In this document: piece by piece, positions 1 to 64,000 of the stretch
Numbering within the stretch: the stretch's first letter is position 1
How the letters are laid out: the number at the start of each line of letters is the position of its first letter
Virus record (IMG/VR): IMGVR_UViG_3300043568_002650
Span: 64,512 to 128,511 of that record
Length of the DNA stretch: 64,000 bases
DNA from: a virus
Taxonomy: Duplodnaviria > Heunggongvirae > Uroviricota > Caudoviricetes
Strand: one strand, 5' to 3'
Translations under genes and position numbers: made by a program
The notes under the pieces: generated by a model
The model's input: the letters and a program-made list of their open reading frames with translations, nothing else
Databases searched by the model: none
What the model was told of the DNA's origin: nothing

Positions 1-142
1 CATTGCTTCCTTTGCCCACATACTTCGTTTCTTTCGTTTATTTATCCCTCTAGAAGCTATCAGATTTAGGGCTAGTTGCAAGTAGATACCTTCTCGCATC
101 GGATTGATAGCCAAGGTTGATAGCTTGGGGGTTTCCCGTTCG

Positions 143-154
143 GGACTCCGTAGT
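143..154 (+). repeat. GGACTCCGTAGT 12-mer, copy 1, in the 417-nt non-coding leader
   Basis: Exact 12-mer GGACTCCGTAGT, also at 382, 974 and 2173. All four copies are on the + strand. Confidence 0.6.
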
Positions 155-381
155 AAACGTAGGTTGCCCTTGCGGCATTACGGCTCACTAAAGGGATATC
201 GGGGTGCAGTAGACTGTCACCCGTGGTCGGGGTCATTGGGCTAGGTCTGCTGGTATGTTTGGGGTCTCTGCTATCTATAGGATCTCTGTTCCTGGGTCTT
301 GATAGGTAGTGTCCACTCTCTAGAGACTCCTATTCTTTTTCTCCCTATTCTGGTTTCTAGGTATTATAGTCACATAGTGCT

Positions 382-393
382 GGACTCCGTAGT
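382..393 (+). repeat. GGACTCCGTAGT 12-mer, copy 2, 25 nt upstream of the ATG at 418
   Basis: Exact repeat seen in sequence (tggactccgtagtgactagtaagataaataaaagagtATG). Confidence 0.6.
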
Positions 394-417
394 GACTAGT
401 AAGATAAATAAAAGAGT

Positions 418-963
418 ATGAAGTATATTAAGTTATTTGAGACCTATCAATGGTTAAATAAGGAGAGCTCTGACTCTGACGAGAGGGATTTTATCACTAC
501 TGTAGAGTCTCTGTTAGACTGGGCAGGTGGTCCTGAATGGAGCAGTGATTGGACCTGGCTCGAGGATATTTTGATGGTAGATGACGAACCCTTGGAGGAG
601 GGCGAGGCGATTGGTTACCATGAGTTGCTTAAAAGAGGTAGGGATCAGGAGATAGAGGTTTATTCTCAGCAGGTCGAAGGTCAGGTAGATAGCAGTTGGA
701 CTCTCGATGGGGTAAGCTTTACTCTTATCTCATGGGACTGGCCTTTTACTAGTGACCTAGGTGACCTAACAGATATTGAGAAAAGGGTAGTGGATCGATT
801 AGTTAAGGAGTTGACTGGGGATCGCGTCATGGACTTGGCGAATCTAGTTGATATTATTGAATACGTCCAGTTGGTGATTAGAGAGAAGGGCGAGGATCCC
901 GATAAGGTGAACTCAACGGGCTTTAAGAACTGGTATCTCTTACAGAGATCGGGTGCTAACTGA
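418..963 (+). CDS. hypothetical acidic Trp-rich protein with an N-terminal targeting-like motif (MKYIKLFETYQWLNKE)
   Basis: 181-aa ORF preceded by gataaataaaagagt. N-terminus resembles T4 CTS (KTYQEFIAE). Confidence 0.5.
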   Translation: MKYIKLFETYQWLNKESSDSDERDFITTVESLLDWAGGPEWSSDWTWLEDILMVDDEPLEEGEAIGYHELLKRGRDQEIEVYSQQVEGQVDSSWTLDGVSFTLISWDWPFTSDLGDLTDIEKRVVDRLVKELTGDRVMDLANLVDIIEYVQLVIREKGEDPDKVNSTGFKNWYLLQRSGAN

Positions 964-973
964 CCCTAGAGCC

Positions 974-985
974 GGACTCCGTAGT
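974..985 (+). repeat. GGACTCCGTAGT 12-mer, copy 3, upstream of the ATG at 1014, fused to a late-promoter-like motif
   Basis: ccGGACTCCGTAGTaataaataactaaaagg precedes ATG 1014. Confidence 0.6.
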
Positions 986-1013
986 AATAAATAACTAAAA
1001 GGTAGAAGAATAT

Positions 1014-1514
1014 ATGTTAAAGTCATTCTATGATTTTGTTAATGAGTCTCACTCTGATCAAGGGTTAGAGGATGCACGACACCTAATGGAACTGGGTATG
1101 ATCTCAGCCGGTGATTACTATCGAAAGCTGATTGAGCTTCGTACTGACGATATTAAGAGGTATGCAACTGCAGAATTTATAGTCACCTTTACTACTGGTT
1201 GGTTGGCTCAAAATGGATCGCGAGAGACTCAAGATTGGATCCTAAGGGAGATACCTAGGGTATTACCCGACGGTTTTCTACTCGATCCAGAATCGGTTGG
1301 TCTTGACTCTTGGGAAAGGGCTGACTATGAGGACGATTTGAGAGACGGCTTTGATCCAGAGGAGATATATGGAACCTTTGAAGTTGGGTATCCTGTTTTT
1401 GGGGATGAGGATCTTGATGCTAGAGTTGAGGAGAAACTCGATCAGCTCTATCTAGAGATTCATCAAATGGAGGACATGTTTACTGAAGTCGGCATGGATT
1501 CTAATTATAAATAA
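1014..1514 (+). CDS. hypothetical protein with N-terminal FYDFVNE motif (CTS-like)
   Basis: 166-aa ORF. ATAAATAACTAAAA motif 12 nt upstream. N-terminus MLKSFYDFVNES. Confidence 0.5.
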   Translation: MLKSFYDFVNESHSDQGLEDARHLMELGMISAGDYYRKLIELRTDDIKRYATAEFIVTFTTGWLAQNGSRETQDWILREIPRVLPDGFLLDPESVGLDSWERADYEDDLRDGFDPEEIYGTFEVGYPVFGDEDLDARVEEKLDQLYLEIHQMEDMFTEVGMDSNYK

Positions 1515-1534
1515 CTGGAATAGAGAGTTTAGGC

Positions 1535-2122
1535 TTAGTCGTGACTCCAGTCGCTAGTGTCTTCAATAGTGTCATCATCCACTTCCTCATTGAACCCATC
1601 AATGATCTCAAGGATATCCTCTACCTTAAGTATTGATATTGGACCGTTATATGACCAGGTAGCATCATACGAGTTTTCATCATCTTCGTCTTCATCATCT
1701 TCGTCTTCATACCCTTCTTCAAAGTCCCGGTTAGCATAGAGTGCTCTTAGCTCAAGAGAGGAGTCTCCGCCGAGGTAGACTACCACGGTTACCGGGTCGT
1801 CATACTGCCGCTCATACTCATAATTATTATAGTGGTTCTGTGCCATGTTTACCAGGTCTGAACTAAGTGTAAACTCAATCGTGTTATAGGGAGTTTTGTA
1901 AACTACTGGTTTTCCCCAAATATCAGGTTCTGCAAGGTGTCGACTCTCTAGGTCCTGTAGTAGACTATCTACCCATCCAGTAGGGTCAATCTTCTTAGCT
2001 CCTCTTGTAAACTCAAGAGGATCGATTAGTCCCAAGTCAAGCAGATTTTGTAGGTCACCTGGACTCAGCTGACCTGAGGGCTCTTCATTTTCGTTTATCC
2101 ATTCCTGAAATCCTTTAATCAT
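1535..2122 (-). CDS. hypothetical highly acidic protein with N-terminal FQEWINE motif (CTS-like)
   Basis: 195-aa ORF with DEDEDEDD tract encoded by a 15-nt tandem duplication. MIKGFQEWINENEE N-terminus. TTGATAAATAAAAAAAA lies upstream on the minus strand. Confidence 0.5.
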   Translation of the reverse strand: MIKGFQEWINENEEPSGQLSPGDLQNLLDLGLIDPLEFTRGAKKIDPTGWVDSLLQDLESRHLAEPDIWGKPVVYKTPYNTIEFTLSSDLVNMAQNHYNNYEYERQYDDPVTVVVYLGGDSSLELRALYANRDFEEGYEDEDDEDEDDENSYDATWSYNGPISILKVEDILEIIDGFNEEVDDDTIEDTSDWSHD

Positions 2123-2142
2123 GACGGGTCTCTATTTTTTTT

Positions 2143-2415
2143 TTATTTATCAACCAGATTGGACCCAGAGTCGGACTCCGTAGTCCCAGTAGTGGTGTCA
2201 TGGAAGATCTGACCTAGGTGAAACATGTTTCGTAGGGCAAGTATCCGCTCTTCTCGGGTCTCTACTGTACTCTCTAAGCGGGTAGCAAGCTCTTCGACTA
2301 TCATAAGTTCTAGATTAGGCGAGCTGAATCCTTCCATTCGGTGCACGCTCTTTACCAATTCTTCTCCTAGACTCTCCAAGTTATTTTTCATGCTCCTTCT
2401 TTTTAACCTGTTCAA
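2143..2415 (-). CDS. hypothetical 90-aa charged protein
   Basis: ORF only. It overlaps the next gene by 35 nt. Confidence 0.3.
   Translation of the reverse strand: MNRLKRRSMKNNLESLGEELVKSVHRMEGFSSPNLELMIVEELATRLESTVETREERILALRNMFHLGQIFHDTTTGTTESDSGSNLVDK
2173..2184 (+). repeat. GGACTCCGTAGT 12-mer, copy 4
   Basis: Exact repeat in the divergent region upstream of the minus-strand gene 1535..2122 and inside the 3' end of ORF 2143..2415. Confidence 0.55.
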
Positions 2416-3145
2416 ACCAATCTTTAGGATTTTTATATCCTTGTTCTTTGGATATAAATGCAGTTTCTAAATACTGCTCAATGATAGATGGTATTTGTTC
2501 CTGTTGCCATTGAGCACCTGCAATCCAGTTATCTGTTTTACAGATGTTCGGGTCTGCAAGATTGGCTGCAACCTCTTCAATCGTTTCTTGTTTAGGTTTA
2601 CATTCCTCACAGTACAGGTCTTCGGTTAGTCCTTCTGAAATGATTACATAACATTTTCCACAAAGTGTTGCTCCTCTACCATTATTAAATTTATGTATGG
2701 GTTTAGGTTCTTCTTGTGGAATAATTATTTTGTAATCAAAAAATCCTTTAGGATAATCATCTATAAATTCTACAACATGATGTCTTTCTTTAAAAACCTC
2801 AACTTCTTCACAACTTGGATTATTCACAAACCATTCTAAAAACTCATCATCAATAGCTTGTACACCATCTTTGATAAGGTCTTGGTCAGTTGTTAGGATA
2901 ATTACATTTTGCTTTTCTCCGTATTGAGCACCACTAGAGTTCCTTGGTTTATTTAAGTACTTATCTAAATACCATTGGTCAACTCCTTCTTTAATTTCTT
3001 CTAAATTAGTGATGTAGATGTTTTGATTTATATTAAACCCATTTTTTTGTTGTGTAAATTCTATACTTGTAAATGATAATTCTTCACTTATATTTCTATA
3101 CAATATACTTGGTTTGTCTGTTGGTAAAATGTGAATGTTTTTCAT
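2381..3145 (-). CDS. hypothetical protein whose C-terminus carries an AANLADPNICKTDNWIAGAQW module
   Basis: 254-aa ORF. The C-terminal 25 aa are near-identical to ORF 5850..6038. Confidence 0.5.
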   Translation of the reverse strand: MKNIHILPTDKPSILYRNISEELSFTSIEFTQQKNGFNINQNIYITNLEEIKEGVDQWYLDKYLNKPRNSSGAQYGEKQNVIILTTDQDLIKDGVQAIDDEFLEWFVNNPSCEEVEVFKERHHVVEFIDDYPKGFFDYKIIIPQEEPKPIHKFNNGRGATLCGKCYVIISEGLTEDLYCEECKPKQETIEEVAANLADPNICKTDNWIAGAQWQQEQIPSIIEQYLETAFISKEQGYKNPKDWFEQVKKKEHEK

Positions 3146-3165
3146 AATATTAGTTTTTGCTTGAA

Positions 3166-3176
3166 TTATTATACTA
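3166..3176 (-). promoter_or_regulatory. sigma70-like -10 (TAGTATAATAA on the minus strand) upstream of gene 2381..3145
   Basis: Reverse complement of ttattatacta. One of many TAGTATAAT elements immediately 5' of minus-strand genes. Confidence 0.4.
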
Positions 3177-3199
3177 AAGTGATACTATATTTTAAAAAT

Positions 3200-3475
3200 C
3201 TACTTGATCCTAATCTCTTCGATTGAGCACTGACCAAACTCTTCTAGGTTGCTGTGTGCTGACCACGTATTCAGTGACAGATTGTATGTTGGAGAATCCT
3301 CGTCATCTGTGTCACTAAATGCTTTGGCAACATGGTCGCTCATGGCTCCAAGAACTCGATTTGCCTTTTTGGCATACTGGTTAGCGTCTTCCCTTTTATA
3401 GAAAGCCTTTAGGTTTCGGGTGTAGTGTGAGTCCCAGCTCGAAAAACTGGCCGTGACTAAAAATATCTTTTCCAT
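3200..3475 (-). CDS. hypothetical protein
   Basis: 91-aa ORF. AGTATAATAAC -10 lies upstream at 3485-3495. Confidence 0.4.
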   Translation of the reverse strand: MEKIFLVTASFSSWDSHYTRNLKAFYKREDANQYAKKANRVLGAMSDHVAKAFSDTDDEDSPTYNLSLNTWSAHSNLEEFGQCSIEEIRIK

Positions 3476-3499
3476 ATATAGAGTTATTATACTAAAAAA

Positions 3500-3516
3500 G
3501 ATAAATAACTAAAATA
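3500..3516 (+). promoter_or_regulatory. late-promoter-like motif GATAAATAACTAAAATA
   Basis: Conserved motif 11 nt before ATG 3527. Resembles the T4 late promoter TATAAATA. The same 17-mer recurs at 11997, 19649 and 47057. Confidence 0.55.
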
Positions 3517-3526
3517 ACTTCTAAAT

Positions 3527-4333
3527 ATGTCGTTTATCAATTGGGGCTCAGAGAGTCAGGAACAAAAGGAGATCCGCAAGAGGATAGAGGAACAGATGCT
3601 ATATGAACAGGCTGTGTATCGTGCATCACTTGCAGCTACGGCAGCCGTTGGAGGCGGGGGCCAAGCTAATAATCTACCTCTATCTGGTGATCTTACCCTA
3701 GTCTTTACTGACTTTGTGACAGTTGATCTCATCCTAGCTGGTGGATTCGATAGTCTCCCTGACTGGAATACTGCACTTGTAGATTCAGGCACTCCATATA
3801 CCTCAATTATTGTTGATGAGCCGAATTTTACAGTATACTTAAGTGGCGGCTCAGGTATAACCCTGACTCCGCATGCTTTTGATGGAGTGGTTGAAGGGTC
3901 TACTGGCCTAGGCGATGATCTAGTCTCAATTGTAGATACGGGTAGTATTATTGCAGCTAGCGGTTGGGCTTTTTATTATTGTGATCTTCTTCAAACGTGT
4001 ATCCTGCCTGCCGTGACTACTCTTGGTGATAATGATTTTGAGGGTTGTACTCTACTTAATGAGCTTCTCTTGCCTGTAGTAACTGAGGTTGGATTCCAAT
4101 GTTTCTATGGTGCATTTAATACTGCCACATCACCAATCACATTTGACCTGCCGTCGTGTACCTCATTTGGCACCCAAGCATTTACTTCGTACGACGGTGA
4201 ATACTATAGTGGAACTACTGAAGTAGACACACCAACAGTATTGACAGCTACCTTTGCTAGTACCGTGATTGCAAACCCTGATGTAGTATTATTCCTTGCA
4301 CAAAATACTGGTGTAGCGGCAGTGTATGTTTAA
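3527..4333 (+). CDS. structural/fibre-like protein with the conserved N-terminal module MSFINWGSESQEQKEIRKR...
   Basis: 268-aa ORF. Its N-terminal 45 aa are shared with ORFs at 12024 and 15898. Gly/Thr/Ser-rich body. Late-type promoter. Confidence 0.55.
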   Translation: MSFINWGSESQEQKEIRKRIEEQMLYEQAVYRASLAATAAVGGGGQANNLPLSGDLTLVFTDFVTVDLILAGGFDSLPDWNTALVDSGTPYTSIIVDEPNFTVYLSGGSGITLTPHAFDGVVEGSTGLGDDLVSIVDTGSIIAASGWAFYYCDLLQTCILPAVTTLGDNDFEGCTLLNELLLPVVTEVGFQCFYGAFNTATSPITFDLPSCTSFGTQAFTSYDGEYYSGTTEVDTPTVLTATFASTVIANPDVVLFLAQNTGVAAVYV

Positions 4334-4796
4334 GCTAGAGGATCACCTATGGAGAGATATATTCTCGGCAGAAGATGAGATCCAATTAGATAGAGCAATA
4401 CCTGACCTTACCCGAAAGTACAGTCGACAAATCTTACGCTATGGGGTTTCAAAGTATCAGAACAATCTTGTCTCAGTCGAGGTACCTCAATACCTGCTAG
4501 ATTTAGCTAGTCGACTTACTCAGTTAGGCATGCTTAAATTTGTTCCACAGGACTATACAATTAATATCTACAAACCAGGTGATTCAATTGGTTATCATAT
4601 TGACCTCGGCGACGACGATACAGTTATCCTAAATCTACTCTGCCCAGTCACCTTTAACCTAAAAAAGGGTGCAGAACTGGTCTCCTTTGAGTTTCCGCAA
4701 AGATCTGTTTTTTTGCTGACTGGTGAGTGGAGAAACCTTTGGGAGCACTCGATTGAACCAGTAAAAGACCGCCGATTATCTATTGTTTTTAGATAG
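4326..4796 (+). CDS. 2OG-Fe(II) oxygenase superfamily protein
   Basis: HxD (YHIDLGDD), downstream His (WEHSIEP) and C-terminal RLSIVFR (RxS 2OG-binding) motifs. Confidence 0.5.
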   Translation: MFKLEDHLWRDIFSAEDEIQLDRAIPDLTRKYSRQILRYGVSKYQNNLVSVEVPQYLLDLASRLTQLGMLKFVPQDYTINIYKPGDSIGYHIDLGDDDTVILNLLCPVTFNLKKGAELVSFEFPQRSVFLLTGEWRNLWEHSIEPVKDRRLSIVFR

Positions 4797-4854
4797 TGAT
4801 AGTAATAAATCACCTAAATAATGTAGGACTAGTCTTGACCGTGTCAGCTTCCAT

Positions 4855-4871
4855 GATAAATAATAAAAATA
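4855..4871 (+). promoter_or_regulatory. late-promoter-like motif GATAAATAATAAAAATA
   Basis: 14 nt upstream of ATG 4885. Confidence 0.45.
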
Positions 4872-4884
4872 GAAGAATTATACT

Positions 4885-5829
4885 ATGAACTACCTATTAA
4901 ATTATAGAAAATGGAGATCTATCTATGAGGCAGAAGAGTCGAGTGAAAGCCAAAAATCCCTTGTGTTACTCTCTGGACCCAGTGCGTCAGGTAAGACCTA
5001 CTTTGCAATGAACCGACTAAAGGCAAAACACTGGTATTCTGATCTTACTGCCAAGACAGTGCTGATTGGTACTGATAACTTTAATGACAATACAATAGGT
5101 CCTATCTTTATTAAACTAGTAGAGGATTCAGGTATGCCAGCCCTTGCCAAGATTGCAAGCCAAGTTGACAGTCCTCATATCCTTAAGTTATACGATACTG
5201 AGTTTGCACAGTGGAGCAAAAGCGCAAGTCCAGAGGAGAAGAGCAAATATGAAGAGCTTGAACGTGTTGCGGGATACGATCCAAAAAAGTGCAAGGCAAC
5301 TGTTAGGAAGCAACAGGGAAAGGATGGTGACGGACGTGTTAGTGCCATGGCATGGGCAGCACACCTATTGCCTGCAACTGAAATACTTTTTGATGATATC
5401 GGCGACGCAATCAAGAACTACTATGCTGAAGGAGAGATCAGTGACGTTCTTCTTTTTACTCCGCTAGACTACTACTTAGGTAATATAATTTCTCGTAATG
5501 GGAGCAGTAATAAGGCAGAGAAGATAGACACATCGAATCGAGACGCAGGTATCTATCAGTATTGTGACTGGTATAGAGCAGTCGCTGAACCTGACTTAGA
5601 TGATAAGCAGTATTCTGCTGAGGACATGAAAAGCAAGCTTGAAGCCGCCGGTTACTCAAATTCTGATGAACTTCTTCGACTCTTAGGAGTCACTCCTGAA
5701 CTTGAAGAAGGTTTCTATATTGGATTAAAAGACTGGGTAAAGCCTAATACTATCATTAATTCGCGTGACAAGAGCACCGGACGCGCGCAATCAGTCGATG
5801 ACTTTAATTCTTTCTCAGCTCTTCTATAA
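4885..5829 (+). CDS. P-loop kinase-like protein (Walker A GPSASGKT)
   Basis: LLSGPSASGKTYFAMNRL Walker A near the N-terminus, resembling zeta-toxin/polynucleotide-kinase-type P-loop kinases. N-terminus contains SIYEAEE. Confidence 0.5.
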   Translation: MNYLLNYRKWRSIYEAEESSESQKSLVLLSGPSASGKTYFAMNRLKAKHWYSDLTAKTVLIGTDNFNDNTIGPIFIKLVEDSGMPALAKIASQVDSPHILKLYDTEFAQWSKSASPEEKSKYEELERVAGYDPKKCKATVRKQQGKDGDGRVSAMAWAAHLLPATEILFDDIGDAIKNYYAEGEISDVLLFTPLDYYLGNIISRNGSSNKAEKIDTSNRDAGIYQYCDWYRAVAEPDLDDKQYSAEDMKSKLEAAGYSNSDELLRLLGVTPELEEGFYIGLKDWVKPNTIINSRDKSTGRAQSVDDFNSFSALL

Positions 5830-5849
5830 TAAGTTCTAGATTAGGCTAG

Positions 5850-6038
5850 CTAAAACATTCCATTTGCTTTCCACTCTTTCCAAGTATCGAAGTCCTTGAG
5901 TTTTTCAAGGTCCTCTCTGCTGTAAATCTTATCAGTATTCTCAGCATACCATTGGGCTCCAGCTATCCAGTTCTCAGTCTTGCAGATATTTGGATCTGCT
6001 AAATTTGCTGCAGCACGCTCTATCTCTTCCGTATTCAT
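5850..6038 (-). CDS. small protein carrying the AANLADPNICKTENWIAGAQW module
   Basis: 62-aa ORF. Shares its module with the C-terminus of 2381..3145 at both protein and nucleotide level. Confidence 0.4.
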   Translation of the reverse strand: MNTEEIERAAANLADPNICKTENWIAGAQWYAENTDKIYSREDLEKLKDFDTWKEWKANGMF

Positions 6039-6039
6039 G

Positions 6040-6279
6040 TTATTTGTCTACTCGATAATAAACTGGCTCCTCTACTCTAAGATATTTAGGAGGATCCATC
6101 TTTCCGCCCGCTTCTATCCATGTGACTAAGGTTGCAAGTAGAATAACTGTTGCGATTGATGTGATGTATAGTGAGATCTTAAAAGATCTAGGTGTCATAT
6201 CTCCAAGGGCAGAGATCACTAGTGCAGCGGCGATTGTTGCAGCCGTTGAGAGGACAAGTAAAGTTGTTAAGTATTCCAT
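6040..6279 (-). CDS. small two-TM membrane protein
   Basis: 79-aa ORF with two hydrophobic helices. Confidence 0.4.
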   Translation of the reverse strand: MEYLTTLLVLSTAATIAAALVISALGDMTPRSFKISLYITSIATVILLATLVTWIEAGGKMDPPKYLRVEEPVYYRVDK

Positions 6280-6284
6280 AATCC

Positions 6285-6704
6285 TTATTTTACCTGAATC
6301 ATTTTAATTGTTTTGCAGTTAAGCCACTTAGTTATTGGTGAACCAATAAAGAGCCCGATATAATCTTCAGTACCAAAGGGTTCATCTTGTAGAGTCATTG
6401 TTAGTCCATCAAAGAATGATGCACCAGATGTCCAAATTGATACATGATAGACTGACCCATCAATCACTAGTCTATATTGAGATAGCCCTCCCATAAATTG
6501 AAAGTCATTAAGGTGTTCTACCTTCACCTTACCTCTACGTAGGAGCCGATAGAGTTTCCAGCGGTTCTTCCAATAGTGAGGTACAAAGAACATCTCGTAT
6601 GCTCCCCAAAAAGGTAGGCACATAGTTGGTATCATTAGGATACACGCGATTACTATTCGAAGGGTCGCATTGCCCTCCTTTACAAAGTGTTTAGTCATTT
6701 TCAA
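6285..6704 (-). CDS. membrane protein
   Basis: 139-aa ORF with a hydrophobic segment IVIACILMIPTMCLPFWGAY. Confidence 0.4.
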   Translation of the reverse strand: MKMTKHFVKEGNATLRIVIACILMIPTMCLPFWGAYEMFFVPHYWKNRWKLYRLLRRGKVKVEHLNDFQFMGGLSQYRLVIDGSVYHVSIWTSGASFFDGLTMTLQDEPFGTEDYIGLFIGSPITKWLNCKTIKMIQVK

Positions 6705-6733
6705 ATTCTCCTTTAATCTTATTTAGTGATTTT

Positions 6734-6988
6734 TTACTTTACTTGAATCATCGTAACACTTTCCACTCCACGATAGATAAGAATGTGAACAGTATCATCA
6801 ATAGTTATCTTATATAAACCTTTATAAACTTCTTCAGACAACTTTTCAATCTCTAAACGATTAACGTGATCTGGAGTAGAGCCGTCAAGTTTCTTAACAG
6901 AATTTCCTGGTGACTCTTGTGGAAAACTACATGCCATAAATACTAACGGCAATACTAATAGTAACTTTTTCATATGTTTATTATTCAC
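6734..6988 (-). CDS. small secreted/lipoprotein-like protein
   Basis: Signal peptide MKKLLLVLPLVFMACS with a lipobox-like FMAC. Confidence 0.4.
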   Translation of the reverse strand: MNNKHMKKLLLVLPLVFMACSFPQESPGNSVKKLDGSTPDHVNRLEIEKLSEEVYKGLYKITIDDTVHILIYRGVESVTMIQVK

Positions 6989-7373
6989 CTTTCAGAGTTT
7001 TTAATTGTTCCTCAAGCCTTTTAATTTTAGCTTCATCACTTTCCTTTTTATCCTGATCACGCTTAGCAATATACTTAGCTACCTCATCCGGTGTAGATAA
7101 TCTAAACTCGACTCCATACACTTCTAATTCTTGATGGTCACAGTGCCAATCACATGCAACATAGTTGGCGCCTTTTGAGTTTAGCTCAACTAGTGTAGAG
7201 ATAAGCTCATCGATTTTGACAAGACCTGCTTCTAAATAGAGAGCATCTCCAAATGTCTTAGTGTCTGAGTGGATATCCCAATCTAATCCTAAGTCTTCTT
7301 CTGATCGAGCTACAATGTCTTTGCGCCCAATACTCTTTAAGTTAAAAAATATTTCCTTGCTCATTTGTTCCAA
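6981..7373 (-). CDS. hypothetical protein
   Basis: 130-aa ORF. C-terminus is coiled-coil-like. Confidence 0.4.
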   Translation of the reverse strand: MEQMSKEIFFNLKSIGRKDIVARSEEDLGLDWDIHSDTKTFGDALYLEAGLVKIDELISTLVELNSKGANYVACDWHCDHQELEVYGVEFRLSTPDEVAKYIAKRDQDKKESDEAKIKRLEEQLKTLKGE

Positions 7374-7909
7374 TCTATTTTAGGACAGTACTTATTATAT
7401 TTAGCCTTGATAAATTCAATAATAATGCTCTGCTTCTCTTCGTATGGTACATAGTCAGGGTTGCGGATATTGTCTCCATTCTCGTCCCAAATCCACTCAC
7501 GTTGAGTGTGTCGGCGATTATCTCTTCTCTTTTTATAGAGGTGAAGTATGATAAAAACTATTGAGGAGATGATTGTAATCATCCAAATAAGGATTCCAGT
7601 TCCTTGCCAAATACGAAATGTTGTATTAGGATTGAACCAGCCCCAAAAGAGGTATGTCACTGGAAATATTGCTAGAAAAGCAATAAATACTATTCCCCAA
7701 AGAACAGCTCCTCCAAGTAGACGCAATGGCCAATCATCAGCCTTTTCTTTAGCCATAACTAATGGCAAGGAGATTAGACCTACTGGTGCAAGAAATACCC
7801 ACATGATTACAAGCTTCCAAAAGTATGGACATAGTGTTTGAGGCATATCCTTTGCCATGTAGAACCAGCGATATAACTGAGCTGAGATACTGTTGTGATT
7901 TAATTTCAT
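7361..7909 (-). CDS. multi-pass membrane protein
   Basis: 182-aa ORF with at least four hydrophobic helices. Confidence 0.45.
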   Translation of the reverse strand: MKLNHNSISAQLYRWFYMAKDMPQTLCPYFWKLVIMWVFLAPVGLISLPLVMAKEKADDWPLRLLGGAVLWGIVFIAFLAIFPVTYLFWGWFNPNTTFRIWQGTGILIWMITIISSIVFIILHLYKKRRDNRRHTQREWIWDENGDNIRNPDYVPYEEKQSIIIEFIKAKYNKYCPKIDWNK

Positions 7910-7932
7910 AATTTATGTTTTTAGTTATTATA

Positions 7933-8328
7933 CTACTTTATTCTATTCTTTTCTCGGTCGACCTCAACTTTATTTAAAAAGGCCACGAATTCATGGATAA
8001 TCAGTTCATCACTCATTCCCTGATGTCTAAGCTCCCAGCCCATCACAAATGCATCGTTAATTTCTCGCTCAGTATATCTAAGATCCTTTATGAAATTGTA
8101 TACTTTAGAGTGACTTGGCTTCGCATCCTTATGCTCCTTTGGATAATTCCACTGCTTGCCTTGGCTATCAGTAATATCGAACTCGCCATCAATAAATGCA
8201 TATAACCCATCAATCATAAGAGTTACGCATACTTCACCATATTGATCCTGAATCTCGATCTGATAATTGTTGATTTTTATTGCACTTAAGCAGTCACCTT
8301 CGTAATTAATTAATCCTAGTTTTTTCAT
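7933..8328 (-). CDS. hypothetical protein
   Basis: 131-aa ORF. Confidence 0.4.
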   Translation of the reverse strand: MKKLGLINYEGDCLSAIKINNYQIEIQDQYGEVCVTLMIDGLYAFIDGEFDITDSQGKQWNYPKEHKDAKPSHSKVYNFIKDLRYTEREINDAFVMGWELRHQGMSDELIIHEFVAFLNKVEVDREKNRIK

Positions 8329-8343
8329 TTCTATTTAGTTATT

Positions 8344-8676
8344 TTATCGTAATTTAATTTCATCAATTGTTGGACTGTTGATCTTTGTAGTAGTCGGTGA
8401 TTTAGTGTTAACCACTTCTGCAATCTTAACGAATTGTAATACCTTTGCCTCCTCAACATTTGGATTTCCACGAAGACTCTCGATATAGTTAATATGTTTC
8501 GACTTGTCTCCACTTTCATGTATCTCAATCTTCCAGTCAAGCCCAACTCTCTTTACTAGAGAAACATAAGTTGCATCAGATGGTGGAACAATTGTTTGAA
8601 CTGGTGATGCACATACTCCGTATGCAGTGTTATAATAACTTGAGTTAAGTGCGCTGCCTCCTATAATTATACTCAT
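8344..8676 (-). CDS. hypothetical protein
   Basis: 110-aa ORF, preferred over the overlapping 8331..8546 frame. Confidence 0.35.
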   Translation of the reverse strand: MSIIIGGSALNSSYYNTAYGVCASPVQTIVPPSDATYVSLVKRVGLDWKIEIHESGDKSKHINYIESLRGNPNVEEAKVLQFVKIAEVVNTKSPTTTKINSPTIDEIKLR

Positions 8677-9323
8677 TGCTCTAGTGAATTTGGATAATAT
8701 AATAGTGTTGGATTCTTCTTCTGTATGTCAATATTAGGATACTCCTTCTTAAATGTCATCACATCGAATTTCTTAGTAATTAGGTGGTGACCATTTCTAG
8801 TTGGAATGATCGCCTCGATCTTTGGTCCAACTTCGTGGCCAATTGGCATTCCTACTTCATCAAATTTGACTTTAGTAAAAGGCATACATTTATATTCAAT
8901 AAATGCCATCATCAATGGGCTAGCTTCATGCTGATCATCGACATCAATGATCCACCGCTTCTCTTGAGTCTTGACTTGGCCTACGACTGAATCGAAGAGT
9001 CCTTTTTGATTCTGAACTCCATTTCGGATACGTTCAGCAAGGGCAACCATCATGTTCAGTGAGACTTCCGACTGGTTCTGTTTTTGCACATGAATATAGG
9101 CTCGAGCCTTAAACACTTCGCAGAGCTGCTTGACCTCATCCCAACGTCTCTCTAGGTGATCCATATTCTCGATACAATACGTTTTAATGGTTCTGACTGA
9201 CTGATGATTGTCGCGTTCCCCTTCAGGCTGGTCCTTCTTACGTTTAAACACATAGAGCATATAAAAGTCTCCTGGTTCTGAGAAGTTAAGTAAGGGTCTT
9301 ATGAGTTCCAAGTTGTCTATCAT
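8673..9323 (-). CDS. hypothetical protein
   Basis: 216-aa ORF. TAGTATAAT sits 6 nt before the ATG, so leaderless geometry. Confidence 0.45.
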   Translation of the reverse strand: MIDNLELIRPLLNFSEPGDFYMLYVFKRKKDQPEGERDNHQSVRTIKTYCIENMDHLERRWDEVKQLCEVFKARAYIHVQKQNQSEVSLNMMVALAERIRNGVQNQKGLFDSVVGQVKTQEKRWIIDVDDQHEASPLMMAFIEYKCMPFTKVKFDEVGMPIGHEVGPKIEAIIPTRNGHHLITKKFDVMTFKKEYPNIDIQKKNPTLLYYPNSLEQ

Positions 9324-9360
9324 AGTTATATTATACTAAATAATTAGATAAATAAAAAAT

Positions 9361-9909
9361 ATGAAGTACATTAAAATTTACGAAGATTATACACCAACGA
9401 GTAAAGTCATAGTTGAAGGGTCGTATTCACCAAAGGCTGGAGACTATGATGGTATGCACTCATTCCAATCTAGAAAAAAAGATGGATTTGGAGGTAAGAT
9501 GAATACTAAAGTAAATGAAGCACTTCTAAAATTCTATAAGGAGACTCATAAAAATCCTACAATTACTAATATTGAAATTAAGATGGATGACTCCTCTTGG
9601 AAAGTAACATGGAAGGTGACTATCGAAGAGAGCCGAGACGGCAAAGCATGGATAGGATTGACTAGTCGCGGTGGAGCTGGTAAAAAGGATGGACTTACTG
9701 GATCAGTTGAACGAGCTAAACGTCAAATTGATCGAAAGAAGAAAGATCTTGCCTCAGAATTTAGTGACTCTGCACTTGAAACCAAAGAGGTAAAGGATTT
9801 TGGTTGGCAAGGTAAGGGTGCATATATTCGTCAGATCTTTGTAATATACACTAATCCCGCAAAATACCCTGCAATAAAACCGGATACCGATAATAAACAG
9901 ATTGCTTAA
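9361..9909 (+). CDS. hypothetical basic protein (N-terminus MKYIKIYEDY)
   Basis: 182-aa ORF. AGATAAATAAAAAAT lies immediately upstream. Confidence 0.45.
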   Translation: MKYIKIYEDYTPTSKVIVEGSYSPKAGDYDGMHSFQSRKKDGFGGKMNTKVNEALLKFYKETHKNPTITNIEIKMDDSSWKVTWKVTIEESRDGKAWIGLTSRGGAGKKDGLTGSVERAKRQIDRKKKDLASEFSDSALETKEVKDFGWQGKGAYIRQIFVIYTNPAKYPAIKPDTDNKQIA

Positions 9910-10251
9910 TTACTCTACTATCTTTTCAACATATGTACAGGTCTCACCAACTTCAAATCCTTTTTCAATAAGTAGAGGCAAGGACGCAGGTTTACACCAT
10001 GCATAAATCAAATAGCTTTTAAACTTTAGTTGAACATAGTCCCAACGAGCATCCCAAAGCTTTCTAAATATTCCTTTACGTCGATGATCCTCATGGACCC
10101 ATGCATCTAGGAATTTAATCTTTGTGTTCTCTTCACGCTCCATGTAAATATGGCCGACTATTTCTCCATTGACCATCGCAATCCAGGTCTCAAGTTGTTG
10201 TGCATTGCTTTTTAGATGCACAATCTTAATGTCATCAATTATTGTTGTCAT
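9910..10251 (-). CDS. possible GNAT-family acetyltransferase (small)
   Basis: HEDHRRKGIFRKLWD resembles GNAT motif A. Weak call. Confidence 0.3.
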   Translation of the reverse strand: MTTIIDDIKIVHLKSNAQQLETWIAMVNGEIVGHIYMEREENTKIKFLDAWVHEDHRRKGIFRKLWDARWDYVQLKFKSYLIYAWCKPASLPLLIEKGFEVGETCTYVEKIVE

Positions 10252-10465
10252 ATTCTATAATTAGTGCGGATTCAAGTCCTTCAAAGAGACCAACATTTAC
10301 AAAGAGTCTAGGATGAGAGAACTCATCAACTGATTGAAATTCGACAGTTTGTCCCTCTTTAATTGAGTCAGTTACCTTAATAATAGGAATAACTTTGAAT
10401 CTACCATACGAAGTCAGGTATTCAACCATCAATTCATTATCCTTATTTACGATCCTTCCTATCAT
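10235..10465 (-). CDS. hypothetical protein
   Basis: 76-aa ORF. Confidence 0.3.
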   Translation of the reverse strand: MIGRIVNKDNELMVEYLTSYGRFKVIPIIKVTDSIKEGQTVEFQSVDEFSHPRLFVNVGLFEGLESALIIEYDNNN

Positions 10466-10754
10466 CGTCTCCGATTTTTTGCAAAAAAGTTTTTATCTTC
10501 TCATCCACCTCGTTCATCATCTCACCATCACAAGAATTCTTCCACTTTCTAATATTACCGTCTTCCCTTTCAGATTCAAGGTAGATTTTACCGCGTTCAA
10601 CCAGGCCATTTGAGTAGCCATATCCACCAAACCCATGCAGGGCAAGTACCTCCTTTAAGAGTTCAGCGGCTTCGTCACCATCCATTAAAAACTGTTTGCG
10701 CACCGCTCGACCCAATTCCAGGTCGTTCGGATACTTTTTGATTAGGTCTTTCAT
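10443..10754 (-). CDS. hypothetical protein
   Basis: 103-aa ORF. Confidence 0.35.
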   Translation of the reverse strand: MKDLIKKYPNDLELGRAVRKQFLMDGDEAAELLKEVLALHGFGGYGYSNGLVERGKIYLESEREDGNIRKWKNSCDGEMMNEVDEKIKTFLQKIGDDDRKDRK

Positions 10755-10756
10755 AG

Positions 10757-10963
10757 TTAAGAGTTATTTGACATACCGATTACTGCAATTACCGCAGTCA
10801 CAACAATCGTGATAATAGCGAGTGTAATATTTGCTTCCCATGTCACAATGGCTAAGATTGCTGGAAAAAGAAGGTTAACATCACACTTGTCATGATTATA
10901 GACATTGTCAAAGAGACTGAGCAACATTCCGATTAGACTTAAGATCGCGATTGTAATTACCAT
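10757..10963 (-). CDS. small membrane protein
   Basis: 68 aa, two hydrophobic helices. Confidence 0.3.
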   Translation of the reverse strand: MVITIAILSLIGMLLSLFDNVYNHDKCDVNLLFPAILAIVTWEANITLAIITIVVTAVIAVIGMSNNS

Positions 10964-11006
10964 AGTATTTTAGTTTTAATTATTATACTTTAATTCTTAA
11001 TTAGTT

Positions 11007-11957
11007 TTAACTTCCAAAACCCATCTTTTTATTTTCTTTTACTTTAGGTGCCTTCTTAAGTTCTTCAAGAGAAGCCATAGTCTCTTCAAATGTTCTGCCC
11101 ATTACGATAACTGAGACTACTACTTCCTTTAGATGAGAGAGTGACATGCCTTCTGTTCGCTTTACCCATTCATTAAGGTCAATCTTTGCCAAGTCATCCT
11201 CATTTAATTTATTGGTGATATACGCTTGTCTAATTTCAGCATTAGGTAACTCAATCTTATATCGGCGATCAAATCTAGATGGTCGATTAGTCACACGTTC
11301 CTGTAATTTTTCTGGATAGTTAGTAGTCGCAATGTATACTACTCCCTCAATCTGTTTGACTCCATCTAGGATATTTAAGAGTTGAGACGTAGAGTATCTG
11401 TCCTCACCAGCAAGAGCATCTATATCTTCTAGGATAACAACAAGTGGTCGAGTAGGTTCAATTTTACGAAATGTTGGAATAAACTCAATAAAGTAGTCGA
11501 TATCATTTTGCGACTTGATATTGATTACGATACCATTAAGCTCCATTAGCATGTTAGCTAGGATCTGGATAATACCTGATTTACCACAGCCCGGTTCTCC
11601 ATACATTAGGATACCTCGTTTATGTATAAAGTTATAAGTACGATAGACCTCTGCTCTGGTCCAAAAGTTTTCAATATCTTTCAGAATATCAATAATCTCT
11701 GGTGAAGGCAAGTGATATAGCTCATCGGTCTTGAAGGGTTGCTTCTTTAAGGTATGTGAACCGATCGAGTTATTGTAATCTATTTCATATACTCCAGCTG
11801 GTACCTGGTCAACTGTGATATATGCTGGTGCAAACTCTTCGTTTTTTAAGTTGCTCCAGCAACAGGGCACAGTAAGATCCTGTGATTCAGGTTCACCATT
11901 AAGTTCTTCTCGAATACGGTCGATTTCGTGCACGATATTTCTTTTCTTCATGTGCAT
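11007..11957 (-). CDS. AAA+ ATPase (classical AAA family)
   Basis: Walker A ILMYGEPGCGKSG, Walker B VVILEDIDAL, second region of homology ATTNYPEKLQERVTNRPSRFDRRYKIELP. TAGTATAAT abuts the start, so the likely start is the second Met (leaderless). Confidence 0.8.
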   Translation of the reverse strand: MHMKKRNIVHEIDRIREELNGEPESQDLTVPCCWSNLKNEEFAPAYITVDQVPAGVYEIDYNNSIGSHTLKKQPFKTDELYHLPSPEIIDILKDIENFWTRAEVYRTYNFIHKRGILMYGEPGCGKSGIIQILANMLMELNGIVINIKSQNDIDYFIEFIPTFRKIEPTRPLVVILEDIDALAGEDRYSTSQLLNILDGVKQIEGVVYIATTNYPEKLQERVTNRPSRFDRRYKIELPNAEIRQAYITNKLNEDDLAKIDLNEWVKRTEGMSLSHLKEVVVSVIVMGRTFEETMASLEELKKAPKVKENKKMGFGS

Positions 11958-11996
11958 ATTATACTATATAGAGATCTATTTTTAAAATTAGAGTAG

Positions 11997-12013
11997 GATA
12001 AATAACTAAAATA
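11997..12013 (+). promoter_or_regulatory. late-promoter-like motif GATAAATAACTAAAATA
   Basis: Identical to the motif at 3500. 11 nt before ATG 12024. Confidence 0.55.
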
Positions 12014-12023
12014 ACTTTTAAAT

Positions 12024-14807
12024 ATGTCATTTATTAACTGGGGATCAGAGAGTCCAGAACAAAAGGAAATCCGACGCAGGATGGAAGAACAGATGATGTT
12101 TGAACAAATGTCATACAGTGCAGCAGTTGCTGCAGCTGCAGCTGCCGGAAGCGGTTCACTGCCTCGAACAAAACAGGGTCAAACTTCATCGTATACCTAT
12201 GAATCTGAAACTGGCCAATTCTATATTGGGATAATGGATTTTGAAAAAGGGTCACTTCCTGCAGTATTTAATACTGGTCTTAATACTAGCGAAGATTGGT
12301 ATTATGATGATAATAACTATGCTGGAACGTATGTTGTTCAAGATAGTGGTTATCTAATGACCTTTAGTAATAATAGTTCAGCAGATAGAGTATTCTTCTT
12401 CTTTAGTGCAGGAGGTGCACTTATCGAAAAATTAGAGCTCACAACAAACGACACTGACGTATTTGGTGCAAATGGTAATTTTATTGTAGTATGTGATTGG
12501 GATGCATACAAAATATGGTGGTTCGATGGATTAGAAGTAAAGACTTCAGACTTATCAGAAAACACGAATAGTTGGGACTATATAGGTGCAAATGTATCAG
12601 GATTTTTTATAACTTCGTATACTACTGAAGGAGCTACTGATTTCTACAACGTCTTCTTTATTGATGGATCTGGATTAAATCAAATACTTGAAAGAGATGT
12701 AACTAGTCCGACTAATTCATATTCACTAGAGGTATATGAAAACGCAAATATCTTTAGACTATTTAATTATAATGATACCCCTGGTGAATATACCCATATT
12801 TATTATTATGATACTGCTGGAGTTGAACTAGCCGATCTTGATGTGTCCGCTGGAAATTATGTTAGCAAATTTATAGATGTTTTCGGTGCAGGTAAACACG
12901 TCGATACTTTCTACAATGCTACTGAGTACTGTATCTGTTATTACGATGAGGCAGTCGGAGACTTATTAACAACTACTCATGATAGAGTAGACTATCCTAA
13001 TTTTATAGTTACAGGTCAATATAGAAATAATGGTAGTCAATTCAATACCTTGACTGAGAATGGATTAATTACTTTCTCAAGCGACGGTCTTGGGTCGATT
13101 AAAGATTTACAAAATGTGACCCATTGTGATTTTATTCGCTTACATGACGGGCTGGCTGACTTAGATCAAATAGTTCCATTCGCTGATAATGAACCAAAGG
13201 CAATCAATTGGAATATTATTAAAGTCGCCGACTCAATATTCGTGCCAAATTGCCCAGACACTGATGCAGTTTCACCTCAACTAGCATACTTAACTTTTAC
13301 TAGCATAGGTACGAACTTTAATACTCTATTAATTTCATTTGATGATTACGATTATTTTAATACTGACATATTAGGTAATCGATATCTAACTGATGCATGG
13401 CTAGACACTGGGCTGGAACCTGGAACCTATTTTATAACAAATAAAACAGGTGCTGATTATTTAGAGTACCAATATGACATTCGAGATTCAAATTATCTTG
13501 ATGATGAAGGAGATGTAGTAGCATGGAGAAACTCAAGTGATACTACTTTTCAATCATATTATTTAACAACAGAAGATCCTATACCATTTGAGGCAAGTAT
13601 ATTACCTCCATTTGGGAGAATCCAGACAACTTCAACATATCGTCAAGAGGATAAGCTGTATCCTGGAAATCTCTTGATCCAGAGCGGAGAAGGTAGTCGA
13701 TTGTATCTATTTAATGATATTGGTGAAGATAATATAGTATATGGCGGAGATGACATGTATGATGTCGGAAACAAATTAAATACTAATCTTATAGTTGAGA
13801 TAGCATATACGCATACTCAAATGGTGGACACTCCTGAGGATGATGATATAGAAGCTTTACCGAGTATGTTTGAAATGGACGGAGAAGTAGTAGACGGTAT
13901 TACACAATTTGGAGCAGGATCGGAATACTTTACTAACCTATATCCTGGACTATTTACAATGGTTGCTAAGGGCGTAGATATCACTGAATTTTTTATAGAT
14001 GGCAGCACTGGACTTGACAGTAATGGTTATAATACACTTTATTCATATGAAGTAACAGTAGGCGGTCATGATTATACTGCATTCCTAAAGACTACTACTG
14101 GTGGAGGTAGTGACATGGACGGCGAGTCTGATCCAACTATTAATCAAATCATAATTGTAAATGCACAAGATGTAGCACTAATTCAAGAGATCGATGAAAC
14201 CGTTGATACTAATAATGATTATCATAAGATACTTGGACTAGATACTGCTGGTGTAACTGAAGTACACTACTTATTAATGGCAACATATAATAAGTCAGTT
14301 CAGCACGGATTTACTGAAACAGATTTTACTAATGTGGTTAACCAGTATTTAGATATCGTTGATGGTTTATCAATATCGGCTACCTTAACTGCACTAAATG
14401 AAGATTATTCTCTTATCACTGACCAAATTGAAGACACTGAATCATATACTTTAACTTTAGTTAAAGCAGACGGAACCGTACTCGAAAAGGATTCAGTATT
14501 CTATAATGAAGGATTGGATTTAGGACCGACTATGTGTGCCTGTGCATACAATAACGCAGATGGTTTTGCATGTGTCGACGTATACGATATTGACTTAGAG
14601 TTAATTTCAACTTATGTATCTAATGAAACTAATGTAAATACCGTTAGAATAATTGATAATCGATTATATATCATAACTAACTATTTTGATGAAAATGAGG
14701 ATGAACATACTGTTATGGCAATAATGCGAGGAACTTCATTTATCAAGAAAGAATACATACACAATAATGACTGGCGAACATCCAACGATTATGCAGCTTG
14801 GTACTAA
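12024..14807 (+). CDS. large virion structural / tail-fibre-like protein with the conserved N-terminal MSFINWGSES module
   Basis: 927-aa Asn/Asp/Tyr/Thr-rich ORF. N-terminal 45 aa are paralogous to 3527 and 15898. Late-type promoter. Confidence 0.6.
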   Translation: MSFINWGSESPEQKEIRRRMEEQMMFEQMSYSAAVAAAAAAGSGSLPRTKQGQTSSYTYESETGQFYIGIMDFEKGSLPAVFNTGLNTSEDWYYDDNNYAGTYVVQDSGYLMTFSNNSSADRVFFFFSAGGALIEKLELTTNDTDVFGANGNFIVVCDWDAYKIWWFDGLEVKTSDLSENTNSWDYIGANVSGFFITSYTTEGATDFYNVFFIDGSGLNQILERDVTSPTNSYSLEVYENANIFRLFNYNDTPGEYTHIYYYDTAGVELADLDVSAGNYVSKFIDVFGAGKHVDTFYNATEYCICYYDEAVGDLLTTTHDRVDYPNFIVTGQYRNNGSQFNTLTENGLITFSSDGLGSIKDLQNVTHCDFIRLHDGLADLDQIVPFADNEPKAINWNIIKVADSIFVPNCPDTDAVSPQLAYLTFTSIGTNFNTLLISFDDYDYFNTDILGNRYLTDAWLDTGLEPGTYFITNKTGADYLEYQYDIRDSNYLDDEGDVVAWRNSSDTTFQSYYLTTEDPIPFEASILPPFGRIQTTSTYRQEDKLYPGNLLIQSGEGSRLYLFNDIGEDNIVYGGDDMYDVGNKLNTNLIVEIAYTHTQMVDTPEDDDIEALPSMFEMDGEVVDGITQFGAGSEYFTNLYPGLFTMVAKGVDITEFFIDGSTGLDSNGYNTLYSYEVTVGGHDYTAFLKTTTGGGSDMDGESDPTINQIIIVNAQDVALIQEIDETVDTNNDYHKILGLDTAGVTEVHYLLMATYNKSVQHGFTETDFTNVVNQYLDIVDGLSISATLTALNEDYSLITDQIEDTESYTLTLVKADGTVLEKDSVFYNEGLDLGPTMCACAYNNADGFACVDVYDIDLELISTYVSNETNVNTVRIIDNRLYIITNYFDENEDEHTVMAIMRGTSFIKKEYIHNNDWRTSNDYAAWY

Positions 14808-14826
14808 TTAAAAAAATTAAACACTT

Positions 14827-15105
14827 ATGAAATATTTTATTGACGTTACAATAATAGATTTAAAAACAAATAATGTTGCTCAGAAAATGAATTACGATGT
14901 TAACTGTGCAGAAGATGCAGTAGTAACAATCGAGTCTGTGAAATCTGAATTATCACAATGGGTTACTATTCCTCGGGATACGGTCTTGCTAAATGAAAAG
15001 GCTAAGATTAAGGGAAGTACGCAAGAAGACTCAGCAGTAGTTAGTGATAAAACTCGAGTTTATTATACTGCACATCTTCAACAGAAGGTAAAAGATCAAA
15101 AATAA
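14827..15105 (+). CDS. hypothetical protein
   Basis: 92-aa ORF immediately after the 927-aa gene. Confidence 0.35.
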   Translation: MKYFIDVTIIDLKTNNVAQKMNYDVNCAEDAVVTIESVKSELSQWVTIPRDTVLLNEKAKIKGSTQEDSAVVSDKTRVYYTAHLQQKVKDQK

Positions 15106-15846
15106 TTAACTGACGATCGGGATAATTACCCCTTCAACAAACCTTTGCATATCCTCGATACTAATAGTGTCGAGGGTATCTCGTTTAGTATGGCAATTAA
15201 ATAACATGTCGTAGTCAAGATAAGATTCTCCCCACTTTACTGGACTTGTGCCCTCATCTAAAATAGGTAAAGGGTTAATCACAACTGAGTCGATTCCGTT
15301 CCTCCTAAAGATTACTGAGTCATTGAATGGCGTACTAACTATCGGACAACTGAAGATCCCTCTAATATGATCCTGTAATTTACCAGGATAGTCTCCAATA
15401 AAGAAGGTGGAACCTCCGCGACCAGTCAGCTCAAGATTAAGGATCCAGCTAATTTCACCAAACTCTCCAGCATTAATCTGATCCGATAAATATTGCGAAC
15501 CTAATCCACCAACCTCTTCTCCATCTAATAGGACAACTGTAATTTCAGGTTTAAGTAACTTGGTTGCAATCGCATTAATTACTGAAGCTGAATTATCGTT
15601 TGCATTATCTATATCGGGATTTACGATATCATGATGAGCAGTGATAATCCTATTTGAACTTCCTCGAAGAACAATATTAAACCCACTATTCTCGCGATCT
15701 ACTTCGAATTCATGCAGTTCGGGGTTTAGTCCAAGGTCGTCAGCCAGGTCCATTAAGAATCTTACTCGAGGAGATCTTTCGAGTCCGTTAGAGTAGATCG
15801 AACCTGAGTTACGAGCTTTACACAAATCATATATCTTGTCATACAT
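15106..15846 (-). CDS. M42/M28-like zinc metallopeptidase domain protein (truncated relative)
   Basis: AHHD, DNSAS and DGEEVGGLGS motifs in the spacing typical of M20/M28/M42 peptidases. TAGTATAAT sits 6 nt before the ATG. Confidence 0.4.
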   Translation of the reverse strand: MYDKIYDLCKARNSGSIYSNGLERSPRVRFLMDLADDLGLNPELHEFEVDRENSGFNIVLRGSSNRIITAHHDIVNPDIDNANDNSASVINAIATKLLKPEITVVLLDGEEVGGLGSQYLSDQINAGEFGEISWILNLELTGRGGSTFFIGDYPGKLQDHIRGIFSCPIVSTPFNDSVIFRRNGIDSVVINPLPILDEGTSPVKWGESYLDYDMLFNCHTKRDTLDTISIEDMQRFVEGVIIPIVS

Positions 15847-15871
15847 GATTATATTATACTATATTCATTAA

Positions 15872-15888
15872 TATAAATAACTAAAATA
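15872..15888 (+). promoter_or_regulatory. late promoter-like TATAAATAACTAAAATA (exact T4-type TATAAATA)
   Basis: 9 nt before ATG 15898. Confidence 0.55.
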
Positions 15889-15897
15889 GTATAGAGT

Positions 15898-16098
15898 ATG
15901 TCATTTATTAATTGGGGAGAAGAATCACAAGAACAATTAGCTGCTCGTAAAAGAATGGAAGAGATTATGATGTTTGAACAAGCTGCGTTTAATGCAGCAA
16001 CTGCAGCGGCTGCAGCCGCTGGATCAGGTGGATCAGGTGGAATTAAATCTAATAAATACGTCGTTAATGGATATGTTGAGGATGGATATTTTGAATAA
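15898..16098 (+). CDS. stand-alone copy of the conserved N-terminal module (MSFINWGEESQEQ...) with a Gly-Ser linker
   Basis: 66-aa ORF consisting almost entirely of the shared module. Followed 23 nt later by a fibre-like gene, so possibly a split or coupled gene pair. Confidence 0.45.
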   Translation: MSFINWGEESQEQLAARKRMEEIMMFEQAAFNAATAAAAAAGSGGSGGIKSNKYVVNGYVEDGYFE

Positions 16099-16121
16099 TC
16101 ATTAAAAAATAAAACAATAAT

Positions 16122-17426
16122 ATGGGAATTACAACAAGAGACTTTGGACCTAATGCAAAAGGTTCCAAGTTGTCTATCGAAGAGATGGATGAAAACTTTA
16201 ACTATCTTTATGATTTGGCATCAGAAGGTGGCGGTTTAGGAGCATTACCTTTGTCTTTTACTGAGTTAACTGATTTAATATCAACTAGTTCATTTGTAAT
16301 AGGTAAATATTATTTAATTACTGATTATCAAACAATTTATGATCAACCAGATTATGATAATGCAGGTCTTCCAAAGACAGTTGTTTCAACACTAACTGGT
16401 ATAACAGAACCTTTGATTGTTACTGCGGTAAGTAATAATGAGATATCAAGTCAAGTTTATTCTTCATTATTTCCTAATGATATATTAGAGTATGACATTA
16501 CATTTACTTCTACTGAAATAATGAATGCTCCTGCTAAAGGAAGAATTACAAGCAGAACAGATGATAATAAAAATATTACTAACTATGATAATAGAGCTGT
16601 ATCTTTTAAAAGATATGAAACTATTTCTGGTAGTGGTATCTATGATTCATATAAAGATACTGGATTTAATAGCAATGCAAATATTAAAACTTTTCAACCC
16701 AATAGCTGGAATAATAATTTAGAAAATTTCTACACAACAGACAGTTCAGCAATTCAAGATTTTATTTTACCTAATAATGTCTTTGGAGAATACACTTATG
16801 ATAATAAATTTGGTAACTACTTTATCAATAATACATTTGGCGATTTTACTTATGATAATGAGATTAATGAAGAATGTTATAATAATGTAATAGGTGAACA
16901 ATTCTTTAAAAATATTATCGGTAATGGTTTTTCTAATAATGTTATTTCAACAGAGTTTAAAAATAACCATATTCTTAATGGTTTTAGAAATAATGTAATA
17001 GGAGCACAATTTCAACAAAACTCAATATTATCTGGATTTAGAGAAAACATAACTGCAGGAGGATTTACATTTAATCAAATAGGTTATGACTTTAGAAATC
17101 CTGGTATTACAATTGGATCTGGTTTTATTAGCAATAGAATAGCTAATAACTTTGGTCCTAATACAGCCATTAGTACTAACTTCTCAAGTAATGTAATTTT
17201 TGATAATTTTCAAAATAATACTATTGATGATGACTTTACTAATAATAATATTAAAGTAAAATGTGATAATGTATTACCAGCAAGTTGGGCATCTCAACCT
17301 AAAGTTTATACTGCTTCTTATTGTGAAATAATCAATGGTTTTGATGCAGGAGGTATTGCTGAAACACAGTGTATTTTGGGATTTTATGATTCATCACTTG
17401 GTACTTTTTCTTATTCAGGACTTTAA
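16122..17426 (+). CDS. tail-fibre / beta-helix repeat protein
   Basis: 434-aa Asn-rich ORF with approximately 14-aa repeats (NNVIGEQFFKNIIGNGFSNNVISTEFKNNHILNGFRNNVIG...). Confidence 0.5.
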   Translation: MGITTRDFGPNAKGSKLSIEEMDENFNYLYDLASEGGGLGALPLSFTELTDLISTSSFVIGKYYLITDYQTIYDQPDYDNAGLPKTVVSTLTGITEPLIVTAVSNNEISSQVYSSLFPNDILEYDITFTSTEIMNAPAKGRITSRTDDNKNITNYDNRAVSFKRYETISGSGIYDSYKDTGFNSNANIKTFQPNSWNNNLENFYTTDSSAIQDFILPNNVFGEYTYDNKFGNYFINNTFGDFTYDNEINEECYNNVIGEQFFKNIIGNGFSNNVISTEFKNNHILNGFRNNVIGAQFQQNSILSGFRENITAGGFTFNQIGYDFRNPGITIGSGFISNRIANNFGPNTAISTNFSSNVIFDNFQNNTIDDDFTNNNIKVKCDNVLPASWASQPKVYTASYCEIINGFDAGGIAETQCILGFYDSSLGTFSYSGL

Positions 17427-17511
17427 ATAAATAAAAATGGACAGTTCTATAGTATTCTACATGGACCAGTTACGAAGATTTGAATAACCAGTGATATATT
17501 GACCTTTGTAA

Positions 17512-17748
17512 CTACGTGATTCTGATTTTACTTAGTAAGTGGCTTATTACTTGAGATTCATGGTCCCAACCCAATGCTGACCCTTCACTATTATGGGTAT
17601 ACGACCAAGTCATTGGATTCTTACCATGATAATTTACTACAACTACTTCAAAGCCTTGCTCACGCAGGGCTTTTATGTTATTACGATATTCCTCTTGTGA
17701 GGCTTGTAGTTTAGCAAGTTTTTTAGGACCAATATAGTTATTTCGCAT
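17512..17748 (-). CDS. hypothetical protein (possibly the 3' part of a frameshifted gene)
   Basis: 78-aa ORF overlapping 17738..18025 by 11 nt in another frame. Confidence 0.3.
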   Translation of the reverse strand: MRNNYIGPKKLAKLQASQEEYRNNIKALREQGFEVVVVNYHGKNPMTWSYTHNSEGSALGWDHESQVISHLLSKIRIT

Positions 17749-18025
17749 CCGACCTAGTAAATCTTGGCGAGCAGCCTAGGTGAATAGCTACACTAAATGA
17801 TTTATGCAGACTCTTAGGAACTTTATGTTTCTTTAGAGTCTCAATAATAATTGTTTGAAAAGTCTCTTCATCTATTTCATAATCATCAAATGGAATCTCT
17901 TTTTGACCTCGATCATTGATTGTAGCATCTTCTACAAGCTGGTCAAAATCTCCTTGTGGAGTAGAGTTGGCAAAGAGCTCTCGATAACAATCAAAAAGAG
18001 CATCATCTATCTTATTCTGTTTCAT
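17738..18025 (-). CDS. hypothetical acidic protein (possibly the 5' part of a frameshifted gene)
   Basis: 95-aa ORF. TATAAT sits 5 nt before the ATG. Confidence 0.3.
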   Translation of the reverse strand: MKQNKIDDALFDCYRELFANSTPQGDFDQLVEDATINDRGQKEIPFDDYEIDEETFQTIIIETLKKHKVPKSLHKSFSVAIHLGCSPRFTRSDAK

Positions 18026-18056
18026 GATAGATTATACTTGACACTAAGAAAAAGGT

Positions 18057-19568
18057 TTAGAAACCGTCAGTAGTAATTGATTCACCGCTAGTGATTATAT
18101 CCTTGATTTGTTCTTCACTATCTATCGCTCTAGCGAGTTGAGGATAGGCTCCTCTGCCTGCACTTGCTAAGATCCTTTTAAGTCCTCTTCCTGGATCATT
18201 AATTAGTCGGTCGTTGTTATTTAATAACGTAGTCTTTTCATCATCCGTAAGATTAGGAAGTAGGATATTCATGATTCGTGCTGAGAAAGTTGAGAGAACT
18301 CCGAACTTCATATAGAGTTCAAGTACAGTTTCTCTAGAAAGTTTAGTAGATAGCTGATCTCTAATAATTCCAACTATAACGTTTCGAATAGCCACCTCAA
18401 CATCTAGATCTATTGTATATGTTGATTTTACAAGAGATGATAGAAGGTCAGAAGGATTAGAAGTATCTATGTTTAACTCAGTTACGATATTCTTAATCGT
18501 ATATTCAGCATCTAGACTATTCATCATAGTCGTTACTAGGCTTTCTGGATATCCGAGCTTAGTAAAATGTTCAAATGGATCTCGAGATTTTGTAATATTA
18601 TCATCATTCTTATTATGAGACGTATCAATAGTCCTATTTGAGTAAATAGTTGTTCCAGTTATATGCATTAAGTCAGTAACCGGTAAATTAAAGTTAAAAA
18701 TATTAAATTGTAAAGAACCCTTTGCTCCTCCATATCTCTTCCAATATCCTTGTCTACGGTTAATACACCAGTCGGCAACCGAACATAATTCTATTTGAGC
18801 ATGTTCAGTTCGGATACTCATTGCAAGGTATCCATCTCTATTATAAAGGATGCCGGCTTCCGGTTGTAGTGCACGAAGAGCGTTTACTTTACTTAAAACG
18901 TCTGAATTATATAATCCATCGGCCTTTTCTTCAATCCATTTTAGGTATGGCGCCCCTTCTCTAAATGCATTAGACTTAAATAATAGAGAAATCCGATTAT
19001 TTGTAATTTTTCCTGTTTCAGGATCTTTAAAATCGCCAGCTTCTGCATCCGCTTCATCAATTAGCTTTGCAGCTTTATAGAGACGGTCAATCATTTCAGG
19101 AGGCATACTCTTAATACTTCTACGAAGATCGCCATTTACTTTATCAATAACCCATCGATATTTTCTACGCTCTTCAATATTATTGAACTGATCCATTAAG
19201 GCTTCTAATGGGTTTACACCATTTACTACTTCCGACTTTGAATACTCTTCAATTGTCATTGGCAGAGTATTTAGTGAACCTGCATTATCTTTAATTTTAG
19301 TATAGAGTTCTTCCAATCTATCAGGTGTAGCCTTGTGATCAAGATAAAATAGAAGAAATGCATAAACATAACCATCATTTCCTTTTACTATTTCCCTTAT
19401 TTTATTATACATTTTATTGTCGACTGCCTTTTGTTCGACTTCAGGTGTGATCTCTTCGATATTGTTCTTTTCAACATATCTCTTGATAAGTTCGCTTTTT
19501 GCAGCTTTCACGTTTTCATTCAATTCGCCAGTATTACACCACTGCGAAAAATTTAAAATTCCATTCAT
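18057..19568 (-). CDS. hypothetical 503-aa protein
   Basis: Long ORF. N-terminus MNGILNFSQWCNTGELNE is a weak CTS-like motif. Confidence 0.5.
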   Translation of the reverse strand: MNGILNFSQWCNTGELNENVKAAKSELIKRYVEKNNIEEITPEVEQKAVDNKMYNKIREIVKGNDGYVYAFLLFYLDHKATPDRLEELYTKIKDNAGSLNTLPMTIEEYSKSEVVNGVNPLEALMDQFNNIEERRKYRWVIDKVNGDLRRSIKSMPPEMIDRLYKAAKLIDEADAEAGDFKDPETGKITNNRISLLFKSNAFREGAPYLKWIEEKADGLYNSDVLSKVNALRALQPEAGILYNRDGYLAMSIRTEHAQIELCSVADWCINRRQGYWKRYGGAKGSLQFNIFNFNLPVTDLMHITGTTIYSNRTIDTSHNKNDDNITKSRDPFEHFTKLGYPESLVTTMMNSLDAEYTIKNIVTELNIDTSNPSDLLSSLVKSTYTIDLDVEVAIRNVIVGIIRDQLSTKLSRETVLELYMKFGVLSTFSARIMNILLPNLTDDEKTTLLNNNDRLINDPGRGLKRILASAGRGAYPQLARAIDSEEQIKDIITSGESITTDGF

Positions 19569-19644
19569 ACTAAAATAAACTGTTTTATAGACTTATTTAT
19601 CTTGAAGATTGTACTCTTTATTTTTTGATTTCATCTAAATATCG

Positions 19645-19665
19645 AGATAAATAACTAAAATAAAT
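19645..19665 (+). promoter_or_regulatory. late-promoter-like motif GAGATAAATAACTAAAATAAA
   Basis: 8 nt before ATG 19674. Confidence 0.5.
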
Positions 19666-19673
19666 CTATTTTT

Positions 19674-19946
19674 ATGGCTAGAAAGCATATTAAGACAATG
19701 AACGAAAGATTCATGATGAGTGATACTGACACTAAACCTACGACTGCACCACCAGTAACAGCGCCACCGTCAACTCGACCATTTAGACCAGTGCCAACTA
19801 AGAGACCTAACGAAAAGACCAAGGGCAAACCGATGGCTGAATATGAAAACATGATCGATTTATTCTTTGCTGAATTAGAGAAGATTAAAGATACGCCAGA
19901 AGGAAAAGAAATGATCAAAAATTTACACAATAAATATGCAAAATAA
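19674..19946 (+). CDS. hypothetical Pro/Thr-rich small protein
   Basis: 90-aa ORF after a late motif. Confidence 0.4.
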   Translation: MARKHIKTMNERFMMSDTDTKPTTAPPVTAPPSTRPFRPVPTKRPNEKTKGKPMAEYENMIDLFFAELEKIKDTPEGKEMIKNLHNKYAK

Positions 19947-21444
19947 AGTATTTGATTTTAAATCCTTCATTAACGAAGTTTCATTAGAAGGAAATCGCGG
20001 AATTCCAGGAGAAGCTGGAGATACTTCTCCATCATGGTTGAAAAAAGTAGACGCTGAAAAAGGTGCTCGAATGGCAAATTTTGAGAGAGAAAATCGCCAA
20101 GATATCATGAGATTCATGCAATTAGTTGGCCAGTCTCAACAACTTCAAAGAGGTCACGAAGAAGAACTATCTACCTTAGCAGAAGAGTCATTTAGGACTC
20201 TTTTTAAAAGTTTACTTGATGATGTCATATTAGATTTTAAAATAGGCGAAGATTCTAAAGAAATTATTATGGAAACGCCTGAAAAAACTAGTGTTGAGGC
20301 AAAAATAGAGGAGATAACTGATGAAAGGATACTTGCTGCGATTGAAGTAAGAAAACTACTACGTACTATTCAACAAGGAAAAGGATTGACCTCTAAAGCG
20401 ATTCTAAACTTGCCAATGTTTAAGAAAGGTATTACAGATATCTTGGGACAGTCTGCAACAGAATACATTAGTATTTTAAATAAAATTTCAAACATTGCAC
20501 AATTTAATGATTGGAGACTATCTGAAGAAATGATTAAGATGATGTTGAGCGAAGGAACTGCTGGAGCATGTAAGATAGACTTTGAAGAAAAGGAAGACTT
20601 TGGAAAAGATGAAGATAAACCAGAAACTCCAGAAATTCCTGAAGAGACTGCTGAAGAACTATTGAAGCGTTTAGCTGCCGGCGATGACTTAGAAGATATC
20701 GAAGAAGCTGCAGATTTGGTTCAAGGATTAGGTGCAAAGATTACTGCTCGAGGAGTAGACATGTCAATATTAATTCACGAAGCAATTAAAGGTATTTATA
20801 TGTTACCTTTACAATTAAGTTTAGAAAATCTTTCTGACGACGAGGCAGAATTAGTAATTGCAAATACTGATACTCTACTTGATGAGGCTCAAGAGTTTAA
20901 GTATGGAACAGAAATGCAAAAGGCTGTATATAAAGCTATTTCATCTAATCCAATAGTAAAAGAGAGACTTGATAATTTTAGAAGATCTCTCGATACTGAC
21001 GATGCTTGGGACGAGATGGGAGCATTTGAAGAACAACTTTTTTGGATGGTTTTTGGAATAATTGCAGTACGCAGTCAAGAGGAACCTATAGAGATATTAA
21101 TGGTTATATATGCAGTTTTGATGGAGAGCCAAGAAGAGATAGACGAGTTATTTTACCCAATAGTGGAAGAAGCAATTAACAACTTGGATTCAGAAAATGA
21201 CTATCAAGCTACGAAAGGACAAGGCTTTCAAGCCCCTATGCAAGAGGAACCACGAATGGAAAAAGAGCCTGAGTCGATGGTCAACGCAGAAGAAGATGAA
21301 AACCTTTCACCAGATGAAGTAAACAATGCTATTCTTGATGCATATGCTAAAAAAGACATGGCAAAAGTAGCAAGACTACGTAAGAAATATCTTGGAGAAT
21401 CTAAATTGTTTCCTTATTCTATTTGGACAAAACTTAATTTTTGA
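19936..21444 (+). CDS. hypothetical acidic 502-aa protein with N-terminal FDFKSFINE motif (CTS-like)
   Basis: MQNKVFDFKSFINEVSLEG N-terminus. Glu-rich. Confidence 0.5.
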   Translation: MQNKVFDFKSFINEVSLEGNRGIPGEAGDTSPSWLKKVDAEKGARMANFERENRQDIMRFMQLVGQSQQLQRGHEEELSTLAEESFRTLFKSLLDDVILDFKIGEDSKEIIMETPEKTSVEAKIEEITDERILAAIEVRKLLRTIQQGKGLTSKAILNLPMFKKGITDILGQSATEYISILNKISNIAQFNDWRLSEEMIKMMLSEGTAGACKIDFEEKEDFGKDEDKPETPEIPEETAEELLKRLAAGDDLEDIEEAADLVQGLGAKITARGVDMSILIHEAIKGIYMLPLQLSLENLSDDEAELVIANTDTLLDEAQEFKYGTEMQKAVYKAISSNPIVKERLDNFRRSLDTDDAWDEMGAFEEQLFWMVFGIIAVRSQEEPIEILMVIYAVLMESQEEIDELFYPIVEEAINNLDSENDYQATKGQGFQAPMQEEPRMEKEPESMVNAEEDENLSPDEVNNAILDAYAKKDMAKVARLRKKYLGESKLFPYSIWTKLNF

Positions 21445-21733
21445 TTTCAATAAAAGGAGAACCGAAACAACTAGTAGATTTCATCTTTCCGAAGTCTACT
21501 AGTTTTGATTTCATGAAATCTAGGTGTTGACATACTTGATTGCCCATGCCTTTTTCATGGTATATAATAAATTCAACAAGTAGAGTATAAGTATATCGAG
21601 TATCCCATTTCAACATGTGGTGAATAATCTCCTTTGCTTCAGATCGACACTCTTCAAGAATCCATTTATCTATAATATCGTTAAAATCGTATTTAACGAT
21701 TCCGATTTTCATTTTATGGGAGAGGGTCTTCAT
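21434..21733 (-). CDS. hypothetical protein
   Basis: 99-aa ORF. Confidence 0.35.
   Translation of the reverse strand: MKTLSHKMKIGIVKYDFNDIIDKWILEECRSEAKEIIHHMLKWDTRYTYTLLVEFIIYHEKGMGNQVCQHLDFMKSKLVDFGKMKSTSCFGSPFIEIKN
21469..21510 (+). terminator. rho-independent terminator
   Basis: Perfect 10-bp stem AACTAGTAGA/TCTACTAGTT followed by TTTTGATTT. Immediately 3' of gene 19936..21444. Confidence 0.6.
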
Positions 21734-22019
21734 CTTCTGTTCTTTTAAGTTGATTTAAAAATTCACGTAGGATAGTATTATCTTTTTCTTGAAAGATAAA
21801 CTCATCCCACTCTCCAAAACGAGAAGTATGACCAAAGATATACTTGAGTCCCTTCTTTACTCTTGCCCAAAAAGTATCCTTAGTTAGGTGAATATACACA
21901 TACAACATATTATCTTGTTCATCATACATAAACTTTGCCTGGTGCTCAAATGAGTGACAGTCACAAACAAATATTTCAGTTTCAGTTAGAACTTGAGCAG
22001 TCTTCTCTATTTTTTTCAT
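21714..22019 (-). CDS. hypothetical protein
   Basis: 101-aa ORF. Confidence 0.4.
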   Translation of the reverse strand: MKKIEKTAQVLTETEIFVCDCHSFEHQAKFMYDEQDNMLYVYIHLTKDTFWARVKKGLKYIFGHTSRFGEWDEFIFQEKDNTILREFLNQLKRTEDEDPLP

Positions 22020-22597
22020 TTTTCTCCTTTTAATTTAAACAGTGTAATTAAGCTAGCTCTCATCTTCTCTTCAATGTATGGTCGATTTGAACTTCCTTTT
22101 GGATGCACAGGATACCACTTTTTAATCATTCCTGGACGAGGATTAGTCTCAAATATCTTCTCTTCTTTGAATATGACCCTTTCGATTAGCCAGTCACTGA
22201 TAAATTCGTCTACTTCTTTTTGAAGTTCTGAATACTTTTCTAGAGCAGGTTGGGTTGATCCCTTTCTCTCCCACCATTCGCAAAAAGAAGAGATTCCATC
22301 AAAAGCATTCTCTAATCGATCATATTTAAAGTCTGCATCAATGATGAAGTTATCTGGAAAGTCACAATACTGCTTATAGATCTGACATTGATCCTTTGCA
22401 AGATAAACCCTAAATCCAAGCTCTTCAATCTTTTCCACAACTGTCATCAACCATTCCCAAGAAGAGTGATATTGAGCTTCCTCAATATTATACTCCTTAT
22501 TCTTACGAATGTAGTACGAAGGTTCCAATCCAGTATCATAGAAATCTTCCATGAATACTGCGATATGGTGATTCTGTTTACGAGTGTATTCGTCCAT
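22016..22597 (-). CDS. hypothetical protein
   Basis: 193-aa ORF. Confidence 0.45.
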   Translation of the reverse strand: MDEYTRKQNHHIAVFMEDFYDTGLEPSYYIRKNKEYNIEEAQYHSSWEWLMTVVEKIEELGFRVYLAKDQCQIYKQYCDFPDNFIIDADFKYDRLENAFDGISSFCEWWERKGSTQPALEKYSELQKEVDEFISDWLIERVIFKEEKIFETNPRPGMIKKWYPVHPKGSSNRPYIEEKMRASLITLFKLKGEK

Positions 22598-22982
22598 CTT
22601 CTATTATTTTATTACAGCTTTGTTTCCATTCAAAATGTTCAACGTTTACTGGTCGACATGGATCCTGTCCTTCTACTATCTTCATTAGTTCGTCGACATC
22701 GTCATCTAGATGAAATGCGAAACCTTTACCCTTAAGAAAGTGTATCTTATCCTGATGATCAGTAAAGACAATATGCTCCTTAAGTATTCCACACGCTTCA
22801 GCTATCTCGAACAGGATAATATTTTGATCTTTACTCCAGTGCCAACCTCTCTCAATTATATCTTCAGTAGTTGTTCGAGTAGTAACTATCCATACTTCAT
22901 GGCCGTTTTCGACTAGGCTCTTTGCATACCTTTGAACATCAAGTCGACGAAGGGTACCATCAAAATCAAAACTTACTTTCAT
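22578..22982 (-). CDS. small HAD-superfamily phosphatase-like protein
   Basis: N-terminal FDFDGT (HAD motif I, DxDGT). Confidence 0.5.
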   Translation of the reverse strand: MKVSFDFDGTLRRLDVQRYAKSLVENGHEVWIVTTRTTTEDIIERGWHWSKDQNIILFEIAEACGILKEHIVFTDHQDKIHFLKGKGFAFHLDDDVDELMKIVEGQDPCRPVNVEHFEWKQSCNKIIEDGRIHS

Positions 22983-23356
22983 CTCCCAATCACAACAAAT
23001 TTACTTCCAGCTTGTGCAACGATATCATCGATCCATGTAATAGCCTCTTCGTCTGAATTGAAACGGTGAAGGATTTCCCCTTTTTCCAATAGTCTTATTC
23101 CAACTTCAGGCCTATGATAAATCTCATTCTTTGCTTCATCAAAGCCGTACCACGTGTAACACAGAATGTCTTTTAATTCCTCACGGTCACAATCATCATA
23201 GTAAGCCCAACCAGCAGGTAGAGCTTTCTTCAACCTAATTAGACCGAATAGTCCTCTCTTTTCTGGTCGAGCCTCTGTCCAAGAGTATCCACTAGGTTTT
23301 CTTTTTACTAATGTGATTCGAGTTATTGAATCTAGTTTAAAATGTACTTCACTCAT
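22979..23356 (-). CDS. hypothetical protein
   Basis: 125-aa ORF. Confidence 0.4.
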   Translation of the reverse strand: MSEVHFKLDSITRITLVKRKPSGYSWTEARPEKRGLFGLIRLKKALPAGWAYYDDCDREELKDILCYTWYGFDEAKNEIYHRPEVGIRLLEKGEILHRFNSDEEAITWIDDIVAQAGSKFVVIGR

Positions 23357-23747
23357 TGTCTTTTCGGGTTAAGCTTTCGGGTAAATAATAATCTTTCTCA
23401 AAATTGCCTAGCTCATATGAGCCATCTGGTTGAATAGCGATTACGAATTTACCAGTATTTGGTTTCTCTTCATATTCAAATCGAGCATCCATTTCACGTA
23501 ACACTCGCACTTCAGTTCCAATAGCTTCAGCTAAGGTCTTTAGTTTTTCCAAGCTCAAGGTAACATCGAGATCTCCATACCAGATTTTGTCAGGTTTTGC
23601 ACCCATTGCTATCACATTGGCGTTAAAGATTGCCATGTTTTTTGGGTTTCGTTGAAGGTATCCTGATTTCGAACCAGAGATCATTGCTCCGTTCCAACCA
23701 AGAATTTGAGTTGCTTTTTCTTGCATCATGTTTAAATTTAATTCCAA
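23349..23747 (-). CDS. hypothetical protein
   Basis: 132-aa ORF. Confidence 0.4.
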   Translation of the reverse strand: MELNLNMMQEKATQILGWNGAMISGSKSGYLQRNPKNMAIFNANVIAMGAKPDKIWYGDLDVTLSLEKLKTLAEAIGTEVRVLREMDARFEYEEKPNTGKFVIAIQPDGSYELGNFEKDYYLPESLTRKDNE

Positions 23748-24259
23748 TCTATTTTATAGTTATACACGCGTTCAGCATATGCATTTATGCAGGGCCTGCC
23801 AGTGTTATACTCTCCGAACACTACTTTCCAATTGCCTCGTAAGTTATAGAGACGTCGTAAGAGTTTCATTGAAGTATATACATTATATTTTATATTGGTT
23901 CTCAAATAATCCTTCGAGACCCTATCTCGATTAATATATCTAGCTGTACCGACCATTACTTGCATTGGCCCAACTGCTCCAGCCGAACTTGTCTGTGCTG
24001 GATTATATCTCCAATGAAATGGTCCACCGTATCGAGTCTCAGCATAGGCAACACCAAATGCATACTGAATAGGAATATCAAAAGTATCTGCATAGTCTTT
24101 AATATAATTATACACTTGTATGCATGGCGGAGAACCTTGATCGATACTTTCTGGGATACGAACCGCTTGTTCCTGAGGAGCAACCGATTCAGTAACGGTG
24201 AGAGTAGTGACAGCAAACGCTCCCACTACAATACCGATTTTAATACTATTTACCAGCAT
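23738..24259 (-). CDS. lytic transglycosylase (SLT domain) with an N-terminal membrane anchor
   Basis: AYAETRYGG...SSAGAVGPMQVMVGTARY matches the SLT catalytic Glu and the AGA-GLMQ motif. Confidence 0.7.
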   Translation of the reverse strand: MLVNSIKIGIVVGAFAVTTLTVTESVAPQEQAVRIPESIDQGSPPCIQVYNYIKDYADTFDIPIQYAFGVAYAETRYGGPFHWRYNPAQTSSAGAVGPMQVMVGTARYINRDRVSKDYLRTNIKYNVYTSMKLLRRLYNLRGNWKVVFGEYNTGRPCINAYAERVYNYKIDWN

Positions 24260-24617
24260 TCGTTACCTCTTGATGAATACGATTAGCATACATTCCAAAG
24301 ATGGTTTGACCGATCTTATCTGAATACGCAATATACTTTCCAGTTGAGCGTTCAATCATAATAAGCTCATTGCTTTCATTGACTGCAATTGAAATCTCTT
24401 CTGGTGAAAAGGCATGTGCATATGGATTACTCACCTTTACCTCCTCCTTCTTAGAAGACTGATAGTTTTGACCTAATTTAAAAGCAGCGGTTGCTACTGA
24501 AACTAGGATCACGATATTCACGATTGGCTTTAAACTTCTAGCAATCATTATTCTGCTAAACTTCATAATTTTTATTTTAGTTAGACAATAGTAATATTGT
24601 ACTAAAGAAATAATCAT
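24246..24617 (-). CDS. membrane protein adjacent to the transglycosylase (holin/spanin candidate)
   Basis: 123-aa ORF with a TM helix IVNIVILVSVATAAF. Confidence 0.35.
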   Translation of the reverse strand: MIISLVQYYYCLTKIKIMKFSRIMIARSLKPIVNIVILVSVATAAFKLGQNYQSSKKEEVKVSNPYAHAFSPEEISIAVNESNELIMIERSTGKYIAYSDKIGQTIFGMYANRIHQEVTNAGK

Positions 24618-24748
24618 CTTTAAAACTTGTGTAAAGAAGATAGTTAAATATTAATAGAGCCTGACACTCTAGTCGGCATCAAGTTTAATAGCTTTTGAGT
24701 GGTCCATAGCCACAATGATGTCTGCTTATAAAAATAACAGGTAAACTT

Positions 24749-25504
24749 ATGTACTATCAAAACACAACGGGCTTTATGAGTCCAACTGCTAATATTGCAG
24801 TAAACAGAAATCGTCTAAAGTCATATGGCGAAAAAATCTATTTAAAGAGTGGCACTCATTTCGAGATCGAGCTATTCAATCCAACAACAACAAAAGTCCT
24901 AGCTATGATCCATCTTGACGGAGTCGCAATCTCCAGTGCAGGAATAGTGATTAAGCCTGGACAAAGAGTCTTCCTAGAGAGATGGATCGATGAACCTAAA
25001 AAGTTTCTATTTGAAACTTATGAAGTTGATGATTCGGCAGAAGCCAAAAAGGCAATTAGTGAGAATGGAAAAGTAAAGGTCGAGTTTTATGATCAGTCAC
25101 CCCCAAGTAATTTAACTATTATGCCTACTACATGGACGTACACTTCAAATTCTCCAAGTCAGCCAATCTATGGTGGAACTACTCACAACCAGATCTACTT
25201 TAGTTCTTCAATTGGAGGACCAAGTGACATTATTGGTCAAAACAGTTCGATCGTTAGTTCATCAGTTAACCTGACTTCGCTTGAGACTGGTCGTGCTGAA
25301 AAAGGTTCACGCTCTGATCAAGGATTCACAAACAATGACTCTTCCTACAATTCATGGACCTGTAATACGGTTCACCTGCAAATCTTACCTGAATCTCAAA
25401 AACCAGTAGAGGTTGCTGAAATCAGAAACTATTGCACAAACTGTGGAACTCGCCACAAAAAATCGAGTTGGAAGTTCTGTCCAAATTGCGGAACACCGAT
25501 CTAA
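24749..25504 (+). CDS. hypothetical protein with a C-terminal zinc ribbon
   Basis: CTNCGTRHKKSSWKFCPNCGTPI at the C-terminus. Confidence 0.45.
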   Translation: MYYQNTTGFMSPTANIAVNRNRLKSYGEKIYLKSGTHFEIELFNPTTTKVLAMIHLDGVAISSAGIVIKPGQRVFLERWIDEPKKFLFETYEVDDSAEAKKAISENGKVKVEFYDQSPPSNLTIMPTTWTYTSNSPSQPIYGGTTHNQIYFSSSIGGPSDIIGQNSSIVSSSVNLTSLETGRAEKGSRSDQGFTNNDSSYNSWTCNTVHLQILPESQKPVEVAEIRNYCTNCGTRHKKSSWKFCPNCGTPI

Positions 25505-25526
25505 ATTTTAAAGTCAGGCTCTAATG

Positions 25527-25557
25527 AAGGATCTCGAAAGGGATCCTTTCTTGTTTT
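25527..25557 (+). terminator. putative rho-independent terminator
   Basis: AAGGATC-tcgaaagg-GATCCTT hairpin followed by TCTTGTTTT. Confidence 0.45.
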
Positions 25558-25561
25558 AAGA

Positions 25562-25578
25562 GATAAATAATAAAAATA
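25562..25578 (+). promoter_or_regulatory. late-promoter-like GATAAATAATAAAAATA
   Basis: 11 nt before ATG 25589. Confidence 0.45.
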
Positions 25579-25588
25579 ATTACTGACA

Positions 25589-25912
25589 ATGTCACAATTT
25601 AATACAATTCACCTATTTGGATTCGGAGATGCTCAAATTATCGGAAAAGATAATAATGGTACTGTAAAATCAGATACTTTAACTAACCTTACTGCATTCG
25701 TAGATCATGTAGTTACTTTTAAACCTGAAGAAGTTATACTAACTGATTACCATGTGATCCATATCTTTAATGAGATGGACGTTCGTTATCTAGGTAGAGG
25801 TACTGAAAATAATGCAGATAAGACTGACTTTATTGTTAGTATGACTGAAGTTGACGCAACTATCCTAGCTAACCTAGTTAATGAGCTAATTGCAGCAGTA
25901 ACTCCAGAATAA
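25589..25912 (+). CDS. hypothetical protein
   Basis: 107-aa ORF. Confidence 0.4.
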   Translation: MSQFNTIHLFGFGDAQIIGKDNNGTVKSDTLTNLTAFVDHVVTFKPEEVILTDYHVIHIFNEMDVRYLGRGTENNADKTDFIVSMTEVDATILANLVNELIAAVTPE

Positions 25913-25914
25913 TT

Positions 25915-26250
25915 ATGAAAAGATACATTCAATTATACGAGAGCTGGCAACGTGAAGAGACAATTATTATGACTTCTAGAATGGGTCGTGATATAACTCT
26001 AACGATTCGTCATGGAAAGATTGAAGAGATCGAAAATAACAGCGGAATTATTTTTCCTTTTGTAACTGGGCAACCTTTACAGATTCCTTTTATTAAAGGC
26101 TGGGCATGTCGCAATGGATTCAAATGGAACGGAGAAGATGCATGTCAGCCAGGTATGAAACCTGAAAAGAAGATCTTTGGTATTAGAACAAAGGACATTC
26201 CACATGGACACGATTTAAGACGAATCTTTCCTGGAAAGTTTAGAGATTAA
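25915..26250 (+). CDS. hypothetical protein (N-terminus MKRYIQLYESW)
   Basis: 111-aa ORF. Confidence 0.4.
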   Translation: MKRYIQLYESWQREETIIMTSRMGRDITLTIRHGKIEEIENNSGIIFPFVTGQPLQIPFIKGWACRNGFKWNGEDACQPGMKPEKKIFGIRTKDIPHGHDLRRIFPGKFRD

Positions 26251-26660
26251 AGAATCCCTAGTTCTTCCATTAAGATTCTACACTTAGGCCAATCAACAAA
26301 TGGACGATCTGATAATTCAAGATTAACTTTTAGTGGAATACCTAAGCAGATATCATCAATAATCAATTGACCGTAAGCTTTTGGAGAACTTGTCCAAGAC
26401 TTTTGTGTAGGGTTTTCTTGAATTCCATAAAGAGGAATATCGTTTTCTTTAAACCAGTTTATAGCATCAGTTAATCCATTATTATCAATCTTACCATTAG
26501 GTCTTTTAAAGCCGTTATTATCACTACGCATAGTGAATAAGATTAAACGATGTCCCGCCAATACTAAGTCTCTTAATACTTCTGGTGCACCAATATCGTG
26601 ACCAATATTTGGAAAATTATGTGTTGTACACGTTCCATCAAAATCTACTAATATATCCAT
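26247..26660 (-). CDS. small HAD-superfamily phosphatase-like protein
   Basis: VDFDGT motif at the N-terminus. Second such gene in the window. Confidence 0.5.
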   Translation of the reverse strand: MDILVDFDGTCTTHNFPNIGHDIGAPEVLRDLVLAGHRLILFTMRSDNNGFKRPNGKIDNNGLTDAINWFKENDIPLYGIQENPTQKSWTSSPKAYGQLIIDDICLGIPLKVNLELSDRPFVDWPKCRILMEELGIL

Positions 26661-26681
26661 TTTATTTAATATTTTACAAAA

Positions 26682-26711
26682 ATAAAAAGGTCTCGGTGAG
26701 TCACCGAGACC
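26682..26711 (-). terminator. rho-independent terminator (perfect palindrome)
   Basis: GGTCTCGGTGA-G-TCACCGAGACC perfect 11-bp inverted repeat. On the minus strand it is followed by TTTTTATTTTTG. Confidence 0.6.
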
Positions 26712-27114
26712 TTCATAACTACTTTATCCATTTCCAATTGGAATATCATATCCTTATCTTGTCGGAGAAAAGTTAGGCTTAAAACCAACTCAAGGAATCA
26801 GATATCTTACCGTCAGCTCTATGATATGCATCTCATAGAATACGATTGGCTGTAAACAATTTCAGGTAAAGGTTCGGCCTTTTATGTCAGTCGCTCGACG
26901 TGTTATTACCCCAAAACCCCAATTCCGTTTCCCCTAACTATTTTGAATCTTTATCAAAATTAAAGACTCTCAAGGATTGGTAGCATCTATTGTTTTCATT
27001 GTGCCAACATTCAGCAAGTAGTCAAATGTAGAACCGTCGGTCATAGAGCGCCTTGAGAACACAAGGTTGCTTAATTATACTCAATTCCTACAGGCTCACA
27101 CTATTCTCAAAGAA

Positions 27115-27621
27115 CTAATCTATTATACTCTTTTTTTCTGGAAAGTTTATTGCAACTTGATATAATTCTCTAAGATACATCCAAGATTTACCAAGTTTAT
27201 TCTCTCCGATCCAATCATCATCAACCAGCATTGCTCCCCAATATAGGTTAGAACCACGAGATCCTCTAGCCGTCACATCTTCAACGATTATAGCATTACC
27301 CGTTTCTAAAAGAGAATCTATTAATTCTGGATGATGCTTGATTTTCAGGAGTAGACAAAGTGTCATATTTCCATAGTCATCATCAGACATTGGCTGAATT
27401 ACCATTTTCTCCCTATGTTTCTTAGCCATCATTTTAGCAGCAATCGGAGATTTCTGTTCTCGTATTAATTCACAAATCTCTTCATCTTTAAATCTCAGTG
27501 CCTGGAATAGAGCTTCAGTAGTTCTCCAAGTTTTGCCATCGTATTCCACAGGATATGGAGCCATATTTCCAAGCCAGCCATGCTGAAGTTTAACTTTAGT
27601 GAATGATATAATATTTTCCAT
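27115..27621 (-). CDS. NADAR (YbiA-like) domain protein
   Basis: GWLGNMAPYPVEYDGKTWRTTEALFQALRF matches the YbiA/NADAR core (FSNF...DGKTWPTSEHYFQAQKF). Confidence 0.8.
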   Translation of the reverse strand: MENIISFTKVKLQHGWLGNMAPYPVEYDGKTWRTTEALFQALRFKDEEICELIREQKSPIAAKMMAKKHREKMVIQPMSDDDYGNMTLCLLLKIKHHPELIDSLLETGNAIIVEDVTARGSRGSNLYWGAMLVDDDWIGENKLGKSWMYLRELYQVAINFPEKKSIID

Positions 27622-27631
27622 CTCTCTTTTA

Positions 27632-27649
27632 TAATAAATAACTAAAAGA
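27632..27649 (+). promoter_or_regulatory. late-promoter-like TAATAAATAACTAAAAGA
   Basis: Upstream of the GTG start at 27657. Confidence 0.4.
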
Positions 27650-27656
27650 TTTTTAA

Positions 27657-28091
27657 GTGTTAAAACATATCTTAGAAAGAGAAGAATTTTTTAGTCATGA
27701 TCTAGATTGGCAAGGGATAAGATTCGTGAGATTAGAATCTGAAGGAAGCCTAATGAATCTAGGAGTTATTCTTCCTGGAGAGGATATTCCTAATCCCGGA
27801 ATAGTATTAACCCTTCAGGTGATTCATGATTACCTATATCAACCTCACATAACCCTTGATGAAAACTTAAGACGCCGAGGTCTCGCGACTAAGATTTATC
27901 GAGCACTAATAGATAGACTTGGCCATCTCTATTCAGGTAAAGGCCGTCGTCAAAACCCAATGGTCGATAAGATCTGGGACAAACTAAAAAATGATCCAAC
28001 TATTGATTGTGCAAGTAGCTCTATTGGAGATGCTTGCTGGACTCTAGATAATCCTGATGGAGAAGATATTCGAGCATTTATAGAAGGATAA
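27657..28091 (+). CDS. GNAT-family acetyltransferase-like protein
   Basis: LRRRGLATKIYRALIDRLG resembles GNAT motif A. GTG start. Confidence 0.4.
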   Translation: MLKHILEREEFFSHDLDWQGIRFVRLESEGSLMNLGVILPGEDIPNPGIVLTLQVIHDYLYQPHITLDENLRRRGLATKIYRALIDRLGHLYSGKGRRQNPMVDKIWDKLKNDPTIDCASSSIGDACWTLDNPDGEDIRAFIEG

Positions 28092-28100
28092 ATAAAGTAT

Positions 28101-29228
28101 ATGGAACTATTATCATTTAACCAATTTATTAATGAAGGCGCGTATCTTGGAAAAGACGGTCTGGTTCATCTCAATATTGCAGATGATCGAAATAATCCAG
28201 ATGAAGTCCTAAAAACTGTGGACTCTGGAAAAGACCATTTTAAAGGTACACTACTTACTGGAATGAACGATAACAAGCCACACATGTGGTCATGGCCAAT
28301 CTTTTGGGGACTAGGGCCAGATAACATTTCACCAGAGATAGATCATCCAGGTAGAATAAAATATACTATGGATAAATTAAAGAATGGCGAAATTGCAGAC
28401 ATGCCATCAAGTTTAAATGATTTTATTAAAGGATCCTTTATGAAAGTTGGAATAACTCGTAATTTTAGACCAGACTACGTAGTTACAGTCGGTTCGACTG
28501 CAGGTTTAGTAAATTCAATGGCTAATGCAATTACTCAGACACTAGGGTCAGATGTAAAAATAATTGAACTACCGAAGGTCATATATTTCGATGCATATGA
28601 TGCATTTGATTGGGAAGAAGTAAATCGACAAGTGGATCGTCTTGGAAAAAAGACTTTCAATAAAGCTAAAAGCTTGATATATGAATATATTGATAAAGAA
28701 CAGACTCCTCCTGAACTGAAAGCAGCAATCAAGGCAGCGACTACTGTAGCTGAACTTAAAAAAGCAGTCGCAGTATATGGAATAATTTGGAGAGATATAG
28801 TTAATGATAAATCCGCAAAACCATTTATAGTAAGAAGTTCAGGTATAACGTCTGGTGGTTCTCGAAGCATGTGGAAAGCAAAATATGATTATGAGACTAC
28901 TTCATTTATAGACGCAGTTGTTAATTGTGCAGGAGGTGAAAGCAAAATGTTAATTATTGATGATAACAAACATTCTGGAACAGATATGCGGACGATTCGC
29001 CGTAATATTGAGGAAATTGTTGCTGGTTTAGATGAGAAAGGACCAAATGTTGATACTCAATTTGCATTTTATGTTTTATACAGAATGCCGACTAAAGAAT
29101 ATGCGGACCGTCGAGGAGAAAAACACCCATTTATTGCAACTGCACAAGTTGTTCAAGGCTTTCAAGCATTCTTACAAGGAGGTCAAGCGCCTCAAGTAGA
29201 TGACCAAATCGAAGATAATCTAGAATAA
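28101..29228 (+). CDS. hypothetical protein with a PRTase-like PRPP-binding motif and N-terminal SFNQFINE (CTS-like)
   Basis: MLIIDDNKHSGTDM resembles the type-I phosphoribosyltransferase loop. MELLSFNQFINEGAY N-terminus. Tentative call. Confidence 0.35.
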   Translation: MELLSFNQFINEGAYLGKDGLVHLNIADDRNNPDEVLKTVDSGKDHFKGTLLTGMNDNKPHMWSWPIFWGLGPDNISPEIDHPGRIKYTMDKLKNGEIADMPSSLNDFIKGSFMKVGITRNFRPDYVVTVGSTAGLVNSMANAITQTLGSDVKIIELPKVIYFDAYDAFDWEEVNRQVDRLGKKTFNKAKSLIYEYIDKEQTPPELKAAIKAATTVAELKKAVAVYGIIWRDIVNDKSAKPFIVRSSGITSGGSRSMWKAKYDYETTSFIDAVVNCAGGESKMLIIDDNKHSGTDMRTIRRNIEEIVAGLDEKGPNVDTQFAFYVLYRMPTKEYADRRGEKHPFIATAQVVQGFQAFLQGGQAPQVDDQIEDNLE

Positions 29229-29235
29229 CTAAAAG

Positions 29236-29252
29236 ATAAATAATAAAAAAAC
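29236..29252 (+). promoter_or_regulatory. late-promoter-like GATAAATAATAAAAAAA
   Basis: 9 nt before ATG 29261. Confidence 0.45.
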
Positions 29253-29260
29253 TTAATACA

Positions 29261-30637
29261 ATGTCTAAAAGAGATATTTATTGTGCGCCGACATTTGAGT
29301 CGTTTGCTATATTTGAAGACTCAAACTTAAGTCAATTGGGTTTGCCTAAAGATATGATTAGAAAGATTCATACTAAAGAGGAGCACTATACTGAACGTTA
29401 TCCTCAAATGGGTCATACTTATAAATCTAGAGCAGCTATTCCAATGCCTTACAAGTATTATATCCCTTCGCCAGACATTGAGATTCCTGAACCACTTAAA
29501 TTAAGAGGTCGTAAATCTACACGTAGTCCATTTCAAGACAAAGAGGTTAAGAGCGAATATACTGATTTTGCATGGTACTTACAATCAATTCCATTTGGTG
29601 AGATCCGAATCTTTATTGTAAATAAAGAGATTGATTTCTTTATGTTCCTATATCACAAACAACCAAGTAAAGGTGCTACTGGAGAACAGTATGCAGTAAT
29701 GGCATGGGACCCAGAAAGAAAGAAGGTAATTGATTATGGATATTCTGAGTTGACTACTAGTGGAGTAGATAGATCACAACTAAGAACTGTTCACGATACT
29801 AAAGGTGGAAACACAAACGGTAAGATTCAAGAATTCGTTAGAGCAATGACAAGAAAAGGAGAAAAGAAATATGCTCCTTCCCTAGAAAAACCTCTATATG
29901 TTTATGTTTTACCAGTTACTCCAAATGCTGAACCTAGAACAACTAGAGAAACTAGAACGTCAGCTAAAGGAGAAGCTACATCATATGATTTCGTAAGAGT
30001 ATTTGCTAGTCGATTTGCAAAGATCACAGATAAAGCTAGACCTCAAATTAAAGAGAAAATGACAACTCAAATTGACGGTCAACCTCATTCTAGAACAAAT
30101 AATTCTGAGTTTGATGAATTAGCATCTGCACTAGGTACCGATGCAGGTAGAACACAAACTTGGCTATTTTCAAAATTTAGAGACTTTAGACAAGAGCTTT
30201 TTGAAGAGGGTAGAGGTAGAGTACAAGGAGCTCCTAGTGCATACACTAAAACTTCCGGCTTTGAATTAGAAAAAGAAAATCAGGAGGCAAGCTCTCGAGG
30301 AATGTCACACACTTCAGTATACAGTGTAGCTAAGAAAAAATTTAGTCCAGATGAGGAAGGTTCAGATCCTGAAACTGGATTTAGAGAAGCACAAGCTGAA
30401 AAATATAAAAGAGAATTACCTATTGCTGGAAATTATGCGTCTATTCCAAGTATTATCGCTACTCACACATTAGATGGAGCAGTTGATAAATTCGCAGCGT
30501 ACCTTGTTACTGGTAAAATTAAAACACCTGAAATAAGTATTGCTGGTCTATTAGGAATATCTATGGATGATACTGACAATGAATTCAAGAGAACATCAGC
30601 AGCTGGCGGAAAAGCTTCAGGAAACTGGTTATTTTAA
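29261..30637 (+). CDS. hypothetical 458-aa protein
   Basis: Long ORF, basic, Thr/Arg-rich central region. Confidence 0.5.
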   Translation: MSKRDIYCAPTFESFAIFEDSNLSQLGLPKDMIRKIHTKEEHYTERYPQMGHTYKSRAAIPMPYKYYIPSPDIEIPEPLKLRGRKSTRSPFQDKEVKSEYTDFAWYLQSIPFGEIRIFIVNKEIDFFMFLYHKQPSKGATGEQYAVMAWDPERKKVIDYGYSELTTSGVDRSQLRTVHDTKGGNTNGKIQEFVRAMTRKGEKKYAPSLEKPLYVYVLPVTPNAEPRTTRETRTSAKGEATSYDFVRVFASRFAKITDKARPQIKEKMTTQIDGQPHSRTNNSEFDELASALGTDAGRTQTWLFSKFRDFRQELFEEGRGRVQGAPSAYTKTSGFELEKENQEASSRGMSHTSVYSVAKKKFSPDEEGSDPETGFREAQAEKYKRELPIAGNYASIPSIIATHTLDGAVDKFAAYLVTGKIKTPEISIAGLLGISMDDTDNEFKRTSAAGGKASGNWLF

Positions 30638-30651
30638 ATTAAAGAGAAGAT

Positions 30652-31245
30652 ATGTTAAATTTTAATCAATGGTTAAACCACATTAATGAGAATACTGATG
30701 CTGTTTCAACAGTAGATAAGAATAATCTTACTGCAGTATTATCAGCAAGCGGATACGCAGTAGGCTCTGCTCCTTTTGAAATAGCAAAAATTATTGCAAC
30801 TAAAGAAGGCTGGGCGTCTAAACCAAATGGAGGAAAGGGTACGCGAGCATATCGTAATAATAATCCTGGAAATCTTGATGGAACTGACTTTAAAGACATT
30901 GATCCTGCAGTTACAGTTGAAACAATGTTAGACGGAACTAAAGGTCGATATGCTAAGTTTTCTAAACCTGAGCTTGGTGCAAAAGCTTTAATTGACAAGA
31001 AGATAATTAAATGGGCAAATGGAGGAATGCCTACAACTAGTGGAAATCAAACACTAATTGTTTCAAGTAAAGGAGGAAAAAAATATATTAAAGGCGAGAA
31101 GCCTACTGTGGCTCAATTCTTTTATACTTATGCTCCACCTAATGAGAACGATACTGAAGGTTATATTAGAGGATTTATTACAGCTGCTAAAAAGCTTAAA
31201 GCTGATGCAACTAGAGATACCCTAGTTGCTGATCTTCTTTCCTAA
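30652..31245 (+). CDS. hypothetical protein with N-terminal FNQWLNHINE motif (CTS-like)
   Basis: MLNFNQWLNHINENT N-terminus. 197 aa. Confidence 0.5.
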   Translation: MLNFNQWLNHINENTDAVSTVDKNNLTAVLSASGYAVGSAPFEIAKIIATKEGWASKPNGGKGTRAYRNNNPGNLDGTDFKDIDPAVTVETMLDGTKGRYAKFSKPELGAKALIDKKIIKWANGGMPTTSGNQTLIVSSKGGKKYIKGEKPTVAQFFYTYAPPNENDTEGYIRGFITAAKKLKADATRDTLVADLLS

Positions 31246-31661
31246 TCCTTAATTGAAATCTCAGGGTCGTACAGACGATGCATTAATTCTTGCTTATACA
31301 TTTCATTTGCAAAACTTTCACCCATTCCACGATCTTCGTTGTACTCAATACATGCAAGTAACCACTCATCACTCATCTTTGACATTGGTACCCAAGTAAG
31401 AGGTTGAGTACCATCTTTACCTCGACCGCCTCTGTGAAAACTTTCACGAATCACTTCAAATGGAGCATCTTCATAAACTGTTAGCTCTTCATATGGAGCA
31501 TCTTCATGAACAGTACGACGAAGATATTCACTACCTCCATCTACCATATATTCAAGACCATTTGCATCAGTATGTGTCACATAATCATGGCGGTGAATAG
31601 ATTTCAAGATAGTACCATCTGGCGTCTTGATTTGATTTAGGATAATTCGTTTATCTTCCAT
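31242..31661 (-). CDS. hypothetical protein
   Basis: 139-aa ORF. Confidence 0.4.
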   Translation of the reverse strand: MEDKRIILNQIKTPDGTILKSIHRHDYVTHTDANGLEYMVDGGSEYLRRTVHEDAPYEELTVYEDAPFEVIRESFHRGGRGKDGTQPLTWVPMSKMSDEWLLACIEYNEDRGMGESFANEMYKQELMHRLYDPEISIKD

Positions 31662-31662
31662 T

Positions 31663-31863
31663 TTAATTAATTGTTATTTTATATCTTACTTCAAAATCCT
31701 TTTTGGTTCCGAATTCGACCTTTCCAATTGAATATTCGTATGCATCTTCATGAACTATCATGTACATATCTCTAAATCCAGTCTTAATCACATGGATTAA
31801 TTCAGGTTCGTCTTCTAATTGAAAGCACTGTGCTGTGCTTGGTATTTCTTTCCAGGTTGTCAT
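31663..31863 (-). CDS. hypothetical small protein
   Basis: 66-aa ORF. Confidence 0.3.
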   Translation of the reverse strand: MTTWKEIPSTAQCFQLEDEPELIHVIKTGFRDMYMIVHEDAYEYSIGKVEFGTKKDFEVRYKITIN

Positions 31864-32282
31864 TTTTCGATAGTTGTTGAGTGTAAAATATATTCAGAAT
31901 TCTTGGTCTTGAAGTGAATCTTATGATATTCTTTAGACTTCTTATCTTCTAATATCTCTTTGACTCCAGTCGTCATCCAACCGAAACCTGAAGCAGAAGG
32001 CAAACCTTCAATATCTGGATTAATTGTATATGGATCTAAACATAGACTGAATCCTACTTGAGGTTCACCATGTAAAGCTTTACCTCTACCGTCTTCTGTC
32101 CATTCAACCCATATCAATCTTTTTCCAATATTGCTTCGTCCATCTCCGATCCTCTTAAGGAAGATTGGATAGTTACAAATATCACATTTGTTACATACAA
32201 TATCCTGCATCTTCTGACGATGAGGTGTAGGTTTTTCACAAGATTTACAGTATACTTTCATTTTCATTTTTATTAATTCCAA
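31860..32282 (-). CDS. zinc-finger protein
   Basis: CKSCEKPTPHRQKMQDIVCNKCDICNY carries multiple Cys pairs. Confidence 0.4.
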   Translation of the reverse strand: MELIKMKMKVYCKSCEKPTPHRQKMQDIVCNKCDICNYPIFLKRIGDGRSNIGKRLIWVEWTEDGRGKALHGEPQVGFSLCLDPYTINPDIEGLPSASGFGWMTTGVKEILEDKKSKEYHKIHFKTKNSEYILHSTTIEK

Positions 32283-32482
32283 TCATCTTCTACAGTTTCA
32301 CCTAATAGACACATAGCCGATGTACATAGATTCATACCTAAAATTTGGTTAGTGGTTTTCTCTTCCATGTACTTTTCAGAATAATCTCTAGCAACTGCTC
32401 TCCAACTATAGCCTTCGACTACTCGAAGATTCTTAATGAATTGAGCCTGTTCAAGAGTAATATCAATTGATTCGTATGTCAT
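32273..32482 (-). CDS. hypothetical small protein
   Basis: 69-aa ORF. Confidence 0.3.
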   Translation of the reverse strand: MTYESIDITLEQAQFIKNLRVVEGYSWRAVARDYSEKYMEEKTTNQILGMNLCTSAMCLLGETVEDDWN

Positions 32483-32550
32483 ATTAATGCTTCTTAACCC
32501 GAAAAAGAGCTTGCGGTTAGCAAGCTCTCGGTCGGTATATGAGTGACTGA

Positions 32551-34416
32551 TTACTCAGTCGGAGGAGTTACCTTTGCTGTAACATCAGTGATTACTTGTT
32601 TCTTTTCCTGGATCTGCTTTAACATTTCCATTCCAAGTAATCCATTGATTGCACCATTTCCATCATTACCTGAGATCAAGATCTCTGGGATAATTTTGAT
32701 TCCGTTAGTACCAATCATTTCAGTAACTTTTAATTTGCCAAAGTTATCTGCTCCCATTGCTTTAACCTGTTTCTCATAAGCTTCAGCAGTTGATTTACCG
32801 ATTGCTGCAATTTTACTTGCTTCAGCATCACCAGTAAGTTTAATTTGAGCCGCATCTGCTTCAGCCATCATCTTCTTAGCTTTGGCTTGAGCGCCAGCTT
32901 TTAATTCTAGTGCTTTTGCTTCACCTTCAGATCTCTTAACAGATGCTTCAGCTTCACGTTGTGAGATCTCTACTGATTGTTGAGCAGCAACCATTTTCCC
33001 TTGCATATCAGCTAGGGCTTTTGCAGATTCTAATGTCTTACGTTGATCTTGTGCCTTACGCTGAGTTTCGAAAGTTACCTCCTCTTCTTGAGCAATCTTA
33101 CGATCAGTAAGAGTTTTCATTAGGGATTCAGGTGGAGTAATATCACCAATTAAGGTATCTACTGCATGTACATTGTACTCGTCTAATACTCTACTGATAG
33201 ACTCTTTAGCTGCATTTTGTCGAGCTTGACGAGTAGTTAAGAATGCAATAACATCTGAGTCTTGAGCAGAGTTTCTAAAGTAGTTACCGATAGTTGGCTC
33301 TAATACTTGAGATACTAAGTTCTGCATTGATCCGAATCGTGCAATTACCTTTGGTGCTTCTGTTGCTGGGATATGTATGATTTGAGATACATCTAAGTTG
33401 AATGGGAAACCGTCTTTAGAACGTACTGTGATTGTACTTAATCCCTTGTCTAATTGATGAGACTCGTTTCGTGCATTCGCCCAGTTAAGTACTAGATTAG
33501 TTGTAGGTACAACTTCAATCTTATGAGTATATGGATTGATTGCATATTTTCCAGGATCAAGTGGAGTAATACATACACCCTTTTCACCTTTCTTCACGAT
33601 ATTACCGTGCTTAAAGGTTTCGCCAGTAGTGTCTACTCCTTCATCTCCAACATAAGAGATTACAACACCTACATGTCCAATAGGAATTTGAGTCATTGCG
33701 ACCTTTTCAACTTGTACTGCCCATGGGTTAAGAGAGTAATTACCCGCTTGAACTACTTGAGTCTGTAGACCACGTTGACCGTTATTTAATAAGAATGAAT
33801 CGAAATCTTGGAAGTTATTATGACCTTCGATTACTTTTCCAGCAATTGCACTCTGATCTAGTGGAACACCATCTAGTGCAGTCATTACCCCGACTTGACC
33901 ATCTTCAATATATGTAATATCAGTCATTGCTAAATCAAATAGGAATGGATTGATACGATATACACCATTATTTAAGTAACCAACTTGCTTACCTCGTTGA
34001 CCGCCATTTGTTAAGAATGCATGGGTGTCTTGGTAATTATCACACTCTACGTGTCGAGCTAGGATAGCACCGGTTGGTAGTTGTGCACCGTCTTTAGCAG
34101 ATAAGAGTCCAATCTTTCCTTGTGGAATAATCGTTAATGGTGACTGCTCAATTGAGAATTGCCATACCCAATAGAACCAATAGAGTCCAGGAGCTAAGGT
34201 GTCTGCTTGAAATCCAGGTTCACCATTAAGTGCAATAATCTTACCGTCAGGTAAGGATCTATTTGCTCCAAATAGAACGAATTTCTTAGTAACTAATCCA
34301 ATCTTGTCCTCTGGAATAATCACCATACCGAAAAATACTCTTAGTGTAAACTTGTAAAACACTAAAGCGATAAGTGGAATCGCCATCCATGCATAATTTA
34401 AAACTGTTTCTAACAT
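32551..34416 (-). CDS. flotillin / SPFH-family membrane protein (YqiK-like)
   Basis: N-terminal TM helices. Repeated GQRG.Q..V...G.Y..NP SPFH-type segments. C-terminal flotillin-like Ala/Glu/Lys coiled coil (EAEASVKRSEGEAKALELKAGAQAKAKKMMAEADAAQIKL) and a ...NGIKIIPE tail. Confidence 0.7.
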   Translation of the reverse strand: MLETVLNYAWMAIPLIALVFYKFTLRVFFGMVIIPEDKIGLVTKKFVLFGANRSLPDGKIIALNGEPGFQADTLAPGLYWFYWVWQFSIEQSPLTIIPQGKIGLLSAKDGAQLPTGAILARHVECDNYQDTHAFLTNGGQRGKQVGYLNNGVYRINPFLFDLAMTDITYIEDGQVGVMTALDGVPLDQSAIAGKVIEGHNNFQDFDSFLLNNGQRGLQTQVVQAGNYSLNPWAVQVEKVAMTQIPIGHVGVVISYVGDEGVDTTGETFKHGNIVKKGEKGVCITPLDPGKYAINPYTHKIEVVPTTNLVLNWANARNESHQLDKGLSTITVRSKDGFPFNLDVSQIIHIPATEAPKVIARFGSMQNLVSQVLEPTIGNYFRNSAQDSDVIAFLTTRQARQNAAKESISRVLDEYNVHAVDTLIGDITPPESLMKTLTDRKIAQEEEVTFETQRKAQDQRKTLESAKALADMQGKMVAAQQSVEISQREAEASVKRSEGEAKALELKAGAQAKAKKMMAEADAAQIKLTGDAEASKIAAIGKSTAEAYEKQVKAMGADNFGKLKVTEMIGTNGIKIIPEILISGNDGNGAINGLLGMEMLKQIQEKKQVITDVTAKVTPPTE

Positions 34417-34475
34417 TTGTTTAATTTAATTGATTTATATTATTATACTACTATTTGTCTAATGATAAAACTTTA

Positions 34476-35960
34476 TTATCCAATAAGTTTATCGATGTTA
34501 GACCGAACTTCGGTAAGAGTAGTCTCATTCAAGAATTTACCATCTTCATAGATAGTTTGCAAGATTCCAGTCTCTTCCTCTTCCCAAGAACATTGAGTGT
34601 GTACTTCATGATCTTCATCTACCATGATTAGACCCTTTAGGGATTTCTTAGTTCCATCATCAGTGATTGGATCTTTAAAAATATCATAAGCTTTACCATC
34701 AGCTTCGAACCATGCACCCTTAGCTGCAAATCCAAAAGTATCTCGAGTATTCATTTGATATGTGTATGAACCAACACCTAACACGATATTAGTTGAAGCA
34801 AATCCTTTAGCGGCTAATCGCTCATAGATTTGAATTTGGCGATCCAGTGTAATTGAGTCTCCATAGATTGCACCAATATGAGGATCTAGAACTTTGAATC
34901 CTTGTTCGTTGATTGTACCACCGAAGATATCCCATAGTAATTCGATAACGCCTTTATTTTGAGGTTCGTTTCTAGCCTCTTCACTTTCTCCATCAGGATC
35001 AAAACCGCCCCATCCACAAAGAATATCTACTGGATCTCCAGAGTCAGGGCGAATAACTAATTTACCTTCGCGAGACATAATTTGCTCCTTGTTTTCAGGC
35101 AAGTATTGAGTAATCAACGTCCATAAGTCAAAGGTATCGGATACAACTGAAAGAATTCCAGTAGGAAATTGATCCATAAAGTATTTCAACATTTGTGATT
35201 CACCCATTGTAAAGATACAAGTAGTTGATACTGAGTGTTCGGATGCATTTACAGAATTGATACTGACTTCGTTTTCTGGTTCTCCATAGAAGTATCGAGC
35301 TCCTGGAATCACAATAATTGAATCTGAGCCTCTGAAAGAGGTAGCGTGACCAAGTCCACTAGATAACATATCCCATGGGCTTAATCCTCTAGCACTAAAG
35401 TCATGAGCTAAGAAAGGAATCAACCATGCATTTGCTGGATCAGTCGTCATTACCCATTCAACAAGATTTCTTTTGTATTGAAGAGCAATAGTTGCGGATG
35501 TTGCAGGTTTCCATGCAAGAGAGGAGACAATTGTTTCTAGATAAAGAGTTAGCCAAGCAAATCCTGCAACAGTATTAACGAAAGTCATGTGAGGAACATT
35601 TGGACTTGTCTCAATTCCTTCAGGTAGAGCTTTAAAACGAATAGGCAAGTAACCTAGGTCATGTAGTTCACCAAAATGAGTAGAGTCAAACTCCATTCCT
35701 AGATACATTGACATGTCCTGACCAAACTTTAAAGCTTCGTCTTTAGGGAGACTGAAAAAATTCTCTTGATATTCGTCATGTAACCAACGAACTACTAGTT
35801 GCTGACCAAATGAAACAATTTTAGTAACACCTTTAGGCGCGTGTTTTGTGCTGCGAGGAATCCAGGTTCCATATAGGAAGTCTGTTCCTGGTGCTAGCAT
35901 TTTGCGATGGCCTATCTTGTATCCATCAGAATAAAAAAGCGTGATTGGTTTAAATGACAT
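34476..35960 (-). CDS. nadV: nicotinamide phosphoribosyltransferase family protein (NadV/NAMPT-like, or Namat-like)
   Basis: DGYKIGH (DSYKVTH), KALPEG, AHDFSARG, SVVSDTFD, VIRPDSGDPVD, AIYGDSI and FKDPITDDGTKKSLKGL all align with NAMPT hallmarks. Confidence 0.85.
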   Translation of the reverse strand: MSFKPITLFYSDGYKIGHRKMLAPGTDFLYGTWIPRSTKHAPKGVTKIVSFGQQLVVRWLHDEYQENFFSLPKDEALKFGQDMSMYLGMEFDSTHFGELHDLGYLPIRFKALPEGIETSPNVPHMTFVNTVAGFAWLTLYLETIVSSLAWKPATSATIALQYKRNLVEWVMTTDPANAWLIPFLAHDFSARGLSPWDMLSSGLGHATSFRGSDSIIVIPGARYFYGEPENEVSINSVNASEHSVSTTCIFTMGESQMLKYFMDQFPTGILSVVSDTFDLWTLITQYLPENKEQIMSREGKLVIRPDSGDPVDILCGWGGFDPDGESEEARNEPQNKGVIELLWDIFGGTINEQGFKVLDPHIGAIYGDSITLDRQIQIYERLAAKGFASTNIVLGVGSYTYQMNTRDTFGFAAKGAWFEADGKAYDIFKDPITDDGTKKSLKGLIMVDEDHEVHTQCSWEEEETGILQTIYEDGKFLNETTLTEVRSNIDKLIG

Positions 35961-35975
35961 ATTATAAATTTTTGA

Positions 35976-36470
35976 TTAGTTACTTGTGTTAATTAAATCG
36001 TCACGTAATTGAGTAAGTACTTCACCTAACCAGTTAGTACCTTTCCAATTCTTTGGATCGTGAATTTTCGGATCATCTTCAGATAAGCCGATTCCCCATA
36101 CAGTATCGTATGCTGCAGCCTCGACTAGAAGTGTTCCTTCTGTTTCTAATAAAAAAGCTAAGAGCTTAGGGTTCTGTGTAAATTTTAAGTAGCATCCATC
36201 ATAAACTATTTGCTTAGCGAATTCGTTCCAGATAGAAGAATCAAAATTCTTGACCTTTCGACCTAGTGCTTTTTGTTTACCTGGATCTTTTTCAAAAAGA
36301 ATATCTTCGAGAGTCTCATCATCACTGAATAGTCTAGCTTTTCCAGCCATCATCCATTGCTCAGAGCAATTGTATTCATTTCCTTCTTCATCTTCAAAAG
36401 TGCAAGGATGCCAATTTGAGAATGGGTTACGCGTCTTATAAAAGAACGTGTATTTTGTGTACTGTTTCAT
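35976..36470 (-). CDS. NADAR (YbiA-like) domain protein
   Basis: TFFYKTRNPFSNW, SEQWMMAGKARLF, LLVEAAAYDTVWGIG and GTNWLGEVLTQLR match the YbiA/NADAR family. Confidence 0.8.
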   Translation of the reverse strand: MKQYTKYTFFYKTRNPFSNWHPCTFEDEEGNEYNCSEQWMMAGKARLFSDDETLEDILFEKDPGKQKALGRKVKNFDSSIWNEFAKQIVYDGCYLKFTQNPKLLAFLLETEGTLLVEAAAYDTVWGIGLSEDDPKIHDPKNWKGTNWLGEVLTQLRDDLINTSN

Positions 36471-36664
36471 ACTGTTTCGTTTTTGTTTGATGATAATGTC
36501 AAGCAGACTTTACTGCCAGCAAATCTGTTCCACTTTTTTGTTTGTATTTGGACAACGTCCGAAATTGCTGATTGTAATTTAATTGTAAATTCTTTAAGGT
36601 GTACACAATCATATATACCCATACTTTCAACTTCAATCTCAATAGTTATTTTTCGTTTTGACAT
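36467..36664 (-). CDS. hypothetical small protein
   Basis: 65-aa ORF within the operon. Confidence 0.3.
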   Translation of the reverse strand: MSKRKITIEIEVESMGIYDCVHLKEFTIKLQSAISDVVQIQTKKWNRFAGSKVCLTLSSNKNETV

Positions 36665-36667
36665 TAT

Positions 36668-37006
36668 TTAGTTATTAAAGTTCTTATAAAAATCTTTTCC
36701 CGAGCCAGTAACATATTGAACTGATAGTCCAGTCGGGGTATGTAGTTCAACAAACATTGGGTTTCCAGAATAGGTACATACTTGCGTAACATACTCTAGG
36801 TTTTTTATCTCAGTTAGAAAATTTCTATTTTCTCCTAAGATCTTTAGCGAAGCATCAGTGAGATCTAATTCGTTTGATATTGTGATCTCTATGCAGTATT
36901 CGCCAGTAGCGATTGCTCGAAAGTCGCTTAATGCAGGTTTGTCATGTTTATCCACTCCAGTGTAGGTAATATTGATTGATATCTGCTTGTGCAAGAACGT
37001 GTTCAC
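36668..37006 (-). CDS. hypothetical protein
   Basis: 112-aa ORF. It overlaps the upstream gene's 3' end by 59 nt. Confidence 0.35.
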   Translation of the reverse strand: MNTFLHKQISINITYTGVDKHDKPALSDFRAIATGEYCIEITISNELDLTDASLKILGENRNFLTEIKNLEYVTQVCTYSGNPMFVELHTPTGLSVQYVTGSGKDFYKNFNN

Positions 37007-37727
37007 AAGTCGCTTTCACAATTTCAAGAGCTTGGATATACCATGAGTTGTCGCTTTCAGTCACGACATACATGCAATCACGTTCTCTAAGGAGTGTAGA
37101 CTTTCCAGGTATAATCGCTAAGACTTTAAGTGGTTCAGCCATATAGAACTCACCAGTCTTATTAGAGTAGTTTGAGTTAAGTCTATTTTCTCGACTAGTC
37201 TCATCGATAAAAGCACTAAGTGCAGCAAACTCAGATTTTATGTCAGGTTCACTAAAAATATTTGTCGAGACTGTGTTTACTCGATATGCACCTTTCTCTT
37301 TAAATAGAGCGATTATTTTAGTTACTCTAGTTAAAGCATCTTGCCAGTTAGGTTGAAACGTATACTCTTCATCCTCTTTTTGAAAGATATCATGTATTGT
37401 AGGTAGTCCTAAATTGCGTAGTATTCTCTCAAGTCCACCAGAATTATATGAGCTTCTGAAGTAGCCTATTTTGAAATAGTGATCAGGATAATCTGGATGA
37501 GGTAACTCTATACACTCCTTACCTGCCTTATCGTCTCCCCACTGGTCAAGTCCTAGACTCTCAGCAAATTCTTTCTCCTTTGTACGAAGTTCATCTTTTA
37601 CCTCTTGTGCCATTGAATCGTATTCGTGACCTTTCCATAGTTTTTCTGAAAATTCTTCGTATTCTTTCTCAAGTCTTTGAGTCTTTTCAAAATCCTGATA
37701 CTTATAAAGATAAATGTCTAATCCCAT
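36948..37727 (-). CDS. hypothetical 259-aa protein within the NAD/ADP-ribose operon
   Basis: Long ORF with no motif recognised. Confidence 0.45.
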   Translation of the reverse strand: MGLDIYLYKYQDFEKTQRLEKEYEEFSEKLWKGHEYDSMAQEVKDELRTKEKEFAESLGLDQWGDDKAGKECIELPHPDYPDHYFKIGYFRSSYNSGGLERILRNLGLPTIHDIFQKEDEEYTFQPNWQDALTRVTKIIALFKEKGAYRVNTVSTNIFSEPDIKSEFAALSAFIDETSRENRLNSNYSNKTGEFYMAEPLKVLAIIPGKSTLLRERDCMYVVTESDNSWYIQALEIVKATCEHVLAQADINQYYLHWSG

Positions 37728-37775
37728 TATAGTGTTATTTATAGATACTATACTAAATTATAGAGAAATTAAAAA

Positions 37776-38309
37776 CTATTGTACATAATTGACTATTGTC
37801 ACTTCACAAAACCAGAGTTCAGTCTCAATAATCTTTTCAATCCTTTCCCAGTCTCCTCCAGCAAGACCTGCACCAATCTTTGGTAGCCCAATATGTTTGC
37901 CTCCAAATAGGTTATTGATTTTTCGCATACACAAGGTAAATGCTTCATAATCGAATGGAGCAGTTGCACCATCTTTATGATTACGACCGTACTTATATTG
38001 AGTATATGCATTTACTACAATTAGCTCAGGTTCATTACGATTATTTTTTGCATCTTCGAGTGACCAAATAGCCTTTTCGCCAAGTACAACTGTTTTATAG
38101 TCGATATTACCTAACTTGTTGATATCTCGACCTAAGAGTTCCATCTCAAATCGATCGCAGCCAAAAGCTTTTGCCATTTGTGGAGCAATACCAGCTCCCA
38201 TAGTACTCATGCAATTACAGCCATGTGCAATCACATCAAACTTGCCCTCTTTAGCAAGCTGGATCAAGTCTCCATCTATCCTATTCATCTGCATCCTCGA
38301 TTGAAGCAA
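37776..38309 (-). CDS. macro domain (ADP-ribose binding/processing) protein
   Basis: GDLIQLAKEGKFDVIAHGCNCMSTMGAGIAPQMAKAF resembles GDIT-LAVDAIVNAAN..LGGGGVDGAIHRAAG. Later IGAGLAGGDW resembles the second macro phosphate-binding loop. Confidence 0.6.
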   Translation of the reverse strand: MLQSRMQMNRIDGDLIQLAKEGKFDVIAHGCNCMSTMGAGIAPQMAKAFGCDRFEMELLGRDINKLGNIDYKTVVLGEKAIWSLEDAKNNRNEPELIVVNAYTQYKYGRNHKDGATAPFDYEAFTLCMRKINNLFGGKHIGLPKIGAGLAGGDWERIEKIIETELWFCEVTIVNYVQ

Positions 38310-38475
38310 TTATTGTTCTCTCAATTGGATAACAGCAAACAAGTTTACTATCCGCATAGAATGCATAGTAACCACTAGAAGTGCCACTATTTGTGGTAGT
38401 ACTAAAGTTTTCTGCAAACGCGGTGTATCGACATTCACGATCGCCAATCATTACAATTAACTGATACTTATTCAT
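38281..38475 (-). CDS. hypothetical small protein (start moved to the internal Met MNKYQ)
   Basis: This ATG overlaps the stop of the upstream gene (GATGAATAA). The longer 38535 start would overlap by 68 nt. Confidence 0.3.
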   Translation of the reverse strand: MNKYQLIVMIGDRECRYTAFAENFSTTTNSGTSSGYYAFYADSKLVCCYPIERTIIASIEDADE

Positions 38476-38668
38476 CTTCGTCTTTCTTTTTTGGAAAATC
38501 TCCATCTGCATCGCAGTGAGCTGGAGGATATCCATGTGTACTAATGTTGAGGTGTCTCCAGAAACGGTTCCATACTCTAAATAAAAAGTTTAGGGGTACT
38601 GAAATTAGGATGAGTACTCCAATAAATGTCCAGAATGATCTGAACGTAAATTCTAAAAAATCCATCAT
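38468..38668 (-). CDS. small membrane protein
   Basis: 66 aa with a TM helix FWTFIGVLILISVPLNFLF. Confidence 0.35.
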   Translation of the reverse strand: MMDFLEFTFRSFWTFIGVLILISVPLNFLFRVWNRFWRHLNISTHGYPPAHCDADGDFPKKKDEDE

Positions 38669-39138
38669 ATTAATTCTTTGTTTTTAATGTCTTCTAATAA
38701 TTCGTCTAACTTTTCATAGTTAGGTATTCCATATCGTTCACATACGATATCAACGTTGCCTTTTCTCCAAAAGCCAGTCGGGCAGCATACTAGCATCCTC
38801 CCAGAATCTGCAAACTTACCGAATTCAAGTAGAGAGATCGGTGATTTTGTGTCTGGAGAAAAATACATGATTATCAAGTCAGCTTTCTCTAACGCAGTTA
38901 ATTCCCAGTTTACTTGCTGATAAAATTGAGGATTTGTTATACTCTGTGGCCAGCTTGAATCCCATTCATCTCGTCGAGGATTAAGAATAGCAATATCTTT
39001 GGGATACTTTTTAAAGTAGTTCTCGACTAGGGTTTGCCAGTCTTCTGCAATTCCCATTTCAATACTGCCAGCTAGGAAGATAGTCCGGATATTTGCGCCA
39101 GCTTTACTTATTGGATACGGCGGTTTGATTACTTTCAT
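38665..39138 (-). CDS. nucleoside 2-deoxyribosyltransferase-like (DNPH1/Rcl-type) protein
   Basis: 157 aa. IFLAGSIEMG...ILNPRRDEW...ADLIIMYF pattern resembles the N-deoxyribosyltransferase fold. Motif-level call only. Confidence 0.4.
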   Translation of the reverse strand: MKVIKPPYPISKAGANIRTIFLAGSIEMGIAEDWQTLVENYFKKYPKDIAILNPRRDEWDSSWPQSITNPQFYQQVNWELTALEKADLIIMYFSPDTKSPISLLEFGKFADSGRMLVCCPTGFWRKGNVDIVCERYGIPNYEKLDELLEDIKNKELI

Positions 39139-39139
39139 A

Positions 39140-40033
39140 TTAAAATATATTAAATTGGGTTAAGAAGCTATTATCGACTGTGTAATCTGAATATTCGTCG
39201 ACTTTAATATCCTTGACACTATTTGTACAGTAAACACCAGTAAAATAGTTGGAAAGTTCAAGTAGACCAGCTGAAAATATTCCATGAGTGACAATCAAGT
39301 AGATTTTATCACCAAATAAGTCTCGCGGTCTCTGTTCGCGAATAGCTTTTGCAACTTCAATAAATGTTCGACCTCCGTCACAAATATCGTCGATGATTAC
39401 AAAGTTTTTTCCACGAGAACCATCGATGTGTGGAAGTTCAGTGTGTAGGATCTTGCCTGTGGTCAAGTCTCTGACTTTAGATGCAGTCGCAACTTCTCTG
39501 ATATCAAAATGCTTAGCTACTCCATATATCTTTTTAAGTGCACCGGCGTCTGGCGAAATAATACATATCTTTTCTCGAGCAGCATTCGTATTATCAATTG
39601 AGGTAAGAGCAGCTTTGATTAGACTATAGTTGTCTATCTTATCTAGCCGATCAATACATGCTTCGATTACGTCAGAGTGAGGATCTAGGACTAGGACTCC
39701 TTTATAGTGCTGCGCATTAATAATTGGAGCAACAACATCCTTGATATAATTGATTGAGCCCTCTTCGAACTTACGATCACTACGACCGCCTAAGAAGTAT
39801 GGAATATAGAGAAAAATATCAGTCATTCCCATATTCTTTAGAGCGGCAGTTGCACAAAGAATAAGTTCAAGATCCTGAAAGCTAGTAAATCTTGAATAGA
39901 TCTTAATTGCAATTTCAGATGCTACACCTGAAGTTATCTTAATAGACTGCTGACCATCAGGAAATTTTGTTTTCTCGAACTTAATATCTGATTTCTCAGG
40001 ATATGCGAGATTAAGTGTGCTAATTTTTGACAT
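39140..40033 (-). CDS. prs: ribose-phosphate pyrophosphokinase family protein (Prs-like; could be ADPR-PP synthetase)
   Basis: IPYFLGGRSDRK (IPYFGYARQDRR), LVLDPHSDVIEACID (DLHAEQIQGFFD), ISPDAGALKK, NFVIIDDICDGGRT (VLVDDMIDTGGT) and THGIFS (THPIFS). Confidence 0.85.
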   Translation of the reverse strand: MSKISTLNLAYPEKSDIKFEKTKFPDGQQSIKITSGVASEIAIKIYSRFTSFQDLELILCATAALKNMGMTDIFLYIPYFLGGRSDRKFEEGSINYIKDVVAPIINAQHYKGVLVLDPHSDVIEACIDRLDKIDNYSLIKAALTSIDNTNAAREKICIISPDAGALKKIYGVAKHFDIREVATASKVRDLTTGKILHTELPHIDGSRGKNFVIIDDICDGGRTFIEVAKAIREQRPRDLFGDKIYLIVTHGIFSAGLLELSNYFTGVYCTNSVKDIKVDEYSDYTVDNSFLTQFNIF

Positions 40034-40047
40034 CTTAGTTACGGGTT

Positions 40048-40458
40048 TTAATTAATTTTTTCTATTTTAACTACTGAACCTTGGCCGTGCATTACTTGGA
40101 TCACATAGGAGCCAATCGTATACATTGATCCGGTAAAAGTGTTTGCATATTGAGGATCTTCACAAGGCTTGCAATATTCTTCTGCATAATTAAATGCGAC
40201 CCAAAGAAGAGTTTCTCTAGGCTCATATCCTAATCTATATTCTCGACGAACGTATTCGTCTGAATCGTACTTGTCAATTATCTTTTCAAGCACTTCATCA
40301 AGTCGACCTTCGGTGTATTGCTTAAATCGCTCTACTTGACGATCGCGGTAGTCTTCCTCTTGTTCAAGTTTTTTACCAAACTCTTCAAGATATCGCTGAC
40401 CCTCTTCAGTTTCTAATAAAGCTGTTAACTTATCTAGTAGACTTATTTTTTCGCTCAT
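40048..40458 (-). CDS. hypothetical protein
   Basis: 136-aa ORF. Confidence 0.4.
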   Translation of the reverse strand: MSEKISLLDKLTALLETEEGQRYLEEFGKKLEQEEDYRDRQVERFKQYTEGRLDEVLEKIIDKYDSDEYVRREYRLGYEPRETLLWVAFNYAEEYCKPCEDPQYANTFTGSMYTIGSYVIQVMHGQGSVVKIEKIN

Positions 40459-40847
40459 AATTCTAGGTGTTTTTTAGCGTTATCTAAATAACCCTGTATG
40501 TTTTTCTTTCCTACTGGATTTGCAGAGTGTACATGGTATTCTGGTAGTTTAAATCCATTATCTAAACAGTATTCAACTAGCCATTTTGCACAGTCTAATC
40601 CAGTTTCCTCTACTCCAAGCTGATCTGCGGTCATGTCATTCCAGTCATTAAAGTCAACTTCATAGTGAACATCCGCAAGATCATGATCAAATGATACTAT
40701 TTCTGGGAGACCATTTCTCTTGATCCATGCACAAAATTCAGGATAGTTCTTTACTATTGCCCAATCGTCTTCCCAATAGAGAGCTGGATTTAGGACAAGA
40801 TAGCAAGCATCTTTGGGTTGTCTAATATCGTCTAGGAATAGTTTCAT
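40455..40847 (-). CDS. hypothetical protein
   Basis: 130-aa ORF. Confidence 0.4.
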   Translation of the reverse strand: MKLFLDDIRQPKDACYLVLNPALYWEDDWAIVKNYPEFCAWIKRNGLPEIVSFDHDLADVHYEVDFNDWNDMTADQLGVEETGLDCAKWLVEYCLDNGFKLPEYHVHSANPVGKKNIQGYLDNAKKHLEL

Positions 40848-41341
40848 CTGTATTTTTCCATTTGTTTCTTAATCTTTTCAGCAAGCTCGTAATTTTCTGT
40901 CTCAATCGCCTTTTTTAAGTAGACTTGACACTCAGTCTCACTTAATAGGTCAATTGACTTACCATCAATGCTTCCACTAATATTTTTTTGTGCTCCTAAT
41001 CCTGGTGCAAATCCTGGATCTTTACCCATTGCCTTTTCACAAGCTTGGTGATTTCTTCGCCAAATAGCTGATTTATTAAAATGGAAATCATCCCAGTCCA
41101 GTTTATTTGTACTCCCTTCTTTTTCAATATAGAAGCCAGACTGTTCCCAGCCTAATATTGTAAATAGTTTATCAGTACGATAGAGACTGATTTGATCTCC
41201 GACTTGCCAATCGGAGTATTCCCTTGCTCGAGATGACTTAATAATCTTAGATCTAATAATAATGATTGCCGATATACTTAGGGCAATTCCACAAATAATG
41301 TATCCTACCATGATTATAGTTTTTGAAGTAATATTGCCCAT
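40844..41341 (-). CDS. membrane-anchored hypothetical protein
   Basis: 165 aa with an N-terminal TM helix. Confidence 0.4.
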   Translation of the reverse strand: MGNITSKTIIMVGYIICGIALSISAIIIIRSKIIKSSRAREYSDWQVGDQISLYRTDKLFTILGWEQSGFYIEKEGSTNKLDWDDFHFNKSAIWRRNHQACEKAMGKDPGFAPGLGAQKNISGSIDGKSIDLLSETECQVYLKKAIETENYELAEKIKKQMEKYR

Positions 41342-41496
41342 TCACCTTTTTGGCTGTATGATGTACCAGCAGATACATACTGTGCAGTTACTGAAATTAC
41401 TTCCCAGCCTTTGTCCAACCATTCATTGACGTCTCTCGGGTTATCGACTATTAAAAATTTTTGCTGTTTCATCTTATTTACTTTCAAAAAGTTCAA
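41314..41496 (-). CDS. hypothetical small protein
   Basis: 60-aa ORF. Confidence 0.3.
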   Translation of the reverse strand: MNFLKVNKMKQQKFLIVDNPRDVNEWLDKGWEVISVTAQYVSAGTSYSQKGEWAILLQKL

Positions 41497-42019
41497 TTAG
41501 GTATGCAAATAGTGGAGTAAGCGCATGATTACCAGAACCAGCCCATCCTAATTTTTCCATAAAGTTTTCATTTTCTCTCTTGTACATTTCAAACATTCTA
41601 GAACCACTTATTTTTGAATACTGAACATTTGCAATACGGTCACATAGTTTTACAAAGACTGCCCCTGGCTGATTACGAATTCCTTCATAATACTTATCAT
41701 TTGCTCTTTCTGCACGATTCTTCCCTTTCTCATTACTAACAGCATAGATAATATCTGCTGCACATTCACCAAGCTCTTCAACAACATCATTATATGAAAC
41801 TCGAGTGTCCTCAATAAGATCATGTCCCCAACAAGCTAAGTAGACATTTACCTGGCTGTCAATTGTTCCATGATGATTTGAAAGTATGTACTTAAATCTA
41901 TTATATGCCTCAACTACCATTCTTAAATGAAACTCGTATGGCAAATATTTATCGTACATGTGATTAGTCGAACGATGTTGTTCTAATACCCAATCGGATT
42001 TTGATTTTAATCTTTCCAT
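41474..42019 (-). CDS. HD-domain phosphohydrolase, Mesh1/SpoT-hydrolase-like (small alarmone hydrolase candidate)
   Basis: EFHL ... LACWGHDLIEDTRVSYNDVVEELG closely resembles the RelA/SpoT/Mesh1 hydrolase HDxxEDT...EEFG signature. TATAAT sits 6 nt before the ATG. Confidence 0.55.
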   Translation of the reverse strand: MERLKSKSDWVLEQHRSTNHMYDKYLPYEFHLRMVVEAYNRFKYILSNHHGTIDSQVNVYLACWGHDLIEDTRVSYNDVVEELGECAADIIYAVSNEKGKNRAERANDKYYEGIRNQPGAVFVKLCDRIANVQYSKISGSRMFEMYKRENENFMEKLGWAGSGNHALTPLFAYLIELFESK

Positions 42020-42045
42020 ATCTCTATTATACTAAAAAGTTTTGA

Positions 42046-42393
42046 CTAATTAATAGGTGTGATCCAAATATCTTTAGGAAAATCGCCAAAGACAAACTTA
42101 GTGACGTCACATAACCAGACTCTTAAATTGATAGTCAATCCAATATATTCATCAATATGATATTGAGCACCTTCGCCTATTTCAGGAGTCTCTCTTATGA
42201 AGTGTAGGTGATATGCATTATCTACTTTTCTAGTGGAAAGAATAGCTCTGACTTCACCTAAGCCTTCTGCCATGTATTCTAACATAGTATCAGCTCCATC
42301 CACCATTTCTAGCGCAGCCTTAGGACCTTCCCACTCAGGCAAGTCAACATACCATCGATGAGTCTCTTCTTTATAGAATCTAAACTCTTTCAT
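42046..42393 (-). CDS. hypothetical protein
   Basis: 115-aa ORF. Confidence 0.4.
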   Translation of the reverse strand: MKEFRFYKEETHRWYVDLPEWEGPKAALEMVDGADTMLEYMAEGLGEVRAILSTRKVDNAYHLHFIRETPEIGEGAQYHIDEYIGLTINLRVWLCDVTKFVFGDFPKDIWITPIN

Positions 42394-42779
42394 GATTTTC
42401 TATTTTTGATTTCAATATGATGTGCTTCACAGAGAGTTCGGTACCATCCAGTATCCCTTCGAATTTCACCAGGCGAACCACACATCTCACAGATAGTATA
42501 ACTCTTGATTTCAGCTTCAGTAATCCTAGCATGAACTTCAGGAGATCCTTCATTGATGTAAAAACGAAGCCCGCCAAACTTTTCTTTTACTTGAGTTACT
42601 TGTCGATTCCATCCGAGTTTAATAATGTCTTCAATAAGTTGTTGGATTAGTGGATACCATCCCTCATTACACTCAAAATAGTGAGCATCCTTTATTGGAG
42701 GTCGGTGAGGTCGCCAACCATTTTCAAGCCCACATATTGATTCTAGATAAGCATCAAGTTTTTCCTTTGAAGAGTCCAT
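42390..42779 (-). CDS. hypothetical protein with a C-terminal Cys/His cluster
   Basis: CEMCGSPGE...LCEAHH. Confidence 0.4.
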   Translation of the reverse strand: MDSSKEKLDAYLESICGLENGWRPHRPPIKDAHYFECNEGWYPLIQQLIEDIIKLGWNRQVTQVKEKFGGLRFYINEGSPEVHARITEAEIKSYTICEMCGSPGEIRRDTGWYRTLCEAHHIEIKNRKS

Positions 42780-42820
42780 TAAGTACTTTTTTAAATATTG
42801 TACTTAAAAATAGAGAAGGA

Positions 42821-43708
42821 TTAAATAAACTTTACGTGTTTTTTCTTAATGAATTTGGAAAAGTCAGTGTCATCCATTTCAGAAACTATTTCAGTAAGGC
42901 CAAATGAGTCTCCAAAATCTGCTCCGTCTAGAGTAATTGAAGTGACTTCAGTTGTAACTGATTCGATATTAGTCTCGCCGTCTGGTGGAGTCATATTGTC
43001 TCCTGGATCATACCACTGACTAAAGGCAACGTCTGATGTAAAGTAGATAATTACTTCAAATCGGCGAAGTTCCATTTCAGAAAGTTTATCGTCTAGCTCA
43101 GGTTTACCTACATAGAGACAATCAAAGGAAGCTTCCCATCCTATTTCTTGAGAACCAGTGCGTTCATTACTATCTATTAAGTCATAAAAAGTATCCTCTG
43201 AAATATCCCAATCTAGCAATATTACCTGTTCTCCTTCTTTAAAAATTGAATCTACCGCATCAGCAACAGCGGTTTCCTCAAGTGACTTAAGAGAATCGGT
43301 AGATTCAAATACATAATTTGAACCGAGTAAGTCGCCTTCGACTGCATCTAGTGCGTCTCTCAAGTTGGTGTGCTTTAGGGTCTTCCAATGATATGGAGTT
43401 TTAGTATTATTACGCACAACACTTAGTTTACCAGGCGTCTTGAAATTAAGAGCATCTTTTAATGAATCTTCACTTCTCCAATTGATTTTTACTCCCTTGA
43501 TCTTATCACCTTCTTGAATAACACGATAGAACGTATCAGATAAGAACATCATTGTTGCACCTGGGCGGAGTTCTGCCCAAGTATTTACATGGGTTGCAAA
43601 AAGCATTTGCTCCTTATTCTTGCCCTTAGGCTTGCCTTTAATCAAGATGATTCCATGCTGTTTCATAGACTCATTAATTGGCTCAAATGGTTTAATGTAC
43701 ATGTTCAT
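42821..43708 (-). CDS. hypothetical 295-aa protein
   Basis: Long ORF. First gene of the 12.5-kb minus-strand block. Confidence 0.45.
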   Translation of the reverse strand: MNMYIKPFEPINESMKQHGIILIKGKPKGKNKEQMLFATHVNTWAELRPGATMMFLSDTFYRVIQEGDKIKGVKINWRSEDSLKDALNFKTPGKLSVVRNNTKTPYHWKTLKHTNLRDALDAVEGDLLGSNYVFESTDSLKSLEETAVADAVDSIFKEGEQVILLDWDISEDTFYDLIDSNERTGSQEIGWEASFDCLYVGKPELDDKLSEMELRRFEVIIYFTSDVAFSQWYDPGDNMTPPDGETNIESVTTEVTSITLDGADFGDSFGLTEIVSEMDDTDFSKFIKKKHVKFI

Positions 43709-43747
43709 ATAAATTATTTATTTAGACGGTAGTCATTATTAAGATAC

Positions 43748-43762
43748 TTATATCTTAGATAA
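43748..43762 (+). promoter_or_regulatory. late-promoter-like GATAAATAAAATAAA
   Basis: In the divergent region. 25 nt before ATG 43787. Confidence 0.4.
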
Positions 43763-43786
43763 ATAAAATAAATCATCTTTACTGTT

Positions 43787-44527
43787 TTGAAGCATAATGC
43801 ACGCACTTTTAATCAATGGATAAACGAGAAAGTAGAATACAATCGTGATCTTTGTCCTAAATTTTGGGAAGAGGGTAAGATGGACACAGCAATACGAGCA
43901 AAACTTCTTGCAATAGCTGACGATTTCTGGTCTTCACTAAAATTAGAAGTCCCAATTATGGATATTCAATTGACTGGTTCAATAGCTAATTTTAATTGGA
44001 ATAAGGATTCAGATTTAGATGTACATATTATTATTGATTTTGCACAAATTGATGGAAACCTAGAACTAGTTAGAAAAGCCTTAGATGGTCAGAGGTTTAT
44101 GTGGAATCTACGCCATCCAGTAGTTCTTAGAGGACATGATGTTGAATGTTATGTTCAACACAAAGACGAGCAACACGTTGCGTCAGGTCTCTTTTCGATA
44201 CTTAGAGATAAGTGGATAATTGTTCCTAATTGGAGTGAACCTAATATTGATCAGAAGGATGTTGATGAAAAGATGAGAGTCATTAAGACTGAAATCAAGA
44301 TGGTGAAGGTAAAGGCTAGATCAGCTGAGGGTGATGAAGCTCAAAATTTACATGATTACTTAGATCGTATCAAAAAGAAGATCATGAATGATCGTAAAGA
44401 GGGTCTCGCTAAAGACGGCGAATTTGCAGTTGAAAATCTAGTCTTTAAAGAGTTACGCCGAGATGGAACAATTGAAGAAATCATTGACTTGCTATCAGAA
44501 ATATATTCAAAGATATATTCAGAATAA
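43787..44527 (+). CDS. pol-beta-superfamily nucleotidyltransferase with N-terminal TFNQWINE motif (CTS-like)
   Basis: GSIANFNWNKDSDLDVHI matches the hG[GS]x9-13DhD NTase signature. MKHNARTFNQWINEKVE N-terminus. Confidence 0.55.
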   Translation: MKHNARTFNQWINEKVEYNRDLCPKFWEEGKMDTAIRAKLLAIADDFWSSLKLEVPIMDIQLTGSIANFNWNKDSDLDVHIIIDFAQIDGNLELVRKALDGQRFMWNLRHPVVLRGHDVECYVQHKDEQHVASGLFSILRDKWIIVPNWSEPNIDQKDVDEKMRVIKTEIKMVKVKARSAEGDEAQNLHDYLDRIKKKIMNDRKEGLAKDGEFAVENLVFKELRRDGTIEEIIDLLSEIYSKIYSE

Positions 44528-44547
44528 ATAATAAAAAATAAAGCATT

Positions 44548-45306
44548 ATGCATAAATATTTTAATTTTACGAAAATTTACGAAGCTGAAAAGATGGGAGC
44601 TCCTCTCGATCCAGAAGAGATGGGAATGCCTGGAAGCTTACCTGAAGCTATCCCTACTGATAAATTGGAAGATTTTGAACTACTAGCGAAAGAAAATATC
44701 CTAGAGATTACACTAACTATGAAGGATATGGATGGGCTAGCAAATGGCCAGTCAGTATCTAAAGAGGATGCTAAGTGGAAAGATAAAATAAATGAAACTA
44801 AATCTAAAGATATTAAGCTAGTTATTCTAAATACTAAAAACGATACATCTAAAAACGATGCAGAAGCACTAGTATTTAATCTAGATGATTCAATTACTGG
44901 TGATATAGTAGAAGGAATTAAGTTAGGCAATATTACACAAGTATTAAAAGGAACCGGTGGAGATGGAATTGAAATTCCTGATATTACAGTTAGATTTATC
45001 AAGTCAGTTGAACTAGATACTTCAACTAAAGAAACAGTTGTTCCAGCTTCTCCTGAACAAATTGAGAGTGGTGTAGTTACTCCAAATGCAGTTGCTGGTG
45101 AAATGCCAAATGAATCTAGAGGAATTATGAGTTTTAGTCAATTTGTTAATGAGGGTAAAAAACAAATGGCTAAAGGTAAGGTAGCTAAAAAAGATGCTAC
45201 ACTAAAAAAGAAGCCTAAAAAAGATAAAGGCTTTCCAGATATGAGCGGAGACGGTATCGTTACAAAAAAAGATATCCTAATTGCTAAAGGAGTAATTAAA
45301 AAATAA
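44548..45306 (+). CDS. acidic protein with a basic C-terminal tail and an internal MSFSQFVNEG motif
   Basis: 252 aa. Internal in-frame ATG at 45127 is preceded by GAGGAA and starts MSFSQFVNEGKKQMAKGK..., so possibly a nested 60-aa product. Confidence 0.5.
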   Translation: MHKYFNFTKIYEAEKMGAPLDPEEMGMPGSLPEAIPTDKLEDFELLAKENILEITLTMKDMDGLANGQSVSKEDAKWKDKINETKSKDIKLVILNTKNDTSKNDAEALVFNLDDSITGDIVEGIKLGNITQVLKGTGGDGIEIPDITVRFIKSVELDTSTKETVVPASPEQIESGVVTPNAVAGEMPNESRGIMSFSQFVNEGKKQMAKGKVAKKDATLKKKPKKDKGFPDMSGDGIVTKKDILIAKGVIKK

Positions 45307-45313
45307 ATTAGAT

Positions 45314-46099
45314 ATGAGAATTAATGAATGTTCATGTGGATGCGAAGGAGCATCTAATAACTGTATGAAAAACCGTGAATCTGATGTGAATTATATGTTT
45401 TTTGGAAACCTTGAAACTATGAAGAGAATGATTGATGAACTTGTACAAATGGATCATACTCAAATTGATGAAATCTTAAAAGGTGGTCATGAATGGGCTG
45501 TTGATCATATTGCATCATCGGTTGATGATGTACAAGAAGTTTATAACTTTCTAATGAATCATGCAGCTGTTCCCATGAATAGAGAGATGGACCGTTTTGC
45601 AGAAGATGACATGATGGTTAAGACCTTTGAAAGTTATGTAAACGAAGTTTCAGGTAAAAAATGGAGAGAAATAGAAACTGATTTACGTGGAAGAAAAATG
45701 GGTGCATTTGCAGATAGAGTATCAGCTCACAGTAAGCAGTATGGAACTAATCAAGTTACTGAAGTCAAATTGGTAGGTATGCCGATTAGTGGATATGAAA
45801 GAGAAGAAAAGCATCTATCAGTTACTAATCTTGAACTTAGACAAAAATCTGGTTCAAACTTTAAAATTGTAGGACAAGATTCTGATTTTGGAACAGTTGT
45901 AATTCACGGATTTACAACTAGCGATGGTAGTGTTCAAATGTTCGAAAGCGAAAGAATGCCACTGCTTGCAGTAGATCGAAAAAATGCACTAGATTTAATT
46001 AAATTTCTAATTGACGAAGGAGTATCTTATGAAAAAGAACTTGACTGGAGAAGATTTACGAATGGATATGTCTCCTTTAAAGAAGCATATAATATGTAA
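45314..46099 (+). CDS. hypothetical protein with an N-terminal Cys cluster and an internal TFESYVNEVSG motif
   Basis: 261 aa. CSCGCEGASNNC at the N-terminus. Internal CTS-like motif at about residue 105. Confidence 0.45.
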   Translation: MRINECSCGCEGASNNCMKNRESDVNYMFFGNLETMKRMIDELVQMDHTQIDEILKGGHEWAVDHIASSVDDVQEVYNFLMNHAAVPMNREMDRFAEDDMMVKTFESYVNEVSGKKWREIETDLRGRKMGAFADRVSAHSKQYGTNQVTEVKLVGMPISGYEREEKHLSVTNLELRQKSGSNFKIVGQDSDFGTVVIHGFTTSDGSVQMFESERMPLLAVDRKNALDLIKFLIDEGVSYEKELDWRRFTNGYVSFKEAYNM

Positions 46100-46101
46100 A
46101 T

Positions 46102-46131
46102 AAAAAAGCCGAGATAAACTCGGCTTTTTTT
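46102..46131 (+). terminator. bidirectional rho-independent terminator
   Basis: AAAAAA-AGCCGAG-ATAAA-CTCGGCT-TTTTTTT between convergent genes 45314..46099 and 46130..46393. Confidence 0.75.
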
Positions 46132-46393
46132 ATATTAGATCAAATTTATTTCCTAGTCGATGTTCTAACTCTTCAAGAGTGTACTTTTTAGCGGCTAATT
46201 CTAAGAGGGTAATCTTTTCCCCTCTAACATATGACCCTTCAAGTCCAGTATCAGATTCTTCTGCATCAATCTCACCAATCTCTTTACGAATCGTATCTAT
46301 TTCAGAGTCTGATGCATAGTCTGTAATATATTCCATGACATCATCAAATTCAATTTCAATGTCAACATCTGTGTTTTTATACATTGTGCTCAT
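46130..46393 (-). CDS. hypothetical acidic small protein
   Basis: 87-aa ORF. Confidence 0.4.
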   Translation of the reverse strand: MSTMYKNTDVDIEIEFDDVMEYITDYASDSEIDTIRKEIGEIDAEESDTGLEGSYVRGEKITLLELAAKKYTLEELEHRLGNKFDLI

Positions 46394-46787
46394 CTAATTC
46401 GCTTTTAAAGAGTGTTGTTAATTTATCTAACTTAGATGAAGTTCTACCAGAAAGCTGGCCAAACTTTATCTTATATGCATGGAACTCTCTTCCAGGAAGT
46501 TTCATTCGCATACGATCAAAGACTTCTTTGAATTCTAACATATTTGATTTTACCTGTTGCCAAAAGGTCCTTTCATTCATTGGGGAACTAAATTTCCAGA
46601 CAGCATCGAAATATATTCCGAGCTCAATACTGGTCCCATTATCAAGGTCGTCGATTGATACTTTTACTGCTTGACGTTCAGTGCGTCGATAATTTAAAAG
46701 TCTTTTAAAACAAAGTTGTCTGTTTTCAGTCAGTTCAATTGAATCTTCATAATAAGAATCAATTATTTTTTCCATTTCTTCAGTCAT
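46377..46787 (-). CDS. hypothetical protein
   Basis: 136-aa ORF. Confidence 0.4.
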   Translation of the reverse strand: MTEEMEKIIDSYYEDSIELTENRQLCFKRLLNYRRTERQAVKVSIDDLDNGTSIELGIYFDAVWKFSSPMNERTFWQQVKSNMLEFKEVFDRMRMKLPGREFHAYKIKFGQLSGRTSSKLDKLTTLFKSELDEHNV

Positions 46788-46797
46788 ATTCTAGATT

Positions 46798-47007
46798 TTA
46801 GTGATTACGTTTCCAATAAGTTTCCCCATCCACAAGAATCTCAATGACCAATGGATCACCTTTTAGTTGTGCACAGTATTTTGCAACAGATTTAATTTTA
46901 TCATATGTTAGTTTCTTGCCGTTACTCAGTATTGCAGTAACATCAGAACCTCCAGGAGAAAGGCTTAAATCATTTCGACGATATTCGTCCTTTACTTTAA
47001 TTGACAT
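46798..47007 (-). CDS. hypothetical small protein
   Basis: 69-aa ORF. Confidence 0.35.
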   Translation of the reverse strand: MSIKVKDEYRRNDLSLSPGGSDVTAILSNGKKLTYDKIKSVAKYCAQLKGDPLVIEILVDGETYWKRNH

Positions 47008-47056
47008 AGTATTGTATTTTTTTAAAAGTTATCAACTAAACTAAAGAATAGGTCAA

Positions 47057-47073
47057 GATAAATAACTAAAATA
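47057..47073 (+). promoter_or_regulatory. late-promoter-like GATAAATAACTAAAATA
   Basis: 11 nt before ATG 47084. Identical to the motifs at 3500 and 11997. Confidence 0.55.
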
Positions 47074-47083
47074 ATTATACACA

Positions 47084-47824
47084 ATGCCAGGTAGAGTTTT
47101 AAATTTTTTAGAATTTTCTGATAAATATTCTAATGGAAGTACTGAACCAGCTAGCGTAGACGATATTAAAAACGCTTCCGCTAATTTCGAAGAAGGCTTT
47201 GACCAAGAAACATACGATCAACCACAAATAGGACCAAATAGACCAGTTGCTGGCAACTATGAAGCTACTCCAGCTACACCTGGAGAAGAAGGATCTCCTG
47301 CATTTTCTGCCAACAATACAAAAGATATGAATGCTCCCCAAGAAGCTGAAGAATCTCCAGAGGAAGAAGAAGGAGAGGCTGACACAGAAGAGACAAAGGA
47401 AGATGATGAGGAAGAAGCAGAAGAGGGAAATCCTGAAGCTGGCGCAAACCCTAAAAAGAAAGTAGAAGAAGGTATAACATTAGTAAAAGGATTCACTCAA
47501 TTCGTGAATGAAGGTAAATTTAATTTATTTAAACGTAAATCAAAGGATCCTGAAGCTGCTGAAAATGAAAGAAAAAGAGTTGAATCATTTTGGAATGATC
47601 CCGATTATAATATCCCAGAAGAAACGTATGAAGAATGTACTGACTGTAATGGAAAAGGTTGTGTTGAATGTAATTACGAAGGCCATGTTCCATTAAAGGA
47701 TGATAATACTTATGGATATGCACCAATAGGTGACAAATATGCAAAAGATGATGACTCTTGTGAGACATGTGGAGAAGTTTCTATTTCAAATGAATATGGA
47801 TATTCTTGCGGATGCAATATGTAA
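47084..47824 (+). CDS. acidic disordered N-terminal region + internal GFTQFVNEG motif + C-terminal Cys-rich zinc-finger domain
   Basis: 246 aa. EESPEEEEGEADTEETKEDDEEEAEEG, then KGFTQFVNEGKFN, then CTDCNGKGCVECNYEGH...CETCGE...CGCNM. Confidence 0.5.
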   Translation: MPGRVLNFLEFSDKYSNGSTEPASVDDIKNASANFEEGFDQETYDQPQIGPNRPVAGNYEATPATPGEEGSPAFSANNTKDMNAPQEAEESPEEEEGEADTEETKEDDEEEAEEGNPEAGANPKKKVEEGITLVKGFTQFVNEGKFNLFKRKSKDPEAAENERKRVESFWNDPDYNIPEETYEECTDCNGKGCVECNYEGHVPLKDDNTYGYAPIGDKYAKDDDSCETCGEVSISNEYGYSCGCNM

Positions 47825-47845
47825 TAAAAATTTTAAGATTTAGGG

Positions 47846-48448
47846 ATGAATTCATTTACTTCAATAGCAATAGCTTTCATAACTGGTGTATTAGGACCAG
47901 TATTAATAATTATAATCAAAAACAGATTAGATAAGGCTAAACCTAAACCAGATATGGTAACTGACGCTCTTAGAATAGGCGAACTAGTAATGGCTAGACT
48001 AGATCATATTCGAGAAGAATTTAAAGCAGACCGAGTTTGGGTTACCCAGTTCCATAATGGTGGTCACTTCTATCCAACAGGTAAATCAATAGCTAAATTT
48101 AGTGTTATCTATGAAACTGTTTCACTAAACACCGCTTCAATACAAGGCAATCTTCAAAATATCCCAGTTAACCTATTTACTCGATCTATGAATCAGTTAT
48201 TAGAGGCTGATGTTATTGAAATTAGCGACTATCGAGATGATAAAATAGCAACGTATGGTTTAAAGTATGTTGCAGAAGAGTCTGGTTGCAAATCAGGATA
48301 CCTATTTGCAATAAAAACAATTGACGATAAATTTATAGGAGTTCTTGGACTAGATTATACTAAGAGAAAAACTAAACTCGATATTGAATCAATTAATCAT
48401 CTTGCAGTTCATGCGTCCTCTCTAGGCGGAGCAATAATGAGTCATTGA
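47846..48448 (+). CDS. membrane-anchored hypothetical protein
   Basis: 200 aa with an N-terminal TM helix IAIAFITGVLGPVLIIII. Confidence 0.45.
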   Translation: MNSFTSIAIAFITGVLGPVLIIIIKNRLDKAKPKPDMVTDALRIGELVMARLDHIREEFKADRVWVTQFHNGGHFYPTGKSIAKFSVIYETVSLNTASIQGNLQNIPVNLFTRSMNQLLEADVIEISDYRDDKIATYGLKYVAEESGCKSGYLFAIKTIDDKFIGVLGLDYTKRKTKLDIESINHLAVHASSLGGAIMSH

Positions 48449-48449
48449 T

Positions 48450-48914
48450 ATGATAAGACTAGTTGAAAATTTTAAAGAGTTCCTAGATCTTGCAAGTATT
48501 AATCAAGGACCAAATGGATGGACTATGTATGGGTCAAACCCTAGAGCTTTATCACACGCTGAAAAAGTATCATTTCCTGATCTTGGAATAAAATCAATTA
48601 GGACAAAGGTTGATACTGGTGCAGATGGTACTTCAATTCATGCAAATAATATAAAAGTAAAAGCAGGAGTTCTCTCTTTTTGGGTAACGTCACCAGATAA
48701 AATTTTAGAATTTAAGAATTTTAAAAAGATAAAAGTAAAAAACTCATCAGGCTCAGAACAAACCCGATATCAAATCACGACCACAATTAAATTAGATGAC
48801 TCTGAATTTAAAATTAAAGTTTCATTAACTGATAGAGAAAACATGAAATATCCATGTATCTTAGGTAAAAACTTTATTAAGTCTGGAAAATTTACAGTTG
48901 ACTTAAATCAATAA
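48450..48914 (+). CDS. retropepsin-like aspartic protease fold protein
   Basis: TKVDTGADGTSIHA contains the D-T-G-A aspartyl protease signature. 154 aa is the size of retropepsin-like bacterial domains. Confidence 0.45.
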   Translation: MIRLVENFKEFLDLASINQGPNGWTMYGSNPRALSHAEKVSFPDLGIKSIRTKVDTGADGTSIHANNIKVKAGVLSFWVTSPDKILEFKNFKKIKVKNSSGSEQTRYQITTTIKLDDSEFKIKVSLTDRENMKYPCILGKNFIKSGKFTVDLNQ

Positions 48915-49162
48915 TCGTCGTCGTCCTCTAAATCATTATCACCAGTAAAAGATAAATTAGGATTAATTGAATCATATTCCCAATTAAGTAGAACATCATC
49001 TAAATCCTCATCTACCATTATTAACATTTGAAAATATGATGATTTATCTGAGCCTTTATCAAAAACAATATTTTCTCGGATCACATCAATTTTCTTAAGT
49101 ATGTTAGCACGAAGAGCAGTATTCAATGCGGCTTGTCGTGCAGATATATCTTTTTCCTTCAT
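48908..49162 (-). CDS. hypothetical acidic small protein
   Basis: 84-aa ORF. Lone minus-strand gene in a + block. Confidence 0.35.
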   Translation of the reverse strand: MKEKDISARQAALNTALRANILKKIDVIRENIVFDKGSDKSSYFQMLIMVDEDLDDVLLNWEYDSINPNLSFTGDNDLEDDDDY

Positions 49163-49230
49163 GATTTATTATATCTTAAAACGACGATTAGGTTTCCAAA
49201 TAAATAACACTATAAAATAAACTTTAAATT

Positions 49231-49674
49231 ATGCGTATTAAGAGACTTTATGAGGCAGATGATGTTCAACAGCTACCAATGAATGGCCAGATGCCACTTC
49301 CTCAAGAGATGCCACAAATGGCTCCACCCACACCAGTTCAATCTCCAGCTGAGATGATGCCGGATTTTGATTTTCAAAATGAACCAGAACAGGAACAACT
49401 TGCGTTACCTCAACCTGATGTAATGACCCTAACTGTGCAAGAACTACTTGATCGTTGTGATGCAATTAATCCTCTTATTTGCATGGGACTAAGACAATTT
49501 ATTGAGTCAAATAATGCAGAGTTACTTAACCAAACTACTGGCGAAGCTCCTGAAGAGACTGAAGATATTACAATAGATGATACTGACGTTAATTTCTCAA
49601 AACAAATGGAACCGCAAGCTCCTGAATTTTCACTAGATCAACCAGCTGAACAATTAGACTTTCCACAAGCATAA
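49231..49674 (+). CDS. Pro/Gln/Glu-rich hypothetical protein (N-terminus MRIKRLYEAD)
   Basis: 147 aa. Late-like motif AAATAAATAACACTATAAAATAAAC upstream. Confidence 0.45.
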   Translation: MRIKRLYEADDVQQLPMNGQMPLPQEMPQMAPPTPVQSPAEMMPDFDFQNEPEQEQLALPQPDVMTLTVQELLDRCDAINPLICMGLRQFIESNNAELLNQTTGEAPEETEDITIDDTDVNFSKQMEPQAPEFSLDQPAEQLDFPQA

Positions 49675-49675
49675 G

Positions 49676-49951
49676 ATGAGACTAAAGAGACTAGTTGAAG
49701 GCTTTGGTGCTATTATGATGGAGCCAGATCCTGCTGAACGAATCATGCAGCCCGATACTAAGCGTGCAAATGCAATGATGTTCTATTCGGGATCATCTGG
49801 GACCACTCCAACTCATTGGAATAATTCTCCGTTTCTGGCGGGAAGAAGTGCGAGTAGCGCATTTGGATCTAATCCTAGACTGGAGAAAAAAGTTAAGGTC
49901 TTATCGTATCAAGAGTTTGTCGAGACATCTAATAAGTTTACAAATAAATAA
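49676..49951 (+). CDS. hypothetical protein (N-terminus MRLKRLVEGF, paralogous start to 49231)
   Basis: 91-aa ORF. Confidence 0.4.
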   Translation: MRLKRLVEGFGAIMMEPDPAERIMQPDTKRANAMMFYSGSSGTTPTHWNNSPFLAGRSASSAFGSNPRLEKKVKVLSYQEFVETSNKFTNK

Positions 49952-49959
49952 TAAAAAAG
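49942..49959 (+). promoter_or_regulatory. late-promoter-like AAATAAATAATAAAAAAG
   Basis: 10 nt before ATG 49969. Confidence 0.45.
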
Positions 49960-49968
49960 CAGATTAAA

Positions 49969-50289
49969 ATGGCTTACGTAAAAAGTTTTAAAGGCTTTCA
50001 AAGTGCTGAAAAAAAGGCGGCTGATGAAGTAACTAGTGGTGCAAATCCTCAAATGATTAAAGAAGAAGGTCCACCAGTAGATACTCAGCTTATACCACAG
50101 TATACTGCATTACAAAAAGAAAAAACCGCTGCGATTCAATTAGCAACTGAAAAAGCAGCTCAAGATAAAAGGGTACTTGAATTACAAGCAACATATGATG
50201 CAGCGGTTCTTAAATCTAATGCTGCACAAAAGAATGCTGAGGCAAACAAGCCAGCTCCGACACCACCGCCGGTTGCACCTACGACATAA
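49969..50289 (+). CDS. coiled-coil hypothetical protein
   Basis: 106 aa. Ala/Lys/Glu-rich with a Pro-rich tail. Confidence 0.4.
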   Translation: MAYVKSFKGFQSAEKKAADEVTSGANPQMIKEEGPPVDTQLIPQYTALQKEKTAAIQLATEKAAQDKRVLELQATYDAAVLKSNAAQKNAEANKPAPTPPPVAPTT

Positions 50290-50732
50290 TGAAAAGAAAC
50301 ATAAAAACATATCATCAATTTATCAATGAATCTACTAAGGAAGTGGTGTACCCAACTAATTTTAAAGGCATGGTGCAAAGTGCATTGGGTGGACTTTATA
50401 CTTCGATTATGTCAATAGCTAGGGAGTTGGCTAATGAAAAAACTGCACGAAACCCAAGTCGATATGATGGAAATATCCAAGAGGTCGATATTACTAGAGC
50501 AATGAACATGATTTTTCATAGCGATTGGAAAAAGATGATTAAGTCTCAAGCTCTAGGCCAAGTAATGAAACATTCAATGGAACGAGCTGGTAAACAGGAT
50601 GATGTAATTGCTAGTAAAAACCAACGAGCTCTAGGTAGATCAATGGGAGATAGAGAGTTTAATGTAGATATTGATAAATCTAGCGTTAGATTTAGTGATG
50701 AAAGAGGCGGAGGAACTGGATCAAATCAATAA
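50289..50732 (+). CDS. hypothetical protein with N-terminus MKRNIKTYHQFINE (closest match to T4 CTS MKTYQEFIAE)
   Basis: 147-aa ORF. Confidence 0.5.
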   Translation: MKRNIKTYHQFINESTKEVVYPTNFKGMVQSALGGLYTSIMSIARELANEKTARNPSRYDGNIQEVDITRAMNMIFHSDWKKMIKSQALGQVMKHSMERAGKQDDVIASKNQRALGRSMGDREFNVDIDKSSVRFSDERGGGTGSNQ

Positions 50733-50738
50733 AAGAAG

Positions 50739-51473
50739 ATGACAGAACAGGAATTAATTACGGACATAAATGATGAGATTACCTTCTCAGGTGCTCTACC
50801 ATACGGTCTTCCTGAAAAGGAGGTAAAACGTATTATTGAGAATGATTCTAGATATTTTTGGGATAACTGGAGACATGCAGTAGAGAGCAGATACCTGCTT
50901 CTTCCATTAGAGTTATTTCAAAATGAAACATTTAAAAGTCTTAGACAAATTCAATTGCCTGAATGCGTTCAATTTGTAGTAGATTTTAAAGAGGCAAAGG
51001 GAGGATCTATCTTTGGAACAATTGATAGAGATTTTGCTGAACAAAAATTTATTGGTGCTGAGATATTCTTAACTCCTTTTATTGGAGAGAGTATTATGTA
51101 TAGAACAGTAATGTTTTCATTTTTAGACCTAACAAAAGCAATGATGATTGATACTATTGCATATGACTATAATAAAAACAGTAAATTACTTGGAGTAATT
51201 GGAAGAACTCCTAAAACACCAGCAGTACTTCGAGTATTTAAAAAACTTGATCAAGATAAATTATTTGAGGACGAGATGTTTCAAAGATACGTTCGTTCCC
51301 ATGCAAAGGTGAGATTAGCTCACATGCTCCAAACATTTAACTATACTCTTCCTGGAGGAGTTACAGTAAACTATCAAAATATTGTGACTACTGCTGAAAA
51401 GGAAATGGAAGACGTTAAAGCAATGATGAAGGGAGAAAATACTCCAGATTGGATGTACTTAACTAGACAATAA
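50739..51473 (+). CDS. putative baseplate/structural protein (upstream of the gp25-like gene)
   Basis: 244-aa ORF in a late-gene block. Call is from position only. Confidence 0.35.
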   Translation: MTEQELITDINDEITFSGALPYGLPEKEVKRIIENDSRYFWDNWRHAVESRYLLLPLELFQNETFKSLRQIQLPECVQFVVDFKEAKGGSIFGTIDRDFAEQKFIGAEIFLTPFIGESIMYRTVMFSFLDLTKAMMIDTIAYDYNKNSKLLGVIGRTPKTPAVLRVFKKLDQDKLFEDEMFQRYVRSHAKVRLAHMLQTFNYTLPGGVTVNYQNIVTTAEKEMEDVKAMMKGENTPDWMYLTRQ

Positions 51474-51475
51474 TT

Positions 51476-51853
51476 ATGGCAAGTCTTAGAGATTTTTATA
51501 CACGAACAGACGAGGATCCTAAATACTTAGGAGACCGCCTAGAGATTAGTGATGAATTGGAATCAGCAATTCAACAGGTAAAGATGACTCTTTTTACCAG
51601 AAAAGGAGAAGTATTAGGGGAACCTGACTTTGGAATAGAATTAGATAGTTATCTATTTGAATATTCAATTGATCCAAGTAGACTAGGTAAAGATGCGACG
51701 GGTCAAATTAATAAATACGTCGCTGAAGCACGAAAAAGACAGATCACAGTATCTCCTTCACTATATCCAGATGATAAAGCTAACCGTGACATTTTCGTAC
51801 TTCTTATTGACATACCGGAAACGAAGAATTCGTTTGCCCTGTTCTACGATTAA
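51476..51853 (+). CDS. g25: baseplate wedge protein, gp25/GPW family
   Basis: TLFTRKGEVLGEPDFGIELDSYLFE matches gp25/gpW TRKGSRPFDPEFGCDLSDQLFE. 125 aa. Confidence 0.75.
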   Translation: MASLRDFYTRTDEDPKYLGDRLEISDELESAIQQVKMTLFTRKGEVLGEPDFGIELDSYLFEYSIDPSRLGKDATGQINKYVAEARKRQITVSPSLYPDDKANRDIFVLLIDIPETKNSFALFYD

Positions 51854-52233
51854 TCTTCAGATGCTAAATTAATTACTAGCAAGATTGCTCTTATATTTCT
51901 TTGTTCGTTTGAGTGTTGCTCAATTGAAATTCTAATAAGATCCAGTTTGTGAGATTGTCGAGCCTTCTCAGCATATAACGTAGATAGATCAGAATCCTCT
52001 TTTGAATCTGTTAAAAATGCAATTTTTCTCGCTTCATCATTAGAATAGAGCTTCTTACCATTTTCATCAAGTGCAGCATTGATTTCTGTCTTGATTTGAG
52101 ATTCTGTCTGAACGATCTCATCTGAGATAAGTTGGACTGTATCATTTAATGCTAACACATTAACTTGAAGATCTGAAATTTCAGTAGGAAGGATCATAAG
52201 CCTATCGATTAGACTATTTAATTTTTCTTTCAT
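51850..52233 (-). CDS. coiled-coil protein downstream of portal (prohead core/scaffold candidate)
   Basis: 127 aa. Position analogous to T4 gp67/68 after gene 20. Confidence 0.35.
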   Translation of the reverse strand: MKEKLNSLIDRLMILPTEISDLQVNVLALNDTVQLISDEIVQTESQIKTEINAALDENGKKLYSNDEARKIAFLTDSKEDSDLSTLYAEKARQSHKLDLIRISIEQHSNEQRNIRAILLVINLASED

Positions 52234-52275
52234 GGGTATAATTTTTTAATTATTATACTTAAGTTAGTCGCTAAA

Positions 52276-53994
52276 TTAAAGTTGCCCTTCTGCGCCAGTT
52301 TCTCCGCCTTCTTTTACTTCTCCACCGCCTTCTGCTGGTGCTTCTCCTCCTGGAGCTGGTGCGGCTCCTCCACCTGGTGCTCCTCCAGCTGGCATTGCTC
52401 CTCCAGCAGGTGGAGCGGCTTCGGCTTCTTCAGTATCTGCTTGTTGATCAAACCATGATTGATTAGACTTAATATCAGACTCATTCATTTTAAGTTCTTC
52501 TCTAATTAAGTACTCAGTAGCGAAGTATGGAGTACCATCATCTTTCATTACTCCTTTCTTAGCTTGGAATGCAGCTATTCTCTTAGCTTCGATCTCATTC
52601 TTCTTCATCTCTTCAAATACGTTATCGTTATTGTATTTAAGTCCAATCGCATTATTAAATTTATAATCGTCTGCAATATCAGGAAAATCTAGACACATTT
52701 GTAGATACCATGGTTTTACCATCATTTCTGAAAAGGCTGATCTTAATCTATTAACAAATTTCTGATACCGTACCTCTTCACGAGTAATACCTTCAGCATT
52801 AAGAGTAAATGCACCCATTCCAGATTGACCTTCCCATCTTGAATAAGGAATCTTTGAATCCATTTTTAATTTCTTATAGAAATAGTTTAATAATTCTGAA
52901 CCAGATAAGTTTGGACCAGGGGTCTGCAAGGTCTCAATTTTTACTGATTGATTTTGATCATTGACTGGTAGAATATAGTTTTTATAGAATAGGATATTTG
53001 GTTTACCATCAACTTGAAGTTCTCCAGAATCACCATTAAAGTTAATATCCTCCTTAAACATGTTTAGGAATTCACGAACGTCCTCTTGGCCTTTTTGAAA
53101 ACTCTTACTCCCGATTGGAACAGTAGTTGTTAAACGAATCGGCGCATTCATTACGTGCCATATAACTTTACTGTGTTCAATAATTCTCAATAGGTTAAAT
53201 GATCTAATTAGACGTTCAACGAAACTTACTCTCTTTGTTCTAAAGTGATTAGCGTATGAAATATAGATGATTTGTGAGTCATTAAGAACTCGAGTCGAAC
53301 CTGTTTGCTGATCATATTGTAACCACTGCATAAAGATCTTGCCTTTAGCATCCTTCTGTAATTGTGGCGCAATACTGGCGGGATCAAGTTCCTTAAATCC
53401 AATTATCTCTTTAGGCTTTTCCAAGTTATCATAGATGATCTCAAAAGAGAGATGGCCTTCAACTAAGAATTGAAACGCATACTGCCAAGCTGAAATACCT
53501 TCAGCAAATCCCCAAGCAGTATACATTCTTTCAAAGTTATCATTATATTTTCTAAGAACCTTCTCTTGAAAATTTAAACGTTCTTCTTTTGTATCTCCAT
53601 GGTAAAGCATTTTACCAGTAAGATCCTTAGGATAGATAAAGCGTTGTTCTTCATCATACACAATCATGTCATCCACGATAGTCTCAAGAATAAACTCGAT
53701 TTCACCATTTGCTGCAACATCTCTTAGTCGCTCTCTTTTTACTACATAATCTAATTGAAAGAATGCAATTGCCTTTGTTCTTAGCTGAGAAGTAGTATCA
53801 GATATTGCCATTGAGAACTTAAGAAGGTCGTCATTTGCATTTAATCTAGAAGTACGAGACTGTAATTGACCTTCAATGAAACCAATTGCTTGTGAATTTT
53901 TAAGTAAAAGATCTTCATGTCTAGTACCAAACTTACTTAAGTTCGATAGAGCACTACTTACTTTTCTTCCTGATGTATCTAAGAATCCACTCAT
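52276..53994 (-). CDS. g20: portal vertex protein (gp20-like)
   Basis: 572 aa. Central region pattern (...WHVMNAPIRL...YILPVNDQ...KIPYSRW) parallels T4 gp20. Acidic Gly/Ala/Pro-rich C-terminus. Confidence 0.6.
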   Translation of the reverse strand: MSGFLDTSGRKVSSALSNLSKFGTRHEDLLLKNSQAIGFIEGQLQSRTSRLNANDDLLKFSMAISDTTSQLRTKAIAFFQLDYVVKRERLRDVAANGEIEFILETIVDDMIVYDEEQRFIYPKDLTGKMLYHGDTKEERLNFQEKVLRKYNDNFERMYTAWGFAEGISAWQYAFQFLVEGHLSFEIIYDNLEKPKEIIGFKELDPASIAPQLQKDAKGKIFMQWLQYDQQTGSTRVLNDSQIIYISYANHFRTKRVSFVERLIRSFNLLRIIEHSKVIWHVMNAPIRLTTTVPIGSKSFQKGQEDVREFLNMFKEDINFNGDSGELQVDGKPNILFYKNYILPVNDQNQSVKIETLQTPGPNLSGSELLNYFYKKLKMDSKIPYSRWEGQSGMGAFTLNAEGITREEVRYQKFVNRLRSAFSEMMVKPWYLQMCLDFPDIADDYKFNNAIGLKYNNDNVFEEMKKNEIEAKRIAAFQAKKGVMKDDGTPYFATEYLIREELKMNESDIKSNQSWFDQQADTEEAEAAPPAGGAMPAGGAPGGGAAPAPGGEAPAEGGGEVKEGGETGAEGQL

Positions 53995-54731
53995 ATATTA
54001 TTATTATTATTTTTTTTCCATAAATACCCACCAGCATGGTCTAGAGTTCCAGCAACACAGCCTTGAATACTAGACTTTGGTATTCCAGTAAGTCGAACGG
54101 CTTCACTAATAGATGTAAATGTATTAATATACACTGTGTCTTTCGATAACTGAACGACACTTATTTTATTTTTAATATTATTTGTTTTTCTAGAAGAGTA
54201 ATTTGAATTTTTATGGATTTTCATATTTTCATATTTCCATATAAATCCGCCAGCTTCATTTCTAGATCCACGACAACAACTAGAAATATGATAAATATTT
54301 AAAGAACGTTGAGCAAATGCTGCAGATTTCCACCAACCTACTAATTCTCCAGATTTTGAATATTGTAAAACTGGTTTTTCTCTAGATGGATATTCTTTAA
54401 GTTTTAGAATATATGCTTCCCTAGATTCAGAATATGCAATTGAAGATATTTTAATTAAATTATGATTAATGTTTCGTAAATTACACATTCGATAAAATGC
54501 ATGAAGCATTGAAATGCGTGAATTAAAATCTATTGAGTTTTCATATATTCTCCATAACAACCAATGTGCAATGAAGTGTTCTCGTGCAGTTAAATAGACA
54601 ATATTTTCAGGATCATCATTTCCTCCAAGTGATCTAGGTATAATATGATGTTTTTCATAATATTGATCATGAGAAGTCGGTCGATTTTTTCGAGTAACTA
54701 TTAATGAATTATAATGTCTTTGATAATCCAT
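53991..54731 (-). CDS. HNH homing endonuclease with two C-terminal AGG[FY]xWK DNA-binding repeats
   Basis: EKHHIIPRSLGGNDDPENIVYLTAREHFIAHW is a canonical HNH motif. AGGFIWKYEN and AGGYLWKKNN repeats. Confidence 0.7.
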   Translation of the reverse strand: MDYQRHYNSLIVTRKNRPTSHDQYYEKHHIIPRSLGGNDDPENIVYLTAREHFIAHWLLWRIYENSIDFNSRISMLHAFYRMCNLRNINHNLIKISSIAYSESREAYILKLKEYPSREKPVLQYSKSGELVGWWKSAAFAQRSLNIYHISSCCRGSRNEAGGFIWKYENMKIHKNSNYSSRKTNNIKNKISVVQLSKDTVYINTFTSISEAVRLTGIPKSSIQGCVAGTLDHAGGYLWKKNNNNNI

Positions 54732-54732
54732 A

Positions 54733-55353
54733 TTATACTAATGTATTTGTTAAAAAGTCTTCGTAGACCTTTGCCAGATTTATTGGATCTGGATAGAGAC
54801 CATCTACTGTAAGTGTAGGGTTGACTAGCATACCGAAGTTATCCCAGTCAATTAACCTAGCTTCTAGTACCTGGTCCATGTTATATTTATTTATTGCGTA
54901 ATTTAAGTTCTTTACTCCAAGTATAGTGCTGAATGCCGTTGGCGTAATTAAGTAGAATCGCTGATCTATTAATCTGCGCTCTTCAATGGAGCGAAGTTTA
55001 CCATCTTTATCAAAAAGAGTATTTAATCCATTAAGTTGAGAAAACCTCCAATATGCTTCAAGTATCTTTGCGCTTGCCCGAGGAGGCATAACTTTTAGAT
55101 TTAAGATAAGAGCAGTCTCTTTCCAATTATCATGGAAAAGAAGAAGACCTACTGGGTTTAAATCTAAGTAATTTCGACCAGATATTTCGTGAACGATCTC
55201 TTCAGTCAGTGCCGGAACTTCTGTTCTAGTCTTAAGAGCATAGAATCTTCCTGGGATAACTTCGTTTCGAGTTTGAAGTATACCAAAATTTTTCGCTACC
55301 ACATTTAGGGGTAAGGAACCGTTATTTTTTGTTATGTCGTTAAACTCTTTCAC
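54733..55353 (-). CDS. hypothetical protein (possible tail component)
   Basis: 206-aa ORF between the HNH gene and a late-type promoter block. Confidence 0.4.
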   Translation of the reverse strand: MKEFNDITKNNGSLPLNVVAKNFGILQTRNEVIPGRFYALKTRTEVPALTEEIVHEISGRNYLDLNPVGLLLFHDNWKETALILNLKVMPPRASAKILEAYWRFSQLNGLNTLFDKDGKLRSIEERRLIDQRFYLITPTAFSTILGVKNLNYAINKYNMDQVLEARLIDWDNFGMLVNPTLTVDGLYPDPINLAKVYEDFLTNTLV

Positions 55354-55361
55354 CTAATATT

Positions 55362-55862
55362 TTACACCTTATTGAACAGAAAGTTTTCTGTTATTATGCC
55401 AAATCGCATATTATTATTTTTTGCATATACTTTGGCTGCCTTAAATTTTGCATCATTAATAATATATGCCTTAGCGTGACGAGCATAATTAAGAGTAGCC
55501 TTCTCAGTAAGTCGATTTGGTGGTTCGGGCGGACTAAGATACTTTTGAGGTTTTACTTCAATTAGCCATTTAGTGATCTCACCTTCAGGTGATTTAGTGG
55601 CCATATAACAGTCGACCCAATAAGTAGATTCCTTTTTAAGGATAGGGTTCCAGTATTTTATTGGCATGGGTTCTGAAGCGTATTCAACAACTGCATCTGT
55701 GTTATCGCAATAGGTTAAAAATTTAAGTTCCCAACTTGATCGATAAATTATCTTAGTTATGTCGCCAGAATATTTTTCAGGATACATTGGAGTAAAGTAT
55801 CCCTGTTTGACTCTACCGTGTTGCGGCTTTAGAAAATCATGTATGTTTCTTTCTGCTTTCAT
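55362..55862 (-). CDS. hypothetical protein
   Basis: 166 aa. AATAAATAATTAAT late-like motif upstream on the minus strand. Confidence 0.4.
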   Translation of the reverse strand: MKAERNIHDFLKPQHGRVKQGYFTPMYPEKYSGDITKIIYRSSWELKFLTYCDNTDAVVEYASEPMPIKYWNPILKKESTYWVDCYMATKSPEGEITKWLIEVKPQKYLSPPEPPNRLTEKATLNYARHAKAYIINDAKFKAAKVYAKNNNMRFGIITENFLFNKV

Positions 55863-55878
55863 ATTAATTATTTATTCC

Positions 55879-55923
55879 AAAAAAAGACCTCACTCCCATT
55901 TCAGGAAGTGAGGTCTAAAAAAA
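55879..55923 (-). terminator. rho-independent terminator (bidirectional)
   Basis: Perfect 10-bp stem AGACCTCACT/AGTGAGGTCT with a 12-nt loop, flanked by A7 and A7 (T-runs on the minus strand). Confidence 0.75.
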
Positions 55924-55946
55924 CCAAGATATTCTTGGAAATATGT

Positions 55947-56255
55947 TTAGCCTAAATATTTTTCGATTAGTCCATCAGCATCGTCTGGACCAAGTTTTCC
56001 TTTTTCTACTAATTTAACTAGGAGTGCAGCGATTACTAGTTTTTCTGGCATATCCTCTTCAGACATTTCAAGTTCTCCGTTTTCTGCAGCATTAGCTAAA
56101 TCATTGTGCGCTTCTTCGGCTGCCTCTTCGACCTCTTCCTCAGAACCGACTAGTTCAACTAGTTCATCTAATAATGCTTCGTCTAATTCGAATGGAGTTT
56201 CCATTTCCTCCATCTCATTTAATTTATATTCTCTAAAAGACATAACTCTTTTCAT
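55947..56255 (-). CDS. highly acidic small protein (N-terminus MKRVMSFREYKLNE)
   Basis: 102 aa. Glu/Asp/Ala/Leu-rich. Confidence 0.45.
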   Translation of the reverse strand: MKRVMSFREYKLNEMEEMETPFELDEALLDELVELVGSEEEVEEAAEEAHNDLANAAENGELEMSEEDMPEKLVIAALLVKLVEKGKLGPDDADGLIEKYLG

Positions 56256-56279
56256 GAATTGCGATTTTTTATTATTTAT

Positions 56280-57413
56280 TTACACATATAGTAAATCTAG
56301 TGGAGATTCGGAAAAGTATTGTAGAACAAACTCATTAAACTGATCAAAAGTAAGAGACTTATCGTGTTTTAACATAAACGAATATAGATCATTCACATCT
56401 TTAATTAGTCGAACACTTCTATAATCTTCACTATATTTTTTTCGAAGATCTGCCATTACTTTATTCCATAGGAATACTTGATAACCTTTTTTGATTAGTT
56501 CAATAGATTGAGTCTTACCAGCAAGGTCACTATCGAATAGGATTAGGGTGTTTGATTTACTTAATAGGTTCTCCAATAGAAGTTTACTCTTAGAGATACC
56601 AGTAGTGGCGATTGAGTTATTCAGGAACATTGCATCAATTTGACCCTCAGTTACTAGGATAGGCTTTGTAAAATCAACATTCAATACATTAAAGTAATTA
56701 TTAATTGAATCAATATCAGATATTATATCGTCTTCTACGTTTCGGACAAGACCATTCTTTTTTAATTCAGAATAGTTTTTAATTAGGTATTTTGGCCCAG
56801 TGATATCTTCACCGATTCGACGTATTGCAAAACCAAGTATCTTACCAGTTCGATAATCTATATTAAAAAGATATACTTTATCCTCTCTTGAATCAAAATA
56901 ACTACACCTTTGAAATGCAGGGAGAGTATCAAGTGCGCGATTTTTTATGAATAGTCCAAGTTCAGTATCTGGATCAATCTCACTACATGGAGTTAATGAA
57001 AATCGGTGAGCTACTTCTTCTATTTTTAAGAGGTGATCACTTGCGTTCTTATTAATTAAGAGCTCGATTAATGAGCCTCTCTTCTTTTTAGAAGTTTGAG
57101 GAACCCACTCTTCTTTTGCATTAACCTCAGGTATTCCTAGTGAATATTTAAGTGCAAATTTAGAGATAAACTTAGGAATATCAGATTTTACACCACATCC
57201 ATCATTATAGCATTTGTAGAATCCGCGATCAGGATATATGTTTCCTCTCTTTTTTCTAGAGTCTGATTTGGAATCTCCGCAATATGGGCAGGCGAAATTA
57301 ATCTTATCACCAGATTCATATACTTCCTGTTTAAATCGATCATCTGGAAATCTCTTCTTTAGGACATCCTTTATGAAAGCGTGTATATTGTATCCAGTTA
57401 ACAAATTAATCAT
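56280..57413 (-). CDS. g61: DNA primase (T4 gp61-like; zinc ribbon + TOPRIM)
   Basis: ACPYCGDSKSDSRKKRGNIYP...YKCYNDGCG matches gp61 CPVCGDSKTDQNKARGWYY...CYNC. LVTEGQIDAMF is the TOPRIM acidic motif. Confidence 0.8.
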   Translation of the reverse strand: MINLLTGYNIHAFIKDVLKKRFPDDRFKQEVYESGDKINFACPYCGDSKSDSRKKRGNIYPDRGFYKCYNDGCGVKSDIPKFISKFALKYSLGIPEVNAKEEWVPQTSKKKRGSLIELLINKNASDHLLKIEEVAHRFSLTPCSEIDPDTELGLFIKNRALDTLPAFQRCSYFDSREDKVYLFNIDYRTGKILGFAIRRIGEDITGPKYLIKNYSELKKNGLVRNVEDDIISDIDSINNYFNVLNVDFTKPILVTEGQIDAMFLNNSIATTGISKSKLLLENLLSKSNTLILFDSDLAGKTQSIELIKKGYQVFLWNKVMADLRKKYSEDYRSVRLIKDVNDLYSFMLKHDKSLTFDQFNEFVLQYFSESPLDLLYV

Positions 57414-58842
57414 TTTCTTCTTCCTCTAATACGGGAACAAGATTAGATTTTTCCTTCTTCTTGATCATCCTTTTTAAATACTTATCGAGTTCTGGCTTAG
57501 GAACAATTGTGGTATTTAGACCATATCGAGTAATAACTCCCAAATATTCTTGGAAGTCTTCTTCTGGAATATCGGCATCTGCATTTCCTATGACTTTCCA
57601 GAATTTTTCTGGGACTTCAACATATTCTAGTGTCTCCTGATCAACTATGTATAACGGAAATATCTCAGCATCAGTAAGTACCTTCTTGCTTTTTACTGTT
57701 ACTAACTCTACTGTTCTCTTTAAGTTTGAATCAAGAGAACTGATCTTCATTGCAGTCAATAATCGATTAATAGGTTCAATAATTAGTGAAAAGAATTGAG
57801 AGTCAATATCCATAAGTAGAGCGATCTCATCAGGATAGGTTCCAGGAGAGTATGCAAATACATCATGACCTCCTTCATTAGATGCAGGATTACAGTAATA
57901 AAATTTTATTTTATCACCTTCTCTAATCTTTGGATATTTTTCAACTAGTCCAGTAGTAATTAAAGTATGATTATAAATTGCAGCTGCTCTAGGAAAGATT
58001 GATATTCCTTTTCTGAGTTCAAGTTTAGCTTCACTAGCAACATACTTATTATAGACTCTAATTCTAAAGTTAAAGGCTAGATCATCTGGATGAAGACTAA
58101 GTGCTTCATTCTTTAGATCTAACAGTCGAGGAATAATATCTTTTTCTAAGTCAAGTCTTTTACCGCGATCCATAACAAAGGAGGTAAGCTCAGTAAGTTT
58201 ATTTCGAGCCCAGATAGGGTATGAACCCTTAACTGGTTCTAGACCTTTTATTATTAAGTATCTCTTATCTTGTGGTTCTAGCTCATAATTTGGGTTTGGC
58301 TCATATGCTACTCTAATAGCATAGTTTTTCTTTTTTAGCCAAATACCAGTCTCAGAAAGATTTTCAAGTTTAAACTTAAGTCGGTTCTTAGTATTAAAAA
58401 CTCTTCCATATTTCTCAAAGCACATATCAAAATAACTAGATAGACGATATCGATCAATACTAATACAGATATTTAAAGCTTCGTCTTTTGAAAAATCAGC
58501 GCCAATTATTGAATCAAGGGCAGAGTCAAACTGTACATAAATTGAGTCAGTATCAGTATAGATTGCAGCTTCTGCTTCAATCTTATTAATAGTGTATTGA
58601 TCAATTCCAAGCAATTTGTGTAGCTCAGTATCAAGATGCCACTTTTCTAAAAAATAATGGTTTACTGCTTTAATCGAAAACTTGATTAGATCTTGTCCTT
58701 GTAGAGTGATGGACTGTGCAATATCTGGGTTGTAAAAATAGAACCACTTATTTCCAAATGCACCATAAATTGAGTTAATTAGGATCTTTATCGCATTCTG
58801 CTTCAGATCAAGTTTTTTGATATTTTTTGCTTTATCTTCCAT
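57406..58842 (-). CDS. g43: family-B DNA polymerase, C-terminal fragment only (gp43-like; motifs B and C and thumb)
   Basis: KILINSIYGAFGN (motif B, KxxxNSxYG) at residues 19-31. ITLQGQ. IYTDTDSIYV (motif C). The ORF starts 18 aa before motif B, and upstream is an intergenic region followed by a + strand gene. Confidence 0.85.
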   Translation of the reverse strand: MEDKAKNIKKLDLKQNAIKILINSIYGAFGNKWFYFYNPDIAQSITLQGQDLIKFSIKAVNHYFLEKWHLDTELHKLLGIDQYTINKIEAEAAIYTDTDSIYVQFDSALDSIIGADFSKDEALNICISIDRYRLSSYFDMCFEKYGRVFNTKNRLKFKLENLSETGIWLKKKNYAIRVAYEPNPNYELEPQDKRYLIIKGLEPVKGSYPIWARNKLTELTSFVMDRGKRLDLEKDIIPRLLDLKNEALSLHPDDLAFNFRIRVYNKYVASEAKLELRKGISIFPRAAAIYNHTLITTGLVEKYPKIREGDKIKFYYCNPASNEGGHDVFAYSPGTYPDEIALLMDIDSQFFSLIIEPINRLLTAMKISSLDSNLKRTVELVTVKSKKVLTDAEIFPLYIVDQETLEYVEVPEKFWKVIGNADADIPEEDFQEYLGVITRYGLNTTIVPKPELDKYLKRMIKKKEKSNLVPVLEEEEND

Positions 58843-58933
58843 ATAATTTTATACTAGTCTGAGCTAATCTAGTTTCAGATATGACTATAATACTAAATCT
58901 TTAGTAGACATTAAATACTAGTTTGACCACATC

Positions 58934-58951
58934 GAAATAAATAACAAAAAG
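58934..58951 (+). promoter_or_regulatory. late-promoter-like GAAATAAATAACAAAAAG
   Basis: 9 nt before ATG 58961. Confidence 0.45.
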
Positions 58952-58960
58952 AAGTTTGGT

Positions 58961-59587
58961 ATGGATGACCGTGATCAAGATGGAACGGTAGACAGAACTT
59001 CGGAGCTAATGACAGTTCTTCCATTTATGACAGAATTTCCTTTTGGAGACTATGACATAATGATGGTTGAAAGAGGTGAAGACTTTATACAACTCGGAGT
59101 CTCACCGATTTTAGTGAAGGAGTTTGGGGATACTGGTAAAATACAAAACCTTAACTTCTACTATATTGAAGAAGGATCAGATATTTCAATCTCGCTATAT
59201 AAGGGCGACATTGAATGGATAGCTGAGGAAGCTATCCATGTAAAGAAGGTCGATGCTCTTCGTAAAATGCTAGACGACGCTCTGTCTAGTGATGATCTTA
59301 TATTAAAGACTAAAGCAATCAAGAACGGCCGAAAATTTTCAAAGCTTTTAAACTGTGATACTGTGACCGGAATTGACTTTAATGAATTAGTATCAGACTT
59401 CTTAATCATATACGATACTAATCTTAACTCAAAGATAAAATTGGGTTTGCAAAAATTAAGCGAGGCTACACTAAAATCCACTGAATTTTCAGAAAGACAA
59501 TTTAAAGCAGTGAGAGCGTTCCTTAATTTTCAAATTCACTATATAAAGATCCTATTAGGGATTGTAATTGCAGCTAAAATATATTAA
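58961..59587 (+). CDS. hypothetical protein
   Basis: 208-aa ORF. Confidence 0.45.
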   Translation: MDDRDQDGTVDRTSELMTVLPFMTEFPFGDYDIMMVERGEDFIQLGVSPILVKEFGDTGKIQNLNFYYIEEGSDISISLYKGDIEWIAEEAIHVKKVDALRKMLDDALSSDDLILKTKAIKNGRKFSKLLNCDTVTGIDFNELVSDFLIIYDTNLNSKIKLGLQKLSEATLKSTEFSERQFKAVRAFLNFQIHYIKILLGIVIAAKIY

Positions 59588-59590
59588 CTT

Positions 59591-60352
59591 ATGGCACAAA
59601 AACGAAAATTAAGTAGAGAGGAATTAGATGATGTTGACAACTGGCAAAGAGAACGTGAAGCGTTACTTGCAGCAAAAGCATTCAGCAATAAAATAGAGAT
59701 AAAATGTAAGTCTAAAGCCCAAAAGGATGCACTTACTGCAATCGAAAACCATGATATTTCAATTATAACTGGACCTCCAGGAACAGGTAAGACTTATCTC
59801 TCTTGTGCAAGAGCACTAAAGTATATCAAGGATGAGCCTGGAACATACAAGAAGATCATCTTAATAAAATCTGTTAATGTACCTAAGGATGAGGAGATAG
59901 GTTACTTAAAAGGGACAATGGAGGAGAAGATGGAGATGTACATGTATCCATTTATCTCAAACTTTCAAAAAGTAATTGGTAAACCGGCTACTGAGTCACT
60001 TAAAGCTAGTGGAAATATTGAAATCTTACCTATTAAGTTTGCATTAGGTGTTACTCTAGACAATGCAATCATCCTAATCGATGAAGCTCAACAAATAGCA
60101 AAGGATCACCTACATACTCTATTAACCCGAATTGGAACTGACTCTAAAATGGTATTTTTAGGAGATATTAAGCAAAAATCAGTAAATAAGGGACAAAAAA
60201 GTGCTCTTGAGATCTTGATTGAATATTTTGTAGATGTTGAAGAGATTGGAGTAGCTCAATTATCAAAAGAGGATATTGTACGTCACCCAATTATTAAAAA
60301 GTTGGAAGAAGTCTTTGAAAAAATAGAAAATTCTGAAAAACTGAATAAATAA
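59591..60352 (+). CDS. phoH: PhoH-like ATPase
   Basis: ITGPPGTGKTYLSCARAL Walker A, ILIDEAQ, FLGDIKQ, VVRHP all match the PhoH family. Confidence 0.9.
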   Translation: MAQKRKLSREELDDVDNWQREREALLAAKAFSNKIEIKCKSKAQKDALTAIENHDISIITGPPGTGKTYLSCARALKYIKDEPGTYKKIILIKSVNVPKDEEIGYLKGTMEEKMEMYMYPFISNFQKVIGKPATESLKASGNIEILPIKFALGVTLDNAIILIDEAQQIAKDHLHTLLTRIGTDSKMVFLGDIKQKSVNKGQKSALEILIEYFVDVEEIGVAQLSKEDIVRHPIIKKLEEVFEKIENSEKLNK

Positions 60353-60371
60353 TTAAAATTAACCATAAAAG

Positions 60372-60974
60372 ATGAATAATGTATTATCATTTGATAAATG
60401 GCATAGGCTTAATGAACAAGTTAACTCAAAGGCTGCTATTGCATCAGTATCAAAACCTGTGTCTAAAACACCTACATTAGGTGGTTCAAAACCTCCTATG
60501 AAAGGAGGAAGTTCAAATAGTTCAGCGGCTAAACCTGCAACTACGAATAAGCCTGCAACTACGAATAAACCAGTACCTAAGCCTGCTGCAACTACGACTA
60601 AACCGACAGTTACAACAAAACCGTCAGTTACGACTAAACCAGCCGCAACTACCAATTATTCAAGTACAGCTATACAAATATCTGATAAAATTAGTAATCT
60701 TTTTAGCGACACTAACTTTTGGGCTAAATTTAAAGGAACTATTAATGATGATGAAGACGGTGCACTAGTTGCATTTAACAACTGGTGGAATTCTTCAATT
60801 AGACCAATGTTATCTAAGCTGCCTTCAACTGATCCAAACGCTCAGACTATAATTAGAACGCAACCACTAATCCAAAAAGCATTACTTGGATCAAGTTCAA
60901 GTGATACTGTTTCGTGGACGATTCGTGGAGCTCAAGGAATGAGTAAAGCATATTCAGTGGATACTGATTTTTAA
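60372..60974 (+). CDS. protein with a mucin-like Thr/Pro/Lys tandem-repeat linker (N-terminus MNNVLSFDKWHRLNE, CTS-like)
   Basis: KPATTNKPATTNKPVPKPAATTTKPTVTTKPSVTTKPAATT encoded by imperfect 21-nt tandem repeats at 60531-60655. Confidence 0.5.
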   Translation: MNNVLSFDKWHRLNEQVNSKAAIASVSKPVSKTPTLGGSKPPMKGGSSNSSAAKPATTNKPATTNKPVPKPAATTTKPTVTTKPSVTTKPAATTNYSSTAIQISDKISNLFSDTNFWAKFKGTINDDEDGALVAFNNWWNSSIRPMLSKLPSTDPNAQTIIRTQPLIQKALLGSSSSDTVSWTIRGAQGMSKAYSVDTDF

Positions 60975-60986
60975 TATTAATATACT

Positions 60987-61286
60987 ATGAGAAAGATTCG
61001 TATACTTCGCCTTAATGAATGGCATCCAGGAGCAAAAGAGATTGATGAAAGTATCCGTGCGTTTATGGAAAGAGGAGAGTATGAACTAAATATCCCTAGA
61101 GAAGACTTATTAGATGCAGTTCGTCTTCTTATCATATATCATGAAGGTGGAAGTATTAAAAACATGTTTAGTCGAGAATCAGAGTTATATCGAGCAATGG
61201 TACATATGGAATTATGTATCGATACGATAATTGACGATGGATATCAGATTAAATGGATCTTGAAAGAATTAAAAAACGTACTATAA
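60987..61286 (+). CDS. hypothetical protein
   Basis: 99-aa ORF. Confidence 0.4.
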   Translation: MRKIRILRLNEWHPGAKEIDESIRAFMERGEYELNIPREDLLDAVRLLIIYHEGGSIKNMFSRESELYRAMVHMELCIDTIIDDGYQIKWILKELKNVL

Positions 61287-61290
61287 TCTT

Positions 61291-61311
61291 AAATAAATAA
61301 AAATAAAAAGT
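61291..61311 (+). promoter_or_regulatory. late-promoter-like TAAATAAATAAAAATAAAAAG
   Basis: 4 nt before ATG 61316. Confidence 0.4.
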
Positions 61312-61315
61312 TAAC

Positions 61316-61708
61316 ATGAAAAATTATATTCCGACTTTTTCAAGATTTATTAATGAAAATTTTGAAGATTCTCAAGAATGGCATAGAGTTAGTAAACAAC
61401 AAATTAAATATAAAGTCTCGTTTCGTGGAATAGATCAAGAATGGGTCGATCAGCTTGTTTCAGGAGAAAGATACCCCAATCAGACATTAGGAGAGATTGA
61501 GGATTATATCAACACAAAACTAGCTAATTACTTTGGAAAATTATCAAGTCAATTGAAATACGATACTCGTATGGGAGTAGTTGCTGGAAGAAACAGCGGA
61601 TTTTTCTTTATTACTTCAATCAGAGAACCTGAAATTATTGAAAAAGCTATGGAAGCAATATTTCCTATGATATCTGATTTTAAGATAACTCAAATAGAAA
61701 AACATTAA
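61316..61708 (+). CDS. hypothetical protein with N-terminal TFSRFINE motif (CTS-like)
   Basis: MKNYIPTFSRFINENFED N-terminus. 130 aa. Confidence 0.5.
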   Translation: MKNYIPTFSRFINENFEDSQEWHRVSKQQIKYKVSFRGIDQEWVDQLVSGERYPNQTLGEIEDYINTKLANYFGKLSSQLKYDTRMGVVAGRNSGFFFITSIREPEIIEKAMEAIFPMISDFKITQIEKH

Positions 61709-61715
61709 TTGATTA

Positions 61716-61742
61716 AAGCGGCTCAGTTGGGTCGCTTTTTTG
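61716..61742 (+). terminator. weak bidirectional terminator
   Basis: AAAGCG-gctcagttgggt-CGCTTT stem followed by TTTTTTG. Overlaps the 3' end of the minus-strand helicase gene. Confidence 0.35.
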
Positions 61743-63300
61743 TTATATCTACTGTATTTTCAGACATCTCAAACTTTTGTTCTCGATAAATCTCCTTTCT
61801 TATCTTAGCATGGCGAATCGAATACCCATCTAACTGATCAACTAGATCCCAGACCAAAACATTAGTCTTTTCAGCTAATTTTCTCATTCCTCGACCTATT
61901 GCTTGTCGTAGAGTGACTTCAGCTTTAATTGATTCAGCTAAGATAATATGATGTAGGTTTTTAGAGTCAATTCCAGTAGCAAAAGTTCCAAATGATGCAA
62001 CTAGAATCACATCGTCTTGAGCTTCAAGTATATCTTTAAATCTGTCACGCTCTTTTGAGTCAACTTCACCATCAATATAGAAAGTATTAGGATTCCACTC
62101 TAATAATTTCGACTGAATCATCTTTCCATAACCATTCTTGACATCTGAAAAGAGAATAAGTGAGTTCTTACCGAATTTTTTAACTAGATCATTAATAAAA
62201 TCTAGTCTCTCTTTGCTCTCAAAGATAATTCCCTTTTCGATAGCTAACATGTCCCTTCCAAAGTCTTTGGGGTCGTTATACATTTCCTTACCAGTCTCTT
62301 TAAGGTGCCAGTATTTTTGAATCATTGGATCAGATTCATCATATTTTAGTTTAACGATCTTGATCTTAATATTTGGTGAGTAACCATTATCAATTAGGTG
62401 TTTTGCTGAAAGGACCATCACTAATGGCCCAACGTTTTCCTGAACTTTAAAGAAATCTGAAAATTGTTCGTCTAATTTAACTGTTCCGGATAGTCCAAGC
62501 CGATATTCCCAATTTACACAACAGAGAAGGATCTCTCGAATGGAGTTTCCTTTAGATTTATGCACTTCATCCACTTGAACGATAGAAAATGACCTAAATA
62601 TCTCAACTGGAAGGTTAATTAAGCTTTGATATGTTGAAATTACTACTTCAGACTCATCAAACCTCTCTTGTGTAAATTTATCTTTACCTCCTATTGTGCA
62701 TACTTTCCATTCCTTTCCAGGTTGAGCATACATTTCAAATTTTTCAGCGGTTTGGCCTACTAGTGAAATATTTGGAACTATAATCAAGGATTTTCTGTCC
62801 TTTGTGATCTTTCCGCCATCTCTTAAGAATGAATTGTAGATAAAAAAGATTAGTGTCTTACCTGCAGATGTTGCAAGTTCCTGGGTACAAAACTTATATT
62901 TAATTGCTCTAAATGCACCCTCAACTTGATAGTCTCTAGGGACGATTGGAAGACCTCGTTCATCAACTATTCCAGCTAATAGGTTTTCTACATAGCTAAG
63001 GTATTTGGCTCTATCCAATTGAGTATTTACAAAGTCTTCAGATCCTTCAATCTCACAATCATAACCATACTTATCTGCAAAATTGTAGATCTCTTTCCAT
63101 AATCCAATTGCGATATTTCCATCCTTTGTGATAAATGGGTCCAGTCCATCCCATACTCCACGATCTACTAGAACGTTAAATGCTGCCTTTTTTGATTTAC
63201 GTTTAAAAAACTTAAATAGACTTGACTTTTCGCTATTGAGAGTAACATCTATAAGTTTAATAAATTTCTTGTCACTAGATACTTTAAATTTTAACAACAT
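61723..63300 (-). CDS. uvsW: UvsW-like SF2 DNA helicase
   Basis: PRDYQVEGAF, ELATSAGKTLI (Walker A), IIVPNISLVGQTAEKF, DEVHK, LGLSGT and VASFGTFATGIDSKNLHHIILAESIKAEVTLRQAIGRGMRK align block-for-block with T4 UvsW. Confidence 0.85.
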   Translation of the reverse strand: MLLKFKVSSDKKFIKLIDVTLNSEKSSLFKFFKRKSKKAAFNVLVDRGVWDGLDPFITKDGNIAIGLWKEIYNFADKYGYDCEIEGSEDFVNTQLDRAKYLSYVENLLAGIVDERGLPIVPRDYQVEGAFRAIKYKFCTQELATSAGKTLIFFIYNSFLRDGGKITKDRKSLIIVPNISLVGQTAEKFEMYAQPGKEWKVCTIGGKDKFTQERFDESEVVISTYQSLINLPVEIFRSFSIVQVDEVHKSKGNSIREILLCCVNWEYRLGLSGTVKLDEQFSDFFKVQENVGPLVMVLSAKHLIDNGYSPNIKIKIVKLKYDESDPMIQKYWHLKETGKEMYNDPKDFGRDMLAIEKGIIFESKERLDFINDLVKKFGKNSLILFSDVKNGYGKMIQSKLLEWNPNTFYIDGEVDSKERDRFKDILEAQDDVILVASFGTFATGIDSKNLHHIILAESIKAEVTLRQAIGRGMRKLAEKTNVLVWDLVDQLDGYSIRHAKIRKEIYREQKFEMSENTVDITKKRPN

Positions 63301-63311
63301 TGTCCATTTTT

Positions 63312-63746
63312 TTATAGACCTAACGTTTTTTCTATATCAAGTCGAGTTTTAATTCCAAAAATAACATTATCAATCGTTTTAATTGATTCAGTAAAGAATG
63401 CAACCTGATTTTCAAATATTTCAAGAGCTTCTTTAGTGATTGACGTTCTTCCTTCAATCACAATATTCTTTTCATTTGCTTGATACCTAATTTGAAGATT
63501 TCTTGAAATATTTTCCATTTCAAGTGATCTATCATCTCGAAATTTCTTACGAAGAGTTGTGATGTGTTCAAATAGAGTATGGTTGTCTTCTAATAATCGT
63601 TGACGAAGTGAAAGCATATTTACTTGTGCCTCCTTAAGAGTCTTAAGATTAGAAAGTTTTTCAATATTCGTATAAATTTCCTTTGAGACCTCTTCTCTAC
63701 GTTTTTGAAATTTTTCGAGTATCTTACTCTTTGTCTCTTCGTTCAT
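63312..63746 (-). CDS. coiled-coil protein immediately upstream of uvsW (UvsY-like by position)
   Basis: 144 aa, helical. Size and position match T4 uvsY (137 aa), but sequence similarity is not convincing by eye. Confidence 0.3.
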   Translation of the reverse strand: MNEETKSKILEKFQKRREEVSKEIYTNIEKLSNLKTLKEAQVNMLSLRQRLLEDNHTLFEHITTLRKKFRDDRSLEMENISRNLQIRYQANEKNIVIEGRTSITKEALEIFENQVAFFTESIKTIDNVIFGIKTRLDIEKTLGL

Positions 63747-63758
63747 AATAAAAGTATT

Positions 63759-63953
63759 TTACTTTTTATACTCAAGAAAGGATAAAAGTTTAACCAGCAA
63801 AATCGATAAATTTATAGTAGGTCGAACCCATTTTAAAGTGTTCGTCATTATCCATATCATCCTTGTCGAGTGATGAAATAATCTCATTACCTGCTGGAGA
63901 TGATGTACCATCACTATAGTAATAGTCAACATATTCTTCTCCCTTTTTACCAA
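63759..63953 (-). CDS. hypothetical small protein
   Basis: 64-aa ORF near the window edge. Confidence 0.25.
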   Translation of the reverse strand: MVKREKNMLTITIVMVHHLQQVMRLFHHSTRMIWIMTNTLKWVRPTINLSILLVKLLSFLEYKK

Positions 63954-64000
63954 GAATTAGGTTCTTAATCTTATATTTTTCAAATATTTGTGGTATCTTA

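Follow-up and report, generated by a model that had tools for sequence, protein, structure and literature searches.

The window analysed here, a 64,000-nucleotide stretch of a Caudoviricetes genome taken as a whole, carries on its minus strand a complete gene for a 621-aa SPFH/flotillin-like protein (Table I). The reading frame is uninterrupted, and its limits are exactly those given in the earlier note on this DNA, 32551..34416. An identical 621-aa protein is encoded on six metagenome contigs, and the same or a near-identical protein occurs with the same neighbors on many. Comparison with viral relatives gives dN/dS values of 0.017–0.09, indicating strong purifying selection on the gene. A megablast search with the 12 kb around it returned no match in the phage collection; the protein matched no PDB sequence by phmmer and no NCBIfam model. 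The gene is real and selected; its role in infection is what we infer below.

Table I. Features of the SPFH gene, its product and the flanking NAD+/ADP-ribose cluster (window coordinates)
Feature	Position	Strand	Evidence
SPFH/flotillin-like protein gene, complete, 621 aa	32551..34416	(-)	TAA stop at 32551-32553; uninterrupted ORF; Band_7 E 1.9e-26
N-terminal membrane anchor, residues ~3-30	34327..34410	(-)	Kyte-Doolittle windows >1.5 only in residues 1-35; AF2 helices 2-19, 21-28
β-module U0, residues 36-97; divergent, low-confidence loop 52-68	34126..34311	(-)	hhalign probability to U1/U2 94.7%/95.3%, E 6e-8/2e-8; AF2 strands
β-module U1, residues 98-170; full 73-aa unit	33907..34125	(-)	unit HMM E 1.3e-25; pLDDT ~83-91
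β-module U2, residues 171-244; full 73-aa unit	33685..33906	(-)	unit HMM E 4.9e-24; pLDDT ~87-94
β-module U3, residues 245-308; N-terminal β-part of Band_7 match	33493..33684	(-)	hhalign probability to U1/U2 91-94%, E 9e-7/2e-7
SPFH α/β core, residues 309-428	33133..33492	(-)	
Long helical region rich in Ala, Lys and Glu (residues 430-554); wall or cap helix of flotillin type	32755..33129	(-)	composition, AF2, flotillin-2 profile match
C-terminal region, residues 555-621: conserved 'KI.P..' segment, Gly-rich stretch, terminal helix	32554..32754	(-)	pLDDT ~40-60, low-confidence model
Terminator-like hairpin, 10-bp stem, 5-nt loop, U-run	32502..32529	(-)	starts 22 nt past SPFH stop
AT-rich spacer, 59 nt, NAMPT-family stop to SPFH start	34417..34475	(-)	sequence reading
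NAMPT-family gene, directly upstream of SPFH gene on coding strand	34476..35960	(-)	PF04095 E 9.5e-33; phrog_448 E 1.4e-157
NADAR	35976-36470	(-)	Pfam and PHROG matches
Macro-like gene	37776-38309	(-)	Pfam and PHROG matches
Nucleoside-deoxyribosyltransferase-like gene	38665-39138	(-)	Pfam and PHROG matches
PRPS-like gene	39140-40033	(-)	Pfam and PHROG matches

Read along the coding strand, the order is PRPS-like, nucleoside-deoxyribosyltransferase-like, macro-like, NADAR, NAMPT-family, SPFH and hairpin. Beyond the NAMPT-family gene the remaining co-directional cluster spans 35976..40033 (-), with ORFs of unknown kind interspersed, and the same cluster order is found on metagenome contigs. The SPFH gene does share its strand with the NAD genes, as the earlier note had it, but that note placed it at the head of the NAD operon and immediately upstream of it. 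Its location on the minus strand makes it instead the last gene, closing the cluster at the 3′ side and following directly downstream of the NAMPT-family gene. The 59-nt spacer between the two contains neither a hairpin nor a Shine-Dalgarno-like motif; a consensus promoter/terminator scan found no terminator between the genes and listed in the spacer a single weak sigma-70-like match (9/12). The hairpin beyond the SPFH stop folds at −25 kcal/mol, against −10.1 ± 2.3 for shuffled sequences (z −6.6; 0/200 shuffles as stable); it was established by folding, and the consensus scanner did not list it. Given a spacer free of hairpins upstream and a strong hairpin downstream, the SPFH gene probably comes last in a transcription unit of this genome in which enzymes that rebuild NAD+ and remove ADP-ribose are also encoded. 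The scan found fewer promoter-like sites than in shuffled sequences. Neither the T4-type late-promoter motif TATAAATA (4 matches, 9 expected) nor a variant taken from upstream of the SPFH gene (9 matches, 10.6 expected) is enriched in the window. Four small ORFs downstream of the gene have no informative family in Pfam or PHROG. ARAGORN calls a suppressor-like tRNA, which Rfam did not confirm.

The SPFH protein comprises, in order, one transmembrane anchor, four β-modules, an α/β core, a helix of approximately 125 residues rich in Ala, Lys and Glu, and a conserved C-terminal end. The Band_7/SPFH HMM search proposed in the earlier note matches Pfam PF01145 to residues 243–453 (E 1.9e-26; score 93.6 bits, gathering cut-off 23.6). 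An SPFH α/β fold is present, and the protein is not the generic coiled coil without such a fold that the same note had considered. The AF2 model discussed here was built on an alignment of 112 sequences, a single-sequence model (pLDDT 38) having been discarded. At the N-terminus a hydrophobic anchor is present where transmembrane helices had been proposed, at residues ~3–30, but it is single rather than several: one hydrophobic helix is followed by Lys22 and Arg26, and the anchor is conserved across the family. By the positive-inside rule alone (Lys22, Arg26, Lys44-Lys45), the bulk of the protein would be cytoplasmic. The C-terminal part is modeled as helices 430–495 and 502–554, and residues 456–560 contain 24% Ala, 13% Lys and 10% Glu; this composition, the AF2 helices and a match to flotillin-2 (E 7.5e-7) bear out the proposed flotillin-type Ala/Glu/Lys helical region. 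Beyond it, Pro577 is invariant in the family alignment, and Lys574, Gly583, Leu593 and Leu594 are nearly so.

The four β-modules are homologous to one another. U1 and U2 are clear 73-aa units (hhalign probability 99.7%, E 4.6e-26), while U0 and U3 are divergent. U3 forms the start of the Band_7 domain, the Pfam match beginning at residue 243, and is homologous to U1 and U2; none of the modules resembles the α/β core (309–428) by hhalign. At the level of sequence, the repeats are demonstrably copies of the opening β-subdomain of Band_7. The duplicated SPFH-like segments described previously are thus real as repeats, but they are not whole SPFH domains. Clear 73-aa units number between 0 and 13 per protein among 150 family representatives, and the unit is covered by no Pfam model. 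CshA_repeat and ATP-synt_ab_Xtn were rejected as names for it, having appeared only as sub-threshold cumulative Pfam matches in long relatives.

The resemblance to YqiK/FloT noted earlier is backed by the HMM match, the fold and the C-terminal region, and the name that JGI assigns automatically to the cluster is itself YqiK. The YqiK/FloT (YuaG) flotillins (COG2268), which constitute the ‘SPFH2’ group of Hinderhofer et al. (2009; PMC2636767), share with the 621-aa protein a single N-terminal anchor followed by positive residues, a Band_7 domain and a long Ala/Glu/Lys-rich helical region. They differ in that the phage protein has two to three extra β-modules between anchor and SPFH domain. In a profile search with the 112 relatives, flotillin-2 (residues 205–401, E 7.5e-7) was the best match among PDB sequences. 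An NfeD-type partner gene (YqiJ/YuaF) in the operon is typical of the YqiK/FloT group (PMC2636767). No NfeD family was found among the neighbors in the window or on related contigs, nor beside either of the two bacterial copies inspected, from Niveibacterium and Mucilaginibacter, and this absence counts against reading the protein as a flotillin scaffold. The cages of HflK/HflC, QmcA, prohibitin, erlin and stomatin lack tandem β-repeats, and in sequence they resemble the family only marginally (E 7e-4 to 0.04). HflK/C, which holds FtsH, faces the periplasm; QmcA has an NfeD protein as its partner. To our knowledge, all SPFH proteins solved as complexes (HflK/C, QmcA, flotillin-1/2, prohibitin, erlin and stomatin) form closed multimeric membrane domes.

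The closest architectural parallel in structure searches is offered by the major vault protein (MVP), with which the SPFH protein shares an order of parts: tandem small β-domains, an SPFH-type ‘shoulder’ and a long helix. The best full-length Foldseek matches to the AF2 model are MVP chains (E 4.5e-13), and the matches include PDB entries 9mxj and 9mxv. The repeats, followed by an SPFH shoulder and cap helix, are predicted from the model to have the MVP repeat fold. Sequence comparisons used a rat MVP query, which matches 4hl8_A end to end (861/861 residues, 1909.5 bits), and a profile of 96 tetrapod MVPs; repeats and core were negative against both, and the identification of the protein as an MVP was rejected. 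True MVPs carry PF01505, PF17794-6 and PF11978, and neither the 621-aa protein nor its long relatives match the Pfam Vault or MVP_shoulder models. Aligned to the MVP profile by hhalign, the repeats score a probability below 1%, and neither the shoulder of MVP nor the ligand pocket in it showed sequence similarity in this comparison; no MVP chain appeared at E <= 1 when the family profile was searched against PDB sequences. A borderline hhalign match (probability 51%) between residues 531–574 and the MVP cap end, 779–828, is limited to the extreme C-terminal end of the helix. MVP is soluble and lacks a membrane anchor, and its 39-mer half shells are joined at their N-termini. The phage protein, in contrast, has a conserved N-terminal hydrophobic anchor, carries 3 + 1 modules instead of nine, and its C-terminal helical region has sequence affinity to flotillin-2. 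Prokaryotic MVP relatives have been described as few, and five repeats are reported for the Asgard homologs (PMC12962969); a repeat number that varies among prokaryotic relatives is a further point in common. A literature search combining vault and YqiK found no paper.

A scan of IMG/VR recovered 99 viral loci for the family, on contigs of up to 508 kb, with full-length conservation at identities down to 48%. In a neighbor-joining tree without support values, 56 members form an all-viral clade. The family goes with large phages whose portals are of the T4 type. The protein also matches PHROG_200, and a viral structure library yielded 26 matches to the AF2 model at E <= 1e-3, nearly all the named ones being SPFH, Band 7, prohibitin or HflK-type proteins of phages and giant viruses; the statement that SPFH proteins are rare in phages was therefore an overstatement. 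Band 7 ORFs were listed in the T4-like phages 44RR, Aeh1 and RB43 in 2006 (PMC1524935). These previously annotated proteins (PHROG_200; 44RR ORF098c, Aeh1 ORF064c, RB43 ORF139c) are likewise SPFH-fold membrane proteins with no assigned role, and further annotated carriers include Vibrio, Rhizobium and Streptomyces phages and giant viruses. Most are single-domain proteins of 170–430 aa, whereas members of the present family have about 620 aa and carry repeats; the Vibrio phage homologs are ~22% identical over 57–77% of the query. The sole viral structure match of comparable length is an 802-aa Harvfovirus protein, which aligns over 749 columns. The ‘Lipoprotein’ label of PHROG_200 was rejected for the 621-aa protein, which has no cysteine in its first 35 residues. 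Searches of titles and abstracts for SPFH in huge phages and for flotillin in jumbo phage found no paper on a phage flotillin.

Relatives are also abundant in cells. In a pattern-matched search restricted to one genome per species, at least 598 of the 600 stretches listed encode one. The best 80 among the matches listed are 61–65% identical to the phage protein and come nearly all from Bacteroidota, including isolates and complete chromosomes; the cellular copies inspected lie in ordinary chromosomal neighborhoods, not near NAD genes. Among the matches listed, Bacteroidota genomes with a family member number in the hundreds; large-phage contigs that carry one number about a hundred. Judged by these identities, the phage lineage apparently took the gene from Bacteroidota-like bacteria. 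Both this origin and the vault-like repeat architecture were missed in the earlier note.

The reading best suited to these observations, to which we give a probability of roughly 0.6, is that the gene encodes a host-derived SPFH scaffold of the flotillin/YqiK type, likely forming a membrane ring or dome that reorganizes or protects the host inner membrane. By analogy with solved SPFH complexes, many copies would most likely assemble on the cytoplasmic side of that membrane as a ring or dome, with the transmembrane helices at the rim and the long helices closing the roof. The extra β-modules, stacked like the repeats of the vault wall, would make the wall taller and enclose a membrane patch together with a small cytoplasmic chamber. 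Its most probable use would be to corral membrane proteins or lipids, so that the host inner membrane is reorganized or protected during a long infection; such a scaffold might serve counter-defence or general membrane upkeep. The roles proposed in the earlier note, among them a replication platform, superinfection exclusion and the sequestering of immune effectors, are putative uses of it. PADLOC models gave no family at E <= 0.01 for the SPFH protein, and the want of a match to any known defence or anti-defence model counts against the flotillin-scaffold reading.

The position of the gene invites another interpretation, that it is a dedicated counter-defence component of the NAD+/ADP-ribose module, its cage cooperating with the enzymes encoded beside it: it could bind NAD+, ADP-ribose or ADP in its SPFH domain, house or tether the NAD-rebuilding enzymes at the membrane, or trap membrane-bound immune effectors activated by NAD-derived signals. 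The association with NAD genes goes beyond a single case: in the viral clade of the window a NAMPT gene lies directly upstream at 22 of 47 loci (0/15 other viral loci), a deoxyribosyltransferase-like gene lies directly downstream at 16 of 53 (0/19 outside the clade), and at least one NAD-cluster gene lies within ~5–6 kb at 24 of 36 (0/12 outside). Many relatives have the SPFH gene between NAMPT and the deoxyribosyltransferase-like gene with gaps of ~12–150 nt, even where NAMPT identity is 51–75%, and the association survives local rearrangements at two loci (L038, L051). The annotations PRPS-like and NAMPT-family are also the pair that marks NARP1, a phage pathway of NAD+ reconstitution, and the SPFH domain of human MVP has NAD+, ADP-ribose and ADP as ligands, bound between monomers (PMC12280208). 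Nevertheless, the linkage is lineage-specific and confined to one clade; direct NAMPT adjacency is absent at 25 of its 47 loci, and common descent by itself would lead one to expect a shared gene order in related phages. A 64%-identical homolog in a 642-kb phage (LR756502) sits among CoaE, DUF6915 and peptidase genes without NAD linkage, cellular homologs are likewise not near NAD genes, and neither the MVP ligand-pocket comparison nor the PADLOC search lends the idea a match. About half of the clade and every more distant viral homolog lack the NAD linkage, so that a dedicated NAD-related role is not required; we regard this interpretation as unlikely.

A membrane location and a scaffold fold, in a gene kept by many large phages, would also suit a part in governing membrane events of the phage itself, or competing phages: lysis timing, by restraining holin-type proteins or stabilizing the membrane until assembly ends, or a block to DNA entry by superinfecting phages. 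Titles and abstracts in the literature link bacterial SPFH proteins with responses to membrane stress and with the control of proteases. Beside the SPFH gene, however, no lysis genes were identified, the four small downstream ORFs being uninformative; an SLT-domain gene on a related contig lies ~8 kb away rather than adjacent, and no data point specifically to superinfection exclusion. We hold such a function to be quite improbable. That the gene is a recently captured host flotillin of no benefit to the phage, as its 61–65% identity to host-type proteins (best 80 among the matches listed) and variable neighborhood might suggest, is disfavored and very improbable, given dN/dS values of 0.017–0.09 between viral copies whose synonymous differences are saturated, full-length retention at 99 viral loci down to 48% identity, and a monophyletic viral clade that implies long vertical retention.

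Taken as a host-derived flotillin gene and nothing further, the locus is of moderate interest only. The vault has an SPFH ‘shoulder’, and its origin is an open question; an anchor, a variable stack of β-repeats and a predicted MVP-like shape together supply an intermediate between flotillin cages and vaults that is concrete and open to testing. It is tempting to speculate, though we hold it doubtful, that the family represents a large group of prokaryotic membrane-anchored ‘half-vault’ builders, which we did not find described, with repeats duplicated from the opening SPFH β-subdomain and a phage chamber that may couple to NAD+/ADP-ribose handling. If so, bacteria and large phages would raise tall, closed chambers from the inner membrane, their height set by 0 to 13 clear units, and NAD coupling of the phage chamber would echo the binding of NAD+ by the MVP SPFH domain. 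Were the repeats truly related to those of MVP, the family would show how the vault wall evolved from flotillin-like membrane cages. For phage biology, the flotillin-type scaffold favored here would be a strongly conserved, host-derived membrane component. The NAD+ cluster that holds the gene in one clade is likely a counter-defence system, and the presence of the scaffold within it makes the protein a candidate for a new way in which phages manage the host membrane or host immunity.

The SPFH gene, on the minus strand of the window, is a single unbroken reading frame of 621 codons in the ORF listing. Its product is encoded identically, with unchanged neighbors, on six metagenome contigs and matches more than 8000 database clusters, the best 120 at 82–100% identity and about 620 aa, while dN/dS against viral relatives with near-saturated synonymous sites is 0.017–0.09. 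Judged by this conservation, the gene is real and functional. Pfam Band_7 matches residues 243–453 (E 1.9e-26), and the sole PHROG match is PHROG_200 (E 1.5e-20). An AlphaFold2 model (mean pLDDT 76) was built from an alignment of 112 relatives of 41–91% identity. Comparison of the family profile with PDB sequences ranks flotillin-2 first (E 7.5e-7, C-terminal helical region), followed by QmcA, HflC, flotillin-1, and prohibitin. Residues 456–560, rich in Ala (24%), Lys (13%), and Glu (10%), form two long helices in the model. The SPFH and flotillin-type assignment with an Ala/Glu/Lys helical tail, proposed earlier from the sequence, is sound; given the Band_7 match and the modeled SPFH fold, the protein is not simply a generic coiled coil. 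The N-terminal anchor was also correctly recognized, but it is one helix and not several, because hydrophobicity is confined to residues 1–35. Lys22 and Arg26 come after this helix, which suggests that the bulk of the protein is cytoplasmic, as is accepted for YqiK.

The SPFH core is preceded by β-modules. In the 1802-aa relative P0121, 13 tandem units precede the SPFH domain, the first 12 at an exact spacing of 73 aa. An HMM of this unit matches the window protein at residues 100–170 (E 1.3e-25) and 172–244 (E 4.9e-24), and weakly at 63–97 and 275–306. In hhalign profile–profile comparisons of sub-alignments, modules U1 (98–170) and U2 (171–244) match with a probability of 99.7%; the corresponding values against U1 or U2 are about 95% for U0 (36–97) and 91–94% for U3 (245–308). 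At the level of sequence profiles, this shows that the four modules are homologous. The α/β core (309–428) resembles no β-module by hhalign. Since the Band_7 match opens with the U3 stretch and U0–U3 are homologous, the repeats are tandem copies of the opening β-subdomain of the SPFH domain. The duplicated SPFH-like segments described in the earlier note are therefore real repeats, but of this subdomain only and not of the α/β core. Across 150 family representatives, clear units number 0 to 13 per protein, with a mode of two; for the window protein and its long relatives, Pfam has no model of the 73-aa unit. Relatives of 970–1800 aa in the representative library (P0121, P0124, P0148) carry up to 13 units, an extra N-terminal segment ahead of the anchor, and, at the C-terminus, an additional von Willebrand factor A domain (PF00092; E 1e-7 for P0121).

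Foldseek searches of the PDB with the full model highlight chains from major vault protein (MVP) as the best matches (E 4.5e-13 to 1e-10, 650–815 aligned columns), ahead of prohibitin, erlin, flotillin, stomatin, and HflK/C. The match to 3gf5_A would have to stem from the modeled β-modules, because this chain lacks the SPFH part. The window protein and MVP share the order β-repeats, SPFH "shoulder," and long helix. However, true MVPs match the Vault and MVP_shoulder Pfam models, whereas neither the window protein nor its long relatives do, and in hhalign comparisons with rat MVP and with a profile built from 96 tetrapod MVPs, the repeats and core of the family score probabilities below 1%; residues 531–574 alone reach 51%, against the cap end of MVP. 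Identity with MVP was set aside on these grounds, and as sequence-level support is absent we term the protein vault-like in predicted architecture. The best viral structural match, BFVD A0A3G5A4K1 (Harvfovirus sp., 802 aa, "prohibitin domain-containing protein"; 749 columns, E 1.9e-13), suggests that a giant virus encodes an SPFH protein of similar length whose architecture may also be vault-like.

Features of the window, in minus-strand order
Feature	Position	Strand	Remark
ORF with partial DNA polymerase B match	57406-58842
"tRNA-Pyl" (ARAGORN)	58208-58296	+	89 nt, anticodon CTA; within the preceding ORF
Family-B DNA polymerase locus	56280-58842	-	signal at profile positions 146–238 only, in a 478-aa ORF
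cREC_REC domain (PF20274) protein	40455-40847	-	130 aa; just upstream of the NAD cluster
PRPS-like	39140-40033	-	first listed of the cluster
Nucleoside-2-deoxyribosyltransferase-like	38665-39138	-
Macro-like	37776-38309	-
259-aa unknown protein	36948-37727	-
NADAR	35976-36470	-
NAMPT-family	34476-35960	-	directly upstream of the SPFH gene on the coding strand
AT-rich spacer	34417-34475	-	59 nt, between NAMPT-family and SPFH genes
SPFH gene leader	34417-34430	-	aattaaattaaacaa; A/T only, no Shine–Dalgarno-like purine run
SPFH gene	32551-34416	-	last of the cluster
Second NADAR-domain gene	27115-27621	-	168 aa, ~5 kb beyond the NAD cluster; PF08719 on matching metagenome contig

The position of the gene at the head of the NAD+/ADP-ribose operon, immediately upstream of it, as given in the earlier note, was a strand error. 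A 10-bp hairpin with a U-run starts 22 nt past the SPFH stop codon (-25 kcal/mol, z -6.6; 0 of 200 shuffles equally stable), and this, together with the minus-strand gene order, places the gene at the tail of the NAD+/ADP-ribose unit. Downstream are four small ORFs and then a strand switch. No hairpin was found in the NAMPT–SPFH interval, so that co-transcription of the SPFH gene by read-through from the upstream genes is plausible. Further upstream of the cREC_REC gene lies a DUF6717 protein, with neighbors up to 42019 (read from the matching contig).

A NAMPT-family gene lies directly upstream on the same strand at 22 of 47 loci in the window's viral clade and at 0 of 15 viral loci outside it, a deoxyribosyltransferase-like gene directly downstream at 16/53 and 0/19, and at least one NAD-cluster gene within about 5–6 kb at 24/36 and 0/12. 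The NAMPT–SPFH adjacency holds at NAMPT identities down to 51–75% and across some rearrangements. In the 642-kb phage LR756502, a 64%-identity homolog is flanked by CoaE, DUF6915, and a peptidase instead of NAD genes. This linkage is genuine, though restricted to one lineage; inheritance of an island would account for it, and functional coupling is not proven by it. Loci L066, L018, L047, L049, L026, L030, and others have the order NAMPT – SPFH – deoxyribosyltransferase-like; in the window the last of these genes has moved upstream to adjoin the PRPS-like gene. At the level of annotation, the PRPS-like and NAMPT-family pair is the same as in the NARP1 NAD+ reconstitution pathway. NAD+, ADP-ribose, and ADP are ligands of the SPFH domain in human MVP (PMC12280208), a striking parallel to the NAD-linked SPFH gene that may serve as a lead only.

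Recognizable in the window are a T4-type portal and a UvsW-like helicase, along with a partial match to a family-B polymerase. The portal's closest relatives in the phage collection are from uncultured phages of 462–735 kb (30–38% identity), followed by Lak phages (32%), and SPFH homologs occur on viral contigs up to 508 kb; on this basis the phage behind the window is large or huge and belongs to that portal group. The polymerase locus, whose adjoining 377-aa ORF has no Pfam match, may represent a polymerase that is split, interrupted by an intron, or highly divergent. The "tRNA-Pyl," an amber suppressor if genuine, is probably spurious, given that Rfam identifies no tRNA, and no other RNA family, over the whole window. 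The host is probably a member of Bacteroidota, to which nearly all of the best cellular SPFH matches belong. Start codons without a Shine–Dalgarno motif are usual in this phylum; the motif is absent at the SPFH start codon, and the A/T-only leader of this one gene fits such a host.

In a cellular scan covering a single genome for each prokaryotic species, a relative is encoded in at least 598 stretches (598 of the 600 matched stretches among the matches listed). The best 80 of these 600 are full-length at 61–65% identity, belong to Flavobacterium, Chitinophagaceae, Spirosoma, Ferruginibacter, Fluviicola, and similar taxa, and include type strains and complete chromosomes. The Niveibacterium and Mucilaginibacter copies inspected are single genes amid ordinary cellular genes, with no NfeD partner beside them. 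Homologs at 63–64% identity also lie on two contigs binned into MAGs outside Bacteroidota, L136 (198 kb, "Methylophilus rhizosphaerae") and L166 (201 kb, "Vulcanococcus limneticus"); these contigs may come from large phages and have been mis-binned, in which case the genes are not cellular. The IMG/VR scan yields 99 viral loci. A neighbor-joining tree without support values places the window in an all-viral clade of 56 sequences, whose sister group is made up of Bacteroidota sequences plus 14 further viral sequences. The simplest reading is that the gene was captured once, long ago, from a Bacteroidota-like host and has since been inherited vertically.

SPFH proteins, considered rare in phages in the earlier note, are not new in viruses: Band 7 ORFs were listed for T4-like phages in 2006 (PMC1524935), PHROG_200 contains such proteins, and the model has 26 matches at E <= 1e-3 in a library of viral structures, from both phages and giant viruses. 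Searches of Pfam and the literature found no description of the repeat-extended, membrane-anchored, vault-like architecture, nor of a clade of large phages that conserves such a protein. The analysis established domain order, SPFH fold, flotillin-type tail, β-module homology, conservation, and distribution in hosts and phages. Many copies of the protein would come together as a closed dome on the cytoplasmic side of the inner membrane, as does every SPFH complex of solved structure that the structural searches matched, and the β-modules would lengthen its wall like the MVP repeats. With less confidence, the phage dome may partition or stabilize the host membrane during infection, possibly for counter-defense; no defense-related model matches the window protein. 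It is tempting to speculate, at odds we put near one in five, that these proteins make up a "half-vault" family, anchored in the membrane, that is relevant to how vaults originated and may have a link to NAD+ handling.

What the first reader, a model, noticed from the sequence alone, without database searches (positions are those of the whole stretch)
34476..40033. NAD+/ADP-ribose counter-defence operon: NAMPT-family enzyme, Prs-family kinase, NADAR domain, macro domain and a deoxyribosyltransferase-like protein
A co-directional minus-strand operon encodes five ADP-ribose/NAD-related products:
- (i) a clear NAMPT-family enzyme at 34476..35960
- (ii) a NADAR/YbiA domain at 35976..36470
- (iii) a macro domain at 37776..38309
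- (iv) a nucleoside 2-deoxyribosyltransferase-like protein at 38665..39138
- (v) a clear Prs-family ribose-phosphate pyrophosphokinase at 39140..40033
Three unknown ORFs lie between them.
A Prs homologue plus a NAMPT homologue is the composition reported for phage NAD+ reconstitution pathway 1. In that pathway Adps converts ADPR to ADPR-PP, and Namat converts ADPR-PP plus nicotinamide to NAD+. The same pair is also compatible with PRPP synthetase plus NadV salvage, as in KVP40-type phages.
NADAR domains reverse DarT-type guanine ADP-ribosylation of DNA. Macro domains remove or bind ADP-ribose.
Together these point to a module that neutralises NAD-depleting immunity (Thoeris, DSR, SIR2/SEFIR) and ADP-ribosylating immunity (DarTG-like). 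Tight linkage of NADAR, macro and a DRTase-like gene with a NARP-like pair is not a described arrangement. The three intervening unknown ORFs (36467..37727) could be new components.
Basis: partly seen in the sequence, partly recalled or inferred. Interest (0 to 1): 0.8.

Follow-up and report, generated by a model that had tools for sequence, protein, structure and literature searches.

The report
Expanded phage NAD+-rebuilding (NARP1) gene cluster
An uncultured phage carries the known two-enzyme pathway that rebuilds NAD+ after bacterial immune systems destroy it, extended with a known helper phosphatase, an ADP-ribose-removing NADAR enzyme and a nucleotide-glycosidase-like enzyme that recurs next to this pathway in related phages and that no paper I could search links to it.

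Summary
All five domain calls are confirmed at the stated minus-strand coordinates. The "Prs + NAMPT" pair is best read as NARP1 (Adps + Namat):
- The NAMPT homologue scores 404 bits to the solved SPbetaL1 Namat, against 146-171 bits to true Nampts.
- It carries the Namat-specific clamp motif (GSYTYQMNTRD).

The macro protein is homologous to Adpp, the ADPR-1''-phosphate phosphatase of the "NARP1-AP" pathway described in 2026. Macro plus NARP1 is therefore already a described arrangement.

The NADAR is a YbiA-family enzyme with the catalytic residues checked intact. It is missing from the closest relatives fetched from IMG/VR but lies between Adps and Namat in 6 of 50 non-redundant related loci.

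The new result concerns the PF15891 "deoxyribosyltransferase-like" gene:
- It lies near NARP1 in 29 of 50 non-redundant related loci.
- 24 of 30 copies lie within 300 bp of a NARP1 gene, always on the same strand, in many gene orders.
- Conversely, 27 of 36 viral PF15891 loci have NARP1 in view.

The cluster also extends upstream to a cREC (predicted cyclic-phosphate-processing) gene. The intervening unknown ORFs are not conserved with NARP1 and look like cargo.

Verdict: a new variant of a known system, with one testable new accessory enzyme.

The parts
39140..40033 (-). Adps-like enzyme (Prs-family ADPR pyrophosphokinase), NARP1 step 1
   Evidence: phrog_619 1.9e-65. TIGR01251 (Prs) scores 102 bits, below its 113-bit cut-off. 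A profile built from SPbetaL1, Bas60 and KissB Adps scores it 143.6 bits, against 94.1 for E. coli Prs. It shares the Adps-set motifs DPHSDV, SPDAGA.KK and DDICDGGRTF, where Prs has DLHAEQIQGFF and DDMIDTGGT. The Namat gene is the 10th gene downstream.
34476..35960 (-). Namat (nicotinamide ADPR-transferase), NARP1 step 2
   Evidence: 404 bits to the SPbetaL1 Namat structures 9w5x/9w5w, against 171 (Xcc Nampt) and 146 (human NAMPT). 16 of 19 NAD+-contact residues are identical and the other three are substitutions also seen in reference Namats. The selectivity-clamp motif GSYTYQMNTRD has Namat length (motif defined in PMC12774641).
37776..38309 (-). Macro-domain protein, Adpp-like ADPR-1''-phosphate phosphatase. 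The true start is probably the ATG at 38288, giving 170 aa.
   Evidence: phrog_335 1.8e-44. 32% identity, E 5e-18 to Vibrio phage Gary Adpp. 40% identity to the Acinetobacter phage macro proteins listed as NARP1-associated in Table S1 of 10.64898/2026.01.28.702374. Poa1p E 4e-4. Called as 170 aa in metagenome contigs.
38665..39138 (-). PF15891 nucleoside 2-deoxyribosyltransferase-like protein; candidate new NARP1 accessory enzyme (nucleotide N-glycosidase fold)
   Evidence: PF15891 1.3e-33. Starts 1 nt after the Adps stop. AF2 model pLDDT 89. Fold matches 4mcj, then the MilB/BcmB/RCL/DNPH1 N-glycosidases. E79, E105 and R55/R56 are invariant. Adjacent to NARP1 genes in relatives.
35976..36470 (-). 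NADAR domain protein, YbiA family
   Evidence: PF08719 1.7e-50 and TIGR02464 161 bits. PnNADAR 8bau E 5e-22 and YbiA 2b3w. The SEQ...K catalytic pair and the Glu in the last strand (LVEA) are conserved. Absent from the closest IMG/VR relatives L002-L006. Lies between Adps and Namat in 6 of the 7 non-redundant related loci that have it.
40455..40847 (-). cREC (cyclic-phosphate-processing receiver-like) domain protein
   Evidence: PF20274 1.7e-24 and phrog_1479. Acidic motifs LFLDDIR and SFDHDL are visible in the sequence. Conserved two genes upstream of Adps in L002-L006 and directly upstream of Adps in L055, L067 and L069.
40048..40458 (-). Conserved 136-aa ORF between cREC and Adps, function unknown
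   Evidence: No Pfam or PHROG hit. Present upstream of Adps in 5 of 50 non-redundant loci.
38468..38668 (-). 66-aa ORF with one hydrophobic helix, function unknown
   Evidence: Conserved after the PF15891 gene in L002-L006. No family hit.
38281..38535 (-). Small ORF (84 aa as listed, called as 64 aa in metagenome contigs), unknown
   Evidence: Precedes the macro gene in 6 related loci. No family hit.
36948..37727 (-). 259-aa unknown protein, probably cargo unrelated to NARP1
36668..37006 (-). 112-aa ORF (probably 95 aa), unknown, cargo
   Evidence: Matched only L002/L004, plus one weak (30%) hit about 7 kb from NARP1 in L023.
36467..36664 (-). 65-aa ORF, unknown, present together with the NADAR gene
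   Evidence: No match in the IMG/VR loci searched. Present with NADAR in identical metagenome contigs.

Best explanation
This is an expanded NARP1 (NAD+ reconstitution pathway 1) locus of an uncultured tailed phage, probably infecting a Bacteroidota host.

Core pathway. This is inferred by homology to characterised enzymes; no activity was measured here.
- The Prs-like enzyme (Adps) pyrophosphorylates ADP-ribose with ATP to give ADPR-PP.
- The NAMPT-like enzyme (Namat) joins ADPR-PP to nicotinamide to remake NAD+.
- Together they undo NAD+ depletion by SIR2/TIR/SEFIR-type defences.

Accessory genes between and beside the two core genes most likely widen the range of NAD+ breakdown products that can be returned to ADPR.
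- The macro protein is an Adpp-type ADPR-1''-phosphate phosphatase (the NARP1-AP pathway). It counters RES-type NADases.
- The upstream cREC protein is predicted to open ADPR-1'',2''-cyclic phosphate to ADPR-1''-P for the macro enzyme. The cyclic phosphate is the known decay product of ADPR-PP. This step is my inference.
- The YbiA-family NADAR removes ADP-ribose from guanine (anti-DarT1-type protection), releasing ADPR.
- The PF15891 protein has a nucleotide N-glycosidase fold and conserved Glu residues. It is the most frequent NARP1 neighbour in this phage clade. I propose that it cleaves an N-glycosidic (ADP-)ribosyl compound to supply ADPR or nicotinamide. Its substrate is unknown.

The other small or unknown ORFs are variable cargo in an insertion hotspot between Adps and Namat.
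For: Namat identity:
- PDB search scores of 404 bits to SPbetaL1 Namat against 146-171 bits to Nampts.
- Clamp motif and contact residues conserved (PMC12774641).

Adps identity:
- Scores below the Prs family cut-off.
- Scores 50 bits higher than E. coli Prs on an Adps profile.
- Shares Adps-set motif changes in the ribose-5-phosphate loop.
- Relatives at 57-59% identity have Adps and Namat directly adjacent (L007-L009).

No NMNAT or Nudix gene was found among the ORFs of 120 aa or more in the 64-kb window.

Adpp identity.

PF15891 association:
- In 50 non-redundant loci, 29 carry the gene within 4 kb of NARP1.
- 24 of 30 copies lie within 300 bp of Adps or Namat. All are on the same strand, in at least 8 gene orders.
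- Flanking window genes are far rarer in these loci.
- In reverse, 27 of 36 non-redundant viral PF15891 loci have NARP1 within 8 kb.
- PF15891 is fused to an ADP-ribosyltransferase domain (ART-PolyVal) in Tunturiibacter phage Tunturi_5 gp225.

Other points:
- NADAR lies inside the Adps-Namat interval in 6 of the 7 loci that have it.
- Macro, NADAR and cREC were already predicted to be ADPr-processing partners in jumbo phages (PMC7824862).
- ADPR-cP forms from ADPR-PP in vivo and in vitro (10.1101/2024.02.11.579819).
- The exact arrangement recurs in at least 5 metagenome contigs.
Against: - No biochemistry was done.
- Pairwise, the Adps-like protein is no closer to SPbetaL1 Adps (63 bits) than to E. 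coli Prs (66 bits). No full Prs/Adps phylogeny was built, so Adps placement rests on the profile score, the motifs and the gene context.
- Clamp position 7 is Met rather than an aromatic residue. The same is true of the Acinetobacter phage KissB Namat.
- The 80+80 comparison loci are the ones most similar to the window, so shared ancestry inflates the counts. Clustering at 85% identity and the variety of gene orders only partly correct for this.
- In isolate phages, PF15891 genes are rare (48 records). In the five contexts checked (X1, Slickus01, Tunturi_5, Lak-A1, CcrColossus) none is adjacent to NARP1.
- Bacterial PF15891 homologues sit in contexts unrelated to NAD.
- The NADAR is absent from the closest IMG/VR relatives. 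The phage also has a second NADAR elsewhere. Its role could therefore be independent of NARP1.
Confidence: 0.75

Rival explanations
1. Ordinary salvage. The two enzymes are a PRPP synthetase and a nicotinamide phosphoribosyltransferase that make NMN. The host, or an unseen phage NMNAT, converts NMN to NAD+ (NARP2-like or KVP40-like boosting).
For: Pfam and NCBIfam name the proteins Prs-like and NAPRTase/Nampt-like. Pairwise similarity to E. coli Prs equals that to SPbetaL1 Adps. Namat enzymes retain some PRPP activity in vitro (PMC12774641). Only 64 kb of a roughly 128-kb genome was seen.
Against: The Namat-type clamp motif is present and similarity to the solved Namat is far higher than to Nampts. 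The Prs family cut-off is not met. No NMNAT or Nudix gene is in the window. In the published survey, Prs homologues linked to Nampt homologues were almost always Adps, and no phage carried both NARP1 and NARP2 (10.1101/2024.02.11.579819).
Confidence: 0.08
2. Only Adps, Namat and perhaps the macro protein work together. NADAR, the PF15891 protein, cREC and the unknown ORFs are unrelated genes that accumulate in a hypervariable early-gene or anti-defence island. NADAR would act alone as an anti-DarT1 factor. PF15891 would act in nucleotide or DNA-modification metabolism, as a DNPH1/MilB-type (d)NMP hydrolase.
For: The Adps-Namat interval varies widely between relatives. Besides these genes it holds lipoprotein-like, methyltransferase-like and HAD-like genes. 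NADAR is absent from the closest IMG/VR relatives. All phage NADARs tested so far act on guanine-ADP-ribosylated DNA (PMC11257639, PMC11125620). The nearest characterised folds to PF15891 are NMP/dNMP N-glycosidases. Bacterial homologues have no NAD context.
Against: 24 of 30 PF15891 copies abut Adps or Namat on the same strand, in many different orders. 75% of the viral PF15891 loci examined have NARP1 nearby. NADAR recurs inside the interval in 6 non-redundant loci. PF15891 is fused to an ADP-ribosyltransferase domain in another phage.
Confidence: 0.25
3. The PF15891 protein is not an enzyme of the pathway. It is a sponge or inhibitor that binds ADPR-derived immune signals or a host NADase, in the way Tad proteins or aRad1 do.
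For: Its flavodoxin/TIR-like fold is a small nucleotide-binding fold. Phage counter-defence often works by sequestration (10.64898/2026.05.28.727677, 10.64898/2026.01.28.702374).
Against: The catalytic-type residues (two Glu, an Arg pair) are invariant. They are also conserved in chromosomal bacterial homologues at 65-70% identity, which points to an enzyme with a cellular role.
Confidence: 0.07

Closest known systems
NARP1 (Adps + Namat) of phages Bas63, SPbetaL1 and FADO (Osterman et al., 10.1101/2024.02.11.579819; structure paper PMC12774641)
   Same: A Prs-family gene is linked to a Nampt-family gene on one strand. The Namat clamp motif and catalytic residues are present. Close relatives have the two genes adjacent.
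   Different: The two genes are separated by nine ORFs (about 3.2 kb). The Adps is only 31-37% identical to the reference Adps proteins. Clamp position 7 is Met.
NARP1-AP (NARP1 with the macro-domain phosphatase Adpp; Vibrio phage Gary; 10.64898/2026.01.28.702374)
   Same: A Poa1p-like macro protein lies inside the NARP1 cluster. It is 32% identical to Gary Adpp and shares the HxCNC...MGxGIAP and GLPxIGxGLAGGDW motifs.
   Different: Other genes sit between the macro gene and both core genes. The Pfam Macro score falls just below threshold.
Phage NADAR anti-DarT1 factors (AdfN of T4; NADARs of Bas32 and Bas60; PMC11257639) and YbiA-family NADARs (PMC11125620)
   Same: NADAR fold, catalytic Glu/Lys pair and last-strand Glu. 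Bas60-62, which carry a NADAR (PMC11257639), are phi92-like phages; Bas60 has NARP1.
   Different: Here the NADAR lies inside the NARP1 interval. The phage also has a second, 27%-identical NADAR at 27115-27621. Activity and target (DNA or a soluble ADPR conjugate) are unknown.
RyDEP, the RyR-domain glycosidase next to NARP1 in mycobacteriophage DyoEdafos (10.64898/2026.05.28.727677)
   Same: The concept is the same: an accessory hydrolase beside NARP1 converts an ADPR-derived molecule to linear ADPR, which feeds NAD+ synthesis.
   Different: The fold is unrelated. No RyR-domain hit was found among the cluster's ORFs. The PF15891 protein resembles N-glycosidases, not O-glycosidases.
NDT/Rcl(DNPH1)/MilB superfamily of nucleoside and nucleotide N-glycosidases and transferases; PDB 4mcj (BDI_0649, uncharacterised)
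   Same: Same fold, with TM 0.84 to 4mcj. Glu is conserved in the LLE[LF]G segment; my recollection, untested, is that the nucleophile Glu of Rcl/NDT lies in an equivalent segment. There is also a GSI-type N-terminal loop.
   Different: Only 12-17% identical to the characterised members. No substrate is known for any PF15891 protein.
Macro/NADAR/cREC 'NAD+-centred conflict systems' predicted in jumbo phages (Iyer et al. 2021, PMC7824862)
   Same: The same set of domains is predicted to linearise ADPr derivatives. cREC was defined there by its linkage to NAD+/ADPr enzymes.
   Different: In the passages read, that work did not tie these domains to NARP1 (then undiscovered), and a term search of the paper found no 'deoxyribosyltransferase'.

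Membership tests
NARP1 | A Prs-family gene with a Namat/Nampt-family gene within 10 genes (the operational definition of Osterman et al.) | tested here: met
   Adps-like gene at 39140-40033 and Namat at 34476-35960, on the same strand with nine ORFs between them.
NARP1 | The Prs homologue belongs to the Adps clade, not to cellular Prs | tested here: inconclusive
   Below the TIGR01251 cut-off, 102 against 113 bits. Adps profile gives 143.6 bits, against 94.1 for E. coli Prs. Shares Adps-set motifs. However, pairwise bits to SPbetaL1 Adps (63) are about equal to those to E. coli Prs (66), and no tree with many Prs sequences was built.
NARP1 | [quoted passage not shown] | tested here: met
   GSYTYQMNTRD has the correct length and 10 of 11 positions. 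Position 7 is Met, as in the Acinetobacter phage KissB Namat.
NARP1 | Namat is closer to characterised Namat than to Nampt, with catalytic core residues intact | tested here: met
   404 bits to 9w5x against 171 and 146 bits to Nampts. D13, Y15, F189, R192, D215, R306 and D308 equivalents are conserved.
NARP1 | ADPR to ADPR-PP to NAD+ enzymatic activity, and rescue from NAD+-depleting defences | not testable with these tools
   Requires enzyme assays and phage genetics.
NARP1 | No NARP2 (Nampt + NMNAT) in the same genome | tested here: inconclusive
   No NMNAT or Nudix family among the ORFs of 120 aa or more in the window. Only 64 kb of a roughly 128-kb genome was seen.
NARP1-AP (Adpp) | A macro-domain gene within the NARP1 cluster | tested here: met
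   37776-38309 lies between Adps and Namat. Macro lies inside the interval in 15 of the 16 related loci that have it.
NARP1-AP (Adpp) | Homology to characterised Adpp and Poa1p | tested here: met
   32% identity, E 5e-18 to Gary Adpp. Poa1p 6lfu E 4e-4. phrog_335 1.8e-44. Pfam Macro is only 20.5 bits against a gathering score of 22.
NARP1-AP (Adpp) | ADPR-1''-phosphate phosphatase activity | not testable with these tools
   Requires an assay with ADPR-1''P.
NADAR (YbiA family) / phage anti-DarT1 NADAR | NADAR domain with the catalytic Glu/Lys pair and a last-strand acidic residue | tested here: met
   PF08719 1.7e-50. CSEQWMMAGK has E37 and K44 at the same spacing as AdfN E36/K43. LVEA aligns with LVEH of YbiA (PMC11257639, PMC11125620).
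NADAR (YbiA family) / phage anti-DarT1 NADAR | Removes ADP-ribose from guanine in DNA and rescues phage from DarTG1 | not testable with these tools
   Requires de-ADP-ribosylation and plaque assays.
PF15891 (NDT-like superfamily) | Domain match, NDT/Rcl-like fold and conserved acidic residues | tested here: met
   PF15891 1.3e-33. 4mcj E 7e-32. Fold TM 0.84, followed by MilB/RCL/DNPH1/NDT matches. E79 and E105 invariant. That E105 is the catalytic nucleophile is my inference from the alignment, not tested.
cREC (PF20274) | Receiver-like domain with conserved aspartates, linked to NAD+/ADPr-processing genes | tested here: met
   PF20274 1.7e-24 over the full profile. LFLDDIR and SFDHDL motifs. 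Linked to NARP1 here and in relatives. Any catalytic activity of cREC is itself only a prediction (PMC7824862).

The most novel reading that the evidence does not exclude
PF15891 proteins are a previously unrecognised third class of NARP1 accessory enzyme, alongside Adpp and RyDEP. On this reading they are N-glycosidases that convert a non-canonical NAD+ breakdown product or an N-linked ADPR immune signal into ADPR or nicotinamide for NARP1. Candidate substrates are His-ADPR, an N-glycosidic cyclic ADPR isomer, or NMN. If so, they would point to a matching and possibly undescribed NAD+-based defence in Bacteroidota and other aquatic hosts. A related possibility is that cREC plus macro recycle ADPR-1'',2''-cyclic phosphate, the decay product of the labile ADPR-PP intermediate, back into the pathway.
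Probability: 0.3. Interest if true: 0.8.

Novelty: new variant of a known kind. Interest (0 to 1): 0.6.

Why it matters
NAD+ depletion is estimated to underlie immunity in more than 15-20% of bacteria (10.64898/2026.01.28.702374). Each accessory enzyme found beside NARP1 so far has revealed a distinct host strategy:
- Adpp revealed RES-type NADases that make ADPR-1''P.
- RyDEP revealed degradation of Thoeris cyclic ADPR signals.

A PF15891 enzyme abuts NARP1 in more than half of the related environmental phage loci examined. It is therefore a concrete lead to another host NAD+-derived product or signal, and to the first function for a family that has a solved structure but no known substrate. 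The locus also gives a natural test case for whether NADAR and cREC enzymes feed ADPR recycling. If the accessory genes turn out to be unrelated cargo, the locus is simply another NARP1-AP example.

Tried and rejected
- Near-identity DNA search of the cluster against 50,697 phage records found nothing. The phage is uncultured. The closest isolate hits are Leptolyngbya phage Lbo-JY46 (Adps 43%) and Cellulophaga phages (macro 50%, cREC 44%).
- Promoter and terminator consensus scans gave fewer promoter-like sites than in shuffled sequence. Terminator-like sites were about twice the shuffle mean, but none sat at a gene boundary that would delimit an operon. A Bacteroidota-type TAnnTTTG search found no intergenic site within the cluster itself; the only one lies upstream near 44515. 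Operon boundaries therefore remain undefined.
- The PF15891 contexts checked in isolate jumbo phages and in Bacteroidota chromosomes showed no adjacent NARP1 or NAD genes. CcrColossus has a Nampt + Nudix pair about 7 kb away on the other strand, which I regard as weak evidence.
- Pairwise BLAST could not separate Adps from Prs, so I used a small Adps profile instead.
- Literature searches for PF15891 or deoxyribosyltransferase together with NARP1 returned nothing. A YtoQ search was uninformative.

Full report
**Observation**

Profile searches support each domain call:
- NAPRTase/Nampt for 34476-35960 (PF04095 9.5e-33; phrog_448 1.4e-157; NF006629 421 bits).
- NADAR for 35976-36470 (PF08719 1.7e-50).
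- Nuc_deoxyri_tr2 (PF15891, 1.3e-33) for 38665-39138.
- Prs-like for 39140-40033 (phrog_619 1.9e-65).
- Macro for 37776-38309. Pfam gives only 20.5 bits against a gathering score of 22. The call is secured by phrog_335 'phosphatase' (1.8e-44), by Poa1p (6lfu, E 4e-4) and by homology to characterised phage macro phosphatases (see below).

There are five unannotated ORFs inside the cluster, not three. The tightly packed co-directional block continues upstream through a 136-aa ORF to a cREC_REC gene at 40455-40847 (PF20274 1.7e-24).

The window is phage DNA. It encodes a portal protein, DNA polymerase, primase and helicase. It has no near-identical relative among 50,697 phage records. Three observations suggest a Bacteroidota host: AT-rich leaders without Shine-Dalgarno sequences, best isolate hits to Cellulophaga phages, and 65-70% identical host-like genes in Bacteroidota MAGs.

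**The core is NARP1, not Prs plus NadV**

Osterman et al. (10.1101/2024.02.11.579819) showed the following:
- Phage Prs/Nampt pairs are Adps (ADPR + ATP gives ADPR-PP) and Namat (ADPR-PP + nicotinamide gives NAD+).
- 97% of Adps-clade genes have a Namat within 10 genes.
- NARP2 is instead Nampt + NMNAT, as in KVP40.

A 2026 structure paper (PMC12774641) defined a Namat-specific 'selectivity clamp' motif, GS-X-Phi-X-Phi-X-Phi-TRD, which is absent from Nampt.

For Namat, the evidence is strong:
- The window protein matches the solved SPbetaL1 Namat at 404 bits, against 171 (Xanthomonas Nampt) and 146 (human NAMPT).
- It carries GSYTYQMNTRD.
- It keeps 16 of 19 NAD+-contact residues unchanged. 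The three differences (K for R40, S for A362, Y for F392) also occur in reference Namats. Met at clamp position 7 recurs in an Acinetobacter phage Namat.

For Adps, the evidence is supportive but weaker:
- It falls below NCBI's Prs family cut-off, 102 against 113 bits.
- It shares DPHSDV, SPDAGA.KK and DDICDGGRTF with the reference Adps proteins. E. coli Prs has DLHAEQIQGFF and DDMIDTGGT at these sites.
- It scores 143.6 bits on a profile of three independent Adps proteins, against 94.1 for E. coli Prs.
- Pairwise scores alone do not separate the families, and I did not build a full tree. Adps placement is therefore supported but not proven.

Relatives at 57-59% identity have Adps and Namat directly adjacent (L007-L009). 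No NMNAT or Nudix gene occurs among the ORFs of 120 aa or more in the window.

**The macro gene matches a described extension**

Osterman et al. 2026 (10.64898/2026.01.28.702374) reported the following:
- 15% of NARP1 phages carry a Poa1p-like macro protein, Adpp.
- Adpp converts ADPR-1''-phosphate, the product of RES-domain 'aRES' NADases, to ADPR. The extended pathway is named NARP1-AP.

The window macro protein is 32% identical (E 5e-18) to the characterised Vibrio phage Gary Adpp. It shares that protein's HxCNC...MGxGIAP and GLPxIGxGLAGGDW motifs. It is also about 40% identical to Acinetobacter phage macro proteins listed in that paper's Table S1.

The macro's likely role is to feed NARP1, not to reverse DarTG-type modification.

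**Comparative genomics of the locus**

I fetched 9 close and then 80 broader IMG/VR loci encoding relatives of the Adps (at least 49% identity). I mapped the window's proteins onto them.

The closest IMG/VR relatives (L002 and L004, Adps above 90%) have this order: cREC - u136 - Adps - PF15891 - u66 - u84 - Macro - (a lipoprotein-like gene) - u259 - u112 - Namat - SPFH. They lack NADAR and the 65-aa ORF. L003 has Macro directly followed by Namat. Other inserts in the interval include methyltransferase-like and HAD-like genes. The Adps-Namat interval is thus an insertion hotspot.

After clustering at 85% Adps identity, 50 non-redundant loci carry both core genes. Within 4 kb of the core:

| Gene | Loci with the gene (of 50) |
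|---|---|
| PF15891 | 29 |
| Macro | 16 |
| NADAR | 7 |
| cREC | 7 |
| SPFH | 5 |
| HD phosphohydrolase | 5 |

Counting every copy within the fetched flanks of up to 10 kb gives the adjacency figures:
- 24 of 30 PF15891 copies lie within 300 bp of Adps or Namat. All are on the same strand, in at least eight gene orders. Examples are Adps-DRT-Namat, Adps-Namat-DRT, Adps-Macro-DRT-Namat, Adps-Macro-NADAR-Namat-(SPFH)-DRT and DRT-Namat-Adps.
- 15 of 16 macro genes lie inside the Adps-Namat interval.
- 6 of 7 NADAR genes lie inside the interval.
- Ordinary flanking genes of the window are much rarer and are scattered.

In the reverse direction, 36 non-redundant viral PF15891 loci have at least 4 kb on both sides. 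Of these, 27 have Adps or Namat within 8 kb.

These samples are the loci most similar to the window, so shared ancestry inflates the numbers. The variety of gene orders argues for selection on linkage.

In isolate phages, PF15891 is rare (48 records). In the five contexts I checked it is not adjacent to NARP1. That would explain why a survey of isolate genomes did not flag it.

**What the PF15891 protein might do**

- It has thousands of single-domain homologues of about 155 aa. These include chromosomal copies in Bacteroidota whose contexts are uninformative.
- A confident model (pLDDT 89) matches the uncharacterised 4mcj. It then matches, more distantly, YtoQ, the CMP N-glycosidases MilB and BcmB, the dNMP N-hydrolase RCL/DNPH1, and nucleoside deoxyribosyltransferases.
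- Two Glu residues (E79 in NWE, E105 in LLE[LF]G), an Arg pair and a GSI loop are invariant. That E105 is the nucleophile is my inference by analogy with NDT/Rcl.
- In Tunturiibacter phage Tunturi_5, the domain is fused to an ADP-ribosyltransferase domain (ART-PolyVal) in a 1262-aa protein encoded next to the portal gene. This is independent support for a link to NAD+/ADP-ribose chemistry.
- No paper in the searchable library connects PF15891 with NARP1.

I propose that it cleaves an N-glycosidic (ADP-)ribosyl compound to supply ADPR or nicotinamide. This would parallel Adpp, and RyDEP, which converts 2'/3'cADPR to ADPR beside NARP1 (10.64898/2026.05.28.727677). The substrate is unknown and this step is inference.

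**NADAR and cREC**

The NADAR is closest to the Phytophthora NADAR structure (8bau, 5e-22). It keeps the Glu/Lys catalytic pair and the last-strand Glu that defines the YbiA family. Every phage NADAR tested so far removes ADP-ribose from guanine in DNA and counters DarTG1 (PMC11257639; PMC11125620). That is the default expectation here.

Two observations leave open a role that feeds ADPR recycling. The NADAR recurs inside NARP1 intervals, and the phage has a second NADAR, 27% identical, at 27115-27621.

cREC domains were defined by Iyer et al. (PMC7824862) as predicted cyclic-phosphate-processing enzymes linked to NAD+/ADPr genes. ADPR-PP decays to ADPR-cyclic phosphate. In yeast, Appr>p is opened to ADPR-1''P, which Poa1p then dephosphorylates; this is established tRNA-splicing by-product chemistry that I am citing from my own knowledge. 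A cREC + macro relay that recycles this dead-end product is therefore plausible, but it is untested.

**Unknown ORFs**

The 259-aa protein has 537 homologues, no Pfam family, and a confident model with no fold match. Outside the closest relatives it was seen with NARP1 in only one further locus (L122). In another phage its homologue lies in a context unrelated to NARP1. The 112-aa, 65-aa, 84-aa and 66-aa ORFs are lineage-restricted. I treat all of them as cargo. One possible exception is the 136-aa ORF between cREC and Adps, which is present in 5 of 50 loci.

**Verdict**

The locus is a NARP1-AP-type counter-defence cluster. It is a new variant, because a PF15891 enzyme, and less often a NADAR and a cREC, are recurrently built into it. 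The exact arrangement is a real circulating genotype, seen in at least five metagenome contigs.

Noticed in passing
window 27115-27621 (-): A second, divergent NADAR-domain protein (168 aa; Pfam NADAR 3.4e-17; phrog_1017). It is only 27% identical to the NADAR in the NARP1 cluster, so the phage carries two NADAR paralogues.
   Followed up: partly
L009 10830-13234; L036 2670-5062; L046 10967-12658; L067 2496-5194; L072 10932-13433; L079 2803-4509: In several related phages the Namat gene matches as two or three separate pieces 0.2-0.9 kb apart. This suggests introns, inteins or homing-endonuclease insertions in Namat.
   Followed up: no
window 32551-34416 (-): A 621-aa SPFH/Band 7 protein lies directly downstream of Namat. 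The same Namat-SPFH adjacency recurs in 4 of the 5 non-redundant related loci that have an SPFH gene.
   Followed up: partly
window 41474-42019 (-): An HD-type metal-dependent phosphohydrolase (phrog_990 1.9e-26, no Pfam hit) lies upstream of the cluster. It occurs near Adps in 5-6 related loci and may be the 'HD-alarmone phosphodiesterase' type described for jumbo phages.
   Followed up: no
L013 5989-9777 (Tunturiibacter phage Tunturi_5 gp225): A 1262-aa protein next to the portal gene is annotated as NUDIX hydrolase. It actually begins with a PF15891 domain followed by an ART-PolyVal ADP-ribosyltransferase domain.
   Followed up: partly
window 58208-58296 (+): ARAGORN calls a tRNA-Pyl-like gene with a CTA (amber-reading) anticodon. 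It lies inside, and antisense to, the DNA polymerase ORF at 57406-58842, so it is probably a false positive. That polymerase ORF matches only the C-terminal part of PolA profiles, so the polymerase may be split.
   Followed up: no
window, ORFs of 120 aa or more outside the cluster (sets): A Pfam sweep found PhoH, a TnsA-like endonuclease, HNH and NUMOD homing-endonuclease domains, a 2OG-Fe(II) oxygenase, an AAA ATPase, an SLT lytic transglycosylase, an M28 peptidase and a zinc protease. I did not map these hits to individual ORFs.
   Followed up: no
L093 17280-19883 (Caulobacter phage CcrColossus gp203-gp204): A Nampt-type gene plus a Nudix-domain gene (NARP2-like) lie about 7 kb from that phage's PF15891 gene, on the opposite strand.
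   Followed up: no
L094 and L095 (Bacteroidota MAG contigs): Chromosomal PF15891 homologues lie next to, or near, a PEP_mutase-family (PF13714) gene in two unrelated MAGs. This may hint at the cellular role of the family.
   Followed up: no
window 42046-42393 (-): A DUF6717 protein (8.9e-33) in the same co-directional block appears in several related loci near NARP1. Its function is unknown.
   Followed up: no

What the first reader, a model, noticed from the sequence alone, without database searches (positions are those of the whole stretch)
44548..47824. Three consecutive late genes carry the CTS-like motif internally, suggesting pro-region cleavage or nested starts
In 44548..45306 the motif MSFSQFVNEG sits at residue about 194. 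It begins with an in-frame ATG at 45127 preceded by GAGGAA. It separates a 190-aa acidic region from a 60-aa highly basic tail.
In 45314..46099 TFESYVNEVSG lies at about residue 105.
In 47084..47824 GFTQFVNEG lies at about residue 142, between a poly-acidic disordered region and a Cys-rich zinc-finger domain.
Each has the same architecture: acidic N-terminal part, then the motif, then a basic or metal-binding C-terminal domain. This suggests a pro-protein matured by the prohead protease after VNE, with the acidic part perhaps neutralising or chaperoning a DNA-binding or toxic domain until packaging. The alternative is an internal translation start that gives a separately targeted small protein.
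Basis: partly seen in the sequence, partly recalled or inferred. Interest (0 to 1): 0.55.

Follow-up and report, generated by a model that had tools for sequence, protein, structure and literature searches.

The report
Internal T4-type capsid-targeting/cleavage tags
Three late proteins of an uncultured T4-like jumbo phage carry, in the middle of the chain, the short tag that phage T4 puts at the start of proteins to load them into the capsid and be cut there, so each is probably split into two parts inside the young capsid; this has not been shown by experiment.

Summary
The motif [FYW]xx[FYW][VI]NE occurs 10 times in the window's 106 proteins against 0.115 expected. Seven copies are N-terminal. 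The three internal ones are exactly the reported sites. A matrix trained only on the N-terminal copies ranks the three internal sites next-best in the window. Trained on all ten copies, it picks the T4 IPII and IPIII capsid-targeting sequences (MKTYQEFIAE) as the top hits in 112 kb of T4.

The internal motif is kept in 44/44, 36/36 full-length and 110/120 homologues, with synonymous codon changes. It lies in low-confidence linkers of the structure models. It marks the junction where C-terminal modules are swapped. The same phage encodes a gp21-type (Peptidase_S77) protease-scaffold gene about 17 kb beyond the window.

Best reading, at about 0.55: an internal head-core targeting and prohead-protease cleavage element that separates a conserved acidic N-module from a variable C-module.

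An internal translation start is excluded for two genes and unsupported for the third. The "acidic N, basic C" idea holds only for 44548..45306. Cleavage itself is inferred, not shown. This is a new variant of a known kind.

The parts
44548..45306 (+). Protein A (252 aa). It has an invariant N-terminus MHKYFNFTKIYEAE, an alpha/beta domain (residues 43-152), a disordered stretch, the internal motif, and a 50-aa basic tail.
   Evidence: 44 homologues down to 36% identity. No Pfam or PHROG family.
44524..44531 (+). T4-late-promoter-like ATAAATAA upstream of protein A. Gene B follows A after 7 nt, so it is probably co-transcribed.
   Evidence: 30 copies in the window against 11.2 expected, nearly all just upstream of starts.
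45124..45153 (+). Internal motif of A, I-M-S-F-S-Q-F-V-N-E (residues 193-202). The predicted cut is after E202.
   Evidence: F196, N201 and E202 are invariant in 35 aligned homologues. The strict motif is present in 44/44. It forms a short helix in a low-confidence region. Codons vary synonymously.
45154..45303 (+). Swappable basic tail of A (pI 10.3) with an EF-hand-like loop D231-MSGDGIVTKK-D242 (nt 45238..45273).
   Evidence: Tail type is uncoupled from N-part identity. A homologue is named an EF-hand domain protein in BFVD.
45314..46099 (+). Protein B (261 aa). It has an N-terminal MRINE-CSCGC..C cluster (nt 45329..45364), a helical domain (residues 27-83), a linker carrying the motif, and an alpha/beta C-domain (residues 112-261).
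45617..45646 (+). Internal motif of B, V-K-T-F-E-S-Y-V-N-E (residues 102-111). The predicted cut is after E111.
   Evidence: Present in all 36 homologues that have a C-extension of this type, and only 6 of them have a nearby Met. It lies in the linker 86-111 with pLDDT below 50. Some homologues carry the same motif at their N-terminus instead (P0165 MKLIKTFESFVNE).
47058..47065 (+). T4-late-promoter-like ATAAATAA upstream of protein C.
47084..47824 (+). Protein C (246 aa). It has an invariant N-terminus MPGRVLNFLEFSDKYS (a degenerate copy of the motif, nt 47084..47131), a poly-acidic region, the internal motif, a hypervariable region, and a Cys-rich end ...C..CGE..ISNEYGYSCGCNM (nt 47636..47821).
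47483..47512 (+). Internal motif of C, V-K-G-F-T-Q-F-V-N-E (residues 134-143). The predicted cut is after E143.
   Evidence: Strict motif in 110/120 homologues, and only one has a nearby Met. Three homologues end 5 residues after the motif (P0285-P0287).

Best explanation
The motif is this phage clade's version of the T4 capsid-targeting sequence, fused to a cleavage site for the gp21-family prohead protease. Its form is [LIV]-K-[GST]-F-x-x-[FY]-[VI]-N-E. In most carriers it is N-terminal, as in the T4 internal proteins. In these three late proteins it lies inside the chain, in a flexible linker between a conserved acidic N-terminal module and a variable C-terminal module.

Proposed course of events:
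1. The full-length protein is made late and joins the scaffolding core of the prohead through the tag, possibly helped by a second N-terminal tag.
2. When the S77 protease becomes active it cuts after the Glu (E202, E111, E143).
3. The two modules separate inside the capsid. By analogy with T4, the C-terminal modules stay with the DNA and may be ejected. These are a 50-aa basic EF-hand-like peptide, a 150-aa alpha/beta domain and an acidic Cys-rich peptide. The acidic N-modules behave like core or propeptide material.

Shown here: the motif identity, its conservation, its position in linkers, the module swapping at the motif, the late-promoter context, and the presence of the protease gene in the same phage.

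Inferred: targeting, cleavage, and the fate of the fragments.
For: 1. Same motif class as the N-terminal tags. A PSSM trained on the 7 N-terminal copies ranks the 3 internal sites next.
2. Objective link to T4. The window-trained PSSM (all ten copies) picks the IPII and IPIII CTS as the top two of 65,540 aa of six-frame T4 ORFs. The T4 CTS is MKTYQEFIAE and is cut once by gp21 (PMC8442874; PMC9958956). The T4 gp23 maturation site F59-GSFLTE65|A66 has the same skeleton (sequence; 65-residue propeptide in PMC5694885).
3. gp21-family proteases cut C-terminal to Glu in an X-x-E motif (PMC5694885). N and E are invariant in 190 homologue sites, while P1' varies.
4. Selection acts on the peptide. Codons vary synonymously among paralogues and orthologues.
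5. The motif sits in low-confidence linkers as a short helix between folded parts.
6. The motif is a module junction.
   - Tails of A are exchanged independently of the N-part: P0013 has an N-part 81% identical but a different tail, and P0043 has an N-part 31% identical but a tail 88% identical.
   - L005 carries an unrelated 250-aa domain after the motif.
   - B and C have several alternative C-modules, and some homologues end just after the motif.
7. Late context. ATAAATA occurs upstream of 15/22 tag-bearing genes against 10/80 others, p = 7e-7.
8. The window's own phage has a T4-type portal. It also has a gp21/S77-type protease-scaffold gene (tblastn: T4 gp21 E about 1e-7, relative L021's Pfam-confirmed S77 protein 3e-45) plus a Gp23-type capsid gene about 17-21 kb to the right (Pfam on a relative).
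9. Long N-terminal propeptides of 100-275 aa removed by such proteases are documented in giant phages (PMC5694885).
Against: - There is no direct evidence of cleavage or packaging. No virion proteome exists for this uncultured clade.
- The capsid protein of the lineage shows only plain phi-x-E sites (ILE24, LAE38, IFE54) in its N-terminal region and not the full motif. The most obvious in-silico control was therefore inconclusive.
- A PSSM built from the lineage's scaffold repeats does not retrieve the tag. The resemblance to the scaffold is at skeleton level only.
- In T4 the CTS has been shown to work only at the N-terminus.
- The 10-residue conservation exceeds what a protease site needs, so it could reflect a docking function without cleavage.
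Confidence: 0.55

Rival explanations
1. Docking motif without cleavage. The helix binds the scaffolding core, the portal or another head component. It recruits the intact two-module proteins, which stay uncut.
For: About ten residues are conserved, more than the phi-x-E a protease needs. The motif is predicted as a short amphipathic helix. Homologues exist that end right after the motif, where cleavage would release almost nothing.
Against: The invariant Asn-Glu at the end matches the cleavage position of the T4 CTS and of gp23. The P1' position is free. The lineage has the matching protease. In T4 every CTS carrier is cut (PMC9958956).
Confidence: 0.2
2. Nested gene. Translation also starts at ATG 45127 inside 44548..45306. 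It yields a separate 59-aa basic protein with an ordinary N-terminal tag, as T4 genes 17 and 21 have in-frame internal starts.
For: An in-frame ATG sits exactly at the start of the motif, with GAGGAA 4-9 nt upstream. The Met is kept in 38/44 homologues. Internal in-frame starts are annotated in T4.
Against: - The Met is replaced by Leu or Phe in 6-7 of the 44 homologues, while F, N and E are invariant.
- Only 7/91 genes of the window have a Shine-Dalgarno-like site.
- The start-context score of -0.78 is below 79% of true starts and unremarkable among internal ATGs.
- There is no late-promoter motif inside the ORF.
- This cannot apply to the other two genes, where a nearby Met occurs in 6/36 and 1/110 homologues.
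Confidence: 0.08
3. The motif serves a function unrelated to the capsid. It could be a site for another protease, such as the retropepsin-like PF05618 protein encoded at 48450..48914. It could be a chaperone-binding element, or simply a structural helix inherited by domain shuffling.
For: A protease-like gene lies in the same late operon and itself has a tag-like N-terminus. The functions of all modules are unknown.
Against: The PF05618 gene is reduced to a 32-aa remnant in L001, L003 and L004, yet the motif is intact there. The motif matches the T4 CTS specifically. It is tied to late-promoter genes.
Confidence: 0.12
4. Chance or compositional artefact, or mis-joined ORFs.
For: None beyond the shortness of the motif.
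Against: 10 observed against 0.115 expected. The fused architecture is conserved in 44, 36 and 110 homologues from many metagenomes.
Confidence: 0.01

Closest known systems
Capsid targeting sequence (CTS) of phage T4 internal proteins IPII and IPIII (MKTYQEFIAE, cut by gp21 after the Glu)
   Same: The skeleton is the same: K-T-[YF]-x-x-F-[IV]-x-E followed by the cut position. A matrix built from the window's motifs finds the T4 CTS as the best hit in T4. The carriers are late proteins. The cargo behind the tag is highly variable (PMC3012670).
   Different: Here P2 is Asn and not Ala. In the three proteins the tag lies 100-195 residues inside the chain, behind a conserved module. The tag is far more widely used: 7 strict and about 20 loose N-terminal carriers in 64 kb, against two CTS-conserving proteins in T4 (PMC9958956).
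Long N-terminal propeptides of head and ejection proteins in giant phages phiKZ, 201phi2-1 and SPN3US, removed by a gp21-like protease at (A/S/G)-x-E
   Same: Propeptides of 100-275 residues are cut off C-terminal to a Glu by a T4-type prohead protease. They are proposed to act in targeting (PMC5694885).
   Different: Those sites are minimal three-residue motifs without a CTS-like helix. The proteins are unrelated. Here the upstream module is the conserved part and the downstream module is the swappable one.
T4 prohead core proteins gp67 and gp68, and the gp23 maturation site
   Same: These are small acidic core proteins encoded next to the portal gene and cut internally by gp21. gp67 has ...ARNFLIE-G followed by a poly-acidic tail, like the protein C family. 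The gp23 site FGSFLTE|A has the same skeleton.
   Different: There is no sequence homology (tblastn). Whether A, B and C are core components is unknown.
14-residue repeats of the protease-scaffold fusion proteins of this phage clade
   Same: Each repeat carries [FY]-x-x-[YH]-[LIV]-[AGS]-E, the same skeleton ending in Glu. There are 10 copies in the lineage's own protein, and 326 in 40 related proteins against 4.7 expected.
   Different: The residue preferences differ (Tyr and Ala/Ser against Phe and Asn). A matrix built from the repeats does not retrieve the tag. The repeats are tandem, whereas the tag is single.

Membership tests
T4-type capsid targeting sequence (CTS) | A sequence of about 10 residues that matches the MKTYQEFIAE pattern | tested here: met
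   The window-trained PSSM ranks the T4 IPII and IPIII CTS first in 112 kb of T4. The CTS sequence is taken from PMC8442874.
T4-type capsid targeting sequence (CTS) | Located at the extreme N-terminus of the protein | tested here: not met
   The motif ends at residues 202, 111 and 143 of the three proteins. The feature is met by 7 other ORFs of the window.
T4-type capsid targeting sequence (CTS) | Cut by the prohead protease directly after the terminal Glu | not testable with these tools
   This needs virion mass spectrometry or an in-vitro cleavage assay.
T4-type capsid targeting sequence (CTS) | Sufficient to load a protein into the prohead core | not testable with these tools
   This needs reporter fusions in a cultured relative.
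Substrates of gp21/Peptidase_S77 prohead proteases | The genome encodes a T4-type portal, an S77 protease and a Gp23-type capsid protein | tested here: met
   Portal_T4 at 3e-61 in the window. The protease-scaffold and capsid genes lie in contigs of the same phage and its close relatives, about 17 kb right of the window. Pfam finds S77 and Gp23 on a relative.
Substrates of gp21/Peptidase_S77 prohead proteases | An X-x-Glu site in an exposed, flexible segment | tested here: met
   [VI]-N-E is invariant. The motif lies in or next to segments with pLDDT below 50, between folded parts of the AlphaFold models of A and B. C was not modelled.
Substrates of gp21/Peptidase_S77 prohead proteases | The same full motif at the maturation site of the lineage's major capsid protein | tested here: inconclusive
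   Only plain phi-x-E sites (ILE24, LAE38, IFE54) occur in the first 110 residues.
Nested in-frame genes (internal translation starts, as in T4 genes 17 and 21) | A conserved internal start codon | tested here: not met
   A Met within 4 residues upstream occurs in 38/44 (A), 6/36 (B) and 1/110 (C) homologues.
Nested in-frame genes (internal translation starts, as in T4 genes 17 and 21) | A start-like upstream context or an own promoter | tested here: not met
   Start-context score -0.78, below 79% of true starts. Shine-Dalgarno-like sites are rare in this genome. No ATAAATAA lies inside the ORFs.
T4 prohead core proteins gp67/gp68 | Sequence homology to gp67 or gp68 | tested here: not met
   tblastn of T4 gp67 and gp68 against the window gives nothing below E = 0.2.
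Scaffold 14-residue repeat of the clade's protease-scaffold proteins | Residue-level match to the repeat unit and tandem arrangement | tested here: not met
   The repeat-trained PSSM does not retrieve the tags: 3 hits at 7 or more against 5.2 expected, and none of them is a tag. The tag is a single copy.

The most novel reading that the evidence does not exclude
This clade of uncultured T4-like jumbo phages may use one portable 'load-me-and-cut-here' tag on a large share of its late genes, about one ORF in five in this window. By placing the tag inside a chain it would build two-part proteins. A conserved acidic core-associated module would carry a freely exchangeable cargo module into the capsid and release it there by proteolysis. 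The tag-coding sequence would also serve as the recombination junction for cargo exchange. The tag could then be used to read off the packaged and ejected proteome of uncultured phages from sequence alone.
Probability: 0.35. Interest if true: 0.7.

Novelty: new variant of a known kind. Interest (0 to 1): 0.55.

Why it matters
If correct, the T4 capsid-targeting and gp21 recognition element is ancient. It would be shared with a large, uncultured group of aquatic jumbo phages, where it has expanded greatly.

Practical consequences:
- It gives a sequence-only predictor of which proteins of such phages are packed into the head and possibly injected into the host. These are candidates for anti-defence or take-over functions.
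- It helps with start-codon calls. One example is the TTG start of 43787..44527.
- Internal placement would be a new way of delivering two products from one late gene, with the cargo half swapped between phages.
- It makes a concrete prediction for metaproteomics and for any cultured relative: peptides starting right after ...VNE.

Tried and rejected
- Pfam and PHROGs on A, B and C gave no family.
- tblastn of C against 50,697 GenBank phage records gave no match. DNA similarity to GenBank phages was one weak hit.
- The retropepsin-like PF05618 gene as the cognate protease was rejected, because it has decayed in three relatives that keep the motif.
- The origin of the extra 250-aa domain of L005 was not found.
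- A search for gp21 or gp23 in the window and in 10 kb on either side found nothing.
- A first capsid-protein alignment (T4 plus LR756500) gave no useful loci. A second gave a sister clade only, with portals 36-42% identical. Walking along the contigs finally located the lineage's protease and capsid genes.
- The capsid-protein maturation-site control was inconclusive.
- The idea that the tag equals one unit of the scaffold repeat failed the residue-level test. It survives only as a shared skeleton.
- The charge-neutralisation idea was rejected as a general rule.
Full report
CONTEXT
The window has about 35% G+C and tightly packed table-11 ORFs.
- It encodes a T4-type portal at 52276..53994 on the minus strand (Pfam Portal_T4, 3e-61), a UvsW-like helicase and a split family-B DNA polymerase.
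- The nearest GenBank records are huge uncultured phages and Lak phages, with only 30-38% portal identity.
- Homologues come from metagenomic contigs of up to 275 kb, including 'uncultured Caudovirales phage UFOVP972'.
- Only 7 of 91 genes have a Shine-Dalgarno-like site.
- Two upstream signals stand out. One is TAGTATAAT. The other is (G)ATAAATAA, which resembles the T4 late promoter TATAAATA (my knowledge). ATAAATAA occurs 30 times against 11.2 expected, almost always 15-30 nt upstream of a start codon.

THE OBSERVATION
- Protein A, ORF 44548..45306: I-MSFSQFVNE ends at residue 202.
- Protein B, ORF 45314..46099: VKTFESYVNE ends at residue 111.
- Protein C, ORF 47084..47824: VKGFTQFVNE ends at residue 143.

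The strict pattern [FYW]xx[FYW][VI]NE occurs 10 times in 106 proteins (20,134 aa) against 0.115 expected. None of 2000 shuffles reaches 3. Seven copies lie within the first 15 residues of other ORFs (1014+, 1535-, 19936+, 28101+, 43787+, 50289+, 61316+). The other three are the reported ones.

A matrix trained on the seven N-terminal copies alone scores the internal sites 20.4, 20.1 and 13.7. They are the next-best hits of the whole window, and no other internal site reaches 10. Codons differ synonymously between copies and between orthologues, so selection acts on the peptide.

Two corrections apply. Three minus-strand ORFs separate the second and third gene. The 'acidic N, basic or metal-binding C' architecture holds only in part. 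Net charges of the N-part and C-part are -16/+12 for A, -13/0 for B and -27/-11 for C. In the C family the part after the motif has a median charge of -17.

IS IT CTS-LIKE?
The T4 CTS is MKTYQEFIAE. It is cut once by gp21 and is sufficient to load foreign proteins (PMC8442874; PMC9958956; PMC3012670).

The window-trained matrix was run over all six-frame ORFs of 112 kb of T4. Its two best hits were the CTS of IPII and IPIII (15.1); the next hits lie in non-coding frames. ORF 50289 starts MKRNIKTYHQFINE.

The T4 gp23 maturation site also has the skeleton: F59-G-S-F-L-T-E65|A66 (sequence; 65-residue propeptide per PMC5694885). gp21-family proteases of T4, phiKZ and SPN3US all cut C-terminal to Glu in an X-x-E motif.

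CONSERVATION
Five syntenic IMG/VR loci at 68-91% identity keep all three motifs. In the large protein searches the counts are as follows.
- A: strict motif in 44/44 homologues down to 36% identity. F196, N201 and E202 are invariant.
- B: strict motif in 36 homologues, including all full-length orthologues. The N-domain (MKKLNECSCGCGG...) also exists widely as a protein of about 150 aa with only a degenerate version of the segment. A few homologues carry the motif at their N-terminus instead (P0165 MKLIKTFESFVNE).
- C: strict motif in 110/120 homologues.

P1' is variable.

INTERNAL START?
- A Met within four residues upstream of the motif is present in 38/44 (A), 6/36 (B) and 1/110 (C) homologues.
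- In A it is replaced by Leu or Phe in several homologues while F, N and E stay invariant.
- The GAGGAA upstream of ATG 45127 carries little weight in a genome that hardly uses Shine-Dalgarno sites.
- The upstream-context score of ATG 45127 is -0.78. That is the 81st percentile of internal ATGs and lies below 79% of true starts.
- No ATAAATAA lies inside the ORFs.

The alternative is therefore excluded for B and C and unsupported, though not excluded, for A.

WHERE THE MOTIF SITS
- AlphaFold model of B (pLDDT 70.6): a helical domain at 27-83, a linker at 86-111 with pLDDT below 50 that contains a short helix at 105-110 (the motif), and a confident alpha/beta domain at 112-261.
- AlphaFold model of A (pLDDT 63): an alpha/beta domain at 43-152, disorder at 156-194, a helix at 196-208 (the motif), and a disordered basic tail.

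No known fold was recognised.

MODULE JUNCTION
- In A the tail after the motif comes in two types. One has an EF-hand-like loop, FPDMSGDGxVTKKDIL. The other reads ...LQLNAKDAKTHKRD....
- Tail type is uncoupled from N-part relatedness. P0013 has an N-part 81% identical but the other tail. P0043 has an N-part 31% identical but a tail 88% identical.
- L005 has an unrelated 250-aa domain after the motif.
- B homologues have at least three different C-modules, one again with a DxDGDG loop.
- In C the region after the motif is hypervariable, and three homologues stop five residues after it.

LATE CONTEXT
Tag-bearing genes are linked to the late-promoter-like signal: 15/22 against 10/80, Fisher p = 7e-7. 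The broad set of carriers was hand-picked, which is a caveat. The carriers without a promoter of their own lie downstream of a late gene.

THE PROTEASE
No gp21 or gp23 homologue lies in the window or in 10 kb on either side.

In a sister clade (portals 36-42% identical) the gene order is portal, then an S77 protease fused to a scaffold, then a Gp23-type capsid protein, then genes with N-terminal tags such as MKRVLSYNEFVNESK. L029 has six tagged genes after the capsid gene, four of them in tandem. The scaffold part consists of 9-10 tandem 14-residue repeats, each with Y-x-x-[YH]-[LIV]-[AGS]-E. A distal F-[LM]-x-F-[LV]-x-E follows, for example FLRFLNE. Together these give 326 skeleton matches in 40 proteins against 4.7 expected.

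Walking rightwards from the window reached contigs of the same phage (L099, 100% identical in the query gene) and the contigs of L002 and L004. These carry an S77-type protease-scaffold gene (T4 gp21 tblastn 1e-8 to 3e-7). It lies about 17 kb beyond the window's right end by my estimate from the locus coordinates, and a capsid gene follows it. This lineage's scaffold has 10 repeats with the skeleton, against 0.146 expected.

Two controls did not help.
- The capsid protein's N-terminal region shows only plain phi-x-E sites.
- A matrix built from the scaffold repeats does not retrieve the tags. The resemblance to the scaffold is at skeleton level only.

The retropepsin-like PF05618 gene at 48450..48914 is not the conserved partner. 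It is a 32-aa remnant in three relatives that keep the motif.

MECHANISM AND RIVALS
The best-supported reading is an internal head-core targeting and prohead-protease cleavage element. It splits each protein, inside the prohead, into a conserved acidic N-module and a swappable C-module. I give it about 0.55.

Shown here:
- motif identity and its objective match to the T4 CTS;
- conservation at peptide level;
- location in linkers;
- module exchange at the motif;
- late-promoter context;
- presence of the S77 protease in the same phage.

Inferred: loading into the core, the cut after Glu, and retention or ejection of the C-modules.

Rivals: docking without cleavage (0.2), another unrelated function (0.12), a nested start in A (0.08), and chance (0.01 or less).

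COMPARISON AND NOVELTY
The tag works like the T4 CTS but fails the defining N-terminal position. Long propeptides cut by gp21-like proteases are known in phiKZ-like phages, but without a CTS-like helix and in unrelated proteins.

A full-text search for capsid targeting together with jumbo phages and metagenomes returned one paper, which I did not read and whose title and abstract concern DNA base modification. I am not aware of an earlier description of this motif.

I rate the finding a new variant of a known kind. It is moderately interesting in itself. It is more interesting as part of the wider pattern that about one ORF in five in this window carries the tag.

Noticed in passing
window 1014, 1535(-), 19936, 28101, 43787, 50289, 61316. 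Looser variants at 418, 4885, 9361, 18057(-), 25915, 30652, 42821(-), 48450, 49231, 49676, 55947(-), 60372, 60987.: Seven ORFs start with the strict tag (for example MKRNIKTYHQFINE, MELLSFNQFINE). About 15 more start with looser variants. A second class has the form K-[IL]-[YF]-E-[ADST] (MKYIKLFETY, MRIKRLYEAD, and MHKYFNFTKIYEAE of protein A). About one ORF in five may therefore be tagged.
   Followed up: partly
window, 30 sites, for example 3501, 11998, 19647, 25563, 29236, 44524, 47058, 49200, 58937, 61293: (G)ATAAATAA lies 15-30 nt upstream of many starts (30 against 11.2 expected). It resembles the T4 late promoter TATAAATA. Another gene set has TAGTATAAT just upstream, probably early or middle promoters with very short leaders.
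   Followed up: partly
about 17-21 kb right of the window end. Loci L099, L114 (nt 7848..9836 and 9863..11503), L117, L118, L132.: The same phage lineage has a gp21/S77-type prohead protease (by similarity) fused to a scaffold made of 10 tandem 14-residue repeats ([FY]xxY[LIV][ASG]E). A Gp23-type capsid gene follows. The assemblies of the window's own phage break inside the repeats (L130 and L132).
   Followed up: yes
L019-L098 (sister clade), for example L029 5163..10780, L051 7820..8794, L021 994..2760: The tag is widespread in a much larger clade of uncultured T4-like phages. Genes right after the capsid gene start with MKRVLSYNEFVNESK and similar sequences. L029 has six tagged genes after the capsid gene, four of them in tandem, like a T-even internal-protein locus. 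The protease-scaffold proteins carry an internal FLRFLNE or FLNFLNE.
   Followed up: partly
window 45238..45273. Homologues P0045-P0047, P0082, P0086, P0092, P0095, P0104.: A small basic module with an EF-hand or dockerin-like loop (D-x-S-G-D-G-x-V-T-x-x-D, or DQDGDGDNDF) recurs as the C-terminal tail of unrelated proteins, always after the tag or at the end of a basic protein.
   Followed up: partly
window 45329..45364 and 47636..47821: Protein B begins MRINE-CSCGC...C, and the C family ends with the invariant C..CGE......SCGCNM. Both look like four-Cys knuckles. The shared SCGC element at opposite ends of neighbouring proteins is unexplained.
   Followed up: no
window 48450..48914. L001 9747..9842, L003 and L004 9802..9894.: A retropepsin-like protease (Pfam PF05618, 3e-15) with a tag-like N-terminus lies in the same late operon. 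It is reduced to a 32-aa remnant in three relatives.
   Followed up: yes
window 43787..44527: A nucleotidyltransferase-like late protein (phrog_36119; weak NTP_transf_2) probably starts at TTG 43787 and not at the first ATG (43880). The tag TFNQWINE and a late-promoter motif at 43759 lie upstream of the ATG, and both are conserved in L001. In L002 a diverged, tag-bearing copy of this gene lies on the opposite strand.
   Followed up: partly
window 3527..4333, 12024..14807, 15898..16098. Also L114 11971 and L117 12725.: Several late ORFs share the N-terminus MSFINWGSESQEQKEIRKRIEEQM... ahead of different bodies. This is another shared N-terminal module, and its function is unknown.
   Followed up: no
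window 49676..49951 and 49231..49674: The 91-aa ORF ends ...VLSYQEFVETSNKFTNK. This is close to the T4 CTS (YQEFIAE) but lies near the C-terminus, and it is conserved in L003 and L005. ORF 49231 has an internal GLRQFIESN. Both fall below the strict pattern.
   Followed up: no
window 53991..54731, 55362..55862, 56280..58842: An HNH/NUMOD-type homing endonuclease gene abuts the portal gene. A TnsA-like endonuclease gene lies nearby. The family-B DNA polymerase appears split into two ORFs (56280..57413 and 57406..58842).
   Followed up: no
L005 292..1656: In one relative, protein A continues after the tag into an unrelated 250-aa domain in place of the basic tail. No homologue of that domain was found in the window or in the other loci.
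   Followed up: partly
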